A DNA stretch of 51,517 nucleotides, counting the filler, from Thelocarpon superellum (lineage: Eukaryota): the NCBI GenBank assembly GCA_026025795.1. It is 2 parts of 2 records of this genome, joined end to end, with 100 filler letters (N's around TTAATTAATTAA, not from the genome) between each part and the next. Parts side by side here need not be neighbours in the genome. Positions count along the whole stretch, not along the records: positions 1 to 25,761 come from JAPEUG010000265.1; 1 more part is not named here. One strand, 5' to 3'. Shown piece after piece: positions 1 through 51,517 of this stretch (positions are counted from its first letter, which is position 1; every line of letters begins with the position of its first letter). The notes under the pieces were generated by a model, which saw nothing but the letters and a program-made list of their open reading frames with translations, made no database searches and had not been told where the DNA came from. The translations under genes were made by a program, and so were the position numbers.

Positions 1-939
1 AGTACGAAGTACGCAATACAATAGCCGACGTGCCGGCCATGTCGACCAGTACGCAGTCACAATGTAGAGCTACTCCTCCAGCACCCTCACACAAGCATAC
101 TTCTAATGGCAGCCGCAATTGCAATCATAGCATCCAAACCTGCTTCCATCAAAAGGAGTGTGGTGAAGACTCAACCGATGCGACAGCGAACTTTCCGCCT
201 TCTACCATTGCGGCAACATGGCCTACTCTTGGGCTCAGAAACGGATGCGTCGTGGGGAGAACCCAGCTACTACGCAGCGAATGGCTAAAGCGACCAGAGC
301 CGATAGATGGACACATTCGCCAATGAACAGTCTCTGCCCGGGTCAGGCTTCTGTCCATCAACTGGATTCGTCCTGGTAAGATCTCTTGTTCCTGCACTTG
401 TGCATGTTCTACACCTATTTCGAGACCTTTCCCTGCATTCGTGTCCATGTTCTTGCATTTGTGCTCAAGTCCAGGACCGGCTGGGTGAGGGAACGGGCCG
501 ACCCGATCGGTACCGATGTTTGGTCTGCAGCATGGTCCGAATGCAGATATTTCGCGATATCCTTTGACTGTTCTTACTCAACAAAACGAAGCTAGTGCGA
601 GGCGTTCCTGCCCGTCTCATTTGGATCAGACGAACCCCGTGGGCTATTTTGATCTATTCAGTTCCATGGTAGATGCGGGTGGGCAGCGCTGCGGTAGTGG
701 TGGTGGCGGTGGTGATGTTCCATTCTTGTCCGTCGCTCTTTCTCCGGTGTCTTCCATCTCCCCTACGCCTCCCACACCTAATCGAGCCTTCTCCCACATC
801 TCGAGCCATTCCCAACAGAAATGGCCCCACTCTCGCCTCCCCCCTTTTTGTATGTCCTCGTCCTGTCTCGTCGGCCCTGCTCCGCTCCTCTCCTTCTCAT
901 CCCTCGAGCCGGGAAGAGGCCATCATCGAAAAATTCCAC

Positions 940-993
940 CATCGAGCAAACATCGCGCATCGAGCATCCGAACATTGAGTATCGAGCATCAAG
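940..993 (+). repeat. Degenerate 7-bp tandem repeat (CATCGAG-like, about 7 copies) upstream of the first gene
   Basis: catcgag/catcgcg/catcgag/catccgaa/cattgag/tatcgag/catcaag read directly from the sequence. Confidence 0.6.
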
Positions 994-1143
994 CGTGTCA
1001 CTATCCGTCTACAGCCTTACATGAGAACAAGCTACCTCAACCTCCGGGAGGTCTTTCATCCAGTGTGGACACCACCCCCTCACCATCCCACCTTCTACCA
1101 CCCCATATATTCGCTCAGCGAGCGCCGCAGACCTACTGCCGCG

Positions 1144-1986
1144 ATGATGAGCGCCGGCTCGCCCAGCCCCGTTGCCACTTTCTCGCCAACTCCAGTTTCG
1201 GTCGCGACTACTATGGCTCCAACGGCCGCGGCCTTTCCCTTCTGCTCGAGGGCGCTTCTCCTCGCACACCAGCCGCGGGTCGTGTCCATGGTGCTCTATC
1301 CTGTCCTGTTTGTCGCCATCGTCCTGCTGATTGCGGCCCTCTTCGCCTTAATCCCTGGCGTGCCCCGCGATGAAGATGAGATAGATGAGAGTCGGGGCGC
1401 TCCTATCTCGGTCAACGTCATGCCTCCGCCTGCCACCGCCACCGCGCCGAAGAGACAACCCGCTCGAGGTGCCTGCAACTGGCGCTTGTTCATCTGGATC
1501 GCCAACCGGCCCTGGAAAGCCATTCTCTCGACCTTACTCGGAACGATCATCTTCGCCGGGATCGTCACTTCGCTGCTCTTCAACGCCATGGCGATTGAGG
1601 CCTTGATCTACTGTCCCACCTTTACTCCGAACGGTACGGAGCCCCTCCTCTGGGTCGGCTTCTTTGCCTTGGCAATCGGGGGCGCCCTGGCCTTTGACGG
1701 ATGGGTCAATATATGCCTCACCCTCATCCGCGGATCGCCACCGCCGCGCCAGCCATGGCATTATACGCCGGGAACGAGCGTAGTCATGATTTACGGCCTT
1801 CTCCTGGCGCCCTTCTTCGTCGTCTTCTGGCTGGTTTGTCGGCGCCCTAGTTGGAAGGACGTGAAGGCCGCCGTTCGCTCGAAGCGGGACTCAGCCAGGA
1901 ACTGCATCTCTAGGAAGTCGGAGACCCCCTCGACCCAAGCCCCAGAGGAGATGCCAGAGATCTCCAGAAGCCGGACAGCGGCATAG
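1144..1986 (+). CDS. Hypothetical multi-pass membrane protein (about 4 TM)
   Basis: Long intronless ORF (1021..1986). Likely start is ATGATG at 1144. Hydrophobic segments VLYPVLFVAIVLLIAALFALI, ILSTLLGTIIFAGIVTSLLF, LLWVGFFALAIGGALAF, VVMIYGLLLAPFFVVFWLV. No family recognised. Confidence 0.6.
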   Translation: MMSAGSPSPVATFSPTPVSVATTMAPTAAAFPFCSRALLLAHQPRVVSMVLYPVLFVAIVLLIAALFALIPGVPRDEDEIDESRGAPISVNVMPPPATATAPKRQPARGACNWRLFIWIANRPWKAILSTLLGTIIFAGIVTSLLFNAMAIEALIYCPTFTPNGTEPLLWVGFFALAIGGALAFDGWVNICLTLIRGSPPPRQPWHYTPGTSVVMIYGLLLAPFFVVFWLVCRRPSWKDVKAAVRSKRDSARNCISRKSETPSTQAPEEMPEISRSRTAA

Positions 1987-2273
1987 CTCACCACAACCTC
2001 CCCGGAACCTCTGATTGACGGGGGCCGGGCAGAGATGGATTGCGATGGTATTGGAAGACAGGCCGAGGGAAAGCACGGATGGGGGGTCTCGGCCGTGTGA
2101 TGTTTTGGGTCTTGTGTTAACTAGAGGCACCGTAGCCTGTAGACCCAATCTCGGTCCTTCTGTTCCCGATATGATGACGGGGGCCCTCCATGGTGGTCCG
2201 ATCGCGTCATCGATGAGTAGGTCATCGAGTCGGAACCCTTTCCTGGGGAACTCCTCAATATTCGAGGCAACTC

Positions 2274-3479
2274 TCATGGTGTATCTGGGGGGAGATCCTC
2301 ATGATTAACTCCGGGATCTACACCAACGTCCCTATGGCCCCCATGGCGTTGCGCCGCGGGCGCCAGAAAGTCCCGGACCCAGTCCGCGACTCGCTTGACC
2401 TTTGAGACTCGCGGGTCATCGGCTCCTGGTTTCGTAAGATCCAGGCATTGCGTGCGCCAGAGATGATCGCCGGAATCCAGTGGCTCTCGATGAAGCAGGA
2501 GAAGCTTCGTCATGCCGCGGTGTAGGGACTGTCCGTGGACCTTCGCCCGGAAGCAAGACAGGGCGATATTGCGCATCAGGACCACATCGCGTAGTCGCAG
2601 GGAACCCATCACGATCCTCAGTGCATCCTTTTGCAAGGGCGAAAGCCAGATGCTGATTCCAAAGCCAGCCCTCGTCTCGTCGCCCACGAGCATCTCGACA
2701 ATCTCCATCTCTCGCCCGGCCATCCGGGTCCGGATCAAGCGGGGCGGGCCGATGGAGATGATCCCGACGATCAAATTGACCGTCATCGTCTGAGGCGCGA
2801 TGGAATCGAGATAGTGGGCGCTGGGGATGTCTTGAACGTTGCTCAGCTGGTTGACGGCTGGGACCTGTCGGAGCATCGTCTCGTTGTGCCCCAGGGGTAG
2901 AGGCTGAGGTGGAGCTTGGTTAGTCTCGTCCCCATTGCTCGAATTGCTCGTCGAGAGGGATCCACATGACAGACTGGACCCCCCTTGACTTTCCACCAAC
3001 GAGGTCTGCGCCGTCGTCGCCGCCAATGAACCGTGCAAATTCCAATCCGAGGACTCTTCAGAGGAGAGGGCATTATCATGAACAGCCAGAGAATGATCGT
3101 AGAATTGCGATAGAGAATTCTCGTCTGGTCTTATCGAGGCCTGACTGATGGCATTCGACCCGTCACGGTCAGCGCCTGTCGATGAGAAGGATAGCTTCGC
3201 AGTGGTGAAGAAAGAGGCTTGTGATGGATCGCCCGAGCCATAGCCCGACGGTTCTTCGCCTTCGTCCCCGCCTCGTGCCAGCTGCATGAGCCCGGACGGC
3301 ACCTCTTGGCGCTCCGATGGTATGCCGCGCCAGGTGGGCCAGGCGGGGAGTGCCTGGCCAGGTCTTTGCCGTCCAGCGTAGACGGATTCGGGCTTTATCA
3401 GGTCTTCTTCCCGCCAGCTAAGGGCGGCAGCGTCCGGGGCGCCCGTGAGGAAGATAAGCTTCGGTCGATTCACGGCCAT
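2274..3479 (-). CDS. OB-fold nucleic-acid-binding protein resembling shieldin subunit SHLD2 (N-terminal motif, Ser-rich linker, first OB fold)
   Basis: Intronless ORF, start MAVNRPKLIFLTGAP at 3479. C-terminal region TVNLIVGIISI..IVEMLVGDETRAGFGISIW..RDVVLMRNIAL..VHGQS has an OB-fold strand pattern. The middle region is low-complexity. Confidence 0.75.
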   Translation of the reverse strand: MAVNRPKLIFLTGAPDAAALSWREEDLIKPESVYAGRQRPGQALPAWPTWRGIPSERQEVPSGLMQLARGGDEGEEPSGYGSGDPSQASFFTTAKLSFSSTGADRDGSNAISQASIRPDENSLSQFYDHSLAVHDNALSSEESSDWNLHGSLAATTAQTSLVESQGGSSLSCGSLSTSNSSNGDETNQAPPQPLPLGHNETMLRQVPAVNQLSNVQDIPSAHYLDSIAPQTMTVNLIVGIISIGPPRLIRTRMAGREMEIVEMLVGDETRAGFGISIWLSPLQKDALRIVMGSLRLRDVVLMRNIALSCFRAKVHGQSLHRGMTKLLLLHREPLDSGDHLWRTQCLDLTKPGADDPRVSKVKRVADWVRDFLAPAAQRHGGHRDVGVDPGVNHEDLPPDTP

Positions 3480-3891
3480 CGGCTGCATCACCTCCTCTGA
3501 GTCGATCACTTGGATTTGCGAGCCTCAAATCGTCAACGTAAATGGCAACGTTGATGTTGTACATTCATAAATGCGGCTCGAGTTGTCGAGGCGATGGAAT
3601 CCTTGAACGTGTCGTGTTACTCCTACGAAGTACATAACCATCTCTCTAAAGTTGAGCGGCCATCGAGATCTATTTACTGACGTATGATGGCTTTCAAGCC
3701 GTGAAGCCATATGGGACGCGTCCCTCGAGTCAAAGCTGAGCCACCCGAAGATTTCTGTCTGCGAAGTCCGACAGTCGGCTCTTTGGCCTTTCGTTACAGG
3801 GAGGGATTAACGAAAGTCTTGGCCGTTCCCAGGTCAGATACTCGGACCATACGAGGGTAACCCGCGGAGACTCTCGCTAGGTGGACGTGGT

Positions 3892-3924
3892 GGGATGCGG
3901 TAGTGGGGTGGTGGGAGGTGGGGG
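3892..3924 (+). promoter_or_regulatory. G-rich tract / possible G-quadruplex in the divergent promoter between the OB-fold gene and APD1
   Basis: GGG-atgcggtagt-GGGG-tggt-GGG-aggt-GGGGG; TATATA at 3975-3980. Confidence 0.35.
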
Positions 3925-4253
3925 TGGTTAAGCTGTCGCGTCCCGTCAATGTCATCTCCACATCAACGTATTGCTATATAGACCGTGACACCGCTGCTGA
4001 CGGCTTTATGGCGCTCTTAAGTGCACAGCTAGGAGCGTGGACGCTTACGCAGGCTGCAACGTCGTTGCTCGCGTGATTCGTAATCACTACACTCGCACCA
4101 AGTGTTCAAAGGTGTCTTGACCGAACAAAATGACGTTGGACGGTGGATGGAGTGATAAGCTTGGCGACGTTCTTGTGTCTGGACGTGGAGTTCCAGTGGT
4201 AGATCATTTTACAGATTCGTGGTTGAATCCTGTTGTTCCCTCCCATGTTCAGG

Positions 4254-5371
4254 ATGGCAGCTTCGTTGAAATCGCTTTACCGAAAGGTGCAACCGCTCTT
4301 CGTACCTGCTTCGTCCTCCTCGAACCCTAGAGATCCCAACGGATTTCAAAAGGTCGCAGCGGCGTCCGCTCTCTTCCCCACGGTCGACCCAGCCGTGGAT
4401 GGTCCGGACTGTAACAAGGACTGCGCGAGTTGCACGATTCAATACCCTGCTAGATTTCGCATCGACGAGAGCGATCAGCTCTACGGCCAGGTCAATGGGT
4501 GGACGACGCACGTGCTCGTGGCCACGGGCAAGACAGATTGGGTCAAACACGTCGTGGATGAGCAAGGGAGTGTGATGGAAGCTCTGGGAAAGGGTGGTGT
4601 GAAACCAAAGAATGGGGTCCGTCGACCGTGCCTGCTCAAGAGCACCATCAGCCACGCTCTCACTGACGCGCCTAGCAGGATTTGATGCTCTCCGCGTCCA
4701 ACATACCACCGCCGGAAGAATATTATGCAGCCTCGCCAGGCCGTCAGCCCACAACCGTCCTGGTTCTCCCCTCGTTCACTCTGGTGGACAACGTGACGCC
4801 GCAAGATGTCCCGGAGCTGATATCGGCCTTCGTTGACACTGGCCCCACAACGACCAGTCCTATGATCCCCTCCACCGGCCCCAACCCCGCTCAGGAATTC
4901 GAGAATGCAAGCGGGGTGGCACACGACATCGCATCGGCTGCTCCAGCTCTGCCGCGGCCCTCCTCAGACTCGAACCTCACCGCACGCCGCTGTCCGCACC
5001 AATACCTGATTCTGCTGTGTTCCCAAAAGACACGCGACGTGCGCTGCGGGCAGTCGGCCCCACTCCTCCGGCGCGAGCTGGAGCGGCACCTGCGACCGCT
5101 AGGCCTCTACCGCGACCTAGACGACGACCGCCCAGGCGGGGTGGGCATCTACTTCATCAGCCACGTGGGCGGGCACAAATACTCCGCCAACATGATGATC
5201 TACCGCAAGCACGACGTGGGCGAAGCCTCGCAGGCCATCTGGCTGGCACGCATTCGGCCCGAGGACTGCGAGGCTATCGTCAAATATACCGTGTTGCAGG
5301 GCAAGGTCGTCAAGCCGCTGACGCAGCTGAGGGGCGGTTTTGATCGAGAACGCGGGGTGGTCAGTTGGTGA
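4254..5371 (+). CDS. APD1: Sucrase/ferredoxin-like thioredoxin-fold 2Fe-2S protein (Apd1 type)
   Basis: Exons 4254-4616 and about 4679-5371 (intron GTCCGT..CTGAC..CAG). N-terminal CxxxCxxC (DCNKDCASC), HVLVATGKTDW, CX8C (CSQKTRDVRC) and HVGGH ligands typical of Apd1/Aim32. Confidence 0.9.
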
Positions 5372-5704
5372 TGTGATTTCTTGGCTGTACCATGTCCGAG
5401 CACAGCTTGCGAGCTTTTGGGCACGAGGAGCGTGAGCTTAGCCTGTCGAGCTTTTGACAGAGATCAAGGGCCCTCCAACCATGAGCACATAGTTTTCAAA
5501 CAAACGGCGTGCTTCTTAGCACTTTTCAAATCTTTCATGGCGGTGTTTGCTAGCGGGAGAGTAAAGTACACATTCAACGCGTACAATAGCCAGTAACGCC
5601 GCGGGAGGTCGTATCCAGTCATCACAGCATTAAGACCCGTCTTGCGCCGAAACACCTCGCTCTGCAAAACAAACGACAGGAAAATGCTGGATTTCCGGAT
5701 CAAC

Positions 5705-7111
5705 TCAAAGATAAACGCCGCCAGTGAGGATGTTGTAAGGCAGATCAACGGGATCGCCCCGCTGAGCCAGCCTGATGACAGAGCCCCCGGACGAGGCTGA
5801 GGCCGTAGAACGCAGGCTTGGCGGATATGGAGGCCTGCGTTGCTGGACCGCCGGTACAGACGGCGAGCTCGGCATGGCGTGGCCTGACGCTGACGCCGCG
5901 CTGCGAGGCATGAGGCCTTGTGGGTGGAGCTGGACGCGTCGCCTTCGTGACGCCGATGCCGATGCCGATGCCGATGCCCGATGCGCCGTGCGAACGGTAC
6001 CCTCACTTGACGCTCTCGATCGCTTGGTCACGCGCGAGTCACTCCGGCCGCCTAGACTCTCGCCGCCCTCGTCTGTTTGAATGGAGGGTTCGTCGCCCTC
6101 GTCGCCCTCGTCGCCCTCGTCGCCCTCGTCGCCCTCGTCGCCCTCGTCGGTCGACGTGGCGCTCGCGGACTCGCTCTTGTCTTCTTCGTTGCCCAGCGTA
6201 TCCAGCAAGCGCTCATCGAGCTGCTTCATGCTGCGGAGGACGTCGGCAAACGAACGCATCATTGCGCGAAACTCCGCTTCGGATAATGGCTGTGCCGAGA
6301 ACCGTGCATGCTCGTACTGAGTCAGAAATATGGATGCTGTAGTCGGGTTGCCGAGGACGTCGAGCGAGGTGAGCAAGGTAACGTAGTCCCGCAGTCCCAT
6401 CGTCGCTGGTCGTTGGAGCAGACCCATGGCACGGACTTCCGGGTGCGGGCCGCCATCTCCAGGTGTACCGTGGTGAGGATTCGATGGCGCCAGCGCGACG
6501 GCCTTGGCTTCGATGAGATGCGGCAGCTCGAGAATGACAGTCTGGTATTGTAAATTGGGGAGGTCGGGGCTCGAGGGCGCCGTCCAGCCAGGATGTGCGA
6601 TCGGGCCCCACGGCGGAGCATCGATCGAGATATTCATCGTTGCTTGCGAGTGATCAAGGCCCGTCAGGCGTCGGTTGATTCTTCCTACCACCCCGCTCGG
6701 CGCCGTCCGTTTCGCCGCACTGCTTGCTGGGTCTTCCCTGGCGCGTACCCCGTGCGCGAGGAGATCTTTGGGCTTGGCTTCCCATGCTATTTGGGCGCTG
6801 CGTGACAGTGCCTCAGCGACCAACTTGCGCACACGGATCCCGACATCGCCCTTTTCGACAGGAATCCAGGCCTTGGGGATGCCGGCGAGCACCGTGCGGT
6901 TGGTGTAGAGGCGGGAGGCATAGATGAGGAGGGCGAGGAGAAAAGTCAGGAGATAAACACCGGCGATGACGAAGACGTTGTAAAGCTGATGGTTTTCCAG
7001 CGCCTGATGGATGGCGTCGGCCGGAGTGATGAGGAGTAGGCCGCAGAGGACGATGAAGAGGATCGTGAAGGTGGTGGAGTAAAAGATCTGGAAGAGAGGG
7101 ATTTTCCGCAT
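5705..7111 (-). CDS. DLT1: Dlt1-like (defect at low temperature) membrane protein
   Basis: 468-aa intronless ORF with two N-terminal TM helices followed by SRLYTNRTVLAGIPKAWIP, IAHPGW..P and YEHARFS motifs that I recognise from fungal Dlt1 family proteins. Convergent with APD1. Confidence 0.7.
   Translation of the reverse strand: MRKIPLFQIFYSTTFTILFIVLCGLLLITPADAIHQALENHQLYNVFVIAGVYLLTFLLALLIYASRLYTNRTVLAGIPKAWIPVEKGDVGIRVRKLVAEALSRSAQIAWEAKPKDLLAHGVRAREDPASSAAKRTAPSGVVGRINRRLTGLDHSQATMNISIDAPPWGPIAHPGWTAPSSPDLPNLQYQTVILELPHLIEAKAVALAPSNPHHGTPGDGGPHPEVRAMGLLQRPATMGLRDYVTLLTSLDVLGNPTTASIFLTQYEHARFSAQPLSEAEFRAMMRSFADVLRSMKQLDERLLDTLGNEEDKSESASATSTDEGDEGDEGDEGDEGDEGDEPSIQTDEGGESLGGRSDSRVTKRSRASSEGTVRTAHRASASASASASRRRRVQLHPQGLMPRSAASASGHAMPSSPSVPAVQQRRPPYPPSLRSTASASSGGSVIRLAQRGDPVDLPYNILTGGVYL
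6090..6149 (-). repeat. 9-bp coding microsatellite (TCGTCGCCC)x6 encoding (DEG)6 in the Dlt1-like protein
   Basis: Perfect tandem repeat read directly. A (GCCGAT)n repeat encoding ASASAS lies nearby at about 5950-5978. Confidence 0.95.
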
Positions 7112-9114
7112 TGATGCATCCTCTCGCTCGAGCGATAGCGATACGCAGATGCTCTCCTAAGGATAAACTGCCTCAAGGGGTGAGGAGGAAATCGTGGGCT
7201 CCGACGACGTACTACTGCACCTTGGCCTGCCTACGAAGCCTTCATCTTGACGGTGTTGGCTCCGATGTTTAGTGTTTGGTCGCTATACCCTGCCGTAGGG
7301 TAAGTTGTGGTGTCGTGCATCCCGCAGTAACCTTCGGTCGGCAAGTGGAAGGTTCAGGCTCCTTGTTGTGGCTACCCCACCACATCGCGCTAACCGGGCC
7401 ATTCGGATAAGTTGCCTGAAGACGAGGATAGCCGCTGGGATCTGGGCCACGGCCAACTGAGCGGTTCCTGCGGACCCTTTCTCCCGTTACGTCACACGAA
7501 TCCGACCCTCTGCACCGTCCGTATCGGAGACAAGTCTGCCGACCATTCGCAAGACGATGCGGCTTGCCGGCCCGTCGTCTCTGGAAGTGAGATCTCAGGA
7601 GATGTGCAACTCCTCTGCCGAACTTGCTGGGGGCGGTCCGGTGTTTGACGGTGTCGGCGCTATCTCGGACCTCGCCGGCACATGCCATTTGCGTGACGGC
7701 TGCACCCTATGGGCTATTGGTCGATGTGCAGCCAAACATGGACAGGTACTATATGTTATCGAGGATCGTCCTGGCGCCTCCATCATCATTGGCTAGGACG
7801 TCTTGACGAGCCGTAGAACCTTGTCCGATGCCATGCCCAAGAAAGTCGGCCTTTGGGCGTGATATTCGCAGGACAGCCACGGTGGCACTCGGGGCGCGGT
7901 GACCGAGTGGATATGGGCTGCGAGCCTGCTAGGCTTGCATATCAGCAGCGAGACATGGGCGATAAGAGTCGCGATCGCCCGTCAATAGCGCCAAAGCTAG
8001 CCCCACCGAAGCCGAGCAGGATCGGTTCGGGGACAGAGGCGAGGTTTGGCCACTAAGTTGACTACGTAAAGTGGCAGACGACCACCTGTGTGAGGGTTGA
8101 CCAACCGGATCATGGAAGATCAGGGTATGGCTCACGGAGATCGACAAGCGTCCGGACCGCATCGTGATCCGGTCCGGTTCAGTCGACGACCGCATGAAAG
8201 AATGGGCAACGGAGCAGTGTGATTCTTCTTTCCCTCGCTGCATTCTCTCTTCCAAGTCGCTTCGACTCGCCAGAAGAGATGCGTCTGAAGAGGCGAGTCC
8301 TTTGGTCCCCGGTGTGGTGGGCACCGATGCTCCCGTGGATACGTGGACTACTGGGAGCCGTAGCCCACAGTGGCAAGGTTGTTGGTCGGTGTTCGCGTCC
8401 GCCGGACGGCTGAGGGCCCGCCTCGCCTGCCTCCCACCAATCTGGGCAGGCGGAAGAGCACCGAGGAAGAGCACGAGCACACTCCTACAACTACAATCGT
8501 ACCGCAATCGACGCCAGATGGTGGCCTCGGTAGCCTTCTGAGGAGACGATCATCGTGCGCTCCCCAGATGGTCCGAGGGTGAAATTCGCCTACACCCGCA
8601 CTGACCCGGGCAGGGATGGCGCGGCGACGCCGGAGGCACGAGCGGGCTTCCAACCGTGGATGGAGAGGTTCAGACGACAAGGTTCCGCGAGGATGAGTGA
8701 GTGCCCGCAGAACAAGCTGGTCATGTATGCAGCGTCTGCACCCGTCGACCGCGCTAATGCCGAGCTTGGTGGGGTTGACAGGGCCGATCACCTCCTCGTG
8801 CTGCCCGGACCAACGCCCATCCACCGGCAAACGGCAAAGCTGGGAGGTTGAGCTATGGCGCGTCGACCGAGACATGACGCTGCCTGCACTTTTCGCAACC
8901 GAGCTGATCTCCCATCGCTCCTCCTCCCAGCGCTTGATCTCTCTTTCCCTTTCTCCTCTCCCATGTTGTACAGGCCCCTTCCCCCTCGAGCCCATGGGGT
9001 CCAGGGCGGTCGTGTGCCATGGTCGTGGGGGACCTGATCCTCGACGCGCTCGCCAGAGAGCCACGCCGTCTTCCATCATCAACAACATTGGGTAGACTCA
9101 CAAAGATTCTGTGT

Positions 9115-9331
9115 TTCGCGGCGGCTCTGCATCCCAGTTTTCTGCTTCGCAGCGGCTCTTCGGCCCGATTTTGAGATTCCCGGCGGCTCTTCATCCCGAT
9201 CTTGGGCTTCCCGGCGGCTCTCCATCCCACTTCTCTGCTTCACGGCGGCAGTTCGTCCGGCTTCCCTGCTTCACGGCAACTCTTCTTCCGGATCCTCTGC
9301 TTCGCACCGGCTCTTCATCCCGCTTCTCTGC
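9115..9331 (+). repeat. 31-bp minisatellite, 7 copies plus a partial eighth
   Basis: Units start at 9115, 9146, 9177, 9208, 9239, 9270 and 9301. Consensus about TTCVCGGCGGCTCTTCATCCCGMTTCTCTGC. No indels between the units. Confidence 0.9.
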
Positions 9332-9371
9332 CCCGTGGCTCTTCGTCGTAGTCCTTGACATAGTCGAACGC

Positions 9372-10897
9372 ATGCAGCCCTTTTTTCATTCCTATGTCTT
9401 ACCAGCTTTATTCTTCCTCGTCCATGTTCTGGTTTCGCTTCCGGCGCTACTACCGTCCACCACCCACGTCGATGATCCGTTGACCATACCTCCGCTCCAT
9501 GCCCGGCTGCAACTCCGATACGCCATCCCGCTGGGCGCCGGGGCCTTCATCATTGTTCACATCATACGGCAGCTGGCGAGCCACTTCCCCCTCCCGCGGC
9601 AGCGTCGGCGACGCCGGCTCGCACACTGCCTGGAATGGATCCTCTTGTTCGCGCTTGGCCTGGTGGAGGAGCTGCTGCGATACGGTGTGGTGCGATTCCT
9701 CATCTTCTTGGAAGGGGGGCATGGCGGATGTGCCGGCTCTATAACCAGACTCACCCCCAACGGTGGATACCTTTCACCCTCGTGGGGTGATTCCCGCCCC
9801 TCCAGAGAGGAGCTCTGGGGCGGGGTATACATGATGTCGTGGACATGGTGCCTGTTGGAAACCTTTGTACGTCTTCTCTTCCATCACGTGGACTGTCAGC
9901 GACGGTGTTTCCCCGCCTAGCTAATGCTTGACAGTACGCGTGGAGATCACTTCGGCCATCCTTGGAAGAGGGAGGGCCCTCGAGGCAGATAGACAGCGCG
10001 CGGAGCACGCCGCGTCCTGGTGTGGTCGGATACGGGACCTTTCGCAACCCTGTGCCCTTGCCGCGGTCCCTCTCAGGCTCCGGTCATGAGCCGTCGTCCT
10101 TGAGCCGGAGTGCACCCCCATCACGACCGGTGTCGAGGGACAGCTCGTCGCAGCAACAGGCGTTGTTCAGTGACTTCTTTGACGAGGGACCTTCTCACAA
10201 GCGGCATTCATCGACGGGTGGCGACAGGCGACCGCCACTGCTGTACGCGGCGAGCAGCGACGGGGACGACGAGGGGTCCTCTGTTGCCGATGACGCCTCC
10301 GACTCGTCGTCCTCGTGGAGCGAGCCTTCGCCGCGCGCAGGCGACCTGGAGAGTGCCTCCGAGGCTCAGCCGTTACTCGAGACGGGTGCGTCCTCCTCTC
10401 CTCGTCGCTCTCGCAGTCCGTCTCCGGATGCGGCATCGGTTCGCCCATCCCACCTATCTTGGTGGTGGTCAACCCTCCGCGCCTTGGGGGCCTGCTGCCT
10501 CTACTCGGGCCATGTGGTCTTCCGGCGCATGTACGCCGTGAATCCGAGCAAGTCCATCTTCTCGGTCCGGTTGGAAAGTCTGCATCCGCTCTATCCCATC
10601 GTGTGGCGGATGACGTCGTTGTTGACGCACGTGGCCTACGGGCTTCTGTATGCTTTATTTCCTTCCATCGTCCTCCGGGCGCGCAACGGACTGCAGCTGG
10701 AGTGGTTCAGCCTGGGTCTATTGCTGCTGTTGGCCCTGGTCAAGGGCTCCAGCACGGTGTTCTGGTTCGGCGGCAGGGTCGCCCGGTGGGGGATGGCGCA
10801 GATTACCACCCTCTGCCTGTCCACGGCTCTGGTCACTTGGTGGTTTGCACTGGTGGCGTGGGGCATCATTGAGGTGCCATGGGACTGGAGTGGCTAG
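9372..10897 (+). CDS. Multi-pass membrane protein with YhfC/PrsW (CPBP-superfamily)-like motifs
   Basis: Exons 9372-9866 and 9935-10897 (intron GTACGT..CTAAT..CAG, in phase). TM clusters at both ends with a Ser-rich loop between. GLVEELLRY and WRMTSLLTH motifs. Confidence 0.7.
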
Positions 10898-11233
10898 GCG
10901 TTGGATGCTTAGTCTTGGATGATGCGCCTCTGCCCTTGGATAGTCACCACTTCACGTATCACTAGTGTATCATTACTCCGTCACTGCTATCAGCGACGAA
11001 TGCAACTCAGATTCGGGAACAGAGGGATTGCCTTGGTTACGACACTCACCTTGATGCATATGCATGTTTCAACGTCGACCGATCCGGACTTCCCAAGCCT
11101 AGGGGTGGACTTCTGCCCCGTCTAGTCGTCCACGTGCCTAGCAGACCAGCATTGCGCACAGAAGCGAGATCTACGAGCTTAAGATCATCACGATTGTCAT
11201 GATTCGTTTCAAAACAGTGCCGGCTAGATCATG

Positions 11234-13103
11234 CTAGAAAAGGTGGTTGTTGGTTTCGCAGTCGTGGTCATCCACTGACACGCATGACCGGTCATGATTG
11301 ACTTCTCTGCCGTTCTCCACTCCTTCTGGGTGATCTTTCGAGACCACGCCAGAGCCGTGAACTTTGACGACCTTCCAACCTTTTGGGAGGCGGTAGTTGT
11401 GTCCCTTTGATAGACCCTCTGTTCATTCCCAGGTCAGCCCATCTGATTCGGTAGTGCCTACCAAGATGCTCCTTACCGAGTTCGAGCTTGACATATTCAC
11501 AAAGAGGGGGAAGCCAGATGGTGAGTGAGACAACCTGTCCAAAGGTCCAACTTGAAAAGTCCAGGACATATCCCGCATTGAGCCCAAACCTACCACGACT
11601 GGCAAGATTGGCGAGATGTTTGAGGTAAATTGCCAAGAAAGTCAGGTACCACATGATAATGGAGAAAGTGGCCAGCTCAATGAAAAAGCGAAACCACCTC
11701 TTCTGTGAGGCTTGCCTGGTCGACTTCATGACTGTGGAGGTGTTCTGAGACACAACCGCGGCGTTCAGTCCTTCAAACCATCGAGACAATGCCACCCATA
11801 AAGTCTTGAAGCCCCACCGCTGATGGAGATGGCATTGCTCCGCAATGAGGACGCCGAGCACAGCCAAGGAACAGAAGAGCGGTGAGCCAAAGGACCCAAT
11901 GCCATTGGCAAACGCAGGAAGTGTCGGATCGTAGTTGAGGCAGTTGCTCGTTGGATTGGCCATCCCACACTTTGGGTAGGTGCTAGTCGGCACCAACGCC
12001 ACGAGGTTCCTCGATGGATTTGCTCGGCTTGCAAGGATGTAGGTAGCTCCCGAGAACGCCACGACGACTAAGGAGAGAATCGAGAGGTACCACGAACTTT
12101 GGCCGACCCTGCGCAGCTCCAAGAGGACGAGAGTGATTGGCAGCATGCCACCGATGGAAAGTTGGATAAGAGCGTACGTGTCGATGAAGATCTGCTCTAG
12201 ATTGCTGGCGGCGAGCAGCCCGTCGTGGAGGACGACGAGGGCTGCGATCTGCACGGCGAGCATGAAGAAGCACTGCGCTTTTTGAAACTCAACGAGCGCG
12301 ACGATAAGCCGTTCCTTGTGCTGGAGATGGCGAGCTTCTGTGCGCAGGGCACGCCTCTGGGCTTCAACATATCCTTGTCGTGCCAGCCTGGCAACAAGAC
12401 AGGTGTAGTACAGGCCGGAATCCCACCACTTCAGAGCCAGGAAGGCGACCAAGACCAAGCCAGCCTGCATCAAGTACGACACGTACACTCCGACGCCGGC
12501 GATGTCGGTATTGACTGGGGCAACGATGGTTGCGCACAGGCTGTCGATACAATTTGCGATGCCTGAGTGTGTGTCGTCGGAGAGGAAAGAGGAGTTGGAG
12601 CTCTTCGCCAGGCGTGATGGAGCACAGGCGTCGGACAGGGCTTTCGTGTCCCCCTCGGCGCAAACCGAGTCGCTCTGACACCAGCTGACGTAGCCGACTA
12701 GGCAGTCGACGATAGGTTCCACCACGCTGGCTGCCACGTCGACCGCGCCGAAGCCTTCATCGAGACCGAAGGTCTTCATGAGCGCCAGATCGTCCCGGCT
12801 GAGCGCACCTGTGCGGCCAAGATTCGAGATCGTTGGCAGTGCAAGACAGTTCTGAAAAGTCGCAGCGGATGAAAAAACCTCCGACAGGTCCTCACAGGTG
12901 GTCGTACAGTTTGGTGGAGGCTGCATTCGGTCATCATGTGTGACAATCTTTGCACATCCGCCGAGGACGAGGCCCGTGCCGTTCTTTTGGGTGAATGCCT
13001 GGGCAGCATCTTGGATGCTCAGTAATGGCGTGGTTGAGGGGATGAGAGAGAGTTGGTTGGTCATTGTTGCTACCTCGATCGAATCGTCGACCAGGGATTG
13101 CAT
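11234..13103 (-). CDS. Uncharacterised fungal membrane protein, Cys-rich N-terminus plus about 7 TM
   Basis: Exons 13103 (or 13064)-11477 and 11418-11234 (intron GTAAGG..GCTGAC..CAG gives LELEGLSKGHNYRLPKGWKV). Motifs NTDIAGVGVYVSY, EFQKAQCFFMLAVQIAAL and WTFGQVVSLTIW of a widespread uncharacterised ascomycete family. Confidence 0.8.
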
Positions 13104-14404
13104 CAGACGAAAGTGCTCGCAGGACAGCTACCATCCTTGGAACAGGATCGTTTGGTGCTCCCGGGGACGAGCTACGAGCCCTTATACGAGCAGCAATCCT
13201 TGTTGCGCCTGATCCACCACTCTCACATTGGACGCACACTAGAGCCAACCTACTCGGCTATCCTAGACGACTCAGGGAGACGTTGTTTGATTGGCCAGGT
13301 GGTGATCCTGTCCTCGGTTACAGCCGCCGTGAACCGTGTTCTCTCGAAACGCTATGACGGCAGCGTGAACCCTCCGCAGTAGTGCCCAGCTGCGCCGTTG
13401 CGCTATGGTAGTACCATTATTGCCCAACCCGATTTTCTCAGAACAGCAGTTGGTCCAACTTAAGTCTCCATCACACCAACTCGAGCTGTCACCTTGACCT
13501 TCAGATGTGCGCATTTTGGCACCGACTCAATAAGTTGGTCCATGGCAACGTCCAAATCCTGGTGAAACAGAAAGCGCAGGGCGGGACGCTGGATCCGGGC
13601 CAGCACTGGCTGCGATCACGTCGAAAATGGTCGCAAAGGCACATTGACTTCGGTAGTGGTGAAAGAACCTATGCGATGTGCGATTTTATGAAACAGTTGG
13701 AAGGTAATACATACCTGAAAATTACTGTCTGTTCATCTTCCCCACGTGGGAATTCTGCGTTAAAACTCTGCCAATGGGTCAAATTTCGATGATTAAAATA
13801 ATGATATTGTCGAGCCTTTAAATGTTTAATTCAATATTTAATTCAACATTCAATACTAAACAAGTACTTCGGCTGTCCAAAGGTTACGCTGATTACATAT
13901 TTGCGTTGTTGCGTAAGAAAGGGATTCCATACACCCTCCTGATTAGTAGATTGCGGCCAGCGAAAGGGCGGGAATATTTGGCTGACGTTGCTGTTTGCGG
14001 CTCTTACTTATATTCGTATCGGAGGCCTTTGCCACGATCGCAAGTTGCGGATGAACCACCCAATCATGTGGGAAAGAGGAATCGGACACGTCGTCGGAGT
14101 AGAGTTTTGGGACAGTCGTTCCTCCTATGTGGCATAGCGACGACTCTTACAATGGCATTATCTTTTGAAAGAAGCCACAGACTTTGCATTGATAGCTGCG
14201 TTTCGTCACAGCTCCGCCTACAAAACCAAGCGTTTCGAAGCATCTTGCCAAGATGGAAATCTCATGGGTTAAGTATCGGGTCCCGCTCCCTCCCCCCCCG
14301 AACTCAGCACCGCGTCCTCACGATGTTGCTGGCATTTGCTTGATCCTGTTCTCGTCCAAAACCTGCCTGTTCTCTCGCTCTATCGTCACCGATCATCACC
14401 GACG

Positions 14405-15438
14405 ATGAAGTGGTCCTCCGATCTTGGAGTCATACTGGCATGGTCGTCCGCCGTCGCCGCTTCACCTACAGCGGGTCGTCTCTATCCGCGCCAAGGGCAG
14501 CCGGTACCACAGGCCGGCTCGGGCCCAGCTCAGGCCCAGCCGACTTCTATCCCACCCGGCCCGTTCACCCTCAGCGTTTCCGACGTAGCTCTGTTCAACT
14601 TTTCGGCCCCGGATCCAGGCACAGACCTCGATGTAATATACAACAATGTTGTTGCATCAGGCGGAAGCCTGTGGCTCGACCAGCACCCATCAGGCGCCAT
14701 GTGTGGCAACGCTTCAGCCCCACTGACTCCCTGTCAATTCCCGGTAGATCAAGGCTACGCTGAGGGGATAGAATTGGGTCCTCCCAACGATTTCACCTAC
14801 TTTGTTGCGCACGGTGACGGTACCCTCCTACTGGTACGTGACCTCCCTCGGCCCCCGCCCCTCTTTTCTCCACCCACATCAACATCGAGACTCTTCCCCA
14901 TACGGGCCCCCCTCCCCCTCCCCCCCCTTCCCCCCAGCGCCTTGCCAAGCTAACGGCGACTCTATAGAACACGTCCAACGTGAACGGTCCCAACAAACAG
15001 CAGGTGACGATAGGCGAGGACCTGTCGCTACAGTACAACGTGGGGATCGTCGGAGCAGGTGGGTCTACGTCGAGCGATGGGGGCCAAGGCACGTCCGGCG
15101 GATGGCAGAGCCAGAGTGTCTCGCCCACACCAGGTGCGGGATGGAAGATCCCGGTGCTCATTCCTCCGACGAACGTCATGAACGCGCAAGGCCTGAACTT
15201 CCTCGCCTGCCCCGTTCCCGACCCAGGCTCCGGCTCCAAGTACTATAAATTGTACGTGTCGCATAACGTGGCCTCCCCCGCGCCTGCAGTTGCAGCCCGC
15301 CAGGTGTCTGGTCCCATCCTTGGCCCTCGCCCTGGCCTCGCCCCCACCTTCGACGTCACCGCTTGTTATTCCGTCGCGCTGGACATCATCGGGCCCGGCC
15401 CTCTGGACCGCTTCGTGGTGCCGGTCGCGTATGACTGA
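14405..15438 (+). CDS. Secreted cell-wall protein, PhiA / 'IgE-binding protein'-like
   Basis: Signal peptide MKWSSDLGVILAWSSAVAA. Exons 14405-14833 and 14968-15438 (GTACGT..GCTAAC..TAG). Motifs VVASGGSLWL..C..C, QQVTI, FLACP..YKLYV..C. Confidence 0.7.
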
Positions 15439-15720
15439 TCGAGCGGAGATGGTCACACCGTGACTGACTTCTGCTACGGTGGTCTTGACTCTAATGGCAT
15501 ATTCATGGGTGGGATGGATCACAAAGGTAAAGGCGGCGTACATGGGACCTAGATGATGGTGATATTGGAGAAGTGATTTGAGTGATGTTTGACCTTCGCG
15601 TTTCGTGGGCTTCACGTCACGACGTCATGCGTCTTGGTATCTTCGCTACTGTGACACGGGTGTCTCCCACCCCGCGTCATGGAAAGAACAGAGATAGGGA
15701 GGAGGGAGAGAGCGCCAGAA

Positions 15721-17706
15721 TCACAGTGAAGAATTCCACAGGCGCACGGGGAAGTCTTGTGCCTGTATCTCGCGCAGCGGACCGTGGTAATTCTTACGGC
15801 CGTAGACCATCCAACAGAGAAGGGCGAAGATGAGGGCGGCGCCAAACAAGAGACTGGCGTAGTTCATGTTGACCGGCGTCACGGGCTGGTAGGTTGGGAA
15901 GAAGAGGAAGACGCTGGTGAAGGCGACAAAGGCGATGGCCACGCAGTTGATGGCAAGTCCAAAGCGGCCCAGTCGCCATGGCCCCCATGGCACGGGCTTG
16001 GGCCCCATGCGTCGGAGCGCAATCACGATGATGGGCGTGATGTAAGAGATATTCAGCACCGAGGTCGTGAATGAGATGACGGCGCTGAAGGCCGTGGTCG
16101 AACCGAGGTTACTGGACAGTTCACGCATCAGCGTTGGGTCATATACTTCCGCAACGGAGTCATCCTTACATGAGGCCCCAGAGGAAACTGAGACAGACAA
16201 TGAGCGTCACGGCGCGATGAGGAACGGCGCGTTTGGGGTCGACCTGCGAAAGGTACACCCGTCAGCCATCGACATCACGGCACGTCCAGCAAAGGATTCG
16301 GCGTACATGGGCGAAATATTTGGAAAAGGGGATGCCGCCATCTCGTGAAAAGGCCCATGTGACCCGGGATGCTGCCGCCAGCTGGCCTAAGATGGCGAAG
16401 CAGACGCCCGAGATGACGAGCGCAGTCATGGCGTTGGTGGCGGCCAAGGAGCCGGTGGTGTTGTAGAAGATCTGGATCACGGGATACCCGGTGGGCGTGC
16501 CCAGGACCGAGTTTACATCCCCAATGCTGTACAGGAGGACGAGGAGGAAGCCAAACGCCAAGGCGCCGTCGAGAAGCATGGTATACATCATGGCCCGAGG
16601 GACCACCTTGGACGCATTCTGCACCTCCTCGCTGATATGGCACGCGCAATCGATGCCTGGCGTGGCGTATGGCGTCAGTGCAAGGAACGGTCCTGCCGGA
16701 TCCAGAGTGCTCACCACTTAGCGCAAACAGACTCGTGGTGAGCCCAATCAACCACGAGACACCGTTATTATCCCAACCCGAGTCATTGTCAAAGGTTGCG
16801 AAGACGTAGTGGTTTGCGCTCTGGGGCGCCAAGTAGACCAGCGGCACGATCAGGATGAAGAAAAAGGCGACGTGCAAGACCAGGGCCGCACTCTCCAGAT
16901 ATGGCAGGATGCGGATGCCGTAGACGTTGATCAGTCCACCGGCGATGAGGATGCCCCAGTACAAGAGCGAGGCCTGCCAGCGTTGGGGGACGTAGTCGGG
17001 ATTGTTCAATGCAATCAGACCCTGAATCTCCGTTGCGGCCAAAGAGGAGGCGGCCGAGCAGCCCGAGGACCATCCGATGACCAGGAGCCAGCCTGCACTC
17101 GTCAGTGACTGACGCGACAGGATGACGCAGGGACGCCTGTACCAGCAAAGAAGCTCAGCGGAGCGGACCACTTCTCAGGCGCAAACTGAGCCACCCAATG
17201 GTACTGCGCACCCGCGGTCGGCGAGCTGTCCTCCAATTAGTCCACTCACACGGCCTCGGCACATGGCATGGGCGCTTACATGGACGCGAGCTCGGCCATG
17301 GACGCCGTCACGGCCAAGATACCAACCCAGCTGAGCAGGTAGCCATAGACCAAGGACGAAGGGCCGCCGTTGATGAGGCCGGCATTGAAGGAGCTGCGGA
17401 GAGTAAGCATCCACGCTTGATTTGTGCGAGAGGGCGACGCACCTCGCCACTGCTTCCCACGACGCGAGAATGGTACAGGTGAAGGCGACGACAGAGACGG
17501 TGCCAAAATTTCGCTGTGAGTCGTTCAGGAACAGTTTATTGCAGGCAGGGAGGAGCCGCTCTTACCTTCAGCTGCTGCCTCTTTCCTGCGCGGGCCAATG
17601 CCCAAGCGTCCAGATCGTTTTGCGTTGGATTTTCGCTTTTGGGGCCCGTAGTGCTGGGCATGGAGTCAGGCACGCCTCGGTGGCGCATTTCCACACCGTC
17701 CGCCAT
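15721..17706 (-). CDS. Amino acid/choline/GABA permease (APC superfamily, ACT family)
   Basis: Eight exons joined by canonical introns: GKRQQLK|RNFG..ASWE, NGGPSSLVYG..MAELAS, SPTAGAQYHWV, HISEEVQNA..VPRAM, SRVTWAFSRDGGIPFS, GSTTAFSA, GPWRLGRFG, NMNYA. Confidence 0.93.
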
Positions 17707-19781
17707 CGTGGATCGTATGATGCTTGGAGGTGAGGTGCGTGATGGGTGAGAGGCGCGCTGGAAGGAGTCGGGCAGTCGGGAGCGCGAATGGGTTCGATCA
17801 CTCAAAACAACACGGCGAAAGAGATGGGGGATATGGAGGTACCGTCATGACCTTCATCCTAACATGCAGAGCTGACGGGCAGAGCGGGAGCACGCGCCAG
17901 CACCACACCCCACCTCGAGCCTCCTCCTGCTCAAGCCGTGCCGTGGATCCATCCTCTGTGCGCCACCCAAGTCCGAGCATAAGGCCCCGGACGTCCAGGC
18001 CCAGGGATGCATGCACCTACTAGCCCCCTCCACGTCCTCGTGCCGATCAACGCGCGCTCCGTTCTGCGGAGAATATCAACGTAGCCTTTCGGGTGCTTAT
18101 CCGATTGTCGTGCCGTCCAGTCCGCCTTCCACCGGAAGGTGTGGTAGAGCGGCCGTAGGGGTTCTGGCCTTGCGTCTGTGCCATCGACTGCCGCATGGGT
18201 GGATACTGAGGGGCTGGGATACCGAAAAGGCGAAAGGGCCGTCCCGTGTTCTGATGTCTGGTCACGTCAACAATTTGACGGTTGTGCCGCGCGAAAGGTC
18301 CATGTTGAAGTCGATTTTCCTTAGTCGACAGGTTGAATACGGTGAACACTAAAGACTGGTGCACCAGTATCTGTAGAACTGGGCATCCTAACCCTTTGTG
18401 CGGGTGATTTGGAACGATCGGCGCGCGCTGACCGCTGAAGGGGTCTGGGGACGGGCCAACGAACGGGCTGTTAGACGGTGCAGAGACCGCCCATTGGCTA
18501 CTCCCGGTGGAGCGAGTCCCAAACCGTGCCCTAGGATCAACGCAGTGGCGCACGGTTGACATCTGCGGGCAATCAACTAGAACGAATCGAAGGGCAGCCG
18601 AGATCCCGGACTCTTCCGTCAGAGCCAAATCGCGATCCCGCTCGGTAAAGTATGCCATACAAGCACGTCTGAGTGCGCCAAGCCCACGGGCCGAGGGAGA
18701 TTCAGATGACGTCCGAAGATGCAAGACGGGCGGGCTGGAAGGCGCGCCTCTTCATTTTTGAGATCTTGGCGTGACACAGCGGGCCACGATTCTGGCTCGG
18801 TGGGCCGAGTCGGTGGGCCGAGGACAGCACGAGGATGGTACGAATCCGACGAGATCAGAGAGGGGGTTATCTGGACTTCCATCTCAACACTACGACTGAT
18901 ATTCTCCTCGTGCCTAGGGAGTTGTGCACACCTCTGCTTCTTAGCGAGCGGTATCTCAGCCTTGGTGTAACAGACGTCATCTCGTATGAGTTAGAACCGA
19001 CTCATATCTCGCCGGACGTGTAATGACCAGCGGAATATAGGTGGAATTGGGGGACCGGACGCGACATCTGTACTGGGGCGAGGAAGTTGCGCGTAAACAA
19101 TTACTCGTTACCACCGTGCAAACTCTCCCGAAAGTCCCAAAGCAAATAGGCTCCTGTTGGACAGGAGCCCGCCCGCCCCCGCCTCACCCCACCTTCTCTA
19201 CCTCCTCCACCTCCTCTCCTTCGCTTCCTGTGCTTGCCGTTATCCATGCTACGCGAGGTCCGCGCCACGGCCATTGGCCATCGTGCCGCGTATCGCGTGC
19301 CGCCGCGACTGAACCTTAAAAACATGGCTTCTCATGCCCAGGCCCGCCGAAAGTTAACCGGGTCCGTGGACCCCGCCAACCGGGAGGATGCTCTGGAAGA
19401 CAGTATGCACGGCGGAGGTGGAAGCTCACTAGTTCAGAGTCGCACCCTTGTCCACTGTGACCTGGCCGATGCGTCTGCGGGTCATGCATTGCGGCACCCC
19501 TAGGCCTCCGTCGGCCGTCCATCGACCTTTCCATCATGCCGAGGAGGGGCGATCACATCCATGCGGGGCGGGATCTCAAGGAGATCGACAGTCAGATCCA
19601 GCGTCGACTGTCGCAGCCTGGCCAAGCTCTACCTGCACACCTCGTGTGTACGGCGAGGTCACGGTCGGTGCCCTTTAGCACCATCTCCCCCATCACGATC
19701 GCGGTTGCGAGTGCGACCACGACAACACCTCCTGGATGACTGCCCTTCTTGTCCGTGACCTTTCATGATCCGCCAGCCCCA

Positions 19782-21182
19782 ATGTCTGCCGGAGAAGCCC
19801 CTACCTTCAATGTCCACGGCTCGGACGCATCGCCGCCATATGGCATCATCACACCCGACGACCATGGCGCGTACGTGGTTATCACGGGGTGGATCATGTT
19901 CTCGCTCATGGGCGTCGTCGTCCTCATCCGTCTCATCACCACGGCGGTGAAGAACCGGTCAGTGCGCGACCATGATTACATCATTGCCGTGGCCGCACTC
20001 TTGGTCATTCCGCAGACGATCGTAGTGCAAGTGGCCTCCTACAATGGGCTCGGCAGCCGTCGTGCGACGCTGTCCGACTCAAGTTTTGACAAGTACGGCA
20101 AGGTACGTGATGCGCGGGCGCTTCGGGAGCGTGTCTCTCGGCATTGCTGCCGGCTCACGGTAGGCGCAGGCCAATTACGCCAGCCAGATTCTCTACATTT
20201 TGATCATCGGTCTGGCCAAACTCTCGCAGCTGCTCTTCGTCCGGTGCCTGACGCCGGCACGACCCACGAAACGCGTCATTGACGGGCTAAGCACCGTCAT
20301 CGCCGTGTGGTTGTTTGCGGCCATCTTTGCCCTGGCTTTTCAGTGCCAGGTGCCTCAGCCCTGGGACTTTTCCCCTGGCCGCTGCGTCAATCAGGAGGGC
20401 CTGTACGACTTCAATGGCGCATTCAGCATCATCACCGACGCCCTCATCGCCATTATCCCCAGCTACATCGTATGGGACCTGCAGATTCGGTCCAAGGAGC
20501 GAATTACCGTCATCTTCGTCTTCAGCCTCCGAGCCCTGTTCGTCCACCACGCCCGCCCCTAATTAGAGTGAGGCTGATCCGGCCGAAATACAGCGTGTGC
20601 ATCACGAGCATTGTTCGGCTCGTCTATCTGGCGATATACTTCCAGAGCGACGATCAGACATGTATGCTCCTTTCCACATGCTGGCGCAAGAGGGAGCGGA
20701 TACTGACGCGTGGTATGCAGGGGAAAGCGTGAACGCGGGTATCTGGACGCAGTAAGTGGCATGTACTTCTTGTTGGTGGCCACCAGATGCTGACCACATG
20801 TCCTGGTAGGCTCGATATGAACGTCAGCATCATGGCGGCTTGTATCCCTCTCCTGAAACCCTTTTTGGACAGGCTCCAATCGGGCGGCATGGACGTGCGC
20901 GATCAAATTCTGGTGACCAGCAAACACACCTATCCGAGCTACGACAATACCAACAGCAAGAACAGTAAGAACAGCAAGAACAGCAAGAACAACGAGGGCT
21001 TCCGCCGATTCAAGCCGGACTTCCATGGCAGCGACTCCAAGAACCGACGGGAAAATACGGTGGAGACGGAGCGTCCGGGGAGCGAGACCGCCCTGACCGG
21101 CGACACGATCCATCACACGACGGAATTCCGCATCGACGTCAATAAATCCAAGGACTCGCACGACTTCCCGGAGAGAGCTTGA
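19782..21182 (+). CDS. Pth11-like integral membrane protein (fungal rhodopsin domain, GPCR-like), no CFEM domain seen
   Basis: Exons 19782-20102, 20170-20537, 20594-20661, 20721-20751, 20810-21182. Motifs NGLG, GLAKLS, FQCQVPQPW, IITD..P..VWDLQ, F..R, SIMAACIP.LKPF. (AACAGCAAG)x4 = NSK repeat at 20952-20987. Confidence 0.88.
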
Positions 21183-22155
21183 GATCTCGCGCGGCAGCTA
21201 TTTCTCGCCGAGGATATGTGCTGAGCGGGCCACGTTAGACATGAAGCGATTTGTGGATGTCGTGTGCCTGTATCTTATCCAATATCTCCCATGTCTCTTG
21301 TGGGCGCGGCTCTGGATGGACTTGGAAGGGGCAATGAAGATACCAGGTTGTAGTCCGGGAAACCGATTTGCTCCCAGTCTTCTCATTCTCGTGACGGCCG
21401 AATGTCGCCCGATCGCCCTTGCCTGTTCGATCTTGGAGGAGGCAAGGAAAGGGGGTCGTGCTCGTGGTGGTGGACATTCCTTGCCAATGGGGCTGGTTTT
21501 GATCCTGTAGTTCGCCGTTAGTATTGATTCACGATGTTCGCGTGCGGTCCACTAGGACCAGCCCAACCACAATCACAACGCCCTTCACGAGGTTCGACGT
21601 AGACCACAAGACATGCTCATGTACTTGCACTGGTGCTTTGAATGAAAAGGTAATGAGCGACGACGAACGATGCCAAGGTGGTCTTTCGAGGGGCGGGTTG
21701 CAGGTTGCGGGTTGCGTTACACCGCCTACGTGGGTACTCTCACGCATGTGTCCCTCCGATGCTACACCACGGTGCCCGTTAGCTGCAAGGAGGGCGCAAT
21801 TAGTGCTGTTACCCTCGCGTCAGCTGCGCCAGAGATGCACAGAAAGAGGAGAGGTAGTCCGTAACAAAATCCCACCTTTTCACTCTCCAGCTTCCTCGTG
21901 CCATTGTGCCGCTAGAACGGGCCTGCCATCGCATCCACAGGCACAACTGCCCCTGTTGTCGATTCTGATGAATCTCGACTTTCATCCCCACCTGTCATCC
22001 ATCTCCGTTTCTCGCGCCCTGCTCGGTTCCAACACGCTCGTTTCACGGACCACACCGCCCGCCGTGACCGGTATCAACAGTGACAGCGGGCTGCACATTG
22101 CCCATCTCCCGCCTCTTTTCGGCCGTCTCCTACGTTCGCAGCAAACACTAGCAAG

Positions 22156-23518
22156 ATGAAGGGTACGCGGTCACCATCGCTGTCGTGCGTGCACTTGACG
22201 CTGATCATCCCGCCCTCTCAGCGCTCATTCTGGTCGGCGGGTTTGGCACCCGTCTACGGCCTCTGGTCCGTCAATGACCTCCCGACCAGTTGGCTAGCCG
22301 CCAGAAAGGACGGTGGAGCACAGTGACTGACCTCGCGGTAGACTCTCACGCTTCCCAAGCCCTTGGTCGAGTTCGCCAACCGTCCCATGATTCTCCACCA
22401 GATTGAGAGCTTGGCCGCGGCCGGGGTCACCGACATCGTCCTGGCCGTCAACTATCGCCCCGACATCATGGTCCGAGCGCTCAAGAAGGTTAGTCCCGGG
22501 CGATCAGGGACCCGTTGGCGCTCCCAGGTTGGCCCCACCGGCTGACCACGCGGGTGCGGGCAGTACGAGGAGGAGTTCAACATCAAGATCGAATTCTCCG
22601 TCGAAACGGAGCCGCTGGGCACCGCCGGACCCTTGAAGCTCGCGGAGAAGATCCTGGGCAAAGACGATTCGCCCTTCTTCGTTCTCAACTCCGATGTCAT
22701 TTGCGAGTATCCGTTGGAACAACTGGCCGCCTTTCACAAGGCACACGGTGAGGAGGGTACCATCGTCGTTACCAAGGTGGAGGAGCCGTCGAAATATGGT
22801 GTCGTCGTCCACCAACCCAACCACGCAAGCCGCATCGACCGTTTCGTGGAGAAGCCGGTGGAGTTTGTGGGTAACCGGATCAATGCGGGCTTGTACATCC
22901 TGAACCCCTCCGTCCTCGAGCGCATCGAGCTCCGTCCGACGTCGATCGAGCAGGAAACCTTCCCGGCCATGTGCAAGGACGGCCAACTCCATTCCTTCGA
23001 TCTCGAAGGCTTCTGGATGGATGTCGGGCAGCCGAAGGATTTCCTCAGCGGCACCTGCCTCTACCTCTCGTCCCTCACCAAGCACGGCTCCAAGCAGCTC
23101 ACGCCGTCCTCGAAACCCTACGTGCATGGCGGCAACGTCATGATCGACCCGAGCGCCAAGATTGGCAAGAATTGTCGGATTGGGCCGAACGTCACCATCG
23201 GTCCTAACGTGGTCGTCGGGGACGGGGTCCGTCTGCAGCGTACCGTGCTGCTATCGGGCAGCAAGGTCAAGGATCACGCCTGGGTGAAGTCGACCATTGT
23301 GGGCTGGAACAGCACGATCGGAAAGTGGGCACGGCTGGAGAACGTGTCGGTCCTCGGGGACGACGTGACGATTGGGGATGAAATCTACGTGAACGGAGGA
23401 TCGATCCTACCGCACAAGACGATCAAGCAGAATGTGGACGGTGAGTCTGGGCGCGGTCCGCGATTGCGACTACTTGCAGCTGACGCCCTCCACCGAAGTC
23501 CCGGCCATTATAATGTGA
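22156..23518 (+). CDS. MPG1: Mannose-1-phosphate guanylyltransferase (GDP-mannose pyrophosphorylase)
   Basis: Exons 22156-22162, 22222-22265, 22342-22488, 22564-23440, 23499-23518. [52 protein letters not shown], hexapeptide repeats, ends VPAIIM (PSA1 ortholog). Confidence 0.97.
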
Positions 23519-24069
23519 TTCAATCTTTGCTCCTTCTTCAACAAGGGCCGGCAACAAAAATCCCCACTCTTGCCGGCGAGGTGCTCGTTTCTTATCTGTT
23601 CTGTGGCCTTGGGGTTCTCGTTGATCTCTGCCACCATCATTCCCAGCATCTCAGTAGCCATCGCTTCATAGCCGTGCGCAACGAGCCTTTGATGGTTTCC
23701 GATTGCATCTTGGGTGATTGACATGGACCTTAAAAGCAATGATCGAAGCATTCTCTTCAGCCGAGGATGACGGGCTTGACTGGTTCCGTCGTGGCCGCAG
23801 GTGCGTTGTAGGGCCTTGAAATGTAGATCGGCCCGGCCTCGAAATGGTTTACACGACAATGCCCCAACTCTGAGTGAACTCACTTCTCTTGTGTTCTGCA
23901 CGATCGCAGTTTCTTATCTCTCCCTCCAAAACATCTGTGCAGCAGCCGCCACGATGAACATCACCGTCCCCAGTCTGTGCGGTGCCCGTCCATCTCTCGG
24001 CTCCTTCGGTCAGGATCGACTTCGCTCCTCGTGGTACTCTTCCGGGCACCTGTGCTCCAGTAGCGGACA

Positions 24070-25132
24070 ATGTGCTGGGGCGCCCTGGTTAATAGGAGCA
24101 ACTATGACTATCATGTCAAAAGATGTGGCTGCTGGTGAATGTCCGCCCTCTAACTTATCAACTGGGTTGCCGACTATGCTAGGCTCGCTATCCTTCTCAT
24201 CCTCCTCTCTCTTCTCCACCTCTCTCTTCCTTTCTCTCCAGCACCTCCACCTCATGACGGGAACGGCCACTCCGGTGGCCGTTCCCATCACCTCCACCGT
24301 TCCCACGGCGTGCATCTCCAAGTCCGTCACCCTGACGAGGTCCTCACTCTTACACGGTCTGATCCGACCGTGTTGCCAATCGTCAACGTATGAAACTCCC
24401 TAACCCCCCTGCCCTCCCCACCCCAACCCACACGTCTCTCACTGACCTCGTTCAGCATGGCGAACCTGACAAATCGTTTCCACCAGGTTTGCCATAGGCG
24501 GCCGTGTCCTGTCCGTGACCTGGACAGAGATCCCCGGCTTCGTGAGCCAGGTGGAAGTGTGGTCGCTGGTGGCGGGCCTTGAGCCAATAGGTGCCGACCC
24601 AGCAGGGCCAGGCTGGCACCGCCTCCGGCTCCCGTTCGCTCGCTCGCTCCGCCTGGGCGGTGAGGAGCCCAACACCGACCAGCAGATCTGGTGGGCGATC
24701 TCCTGGGTCTTCCAGGCCCCAAACGTCCCTGCCGCAAGTGTCGAGGGGTGGGGTCCCCGCAGCCACCCTTGGTCCCTGTCACCCTTCGCGCCAATTGGGA
24801 GATTGATCTCTACTCCAAGGAGGGCGTGAATGCCTCGTCCGAGCTGTGCAACAACTGCTGGCTCTGGGGACTAATCGACGGCCGTGATGATGAGGATCAC
24901 TGTGACGGCCGCCTATGCCGGTCGCCTGGCAGTCTCTGCTATGGCCCCCTTGAGCGACCCAAGCATCCCCTTTGGCGCTATTCCGCCCTGCTGGCTGCTT
25001 TGGCTGCCCGGGCAGAGGTCTCGAAGCCTCTTCTTGCGGATCGCCAACGCGGGAACCACCACCATACTCTCCCAGGGCAATCACACCGATCGCGTTGACG
25101 ACCTGCTCGGTCAAACGAAGGCCCTGGAATAG
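24070..25132 (+). CDS. Possible lineage-specific spliced hypothetical gene (model unresolved)
   Basis: Several intron-like signals, a hydrophobic signal-like stretch LAILLILLSLLHLSLP, and protein-like ORF pieces 24515-24829 and 24884-25132. I could not join all exon phases unambiguously. Confidence 0.3.
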
Positions 25133-25761
25133 GTCCTAGGGCCTGCATTAGGCCTCTCGCTCTCGCATGCACTTGGTGGCTGCCTTGATGGATCTATCCT
25201 GGATTACCCTACGAGGCAGCATGGATCATTGGCCTTTCGAAAGTAAGTTCACCGTGTCCTGCTCTTGGGAATGTATGAATGCTCATGTTTGCTCCTCGGT
25301 AGATCGCGATAAGGCCTTGGGAAACGGTGGAGAGGACAATAAGCAGAACGACAGGGGTGGAAAAAGTGGGGATTCTTACCGTTTCCTCCGGACAAGATCC
25401 TTTTCAATCCTTTTGGGTTTCCTTTCACCACAGGCGCTTGGTACATGTGCTTCCGTATTTCCACATCGCCATTATGGCAAAGTCAGCAATGTGTAGAAGA
25501 ATATACATTCGTTGAGCGCTGTTGAAGATAAGAGTTCAGATTCTAACCCCGTAGAGCGCCTCGTGACACCCATCCGAAATAACGAACACTCGGGTATGAA
25601 GTTCGTGCCATTAGTATTGCGAACCTGCGGGTACCGGGGGACGGGCAAGATCGGCTAACTAAACTAAGTCGGGACGCACGGAGCGCCTTCCGATTCTAGT
25701 GGCGCGTCTGCTTGGACGTCACCCGCCGAGGCCAATGTCGTGCCTCTAAGCAGATCAGCAA

Positions 25762-25861
25762 NNNNNNNNNNNNNNNNNNNNNNNNNNNNNNNNNNNNNNN
25801 NNNNNTTAATTAATTAANNNNNNNNNNNNNNNNNNNNNNNNNNNNNNNNNNNNNNNNNNNN
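25762..25861. other. Artificial scaffold spacer N44-TTAATTAATTAA-N44
   Basis: Exactly 100 nt. The central 12-mer (25806-25817) gives stop codons in all six frames. Confidence 0.97.
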
Positions 25862-25902
25862 CAGCTCCGACTTCGTCCGGGGCATCAGAAACATAACGAT
25901 CC

Positions 25903-27268
25903 ATGATGGCGGCGCCGGCCAAATCCACATTTGCCGGCCTGGGGGTGCATCCATGGCTGGAAGCTTCCCTCCGATCCATGGCCATCACCAGGCCTACAGG
26001 TATTCAAAAAGGATGCATCCCTCCCATTTTGGAGGGACGAGATTGCATCGGTGGCAGCCGCACCGGGTCAGGCAAGACCATGGCCTTTACTGTGCCCATC
26101 CTCCAAAAGTGGGCCGAGGATCCGATCGGCATCTACGCTCTGATCCTCACTCCGACAAGGTACGCCCCGACGCAAGGATCTGAGGGGTGCGACTGATGAA
26201 GATCTACACAGAGAACTGGCGCTGCAAATCTATGAACAGGTCAAAGCCATCTCGGCACCGCAGTCATTGAAGGCGCTCCTCATCACAGGCGGGGCAGACA
26301 TGAGAGAACAGGCGCTTGGGCTCTCGCGGCGACCGCACATCGTGATTGCAACGCCAGGACGCCTGGCCGACCACATCCGAACGTCGGGTGAAGATACCTT
26401 TGGTGCTCTACGACGGGTCCATGTGGTAGTCCTCGACGAGGCCGATCGCCTCCTCGACAGCGGGCAAGGCAGCATGATTCCCGATGTCGAAGAGTGTCTC
26501 TCCGTCCTTCCCACGCCCCACACTCGACAGACGCTTCTGTTCACGGCGACGGTGACACCTGAAGTTCGGGCACTCAAGGAGCGCCCCCGGCCTGCTGGTC
26601 GACCTGAGGTCTTCGTATGTGAGGTGGACACCGAGCACTTGGCCATTCCCCCAACCTTGGACCAAAAGTACCTGCAGACGCCCGTCACGCATCGTGAAAG
26701 CTTCTTACACATTCTCTTGCTGACGCCAGCAAACGTGGACAAGTCCATCATCATCTTCTGTAACCGAACCGCCACGGCGAACCTACTCAGCCATCTCCTC
26801 CGTCTATTAGATCATCGCGCCACCGCCTTGCATTCTCTCCTCCCTCAACGTCAACGTGTCAACAATCTCGCGCGCTTTCGGGCCTCGGCAGCCCGAATTC
26901 TCGTCGCCACGGATGTCGCCGCACGTGGTTTGGATATCCCCGAGGTTTCTTTGGTGATCAACTACGACGTTCCTCGCGACCCGGACGACTACATCCACCG
27001 CGTCGGTCGAACCGCCCGAGCAGGCCGGAAGGGTGAGGCCGTGACGTTCGTTGGACAGCGAGATGTGCAGTTGATCCTTGCGATCGAGGCACGAGTGGGA
27101 CGGAAGATGGAGACCTACGAGGAAGAGGGTGTCAGCATCGAAGGTCGCGTGCTCCGGGATGGACTGAAGATTGTGGGCGAAAAGAAGCGAGAGGCTGCCC
27201 TCGAGATCGAGGAAGGCCGAGAAGTTGGCGGAAAGCGGAGGAAGAAGATGAAGAGTCTGATGCGATGA
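25903..27268 (+). CDS. DBP8: ATP-dependent DEAD-box RNA helicase Dbp8 (18S rRNA biogenesis)
   Basis: Exons 25903-26159 and 26212-27268. Q motif [68 protein letters not shown]. '[11 protein letters not shown]', 'W.EDP.GI' and 'TAT' are typical of Dbp8. Confidence 0.93.
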
Positions 27269-29971
27269 TGCACGGTCGCAGAGATGAGCATCTACGAGCA
27301 CCGGCTCACCACGAGCACCTCTCGTCTCTCCTACATACACCCCTGCAAGTCGGTTGCAGCCGTCCACATCCACTATTCTGCTCGAAAGTCGTGGAACAAC
27401 GACATGCCATTCTCCTACTCATGGCGTGTAAAGATGATTCGACGGCAAGGTTGAGATCCTTGGGCAACGTGAACGTGACGGGCAATGTCAGCGTATTCAA
27501 ACGTCATGTTGAGGCGAAGCTGGCGCTGGAAACAAAACACGTCACGAGTCATGAATGCATGCAGAAGACCTACGTCATGGGCTCTCATAGTCTTTCATCC
27601 GCGGCGATGATACACTTCCGGAACAATTGCGCCCCTGGCCGCGTTCATGTTTCATTGTTTCAGCTGACCGGGATCTTTCTGGCACGCTTCACAGGGGCCA
27701 CCTGACAGGAAGGTTGAAGAAAAGTTTCAATGGATCATGCAAGATAGTGTGGGGTTGACGCGTTGATTTATCGCATGATCGACTATGATCCTTGCATTAT
27801 TATCGGCGAGTACGACGCTGCGGTCGGTATGGCATAAACAACGGCTTTCGCGCGGCACAATCCACGTCATGCATCCTATTGTACCTCGTCTACTTGCTCA
27901 GCGGCCATGAAGCATGGCAACTTACCACAATACCATCATCTTCCCATGGTGATCCCACTTCATCCTTATCGTCCATTCCCTCTTCCACGGAGAAGCGCCC
28001 AGTTCAAGTTCCATCACCCGAACGAGCACCGGCTGCACTGCGAGCGTCTTATCTACCGCTTACTGTGTCCTAGCTCTCCAGCAGTCGCTGTGACAACGTC
28101 ATCGCTCAGCTCGAGAGAAGGACATGGTCAACGTAAGAGCCGAGACGAGCATCTTCGCGGCGCGACACAAGGTGGCATTGTGATACAGCTTCAAGGGCCG
28201 CGCGTCGAAGGCGGTATTGAAACTCACGAGATTCTGGACTAGTAAAGTGACTTTTTGGAAAGGAAACAAGCCAAGGAAGGATGTTGCTCTGTCGATATGT
28301 CCGTGTGTTACCCATATTATGCATAGATGCAGTCCGACGAGTCATCCTTGCACATGACGAAGGAGCGTTGAAGGAGAAGTAAGTGGATAGGACGCGCGTC
28401 CGGTACAAAGGGACCAGCACATGCATGAGGCTATGTTTATGTTTTTAGTATGATAAAGCGCAAGGGTTGACTTTGGCGCAGTTCGTGCACCTTTGATAGT
28501 CAACTTAGACGGAGAGACACGAGAATCAATTGGAATAAATATAATCGGAAAAAAATCAGAGCTCGGGGGAAAGCCAAAGCTCTACATCCTAGCCGTGGAA
28601 TCAGGAGTGATCATCATATGTTATCATGGATCAAGTAGTTCCCTCAATACCCTCCCGATGATGATTAATATCCCCTTGCCAGTGGCCAACGATAAGGAAG
28701 TGATCCGAGACGACGCAGGCAGTAGTAGATGTAAGCACGACGATGAGTCTTAGTACTGACCCCTTCCGAGTTCTCGTGCTGACTACAAGCACCGGCAGCC
28801 GCTCGATTACTCAATCGAGCAACGACCCACCGACCGATCGCACGGGACCAGCGGTCGGCCGTCTCTTCCCTTCAATAATCTCGCAAATGTCTATTCTGGT
28901 CACCGCTACTACTCTCTTCGCACCGGGCTGGCTCGTGGCACGGAACAACCCTGGTTCTGAAGCGGACGGGGTACATATGCGCCCGCGGGTCGGATAGATA
29001 GAAGGGACAAGCAAGTCTTTCTTCTCCACGAGGATGGACTACGTGCCGCACTCGTACTAATCCAGCGTACACCGTATGCTACGATACTTACCCATCGAGC
29101 TCTCTCATTGCTCTCTCCACGCGTATCCTTGCCCACGGGAGACGAGATAATATCTGACAGAAGAGTGGGTAGGAGTAGCCATGGGCCGCCCGGACGACGG
29201 AGAACACACCAAGTGCCATAGTCACAAGGAAGTAGTAAGGCACCCGCCAACGTTAGTTAACGTAGCTAGTTGGTCCTCGTGGGAGATGGCCTGGCCAGGC
29301 CGCCCCGTACCAGTGGCAGAGAGTGCCAATCCGCGAAATAGGCAGTCCGCGGGCGTGGGTAGGGGTGCAAGGTACGAGACGACCACGAGTGGGTGACTAA
29401 CTAACGAAATGGTAGCGCAAGTGGACAGCGCGAATGGGAGGTGCAGGGCGGCCACGCGCGGGAGGCAAGGAAGAGACGCACACGGCTGCAAGCGACCTCC
29501 TGAAACTCCAACACCTCGCCTTGCTATTTGTCTGCGCTGGATGGGATACCCTGAGCTCCCCAGCTACGCGACCCCCAGCAGCAGTCGGCTTGCGTGATCG
29601 ACCCGTTAACGTCCTTGTCCAGATCGTCGCGAGGATCGTCAAGACGCGGCCAGCTGATCCGCTACGATCACCTTGTGGTCGCATACGTCGCTCAATCGTA
29701 CAGTGCGCGCAACGCGCGCGGTGCAGAGAGGAAGGTCCTCTTATGTTTCAGTGGATCTCTACATACGTGCTCGTCCGAACAATCAACAATCCAACAACCC
29801 CAAGGCTTGCGTCCCCGATTATATAATTACACACCGGTTATATGTAACAGAGAGGGTAGGAAGGGAAAATGGGCAATGACGTTCTTTTGATCGCCAAAAT
29901 GGTCACACCACATGTCCTGCGCCGCTGTCATGATACTTGGCTGTCGCGTTCCTGTACTAGGAATGCGTGAC

Positions 29972-30609
29972 TTATGCGAGGAGGATGGCACCGACGGCAG
30001 CGAGACCCGCAACGGCCATGGAGCCGGAGAAGGAGCTGGCAGCGCCAGTGAACGCCGGGGGCGCCGACGGGGCGACCGGGGAGCTGGGGGGTGTTAGCGG
30101 AAGTCATGAAAGCTGGAGAGCAGTGACAGATCGACATACCTTCCGTTGGTTGGGAGAGCCGGGGTGCCAGTGGAGGCGATGACGGGCGAGGCGACCGACG
30201 AGAAGACGGGCGCAGCCGACGTCGCCGCGGGGCACACGGACACGGTGACGGTGACCGGGGCAGGGCACGACGACGAGGTGGCAGCAACCGGGGCAGCCGA
30301 GGGCGTGAAGGTCGAGCTGAAGCTGACCGTCGACGTGCTCGTGGAGGTGCTGGTGATCGGGGCCGATGACGTGCTGTACACCGGGGCGGCGGTGGCCGAC
30401 GCGTGCTCGGCCGCCGTAACCGGGCAGATGGTCGTCGACACCGGGATGACTGAGGTGACCACGACGGTCGACTCGGCCGGGCAGTTGAGCACCGTGGGAG
30501 CGCAGCTGGTGATGGTCACCTCCGAGGTCGAGTAGACGGTGGAGGTGGTGTAGTTCCAGGCCATGGCCGAGGAGGCGAAGAACGCAACGGTGGCAGCGGA
30601 GGTACGCAT
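29972..30609 (-). CDS. Small Ser/Thr-rich GPI-anchored cell-wall protein
   Basis: Signal peptide [17 protein letters not shown] and [13 protein letters not shown] motif. Intron 30139-30084 (GTATGT..GCTAAC..CAG). C-terminal GPI signal [26 protein letters not shown]. Confidence 0.9.
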
Positions 30610-33367
30610 GTTGATGGAGTTGGGGGGGTGAAAAACGGGAGGGTTGAATTAGAGAGTGGAAGGGAGTGTGTTGGCAGTTGGCTCTTAATGAGAGTGATGA
30701 CCGAAGCCGAGCAAGATGATGAAACTGAAGAGCTGAAAAGTCGGAAACGTAGGATTGCGATGCAAGTTGTGTCCGGCATGGGCGGCGATGGGGTCAGGGC
30801 CTTATACTTGTCGGGAGATTACGCTGCACGGGTAGGCCAGCGCCATGGCCGGGGCTCATAGCGCCATGAAGAGCTGATGGCTAGAGTGAATGCAAAAGGG
30901 GTGGTGTCGTCGACTACTGCTGGCGAGCGCTTAACCGACCCATTGCCCGTCCCCATGTGTCATGGCGCGTGAACGGTGCCTGAGCCGGCCTGGCCAATGC
31001 CTTGGCCGCCGACCTCGCCGGGGGGGGAAGTGGTCGCGGCGCTTTAGCCCGCTAAGGCACGATCCATGGCGCCCTAATGCAGGTCCCTACCCCCCTCCAC
31101 CCACTCAAGCGTACTCACCCTCCTGGCCCTAGCTGCGCCAAACGAACCACCGCAATTTCCCATCCTCGCCGGCCTTGCCATAATCGCTCGATGTTTCCGT
31201 CCCCGTCAACGAGGCAGTGCAGCTGGTGCTCCCCTCACCCCCGGACCCGGCGAGTCTATCTTCCCCCCCGAACGCTCGGCGCGCGGTGCAACGGACGGAG
31301 GACGAGATGAGCCTATCCCTGCCATCCAAGCACAATGGGAGACCTCTCAACGTCGCCGCGGAACCGCGTCACCCGGCACTCGCTCGTTTCGAGTGTTTCC
31401 CTCGTCACCGTTCATTCGGCAATCCGCCGCTGGACTCAATCTCCCTCGGCGCTCGCCTCGTCCACCCAGCGTGCACACAGCTGACCCTCCCATCGGACCC
31501 GTGACTACGCTCGCCCACGGCGCCCGCCGTACGAGTGCGAGTCCTCGTAATCGTGGAGAGGAGGCCCTCGAGCGGTCCGGTACTATCGATCAAACTAGCA
31601 TTGACTTTGGCACGGCGTGCCGGCCTGGTGACTAGCCTCAGGGGTCCCAAGGGAGGGTAGCGCCGCGTTAGTCGCCGTCGCCCGGGACCGAACGCCCCCC
31701 AGCCGGTGGTCATCGATGACGGAAGTCGCCTCCTCCGTCTCCATGCTCTCCTCTGGTCGTCCCGGAAGCGCAGCCGGTCTCTACGCGGGCCTCGTACCGT
31801 GGTCTGCGAGGACTCGTAACCAAGCTCGACCGAGGGGTTTTCTCGACGCGGTCGCACAGGCGTCGGTCGCATGCATCGGCGGGACAACACTGCAGATCTG
31901 AGTTTCACGGGTCCAAACACTGGGAGCAAGCCAGATACGGAGGAATCCTCTATCGAGAGCAGCCGGACATCCGCAATCCGCGATCCTTCGGGCGCGCATT
32001 GGCATGGCTATGACGTGGATGTTTGATGTGGCCATGAAGCTGGACCGACTCCCGACAGAAGGTGCTCCGAGCAGACCATGCAGTCGAAACCGAGCAGCCA
32101 CGGCCTGAAGTCAAGCGATCTCGCGACCGTCGTGGCTAGCATTGGTCCGCCCGGTCGCGTCGCGTGGCTGCTGGAATGGGCGCCCTATGAAAGGACGGGA
32201 CCCGCGTCGCTAGGTTCCTACCTAGCAAAAGGAGGAGATTTGACGGCCCGGGTAAACCACCAACGACGCTGGTCGCACTTTGCTTCCATCTTTTGACTGG
32301 AACGGAGGCAAATTCGTAAATGGGCAGGCTTGGCGAGCAGTGTGAAGTTCCCCGACGTCAAATTACCGCGGACGGGTACCTGTACCTGGTATATGGAGGA
32401 CCGCCCAACCCTGGCCAATGTACCGCGCACCTAATGCAGTCCGCTGGTCCTTGTGTCAGAAACCGAGCGGTAGGGATCTACGGGTTCGGGATGCGGGAAA
32501 AGGCTCGACGAATATTAGCAGGCCTCTCGTCTGGTAGAAACGAGTTTGCTCGGGCCCAGAGTAGGCTGGGGGCCGTAGGACCAGGAGAGCGGTGGAGGCC
32601 GGGTTACTATTCCAGTTCCACCGCCACATTGGAACCGGAGCTTTCGGGACGGAGCTGCAGCAAGGGTAGCTCCCGCACTGGCGAAATCATTCGTCCGATG
32701 TTGGGTCTTGTCGCACCCATTTCCTTTGTTAGGTGCTCGCTCTTCCTCCATCCCCACAATGGACGTGTGTAATTACCGTACGGCTAGGATCACAGCGACT
32801 ACTGTGGTCCTTGGGACGGAGCAAAAGGTAGTAGCTATTATTGCATGAGAACTAGTTGGCGCGGGCCGACGTGTGGAGAAGCAATTCCACGCGGGGGACC
32901 GGCACTTGTAGAAACGACGAAGCACAATAATGCTGCAAGGGCTTTCGGATCATTTTCTTCACGCTGCCGCGCGGGGAGTTGCAGTACCACGCGTGCGATA
33001 CGCGTTCTTTTCCCCTCGCATCGTGGACGATCAGCCAACACGCCGAGATCGCAGGCGGCCTCCACTACACGCCACGCCCGATGAGATGGGACTGGGGGAA
33101 TGCTCTAATGGAGGCCAAGAAAGCTGCGCCATTCTCTTCTTATTACTGGGTTAGCTACACGGCTATAACTACTGACGATGGCTCTTCCAGCCGTTGCGCG
33201 CCTCGATCAAGCCCAATCACAGTATGATGATTGAAGGGCGCCCAAGATCCGCACTGTCTACATTACTTTTGCGATCGGACCAATAACCGAGGCAGCTACA
33301 GACGGCCCCAAGCACGGGAGCAAAGCGGTGCGCTCAGCTACAAGTAATGTCACCAACCAACTCCCTG

Positions 33368-33437
33368 GTAAGTTACTCGTACTTAACCTACCCTAGTAAC
33401 GTGTACTATGTTTTCTAACTTCACCACCTACCAGTAG
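33368..33437 (+). other. Orphan consensus spliceosomal intron in a long intergenic region
   Basis: G|GTAAGT at 33368, TTCTAAC branch site at 33413-33419, tandem acceptor CAGTAG at 33432-33437. Confidence 0.5.
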
Positions 33438-34123
33438 CTGCGTCGGTCCTCGCCGCTGCACCATCGCATACCAATCATCATCGTGTCGCTACGCGGCCAA
33501 GATACTCCAGCCGCCAAGCCCGAGCCAATCGCGCCCCGGATTCGCGTCGAGCGAAAAAAGATCTTCCTGCTGATCGGAGGTGGAATCGAATCGAGTAGAA
33601 GCTAGGACATTCTCGTTCCTTACCGTAGAATATCCTACGTGTACTGTCCCATGCCTATGGTCCGATGCAGATTACGTCTGTGAATGGCTATGTCATAGGG
33701 TGAGAGTGGACGAGATGAGGTCGGGCGCGACCAATCATCCCGTCGTGGTAGAGATCTGCGCAACGTACGAGGCGTCGTGCTAGAGGCTGTGTAGCTTGAG
33801 TTCGTGTACGAGTACGAAGTAGCCAAGCTCAAGGATCGGACGTGGGCCGTGGTCGCGTGCCCCAACGCGTCGTACGTGTCTGGTCTCCGGTAGTAACGGT
33901 GCGGCCATGAACACGGGAGTTTGAAGACAGACAGACAGGAGAGAAACAGACGGATCTTGTGGAACAGCCGGCCATCAATGCCTGGCTGCTTGTGTGTTCC
34001 AACTTGGTGGGGATTACACGGATGATGTGCAGAGCAGCAGAGCAGCAGAGCATTGCAGAGCGGTCGGTGCAGGGAGTGGTGAGACAGACATCTCTACGAG
34101 GACTCGTACGAGCAGGGTGGTGC

Positions 34124-34143
34124 GGGGTGGGGTTGGGGCGGGG
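34124..34143 (+). other. Compact four-tetrad G-quadruplex motif downstream of the ING/PHD gene
   Basis: GGGG-T-GGGG-TT-GGGG-C-GGGG. Confidence 0.55.
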
Positions 34144-34423
34144 TTGATGTGAGATACCTCACGGTGAAGAAGACCCTGCGCTGGCTGTTTCTGGGGTCAT
34201 CTCTTCTCATTTCATGTCAAGTCAGGTCAGGTCATGTCAAGTAGCAGCATCGACTTGGAGATGACGAGACGCACTGCCGACCATACGGATCTCTAAAGAC
34301 ATGCATCCGGGCCCAGACACGGATCCTATGGAAGTCACACGGGGAGGTTCGAGTCCATCTCGCACCTCCCACGTCCCAACTCCGGCTCCAGGACCATCTC
34401 ATTCTGGCTCGTGTCTCAATTGC

Positions 34424-36734
34424 TCAACGCTTTCGGCCCCTGACGCTCAACGGGCCCTTGTCCCCCATCCCCAGCGCTCTGCGACAGTCGGGACAGTACC
34501 ATTTCGTCGTGCGACCGGGGGTGTCTTCGAGACCGACGCATTCGAGATGGAACCATTCGCGCTCGCACTGGAACAGAAGATCATCGAGTCAGCATGGGGC
34601 CAGGGATGGAGAAGAGACGGGGCAGAAGCAGGCTACTCACGTCGTTGTTCTCGCACGCAATCATGGTGCCGAAACTGACGTCGCCGCACACGCAGTAGGT
34701 GGGTTCGTTGGGATCGATGGGCATGTTGTCGCTGTCGGATTCCTCCTTCTCCGCCTTCTCCTGCGCCTGCTTCGATCCGCCCTTGCGCCGTGGTGGCGCC
34801 TTTCTCGTGCCAACGCTCACGGCTGCTCCGCCTTCCGCGCTCTCTTTGACGAGGCCGGGCACGGGACGTCGGGATCTGCGCACCGCTGGACGCGTGGGCA
34901 AGGCTGGCTCGTTCAGCTTGATGCTGATGGTGCTGGCGCGGCGCGGACGGTCACGGCCGACGGTGCCGGGGGTGTTGGTGGGCGTAGCGGTGGAGAAGCG
35001 GGAGCCTCGGCGAGATGCTTGGGCGTGCGCGTGTGCGTCGCCAGAGCCAGCCTCTGGCTTGACGGACGTGCGGCGCGCATGGCTGGTGGGTGCTGCGGTG
35101 GTAGCTTTCTTGTCTGCCGAGGGCGTGGAGGCCTCGTCGCTTCCTGGGGCAGCTAAGGAGACCTTGGCCGTTGTGGAGGCCGTGGAAGCGGCAGGCGCCT
35201 CGCGCTTCCGCTTCTTGTCCTTGGCCTCCGCCGTCGGAGCGATGCCGTCGGAGCTCCGCGAGTCGTCCCGCTTCCGCTTTCTCGACGGCGTGGTCGAGTC
35301 GCGGCCACGGCCTCTTCCGGTGCTGGGACTCAGGATGAGACTCTCGTCTCCTTCTTCGCCCCGTCGAAAGATGGCCTTGAGGGCACTGCCGGAGTCGGCT
35401 AGGCGGCGGGCAGCCTCCTCGGCTTCGACGGCGGCCTGGGCGGCCTGCTCCTTCTGCTGGTTCTCTTTCTTGAGCTTCTTGGCCTCGTTGAGCTTCATCC
35501 CGCGGTTGCTGAGTTGCAGCTCCTCCATGCCCAACGAGTCCACGCTGATCTCTCCTTCCTCGAGCTCCTTCTTCTCCCCGAGCCGCGCGTTCTCCGCGAT
35601 GTTGGCGTGGTCGACAAACGGCTCCCCCGTCGCATCCGATCGAGCCTTGGCGGCGTGGTAGTTGTCGGGCCCGCGGCCCAGGTCGGCGAGCTCCCGCCGG
35701 ATCATCGTCTCGCTGGGGTTCCACACCGCATTCTTCTTCATCCGCTTCCGGAGCTTGGCCATCTCGTAGGGGGTCAGCTTCAGCCACGGGGCGTCTTCGC
35801 TCCCAGCCACCGCGTTCTCCGGCGGTTTCTTCAAGAGCGCGAGCGCATTGCTGGTCGAGATGCCTGCGACGGCACTATGAACGTTGGTGCCCATCGCCCC
35901 CGGCGGTCGCCGGCTGCCCGCGGGGTTGGGAAGCTTGAGCTTAGGGAGCTTCGGCAGCTTGGGGCCCTTGGGGGCCTTGGGGATCTTGGGGATCTTGTAG
36001 CTTGCGGCGTTGTGCTTGCGATCCCGCCGCGAGTGACCAGCGCCGCGAGACTCCGCCACTGGCATGGGCGACGGAGGCAGCGATTGCCATTCCGAGTCCG
36101 ACGACACGGGCGAGTCAAGGGTTGGTGGGGGTAGCACTTCGCCGGGAACCGTGATGCGTCGATGTCGACGCTTGTCCCTCTGTCCTTGCGCACTTGGTCG
36201 GGCCGCATTCGCGGAGCGCGCCCCATCGAGGCGGAGGGTGATTCGCGGCAAGGGGACGTCGTCGGCATCGGATCGTCGGCGACCGCCTTGCCGGAATCGT
36301 GGAGAGGTGGTGGACGGCGGGACGGGGGTGGGATCGCGCGAGGGAGGCTGCGGAAGGTCTCGAAGTTTCGAGATGATGCTGCTCAGACGGTTGAAGTGGC
36401 GGTCGACGACATCGTAGAGGCGCGAGGCCTCAGCATAGGCCGACTCGCGCGTGCTGATGGCGCGCGTGAGGTGCCGCGAGATCTGACGGCGGATGTCCTG
36501 CGGCTCGGGACGGACGTCGACCGGGATGGACGGGAGGGTGCCATAGGTCTTGGTGAGATGATGCAAGGCCGAGGAGGACTCGAGGTACGTTTCGTCGAGC
36601 TTGCGCACGAGGGTCAAGGAGCGGATGAGATCGGAAGGGAGGTATTCCGTGTAGTCGAGGAAGTCGGTCACGGTGGCCTGCGCATCGGGATCCGACGGCG
36701 CAAGCACCGTCATCTCACTCAACGCGTCCGACAT
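34424..36734 (-). CDS. Long ING-family PHD-finger chromatin protein (about 745 aa)
   Basis: Exons 36734-34641 and 34567-34424. N-terminal ING-like helix [20 protein letters not shown]-terminal [45 protein letters not shown]. Confidence 0.9.
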
Positions 36735-37847
36735 GGACGACCGGTCAGGCGGCGGTGCCGCCGCGGACCAAGAGAGTCAAGACTCGATGTGTTGATCAGG
36801 GGTGGGCGCACTGTCTCGTTCAGAGGCGCGCATCACTGGAAGCAAAGCAGAGGCTGCCTTGAAAGCGTCGTGGGAGGCACTGCGAGGCAATGGATCACGA
36901 TCGCGATATGCCATCAACGCCGGTGTTCAACGCTAGTCGCACACTTGTGTGGTCCTGCCCAACATGCGGAAGCTAACGCTTTTGGGCGCTCGCTTGTGCT
37001 TACGCGCACGTTTGCTTACGTGAATCACACATCATACAGCACACAGCAATAATACAGTGGTTTTGTGAGAGATCTGTAACACTAACATACCAGGACCACG
37101 ACCCCGCCGCTTCCACTCAGTCACGCAAGTACTCAGGCTCAGAGCGAGAGCTACCAACGCATCTGTGTTACTGGCAGACATGACGTCAGGAAGGCTTCCA
37201 TGACATCTAGGTGATTTGCTGTAACTGTTTACGATTGGGCTATTAAGTCAAGTGAGACAACCGACACAGCTCTTCGTGCCTCCATGTAACCATCAGCTCT
37301 TACCAGCCAGTGACGGGCTCGACAGGTTCATGCTAAAAGACTTCTGCTGGATATTGGCCTACGTGTCATTCGCGCTCTCCATCCCACTTCGTGGCCATGC
37401 TCTCTTGCCGAGATCCTATCTTTGACAAGCATCTTGCACTTCTCACTTTCCACTCCCATACGAACTCCGTACAACCAGTCCAAGTTTGCCTTGACCTAGC
37501 CTGCCAGTGCGAGATGACTTAATCAAACACGGCGTGACACTCCTCTGTCGTGCTGAACCACTCCGCTTGAAGCCATCAGGTTGCATCTGCTGCGGAAAGC
37601 GGAAAGTGCTTCGAACAGGGACCTGACCCGACGCAGCTGTCACGATTGGCAAAATCGAAAGGGTCCATTGGGGGGACGAACTTCCTGTCCGAGCCGTTCA
37701 CGGAGAGGAGCGACATTGTGATCGAACTCGCGCAACTGGTGAGACTTCTGCGTGAGAGTCACCAAGCCAGGCACTAACAACACACCATCACACTTTGAAG
37801 AAAACAAGCCAGCACATCCTTCTACGGCATCTGCGCGCGCAGAAGAT

Positions 37848-39630
37848 ATGATCCAACCACAGCCACCCGCGACTATGGAGGCAATGGGGTTTCCCCTCGC
37901 CCCTGCCGAATCTCCAGAGCAGGAGCTCATATCGATTCACCACCTGGGATGGCTCTCCGAAGTGAACGACACCTTTTGCCCGCTCAAGGCCGTGCAGAAG
38001 TATCCCTACAAGCACCTCAGCAAGGCGCTCAAAGGTCCCGTTTCAGATGCGTTCTTTGCTGGAGGCAAATTCTGGAAGCGACATTGGAACATGTGAGTGA
38101 TGCCGTGTTATTCCAAGAGACGTGGACTGATGTCGTTTATCCCCGTGGCGATGCGATCGGTTCTGACGGTTCACCCTGCGCAGATACTACGTGTATCCCC
38201 CACAATTCACCGACACAAAGCCTCTTCTCTTGCTCCCGGCCCATCAGGTGGACGCTTTCTTCGAGTTGATCAACACGAAACTTAGGACGCGCCTCCACTT
38301 CCCCGAACCCTCCGAAGAGCCTGGCTTTCTCCTGCACTTTAGCGACGACGGCACGCCACGACCACGCTTTCTTGGCCGCTGCAACTCCAAGGCTGGCTTC
38401 GAAGAACTAGAGATGATGATGCCTTCGGAAGATTTCCAGCCAGAGCCTAACCAGGCGAGTGGGATCCAGCCCTCGGAACGTTCTCGCGAGGCCTGGCGTC
38501 GCAAGATGGAACATGCCATCAACGCTACGAAGAACAAGAAGCAGGCCGTGCGCAATAAGAAGCGCGAGGAGCGATACAAACGCCAGCGTCGTTGGGGTCA
38601 ACAGCTGAAGCGCGCCCAGCGCTACCTGGGACTTCGATCTCGGCGCGACGATGTCGATGCTTTGCCCCTCGCTTCCTTGTCCGTCAACGCCGACTCCCAT
38701 CAAACCTCCGCCGACTCCGTTCAGGCCTCCACCGGCGGGGATCCATGCATCAACGGCGAGCTGACCGGAACGGCTGCCCACTCCGCGGGAGGGGAGACTA
38801 GCCCTCAATGCTTGGATCTGGACCGGCCCGCGCCGTTTGCCTGCGAGTCGGACGTCGTCATCATTTGCGTGGACATCGAGTCCTACGAGCGCAACCACGA
38901 TCTGATCACGGAGATCGGCGTCGCTACCCTTGACACTCTCGATCTTGCCGGCGTCCCCATTGGACAAGAGGCAATGAACTGGATGGAGAAGATCCGAGTC
39001 CGCCATTTCCGCATCCTGGAGAACGCGCATCTGAAAAACAAAAAGTACCTGACCGGATGCCCCGAAAATTTCGAGTTTGGCGAGAGTGAGTGGGTTTCGA
39101 TCAAGGATGCGGCGCAGGCACTGGCGTCGTGTTTCCAGGATCCATTCTCGCGCTCCGATCTCATCGATACCCGCGTCACGACTCCGACGAAGCGAAACAT
39201 CGTGTTGCTCGGGCACGACACCCAAACGGATATCAACTACATGCGCAAGGTGGGCTACAATCCTCTGAACAACCCGGCGCTCCTCGAAGTCCTGGACACG
39301 GCCGCGCTGTACCAGTTCCACACACGCGACGTGCAACCGCGCCAGCTCGGTATGATCATGTACGACCTGGACCTGATCGCGTGGCATCTGCACAACGCCG
39401 GCAACGACGCGGCGTACACGCTGCAAGCGATGATTGGGATCTGTCTGCGCGACGTCCAAGGCACGGGAACCAGCAAGGCGGCGCGCGAGCAGCTGGCGGC
39501 CGTACGATTAGAAGACGCCCTCGACGCTGCCGGGCAGCAGACGCTCGACGAGAATGGTGGCTGGAGCTCGGCCGGGGACGGGACTGACGGCGGAGACCCC
39601 GAGCCTCCGGTCCTACCTCCCTCCCCCTAG
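37848..39630 (+). CDS. qip: QDE-2-interacting protein (QIP)/Gfd2-YDR514C-like DEDDh 3'-5' exonuclease
   Basis: Exons 37848-38092 and 38184-39630. The start is uncertain; an upstream intron-like GTGAGA..ACTAAC near 37739-37778 suggests an extra exon. Motifs ICVDIESYE..ITEIG, GCPENFEFG.SE, LGHD..TD, HNAGNDA; N-terminal FCP..AV.KYPYK..FF..GKFW. Confidence 0.8.
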
Positions 39631-39655
39631 ATCCCTGGCCTGCTGTGTGCTTGGA

Positions 39656-39982
39656 TCAGTGGGTGTTTGTGTGTAGGTGAGATCCGTGGATGTGTGGCTT
39701 GGAGCGCAGGGACGGTGGCTTGATGAGTGCGTCTGACGCAAGGCGGGATTGCGTGGTTCGTTCCAGCGCGTCTGCTGCCGGCGGGATGGGCTCCACGAGT
39801 GCGTCCGATGCAAGGCGGGATTGCGTGGTTCGTTCCAGCGCGTCTGCTGCCGGCGGAGACCTGGGCTTCGAGAGGCGACCAAGACACGACGGATGGGATG
39901 GAGAAGTGAGCTGGAGGAGACTAGGAGAGTAGAGCAGGGCAGACAGGCATAGGAGTGCCCACAACAAACGCCGCAAAGGCAT
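39656..39982 (-). CDS. Candidate 108-aa secreted protein with a duplicated 20-aa unit
   Basis: MPLRRLLWALLCLSALLYSP signal-like N-terminus; PPAADALERTTQSRLASDAL x2. Both repeat mismatches are synonymous in this frame. Confidence 0.35.
   Translation of the reverse strand: MPLRRLLWALLCLSALLYSPSLLQLTSPSHPSCLGRLSKPRSPPAADALERTTQSRLASDALVEPIPPAADALERTTQSRLASDALIKPPSLRSKPHIHGSHLHTNTH
39725..39856. repeat. Two 60-bp direct repeats, 72-bp period, 2 mismatches
   Basis: 39725-39784 versus 39797-39856 differ only at gtcTgaCg / gtcCgaTg. Confidence 0.92.
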
Positions 39983-40741
39983 TCTCACCACCGCGTCTGC
40001 GTATCTATGGTATCGTGACCGGCGCGCGACGACTATTGACCTTGCTCCTGCTCGGCCATGATCACGAACATCTACGATGTCTTCACCGTCGTAGGATTCC
40101 TTCCCAGCGGTCTCCAAAGGGAGCAGAGGGAGCAGAGGCAGCAACGTGCACTTTTTAGTGCAAGTTTAAGTGCAAGTGCAAGTGCAAGGTGTAAGACTTT
40201 TATGTACACCTGACGACCAACCAAGAGAAAAATAGAAATCCGTAGACACCGAGGCGGCCGAAGGACCGTCAAGGACACCGAACCCCCACCCAGAGAGAAT
40301 CGGAAGCAATTAAGAAGGGAGTCCAAATCGGTGGGACTCCGGAGACGGCTGATATCCATCCATTCGCCCGACTGGTCACACCAGTGAAGAAGGAAAAAAG
40401 ATCAACATCCATCCAATCACCCGGTCCCGCCTGCAGCATGCATCCAAAATTCCACACTGCATTCCCGCCGTATTACTCTCTAGTGATCAAGTATCCACCC
40501 TTCCCCAGCACACGAGCGAGTAAGCCACCGTCAAGATCCATGGAGAGGAGGGAAGAGGTAAAGGATGATCCGAGCCTCCTGATGAAAACGTGAACGAAGA
40601 TGCCAAGACCCGATGGATGGGTTGAATCCTTTTTGGATCGGACCACAGGCACACCGCCACGTCTCCATTCGATGGGAAGCGCCTTCGTCTGTCCATGGGT
40701 CTCTTGGCGGACGGAACAACGCACGAAGCCGATGGAAGGGC

Positions 40742-43110
40742 TTAGGCTGTGGCGTTTGTCATGTTGGAGTGAAAGGAGCCGATAGGTTCGAAGCCTCTGT
40801 GCGGTGCATTAGCTCTCGTTTCTTCGACGGCATTCACCAAGGATAGACCGACCGAGCGAGATCAATTCCGCCACCGCCACCGCCACTGCCACTGCCACCG
40901 CCACCGCCACTGCCACCGCCGCCACCTCCAACCTCCTCGACCCCCTCTGTCTCATCGTGAGCCGCCTTATCCTCCACCTTGACTTCAGGCTTCTCCTCGG
41001 GCTTTTCCGCCTCGACCTTCACCGGTCGTGGCTGGGCGGCCTTTGACGGACTGGCGGGGTCCTTTCGCCCAATGGCGGCTGGCGGGCTGCTGCTCTGCGG
41101 CAGGCCGGGCCCGATGCTCTTGGAAGGGCTGAGGTCCGCCATCGGCCTCGCCGGCGTACTGCCGAGGTCGACATACTTCCAGAACGGGGCCGGCGAGCTG
41201 GTGGGCATGTACGTGGAGGGGACTTGCGCCGTCGATGGGGGGGCAAGTCGAGGATGTTGTCGTCGAGGGGCCGGGGTGATCATCGGTTGACCATCGTCCA
41301 GGTACGCCGAGGAGGAGAGCGTCGGCGGCGAGCCCGTCACGTTCTCCGAGAGTCCGTACGTGCCCATCATCGCATCACGCGTGCGTGATGGAGGCAAGGG
41401 ACTGCCGTCGTCGAAGTCATGCGAGCTGCGGTCGGCGGCCCGACGCGACAATGACATCCTCGATCCGCGGTCCGGCGTGTACGCTTCCTTGGCGGCGACG
41501 GGGTAGGACGACAGTGGCGGAGGCGTGACCGACGTGGACGAATGCTTGACGCGAGTCTCATCGGGTCCCGCGCCGTAACCCGCCTGGCCGCTGCTGTTGG
41601 GCACCACCGAGGCTTCCTTGGTGGCAGGCGAGCTGGGCGCGGACGATCCACGATTGCCGCCCTTGCCCGTGGGCCGAGTGCCGCGCTTATTGAACTCGTC
41701 GCGGTGCTGGGGCACGATCTGCCACTTCATGCCCTTGCCGGGTTCATCGGTCCGTCGCGGAATCTTCTCAAAGGCCTTGTTGAGGGACAGGTTGTGCCGA
41801 ATCGAATTCTAGCCTGGGTGAGCCTGATATCCAAGCAGAAGGCGCGGGGGAAGAAAACGTACCTGCCAGCCGGATTGAGAGTGTCGGTAGAAGGAATACT
41901 TCTCCATAATCCAACCGTAGATATTGTTCAGCGTCAGTTTCTCTTCGTCACTCGCCAGGATGGCCTGTCCGATCATGGTGGCGTAGCTGTACGGTGGCTT
42001 CAGATCCTTGGCCGAGTCCAGGCTGTAGTCAATCTCCTCGGTCGATTCGAGCATCATGCCGCGATTGTAGGCCGGCGATTGCTTTGGTCGACCGTCCACG
42101 TCGCTCCCCCGCATGCCGACAGGTGTACTCTGGCGCTTGTAGTCCGGTGGGGCCGGGGCCAAAGGCACGGGACCCGAGGATCCGTAGTGCATCAGGCCGC
42201 CTGGCGGCTGGGGGGACGACGACCGCGGTGCGGGCCCAGCTTCGGGATGAGCATGGCCGTGGCCATATGATGCTCCGTTCTCGTCATTGCCCACCTGGCC
42301 GCGAACCTTTTGCAAGAAGATGGGGTGGATGTGCGGGCCGTCATCCGGGGTGACGAACATCATCTGCGTGCCTCCAATCTCCAAGACATCGCCGCTCCGT
42401 AGGTCGAGGGAGGCGCCGCGCTTGAGGGATTGGTCATTCACCCGCACGCCATTTCTTCCATTGACGGATATGCGCCAGCTCGTGGGGCCATCGGAGCGAT
42501 ACTCGATCATGGCATGCTGCCTCGACACGAGCTTGCTGGGGCCGAGATCGATATGCACGATCGAGTCGGGATTGTCGGCGCCGGGACTGGATTGCGGAGG
42601 GTGCGAGGGATCGTAGGCGGGTTGGATCGGGTCGGGGGGCCGTCCGATGTTGACCTTCAGGGACTTGACATAGTAGGTCCAGTTTACGCCGGACACCTTG
42701 GCGTACGCTTGCACTCCATTCTTGTATTCGCGCTCGAGCTTCGAGTTCGCGTGGTCGATGGCCACCTTGACCTGCTCGGGCGCGGTGGTGAAGCTGGCGA
42801 CGACAGCGTTGATCAAAGCCTCAGGGCCGCTAATGGCCTCATCCGGTGCCTGGCCCTCCCCATTTTGGCGGGTCGAGGAGTCCTCGGCCGACCCGGGTTC
42901 TGCCGGATCGACGGTATCAGTCTGCGGGAGCACGTCAGCCGCAACCTGGGGAAGAGCAGCGAGGGTGTGGCGAGCGGTGGGGGAGTGCTGTACCCGTCTT
43001 CGCTTTCTCGCCGGTCGCGACGGAGAGGAATCTAGGAGGGTCGGGTCGGATGCGTCGTGGGTGTCGACATCCCTGCGGGTTCGCGTCCGGCGAGCGGATG
43101 ACGGAGGCAT
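40742..43110 (-). CDS. FKH2: FHA + forkhead transcription factor (Fkh1/Fkh2/Sep1 type)
   Basis: Exons 43110-42994, 42921-41863, 41808-40853, 40796-40742. [36 protein letters not shown]. Forkhead: [34 protein letters not shown]. Poly-Gly (GCCACC repeats) near the C-terminus. The FKH1/FKH2 distinction is not meaningful outside yeasts. Confidence 0.92.
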
Positions 43111-44542
43111 GGTGGGCGTGGGTTGTCGCCGCCCCTGGAATAATCTGCGCTAAGATTTTCGACGATCAGTGATTGCTTTCGACGATGCACCGTCTAAACG
43201 TCCGCGGTTGCGTCCATGGACGAGTCTAGATGCCGGAGGCGGTGGAGCAGGCGCAGGGTGCAGTGTGCAGAGTCCAGTGTGCAGAGGAGAGTGTGCAGAA
43301 GGCAATGTTGACACCAGGCCAACTTTGGCGAGCGGTCGGGCGGGCGAAAGAGCAAATAGCGGAGGTGAGTGAATGATGTGAACTTACGGCCGGTGCGCCT
43401 TAACCAGGACGGTCAGTCTGGGGAAGGGGCTATCACTTCTGATGATGATGATGGTGATGAAAACAATGACAAGGGAAGAGTCGTCGCGATCACTGCCAAA
43501 GGGGAAGGAGATGTGCCGACGAGAATTTGAGGTGGTGGACGTGGGTGTTGAGGGCGAGCTGGATTCGGCAGTACGAGTGCAACAGTCCCCGAGCGGCGAC
43601 GCGAAGGGAAGAGCGAGTGCGCGTGAGCGTGACCGTGAGCGTGAGCGACGGGCGCACGCGATGATGCGTTGCAACACTCAAGCCCTCAGTGGCGCATTCG
43701 ACGCTTCGATTACAAAGCCCAAATCCCGAGGATAATGTTTCCCTGCATCTCGCACCTTGGATGAAGACAGAAGTCGTTGAGGCCGCAGGCGTCGGTCCGC
43801 GGACAGGTAAAATCACTGCGCAACCCGGCTGGGTCTACAATGGTTTGTCGAGTAGTTATGGACAAGGTCAATCACCGGAAGCGTACAGTCCTCGTCCCAA
43901 ATCGCTTCGGCTGCTCCTATTGGTCTGTTCCTTGATCGTGACCACGACGACAACACTAAGCCAATGCGAGAAGGCAAGGGAGCCAATGCTCGTCACGGCG
44001 CCGCGTTACTTGTCATTCGCACACAAAACCTGGACTTGCAGGAGCACAGCGGCTCTCAGGGGTCTTGACCGTTCTGGCCATCCACCGGTTTGTCTAATGT
44101 CACCACCACGATGCGTCCCCGGTGGGTGTGAAGATGCAGCCGATTGCGAGGCTCGCTTGCTCAACAAGGTGCTGCACCCAAGTCGGGGGAAAGACACAAG
44201 TATGCCCTTCCATGTGTTCGTGGCAGGCGATCTCTGATGGTGTGTCTTGGGGAGCCTCCGCTCGAGCCACCCAGCGGCTCTGACCAAGCTTGCAGGTACG
44301 ATGTACCAACTTGGAACCCGCGATCTCGGCCCCGACTCTGCTGTCTTCGTCGAGCGGAAAGTTCATGGCGATTAGCGGTTCAAACCTGGATGGAGCGATT
44401 GTTTACGGACCAGTGGGAAAGGTGGCTCAAGGTGGCCAATGAGTTAGACGTTGTAAGCGCGGTGCGCATCCTTAAACAAGCTGGAGTAACGTCATATGGT
44501 ACGTGATTTGACATCCGTCGCACTGGGACGAACATTAAGAGC

Positions 44543-44744
44543 CACGTGACCGTACAAGGTTCCCAGGTATCTACGAGGCCCAAGTCATCCGTGGTCCAAG
44601 GTCCGGTACCGGTTGACAGTACTACTGGTGTAGGAGCGCGCACGTGATATGGTCACGTGCCTACTCCTATTACTTTCCCGACTACGCGTAGATTAGCAAT
44701 TCAGCTCTGATTCCTACACTTGTAACATACCAACTGCACGTGAT
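44543..44744. promoter_or_regulatory. Cluster of four RTCACGTG bHLH E-box sites in the forkhead/ASG1 divergent promoter
   Basis: CACGTG at 44543, 44641, 44654 and 44737, each extended to RTCACGTG on one strand. The middle two form GCACGTGA-tatgg-TCACGTGC. Confidence 0.7.
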
Positions 44745-45450
44745 CCACATACCGATAGGTCATCGTTCTCGTCCTCTTGGTCGACGTCGACCTCGACACT
44801 CCCACGCTAATCCAAGCACCACATGGATGGCTTGTCGTCGTCCCGTACTCTGTAAGTGAACTAATGGTCGGCACCACAGCGCGCCTAGCAATGACATGGT
44901 TGATCGGTGGATGACCCATGTCATGCCGCTGCCTCGAGCATGTGTACGAGTATAAGAGCGGTGCGGGATGGTACCAAGTAGACGAAGGAAGCCACAGTTT
45001 GGGTGGGGAGCAGCGACAGCGGACAGCGGACAGCGAAAGGCGAAAGGCGAAATGCGAAACGCAATTGTCAGCACCGACTAAGGCCGCCGCCCACTGGCGA
45101 TGGCGAGACTGGCGATGATCCAAATGACGCCAGCGACCAGAGTGACTCTGGCCGTCGTTGGAGCCCTCTGTACACTACTCCGTCCCTATCGCGCGGGACA
45201 GACTAGTAACTAGTTACCTGCATACTTGCACTGCGTGCTTGCAGTGTGCATACTGATGCCGTTGTCAGTAAATCCGTCACCCGCGACTACGTACGAGTAC
45301 CATCGTAGTCGGCCCAAGAGCCCTGCCCCCGGTGCACCAGCCAGGCCCTAGGGCAACGTTCCAGAGACCAGAGATCGCATCGGTGCTCACGTCGCGCCTC
45401 TTCGCCCCCCTCTCTCGTCCATCGGGAGCGTCCATGCACCCCCGCACGAC

Positions 45451-48400
45451 ATGTCGGAGCCCCTCAAGTCCGAACAATCCTCGCCCGAGTCGTATGACGA
45501 CGACTCGGCCGCCCACCCGGAGCATTGGCTAGTCAATTCGTCCCACCCCAGCGATGAGCACGCCTCGTCATCCCTCGAGGGAAACCTCGACGGCAACGAT
45601 CCATCACCCAACCAGCCGGCCACGGCTCTGTCGTCCATGCAGAAGCGCCGCCGCGTCACCCGCGCCTGCGACGAGTGTCGACGGAAGAAGATCAAATGCG
45701 ACGGCAAACAGCCCTGTACCCACTGCACCGTATATAGCTATGGTACGCCTTGCCACCAATATACCCTCCCCCCTTTTCCCTCACCCCTCCCATTCCTCCT
45801 CCTCTGCGCACACGTGGCGTGGCTGACCGTCTTCGGCAGACTGTACCTACGACCAGCCCTCCAATCGGCGCCGTAACCCCACGCCGCAATACGTCGAGTC
45901 GCTAGAGATTCGCCTCCAACGAGCCGAGACCATTCTCAGGTCAATTCTGCCCGAGGCCGAGTTCAAGAAGCTCGATCTGGGCCCACTGACGTCGCGCTTT
46001 GCCCGGCCGTTGGACGTGGCCAACGGGAAGAGCCAGGATGGCAGCCCACAGCAGGGCTTGATGCGCGCCGATAGCCAGGACGCACCCGACGACCGCGACC
46101 GCGAACACGAGGCCATGCTGGAGTCCATGGTGGAGGCCACGGGCCAATTGGATCTGGATGAACAAGGCTATTGGGATTTCCATGGCCATTCGTCGGGCTA
46201 CACCTTTCTCAGGCGCATGCGTCAGCAATTCGGCGACATCTTCGGGCCCCCCAACAGGGCCACTCCCTTCACCCAGACCAAACCCGTCACCAAGATCTTC
46301 GATTCACCCAAATCCAGCTACGATTCGCCCGCAGACACGCCTGACCTCCTCGGCGTCGACCTCCCCCCAAAGGAGGTGGCGAGGGAGCTAGTGCGGAACG
46401 CGTTGGATGATGCCTGCGCCCTGATGCGCTTCGTGCATCAGCCAAGCTTCTACGAACAGCTTGACCGCATCTATGACCTCCCTCCTGCACAACGCACGCC
46501 ACAGGGTGGCCCGTTCCTTGTGCTCCTGTACGTCGTCTTGGCCGTCGGTTCCCTCTTCGCCAAGACCGAACAGAGCGAGCTCGAGCAGCATGGCTACGCG
46601 GATGCCATCGACCGGGGGTAGGCTGCGCCGGCATTTAACTCCTTGGCGGCGATTGAAGGCTGATATCACGCAGCTTCAGATATTTCAAGGCCTCGCGGCA
46701 GCGGATGGACGTCACCGACTGCCGTGATCTTGTCTCCTTGCAGGCCGTCGTCTTCATGATCATCTTTCAGCAGTCGTCCAGTCGACTCAGTACCTGCTAC
46801 GCCTACATCGGCCTCGCCATGCGATCCGCCCTTCGCATGGGCCTCCACCGCTCCATCGGCTCCATTGGGTGCCACTTCAATCCCGTTGACTCCGAGGTCC
46901 GAAAACGGCTCTTCTGGATGATTCGGAAGATGGATACCTACGTCGGCGCCCAACTCGGCCTGCCGACCCTGCTCAGCGACGAGGATATTGACCAGGAGCT
47001 TCCGCTCGAGGTCGACGACGAGTACATCACTACGGAAGGCGTGCGCCCCATGCCCGAGGGGAGAATCTCACCTATCGCCGCCGCCAATGCCCACACCAGG
47101 ATGACCAACATTCTCGCCAAAGCCATCAAATATGTCTACCCCGCCAAACATCTGGCCCATGGTGTGCAAGGCAAGACCTCTGCCACCTACCTCGTGAGCC
47201 AGGCGAGGATCCGCGAGGTGGAGCAGGATTTACAGCAATGGATGGATGAACTCCCCATGCCTTTCCGCACCGGTGGTGACGCCAGCCCCCAATTTGCTCG
47301 GTGAGACATCTTCCCTCCGGTCGTCACGTAGGTGAGATCGATCTGAGCTAACGCTACGTCGGATAGAATTCAACAGCTCCTTCGTATGTCCTACGCGCAC
47401 GTCCAGATGGTGCTGTATCGGCCCTTCCTGCATTATGTCTCCCAACGCGGCGCGGCGAAGACGGTGGACACCCGATGTTATGCCTGCGCGGCCGCGTGTG
47501 TCAGTGTCTCACGCAACATCGTCCACATCACCTCGGAGATGAAGCGACGTGGCATGCTCAATGGCGCATATTGGTTCAACATGTACACCACCTTCTTCGC
47601 CATCCTCTCCCTCGCCTATTTCGTCCTCGAGAATCCAGAGAATGCTGGGAGCAATGACATCTTGAAGGATGCACGAGAGGGTCGGGAGACGCTCCTGAGT
47701 CTCTCCAAGAGCAGCATGGCGGCCGACCGCTGCACGATCACGTTGAAGGTATGCGCCCGTCTCGGTTACGAGGCCTCGGTGACTGAGTCTGAGCCATAGA
47801 CCCTATTCGATCGGATTCCGGAGCGGTTGCAACGCTCGCGAACGCACCCGGCGCCCACCAATAAGAAACGCCATGCGCCGTCGCCCAACACCGCAGGGTC
47901 GCAGTCTCCCTATCATGCGCTCGAACCCGTGAAGCTTTTCGAAGGCTCGCCCAAGCTTCTCTCACGCGCTCAGACCATGCCTCTCTATCTCAGCGATTCC
48001 GTCTCCGCTCAGACGTCCGCTCCCACCGACATTGCCACGCCGGATACGGATAAACAAGATGTGCTCAAAGGTTCCCAGGATGCCTTCTTCGCCAAGGGGA
48101 TGGTCGCTGGGCCGCCCTTTGATCTGTCGCTGAGTTCCATCATCTCCGCGCAACCGCCGTCGTCGGATCTGGCGCAGCCAATGATCTTACAGCCGGGACT
48201 GGGGGACGCCAATCTGCCCGAATTGAATGCAATGATGTTCCCGTCGGCCGATCCCTTGGTCTACCCCAACCAGCCCATCACGACGCTGGAGAACCGGCAG
48301 TCCAACCAGGATTCGCTCGATGAAATGCTTGGGAACAATGCCTTTATCTCGAACTGCGGCAACGAGGGACTGTACGATCAACTCGAAGGGAACATGTATG

Positions 48401-48615
48401 GGCCAGTCCCATCCGGCTTTTCCCAAGGCCGGCCGCTCAGCTCTGCGTCCGTACCGCAATTTGGGAATACGGGCGTTGAGGGCGGTGGGAATACCTCGGA
48501 TCAGATCTTCGCGCAGACCGAACGACCAGGCAGTACTCAGGGGGTGAATCTTGAGGATATCTTTGGCAACGAGGAATGGAGCACCATGGGGATGGACCCG
48601 ACGTTTGGATTATGA
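45451..48615 (+). CDS. ASG1: Zn(II)2Cys6 transcription factor with fungal-specific TF domain, Asg1-like
   Basis: Exons 45451-45742, 45840-46617, 46674-47300, 47367-47748, 47800-48615. [39 protein letters not shown]; middle homology region [27 protein letters not shown]. Confidence 0.88.
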
Positions 48616-49594
48616 TGACGGGATAATCCGGATTCGCTTTCTGGGCATGTTCGACTCTGGGGACGATTTGACACAGTATCATGACCACGGGCGGCGTTAT
48701 ACCCCTTGATCTGTCGAGTCCTCCAAGACGCCACGAGCCACGAGCCACCAGGATAAGATGGGAGTCGGCTCTAGTGGAAGGCTTACAAGACGGTCCGGCC
48801 GCCACGATCGACATGTGCATACTCTCTGCAGTTCCGGACGACGACGCAGCCATATCGAAAGCTTGATACCGTCATGTACACCCGTGCGGACTACTGGAGG
48901 CAAAAGCACCACGTCTACCTTCATAGCGGGGGGTTGGAGGAATTGGGAGCGAGGGAAGGAAAGACGAAGAAAATGTACAGCCCGGCTAGGGACTGAGATT
49001 CTTGGGGGCATAAAGGGAGGGCGGAGTCGGGGTGGAATGAGGGAACGAGAGCAAGCAGGAGTGGCCGGAATGGCACGTCCTGTCACGTCATGGTAGGGAG
49101 GTTGGAATTGTTGGCGCACCCGCACCGGTACATCTGTCACGACGTCACGTCATGTCATGTCCTGCCACATCATGGTCTGTGATCTTCCTTCTGCGTTCTC
49201 TGTTCATATTCCACTACTACTGCTATTACACCACCCCCAGCCCCGACTGCTACTGCCGCCAGAGCAATATGTTAATTGGCCGAGTAATGCAATTTTTAAA
49301 TTACACTGGTTGGTCGGCGTCATGATCCTGAGGTGAGGCCGTGCCGTTGACTCTTCTCGTTCAGTCATTCGATTATTTAATTATGTGATATAATCGAATC
49401 TTGGTACAGTGGCACAAGTAGGCACATTTACGCACATATGCACGCGCACACACATGTACAACTGATTTAAGAGCTTGTAGCAGTCAAGGTCAACGCCAGA
49501 GTCAGTCAGAGTTGATTTATTTGATATTATACATTCCATAGCATTCGTTGTTTCCATCCCTCCTTTCTACTCCTCCTTCCTTCAGTCGTGTCAA

Positions 49595-49656
49595 GTCCCA
49601 GTCCCAGTCCCGGTCCCGGTCCCGGTCCCGGTTCCAGTCCGTAGTCCGCAGTCCCT
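49595..49656 (+). repeat. Hexamer microsatellite (GTCCCR)n grading into degenerate units
   Basis: gtccca x2, gtcccg x4, gttcca, gtccgta, gtccgca, gtccct. Confidence 0.85.
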
Positions 49657-50304
49657 AACCCTTCGTATTCAAGTGTCAAAAGGAGAAAGAGAAGGAGACG
49701 GAGGAATAGGAGGAACAGGAAAAAGAAGTAGAGGAGAACAGCGGCCCTCAGCTAGCACCGTCTGTGGTCCGTCGTGTGCAGTGCCCGAAGCGCTCCAGGT
49801 GGTTTCGGAGATGAAAACCAAACAAAACCAAGCTTGCCTGCTAAATCCTCCCGTATCGCGCCGCGCCCACTGTCCATTTCTCGCCCCTTGACAAGAGGCA
49901 TCGAGTGCCATCCACACCTGCATCCACCGAGAGGACGTGCAAAGATTTGGGGGTTCATGGTGGGCGATTAGAAGAATTATCGGCATTATCAGGATTAAGG
50001 TGTATGTATGATTTGCGTGTGGGCGGTAGAAGAGGGACGAGAAGATGGGAGGAGAGAGCATCATGGTAAATTAGAGCCGTGCGAGCCACCGAGGGTAGCA
50101 GGTATCAGGTTGACGTCAAAAGCGTAATGTGAGAGAAGGAAGAAGGCGTCAGGCATGGGAGACGTCATAAATCAGGAGGGTAAGAGAGGCCTTGGATCGA
50201 GGTTGTTTTCATGTGGAGATTGCGTATCGTGGCTTGGATGAGGGGTCGCCGAAGCCGAGCAGGGAAGAATGTGCAAGAATCGAAGGTCTGTCAAGACGCG
50301 TGGC

Positions 50305-51517
50305 CTAGACGACGTCTTCCGTGAACCGGGACCCACGAGATCCGTCGTGAGAGGCGTGGGATCTTCCCACGCCGTCGCTGGCAGGAGGTCGACGCGTCGA
50401 TGTGGCTGGAGGCGTGGGGAAGGGCGAGAGGGAGCCACGCGAGACGACCGGAGTCCGCGCGGGACTGGATCGCAGGACCGCCCCAGCCTCGGCGTCTTTC
50501 ATCGTTCCGTCAAAGGCGTACGGACCGGAAGACGAGCCAGTCGGCGTTGGTCGACTGGCGGGAGTGATGGGTCGGAACGTGCGTCCGGGTAGCGCTCGGG
50601 TGGCATCGTAGGAATCCGTGGGGATCTCCTTGTCGTACCCGCCGCCGTACCCGTCGCCTCCCGCGCCCCCAAGCACCGAGGGGATCTTCCGTCCAGAAAC
50701 GCGCACGAATCCTTGTTCGCTGGGAGCGGTCTCGGTCGACGCGCTTTGCTGGGACTCTGGCCTCCACCGCCGGATGAAGGCGGCAGCAGCGAGGGGAACC
50801 TGGCTTGCTCTCGACATCAGAGGGCCCGACGAAGCGGGGTCGAGTTCTCGAGTCTGCCCCGCGGCTGCCCCCGACCCAGCGGTCAAACGTCGGCCGGAGT
50901 CCCGCCGGTTCTTCCGGTGTCGCACAAAGAAGAGGATGAGCATAAGTACCACGGCCAGTCCAGCCACACCACCGACCACGCCACCAACAACGACGGGCGT
51001 TGGAGGCGGGCCACCCGATCCCGATTGACCTCCGTTGGCGCCAGCTCCTCCGGATGCTGAGCTTCCTCCAGACCCACCTGGAGATCCAGCGCCGCCCACT
51101 CCGGTACCAACACCCGCTGTGGACGATGCCGTGGACGAGCCGGACCTGGATGATGATGTCGACGTACCCATCCCAGAGATTGTCGAGGAACCGGACGACA
51201 GGGTGGTCGCAAGGGGCGAGAAGGCAGATATCGTGATGGCGAGGGTCCCACTTGACGTCACGGTCATATTCGACGAGAGTATGCCGAGCCCCCCAGTAGG
51301 ATGCGCCGATAGCGAGTTGATGCTACTGCCGTTGGTGGACACAACCATGGACGGAAAAGGCGATGGGGGAGGCGGAGCACTGGACGGCGCGGTCGCTGAG
51401 GGCTGTCCGGTCGATGAGATTTGTGAAGTAGAGACGCTGGAGCTCGTGGAGCTCGACGTCGAGGTAGTGGCGGAGGACGAGGAGGATGAAGCACTGCTAG
51501 GTGCAGATGCGGCAGGG
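50305..51517 (-). CDS. Ser/Thr-rich single-pass membrane protein (Mid2/mucin-like sensor), 5' end outside the window
   Basis: Frame is open from the window end. Ser/Thr-rich ectodomain, TM VVGGVVGGVAGLAVVLMLILFFV followed by RHRK, cytoplasmic GFVRVSGRKIPS and terminal SRFTEDV. Confidence 0.85.
   Translation of the reverse strand, partial: PAASAPSSASSSSSSATTSTSSSTSSSVSTSQISSTGQPSATAPSSAPPPPSPFPSMVVSTNGSSINSLSAHPTGGLGILSSNMTVTSSGTLAITISAFSPLATTLSSGSSTISGMGTSTSSSRSGSSTASSTAGVGTGVGGAGSPGGSGGSSASGGAGANGGQSGSGGPPPTPVVVGGVVGGVAGLAVVLMLILFFVRHRKNRRDSGRRLTAGSGAAAGQTRELDPASSGPLMSRASQVPLAAAAFIRRWRPESQQSASTETAPSEQGFVRVSGRKIPSVLGGAGGDGYGGGYDKEIPTDSYDATRALPGRTFRPITPASRPTPTGSSSGPYAFDGTMKDAEAGAVLRSSPARTPVVSRGSLSPFPTPPATSTRRPPASDGVGRSHASHDGSRGSRFTEDVV

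What the first reader, a model, noticed from the sequence alone, without database searches (positions are those of the whole stretch)
2274..3479. Possible fungal shieldin-like (SHLD2) DNA end-protection factor
Seen: a short N-terminal block KLIFLTGAP...PTWRGI, a long Ser/acidic disordered linker, then one OB-fold-like domain (VNLIVGIIS..RLIRTR..MEIVEMLVGDET..ISIW..DVVLMRNI..GQS..TKLLLL). Knowledge, recalled from memory and not aligned by tool: human SHLD2 starts with VHIFWGAP...PWKKI, the segment that assembles with SHLD3-REV7, followed by a disordered linker and ssDNA-binding OB folds. Shieldin is usually described as vertebrate-restricted. Inference: matching both ends of this architecture, not only the OB fold, suggests a minimal, split shieldin-like complex in filamentous fungi that may use fungal Rev7 and unknown partners supplying the other OB folds. 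OB-domain annotation of such fungal proteins may already exist; the N-terminal motif match and the complex hypothesis are the new part.
Basis: partly seen in the sequence, partly recalled or inferred. Interest (0 to 1): 0.78.

Follow-up and report, generated by a model that had tools for sequence, protein, structure and literature searches.

The report
Fungal single-OB protein resembling shieldin SHLD2
This is a real, unstudied gene found across filamentous fungi that encodes a probable single-stranded-DNA-binding domain plus short conserved docking motifs; it looks somewhat like the animal DNA-end-protection protein SHLD2, but that link is not yet shown.

Summary
Window 2274-3479 (minus strand, single exon; alternative ATG at 3488) encodes a 401-aa protein. 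It has a conserved extreme N-terminal motif pair, a Ser-rich acidic linker, one confident OB fold and a conserved C-terminal tail.

It belongs to a large uncharacterised family. There are 450 word-index hits and 545 clusters at 50% identity, and every named row is Pezizomycotina. Two Basidiomycota clusters appear as language-model and structure leads.

The OB fold is of the ssDNA-binding type:
- POT1 OB1, Z 12.3.
- RPA70 DBD-B, Z 12.2.
- Crenarchaeal SSB, profile E 8e-4.
- Trp278 and aromatics at 273 and 310 are kept in 120 of 120 sequences.

Pfam SHLD2_OB1 recurs only as a weak hit below its cut-off, behind RPA and SSB models. The N-terminal module is kept in 280 of 291 relatives and sits where the published SHLD2 contact residues lie. 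No tool could align it to SHLD2, and Rev7 binding could not be tested.

Verdict: a real ssDNA-binding adaptor family. The shieldin-like reading is plausible (about 0.35-0.4) but unproven. The scan noted this family before in two other genomes.

The parts
2274..3479 (-). Coding sequence, 401 aa plus stop, single exon; an alternative in-frame ATG at 3486-3488 would add 3 residues
   Evidence: P0002 is 100% identical. Single-segment tblastn matches in related loci.
3396..3461 (-). N-terminal block 1 (residues 7-28): a run of hydrophobic residues, then x-G-A-P, then xxxx-L-x-W
   Evidence: G13, P15, L20 and W22 are invariant in 53 of 53 N-termini. Detected in 280 of 291 relatives, with a median start at residue 4.
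3282..3344 (-). N-terminal block 2 (residues 46-66): P-x-W-R-x-[LIV]-P-L-x-R-Q-H-L-x-T-G
   Evidence: W50 and R51 are invariant in 53 of 53. Detected in 232 of 291 relatives. In the full-length model, short strands at 11-12 and 51-52 are predicted.
3198..3218 (-). Short S-F-F-T-T block (residues 88-94)
   Evidence: F90 is at least 90% conserved. The short profile recovered it in only 32 of 291.
3051..3128 (-). Conserved helix L-S-Q-F-Y-E-x-S-x-A-x-H-E...S-S-Q (residues 118-143)
   Evidence: Helix 118-141 has block pLDDT of 89 and 79. Y127 and S130 are kept in 120 of 120 and H134 in 118 of 120. SQ at 124-125 is kept in 112 of 120. Detected in 290 of 291 relatives.
2868..3050 (-). Ser-rich acidic disordered linker (residues 144-204)
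   Evidence: pLDDT is below 50 for 144-185 and 197-202. Composition.
2430..2867 (-). OB fold (residues 205-350) with the core P-Q-T-M-T-V-N-L-I-V-G...V-G-D-E-T...W
   Evidence: Block-mean pLDDT 86-97 over residues 211-340; lower at the edges. POT1 OB1 Z 12.3, RPA70 DBD-B Z 12.2. Crenarchaeal SSB E 8e-4. W278 is kept in 120 of 120.
2355..2426 (-). Helix after the OB fold (residues 352-375): P-Q-x-x-K-x-x-R-V-R-x-W-V-x-x-F-V-G
   Evidence: Helix 356-371 in the model. Detected in 288 of 291 relatives. K360 and W367 are invariant in the 34-sequence alignment A1, and W367 also in A2.
2277..2300 (-). Conserved C-terminal tail L-P-P-D-T-Q (here L-P-P-D-T-P)
   Evidence: P397, D399 and T400 are at least 90% conserved. 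T-Q at the terminus is kept in 102 of 120; the window's own protein ends T-P.
3716..3721 (.). ACGCGT hexamer 242 nt upstream of the ATG (MluI-box-like; weak lead only)
   Evidence: Present within 500 nt upstream in 12 of 48 non-redundant loci, against 10 of 90 upstream regions of other long ORFs.

Best explanation
The gene encodes a single-OB, ssDNA-binding adaptor of DNA-end metabolism with an SHLD2-like layout.

**Shown**
- It is a conserved single-exon gene.
- The C-terminal half is a confident OB fold of the RPA70, POT1 and SSB type.
- The extreme N-terminus carries two invariant short motifs, separated from the OB by a disordered Ser-rich acidic linker.
- A conserved SQ-bearing helix and a conserved C-terminal tail are also present.

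**Inferred**
- The OB binds ssDNA through the invariant Trp278 and the aromatics at 273 and 310.
- The two N-terminal motifs have no fold of their own. They act as strands that dock into a partner by beta-sheet addition.
- The leading candidate partner is the HORMA protein Rev7, possibly together with an SHLD3- or Njf1-like bridging protein. That would tether Rev7-associated activities to resected ends and favour end joining.
- The conserved S/T-Q sites suggest control by Tel1/Mec1-type kinases.
For: **Family**
- 450 hits at E<=1e-3 and 545 clusters at 50% identity.

**OB fold**
- Model block-mean pLDDT is 78-97 over residues 205-375, mostly above 90.
- VIA-align: POT1 OB1 Z 12.3 (132 aa, 3.2 A); RPA70 DBD-B Z 12.2 (125 aa, 2.4 A). 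The same top matches came from the search of 48,161 chains that does not use Foldseek.
- Profile A2 hits the Sulfolobus SSB at E 7.9e-4. The V-G-D-E-T core aligns, and the family's invariant Trp aligns to SSB residue 56.
- W278 and aromatics at 273 and 310 are kept in 120 of 120.

**N-terminal module**
- Six invariant residues in 53 of 53 N-termini.
- Block 1 is found in 280 of 291 relatives and block 2 in 232 of 291.
- Folded alone it reaches only pTM 0.24 and forms no sheet, as expected of a docking peptide.
- The hydrophobic run at 8-11 and the alternating W50-R51-x-[LIV]53-x-L55 pattern resemble the SHLD2 residues that Liang et al. list as contacts with O-REV7 and SHLD3: Val7, Ile9, Phe10, Trp11; Lys37, Ile39, Leu41, Tyr43 (section 11 read).

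**SHLD2_OB1 signal**
- Weak hits in 7 of 116, 7 of 120 and 2 of 40 members; the best is 18.1 bits, E 0.0023.
- The Atlas lists PF21669 on 19% of an Ascomycota cluster of this family, and on 26% and 18% of two Basidiomycota look-alike clusters.

**Precedent**
- In Cryptococcus neoformans, Njf1 is required for end joining and co-purifies with Rev7, Rif1 and Rev3 (passages read; Table S5).

**Phosphorylation sites**
- SQ at 124-125 is kept in 112 of 120 and the terminal TQ in 102 of 120.
Against: - No significant similarity to SHLD2 was found.
  - SHLD2_OB1 never reaches its 26-bit cut-off.
  - It is outnumbered by REPA_OB_2 (32 of 116; 23 of 120) and by Ssb-like_OB (13 of 116; 14 of 120).
  - Neither the full profile nor the N-terminal profile hit an SHLD2 chain in the PDB sequences at E<=10. 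I expect that set to hold the SHLD2(1-52) chain of 6KTO.
- There is one OB fold, not three. No OB_SHLD2_2nd or SHLD2_C hit appeared among the families shown, and no longer multi-OB form was found (weak evidence).
- Human SHLD2 binds neither SHLD3 nor REV7 alone. No SHLD3-like protein is known in these fungi, and the Cryptococcus authors could detect Njf1 only in basidiomycetes.
- The motif likeness is short.
- Rev7 binding, DNA binding and any phenotype are untested.
Confidence: 0.38

Rival explanations
1. It is a general ssDNA sensor or mediator of the simple-SSB kind, comparable to archaeal SSB or animal SSB1/NABP. Its terminal motifs would recruit partners other than Rev7, for example checkpoint, recombination or replication-restart factors.
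For: - The best sequence-level matches are the crenarchaeal SSB (E 7.9e-4) and the Pfam models REPA_OB_2 and Ssb-like_OB.
- Foldseek's top hit is the Sulfolobus SSB, and human SSB1 is also listed.
- Conserved S/T-Q sites.
- ACGCGT upstream in 12 of 48 loci against 10 of 90 control promoters, one-sided p 0.03.
Against: - In simple SSBs the OB is N-terminal and is followed by a tail. Here it is C-terminal, behind a motif-bearing linker.
- All Pfam hits are below their cut-offs.
- This reading does not explain why the N-terminal pair resembles the SHLD2 contact pattern.
Confidence: 0.28
2. It is a telomere-overhang protein: a POT1- or CST-type accessory factor that binds the G-strand and recruits telomere partners through its terminal motifs.
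For: - The highest structural scores are to the first OB of human POT1 (Z 12.3), fission-yeast Pot1 (Z 11.3) and Oxytricha TEBP-alpha (Z 11.4).
- One source names the Pyricularia member a POT1/Cdc13-domain protein.
- POT1 clusters are the nearest foreign named clusters by features, at 0.79.
Against: - The Z scores are tied with RPA70 DBD-B (12.2).
- Pfam POT1 is hit by only 2 of 116 and 2 of 120 members, with a best E of 0.033.
- There is no second OB, which POT1-type sequence-specific binding uses.
- The Atlas shows separate POT1 clusters in Ascomycota.
Confidence: 0.17
3. The OB fold is a protein-binding module, as in TPP1, Ten1 or RMI2, and the protein does not bind DNA itself.
For: - Many single OB folds in repair and telomere complexes serve as protein interfaces (general knowledge).
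- Stn1 (Z 7.9) and CTC1 (Z 7.8) appear lower in the wide search.
Against: - The best matches are all DNA-contacting OB folds.
- The Trp aligned to the SSB's Trp56 is invariant. That this SSB residue stacks on DNA is recalled, not checked here.
Confidence: 0.08

Closest known systems
Vertebrate SHLD2 (FAM35A), the ssDNA-binding subunit of shieldin
   Same: - The docking module sits at the extreme N-terminus, followed by a long disordered linker and then an RPA-type OB fold.
- A hydrophobic strand at about residues 7-11 and a second alternating basic/hydrophobic strand some 25-40 residues later match the positions of the published contact residues.
- Weak SHLD2_OB1 hits recur.
   Different: - One OB fold instead of three, and no SHLD2_C domain.
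- No Pfam hit reaches its cut-off, and no tool aligned the N-termini.
- It carries extra conserved modules of its own: the SQ helix and the L-P-P-D-T-Q tail.
- Partner binding is untested.
Crenarchaeal SSB (PDB 1o7i, 2mna, 7wcg) and animal SSB1 (5d8f)
   Same: - This is the only database match with a sub-0.001 E-value (7.9e-4).
- It shares the V-G-D-E-T core and the following Trp.
- Foldseek ranks it first at E 6.8e-6, with TM 0.72 by target.
   Different: In those proteins the OB fold is at the N-terminus and the tail follows. They have no N-terminal motif pair, and identity is only about 20-25%.
RPA70 DNA-binding domain B (Pfam REPA_OB_2)
   Same: Fold match of Z 12.2 over 125 residues at 2.4 A. 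It is the most frequent weak Pfam hit: 32 of 116 and 23 of 120 members.
   Different: The best score is 21.9 bits against a cut-off of 27. There are no tandem OB folds, no zinc ribbon and no trimerisation core.
POT1 first OB fold (human 8sh1, fission yeast 7cuh)
   Same: Top structural score: Z 12.3 over 132 residues at 3.2 A.
   Different: It lacks the second OB. The Pfam POT1 model is hit by 2 of 116 members only, and identity is 10-14%.
Cryptococcus neoformans Njf1 (CNAG_00817)
   Same: A fungal, lineage-restricted factor proposed to work in a shieldin-like, Rev7-linked end-joining pathway.
   Different: - Njf1 is described as a seatbelt-bound Rev7 ligand comparable to SHLD3.
- The main text never mentions an OB fold (0 occurrences of the term).
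- No sequence was available for comparison here.

Membership tests
SHLD2 (shieldin subunit 2) | N-terminal ~60 residues that form two strands locking SHLD3 and open REV7 | tested here: inconclusive
   - The fungal motif pair is conserved and lies at positions like the published contact residues.
- The N-terminal profile A5 and the full profile A2 gave no SHLD2 chain among PDB sequences at E<=10.
- The power of that test is low for two short motifs with different spacing.
SHLD2 (shieldin subunit 2) | Pfam SHLD2_OB1 (PF21669) at its curated cut-off of 26 bits | tested here: not met
   - The window's own protein has no hit at E<=10.
- Hits appear in 7 of 116, 7 of 120 and 2 of 40 members.
- The best is 18.1 bits, E 0.0023.
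SHLD2 (shieldin subunit 2) | Three tandem OB folds and the C-terminal SHLD1-binding region (PF22779, PF15793) | tested here: not met
   - The model has one OB fold.
- Neither family appears among the hits shown.
- The 'longer' search found only a 734-aa fusion with a sugar-nucleotide transferase.
SHLD2 (shieldin subunit 2) | Physical binding to Rev7 (with SHLD3) | not testable with these tools
   No genome is held for the window, so no Rev7 sequence could be obtained. The complex predictor was unavailable.
RPA70-type DNA-binding OB (Pfam REPA_OB_2) | Pfam model at its cut-off of 27 bits | tested here: not met
   The best hit is 21.9 bits, E 1.7e-4. Hits appear in 32 of 116 and 23 of 120 members.
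RPA70-type DNA-binding OB (Pfam REPA_OB_2) | Five-stranded OB barrel superposable on DBD-B | tested here: met
   Z 12.2 over 125 residues at 2.4 A to 1jmc, and Z 11.2 to the Ustilago RPA.
POT1 / TEBP telomere end-binding proteins | Pfam POT1 model and tandem OB1-OB2 | tested here: not met
   POT1 is hit in 2 of 116 and 2 of 120 members, with a best E of 0.033. The model has a single OB. The fold match to OB1 is Z 12.3.
Simple SSB (Pfam Ssb-like_OB; archaeal SSB, animal SSB1/2) | Sequence match of the OB core with its conserved aromatic residues | tested here: inconclusive
   - The profile hits 1o7i at E 7.9e-4 over profile positions 194-246 only.
- Pfam Ssb-like_OB is hit in 13 of 116 and 14 of 120 members. 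The best E is 1.5e-4, and the hits whose scores were shown were below the 24-bit cut-off.
- The domain order differs.

The most novel reading that the evidence does not exclude
The family is the true fungal counterpart of SHLD2. [quoted passage not shown] In Dikarya it would act with an SHLD3-like bridge such as Cryptococcus Njf1, and would help explain why filamentous fungi repair breaks mainly by end joining.
Probability: 0.3. Interest if true: 0.85.

Novelty: new variant of a known kind. Interest (0 to 1): 0.6.

Why it matters
Shieldin is treated as a vertebrate invention. Two sources seen here say its specific subunits are not found elsewhere: the abstract of PMC11616998 and passages of the Cryptococcus preprint.

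A conserved fungal protein with an SHLD2-like docking tip and an ssDNA-type OB fold would make the origin of the 53BP1-Rif1-Rev7 end-protection pathway testable in tractable fungi such as Neurospora, Aspergillus and Pyricularia. It would also offer a new handle on the high rate of non-homologous integration that hampers gene targeting in filamentous fungi.

Even if the shieldin link fails, this is a large, unnamed family of probable ssDNA-binding proteins with five conserved modules and no assigned function.

Tried and rejected
**Rev7 test**
- No whole genome is held for the window.
- No HORMA domain was found among 98 long frames of the window.
- No other route to a fungal Rev7 sequence existed.

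**Expression**
- No RNA holder was listed.

**SHLD2 in fold searches**
- No SHLD2 chain appeared in the Foldseek, VIA or VIA-wide lists. I do not know whether a solved SHLD2 OB structure is in that library.

**N-terminus against PDB sequences**
- The full profile gave only SSB- and RPA-type hits.
- The N-terminal profile gave a fungal Set2 segment (E 0.046) and a designed protein (E 2.3), with no SHLD2.

**Longer multi-OB relatives**
- Only one protein was found, a 734-aa fusion.

**Exposing Basidiomycota relatives with an OB-only profile**
- Of 194 hits, the 120 listed were all Pezizomycotina or unnamed.
- The Cryptococcus member, if any, could therefore not be named or looked up in the Njf1 pull-down table. 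I read parts 355-356 of Table S5, which list Rev7 at rank 1 and Rev3 at rank 12 among many unnamed proteins.

**N-terminus folded alone**
- pTM 0.24 with no sheet.

**Other readings considered**
- HROB, RMI, TPP1 and Est3: none of these models was among the 25 of 30 families shown, or the 21.
- P-loop reading of the hydrophobic-strand-G-A-P motif: rejected because no G-K-[ST] follows.
- Signal or transit peptide: the hydrophobic run is only 4-5 residues long (inference).

**Other look-ups**
- Earlier findings searched by sequence: nothing.
- Literature searches for a described fungal SHLD2 or shieldin OB protein found only the Cryptococcus preprint.
Full report
**The gene.** The finding sits on the minus strand. 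The stop codon is at 2274-2276 and an ATG at 3477-3479 gives a 401-aa product. A second in-frame ATG nine bases upstream would add three residues. The stretch between the N-terminal motifs and the OB domain (residues 64-204) has 28 Ser in 141 residues and 18 acidic against 5 basic residues. The window's own protein has no Pfam hit at E<=10 and no PDB sequence hit.

**The family.**
- The word-index search found 450 proteins at E<=1e-3. The best foreign hit was 1.1e-73 at about 37-42% identity, and most hits covered 91-99% of the query.
- The exhaustive search found 545 clusters at 50% identity, 493 of them at E<=1e-10.
- Source names, where given, are 'hypothetical', 'OB domain-containing', 'nucleic acid-binding', or in two cases 'POT1/Cdc13 domain-containing'.
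- The named organisms are all Pezizomycotina:
  - Leotiomycetes: Botrytis, Monilinia, Cadophora, Rhynchosporium.
  - Lecanoromycetes and other lichen classes, and Xylona.
  - Eurotiomycetes: Aspergillus, Penicillium, Talaromyces, Trichophyton, Blastomyces.
  - Sordariomycetes: Pyricularia, Colletotrichum, Neonectria, Humicola.
- Only the best 120-150 rows of each search are visible, so absence from yeasts is not shown.
- The Atlas adds two Basidiomycota clusters as look-alikes of the OB part: one of 306 aa (score 0.91, TM 0.76 by query) and one of 247 aa (score 0.85). These are leads only.
- In 80 related metagenome loci, tblastn mostly matched residues 6-9 to about 400 in one segment, which fits an intron-less gene.

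**Conserved modules.**
1. Residues 7-28: four hydrophobic residues, then x-G-A-P, then xxxx-L-x-W.
2. Residues 46-66: P-x-W-R-x-[LIV]-P-L-x-R-Q-H-L-x-T-G.
3. A short S-F-F-T-T block.
4. A helix L-S-Q-F-Y-E-x-S-x-A-x-H-E...S-S-Q.
5. The OB core.
6. A helix after the OB fold.
7. The C-terminal L-P-P-D-T-Q tail.

Among 291 held relatives with at least 140 residues before the OB, short profiles recovered block 1 in 280, block 2 in 232, the helix in 290, the post-OB helix in 288 and the tail in 110. The printed sequences lacking block 1 look like N-terminally truncated gene models. In 53 N-termini read directly from DNA, G13, P15, L20, W22, W50 and R51 are invariant.

**Structure.**
- AlphaFold2 on 116 sequences gave mean pLDDT 70.6 and pTM 0.62.
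- Block-mean pLDDT is 78-97 over residues 205-375, mostly above 90.
- Helix 118-141 has block pLDDT of 89 and 79.
- The N-terminus scores 59-73, with short strands at 11-12 and 51-52.
- pLDDT is below 50 for residues 144-185.
- I could not inspect coordinates, so packing of the helix on the OB fold is an inference from its confidence.
- The N-terminal 72 residues folded alone reached pTM 0.24 without a sheet. That fits a peptide that folds on a partner.

**What the OB fold resembles.**
- Foldseek ranked the Sulfolobus SSB first (E 6.8e-6), followed by POT1, RPA and human SSB1.
- VIA-align gave:
  - human POT1 OB1: Z 12.3 (132 aa, 3.2 A).
  - RPA70 DBD-B: Z 12.2 (125 aa, 2.4 A).
  - TEBP-alpha: Z 11.4.
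  - fission-yeast Pot1: Z 11.3.
  - RADX: Z 9.9.
  - Sulfolobus SSB: Z 9.5.
- The search of 48,161 chains that does not use Foldseek gave the same order, with Cdc13 at 8.1, Stn1 at 7.9 and CTC1 at 7.8.
- By sequence, the family profile hits only crenarchaeal SSBs (E about 8e-4) and an archaeal RPA-related protein (E 0.17). The V-G-D-E-T core aligns, and the invariant Trp aligns to SSB residue 56.
- I recall, but did not check, that this SSB Trp stacks on DNA bases.
- Trp278 and aromatics at 273 and 310 are kept in 120 of 120 sequences.
- Pfam scans of single members, all below the curated cut-offs, gave (first figure, second):
  - REPA_OB_2: 32 of 116 and 23 of 120.
  - Ssb-like_OB: 13 of 116 and 14 of 120.
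  - SHLD2_OB1: 7 of 116 and 7 of 120.
  - MEIOB_N: 2 of 116 and 5 of 120.
  - POT1: 2 of 116 and 2 of 120.
- In a third set of 40 members the best scores were REPA_OB_2 at 21.9 bits (cut-off 27) and SHLD2_OB1 at 18.1 bits (cut-off 26).
- The three sets overlap.
- The fold is therefore of the ssDNA-binding RPA, POT1 and SSB class. SHLD2_OB1 is a recurring signal but neither the strongest nor a significant one.
- The Atlas lists PF21669 on 19% of one Ascomycota cluster of this family. The chordate FAM35A cluster scores only 0.77, below POT1 clusters at 0.79.

**The N-terminal likeness to SHLD2.**
- I could not obtain an SHLD2 sequence through any tool, so no alignment was made.
- From Liang et al. 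2020 (PMC7181697; I read passages and section 11):
  - SHLD2(1-60) suffices for binding.
  - It binds neither SHLD3 nor REV7 alone.
  - Its strand beta-1 pairs with beta-5 of open REV7 and with beta-1 of SHLD3.
  - The contact residues are Val7, Ile9, Phe10, Trp11, Lys37, Ile39, Leu41, Tyr43, Leu48 and Leu50.
- The fungal proteins have a hydrophobic run at residues 8-11 that ends in the invariant G-A-P. Some 29-66 residues later they have an alternating W-R-x-[LIV]-x-L pattern (spacing, where a strict pattern matched both motifs in 113 of 289 sequences; motif residues).
- The positions and chemistry agree with the paper's list and with the two human motifs quoted in the finding.
- This is still a likeness of two short motifs. 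Neither profile A2 nor A5 hit an SHLD2 chain at E<=10. That test has little power for such motifs.

**Context in the literature.**
- A preprint on Cryptococcus neoformans (10.1101/2024.10.22.619677; passages and parts of Table S5 read) reports that Njf1 is needed for end joining.
- Njf1 co-purifies with Rev7 (rank 1 after zeocin), Rif1 and Rev3 (rank 12).
- It is predicted to be held by the Rev7 seatbelt.
- Five searches found no paper that describes the present family or a fungal SHLD2.
- Two earlier notes of this scan, on other genomes, reached the same tentative reading for this family. They are not independent evidence.

**A weak regulatory lead.**
- ACGCGT lies 242 nt upstream of the ATG (3716-3721).
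- It occurs within 500 nt upstream in 12 of 48 non-redundant loci.
- That compares with 38 of 641 other 500-nt windows of the same loci (p 5.5e-5) and with 10 of 90 upstream regions of other long ORFs (p 0.03).
- The loci are related to one another and the controls are rough.
- I recall that this hexamer marks G1/S genes of DNA metabolism in ascomycetes. That was not checked here.

**Verdict.**
- The best-supported function is an ssDNA-binding adaptor whose termini dock partners.
- The shieldin-like reading is the most specific hypothesis that fits the layout, the N-terminal pattern and the Cryptococcus precedent.
- Membership in the SHLD2 family fails two defining tests, the Pfam cut-off and the three-OB architecture. 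The decisive test, Rev7 binding, could not be run.
- I put the shieldin-like mechanism at about 0.38 and true orthology at about 0.3.

Noticed in passing
window 22546-23718 (+); P0255; P0251: The only 'longer' relative is a 734-aa Psora crenata protein that fuses this family to a mannose-1-phosphate guanylyltransferase. A 392-aa Chaenotheca member is named as that enzyme. This is probably a merge or mislabel of neighbouring genes. In this window the transferase gene lies about 19 kb away.
   Followed up: partly
residues 46-66 of the protein (window 3282-3344); PDB 6nzo chain S residues 621-658: The N-terminal profile's best PDB hit is a segment K-W-R-S-L-P-I-E-K-Q of a histone-lysine N-methyltransferase (whole-sequence E 0.046, stretch E 0.23). 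It may be chance, or a short motif shared with another nuclear protein.
   Followed up: no
window 3716-3721 and related loci: An ACGCGT hexamer lies upstream of the gene, in the intergenic region shared with a divergent sucrase/ferredoxin-like gene (4227-5368, +). It shows modest enrichment across orthologous loci.
   Followed up: partly
window 40837-43149 (-): A forkhead transcription factor with an FHA domain, split over two frames (probably by an intron). Other genes seen in the window:
- a DEDDh exonuclease-like gene (38167-39627, +)
- an ING-domain protein (34584-36776, -)
- a DEAD-box helicase (26144-27265, +)
- an amino-acid permease (15724-17174, -)
- a Zn2Cys6 transcription factor (45352-47301, +)

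All.
   Followed up: no
window 979-1983 (+): A 335-codon open frame with no Pfam hit ends about 290 nt from the 3' end of the gene, convergent with it. It was not examined further.
   Followed up: no
residues 394-401 (window 2277-2300): The family's C-terminus ends T-Q in 102 of 120 members, but this window's protein ends T-P. If the terminal T-Q is a kinase site, this species lacks it.
   Followed up: partly
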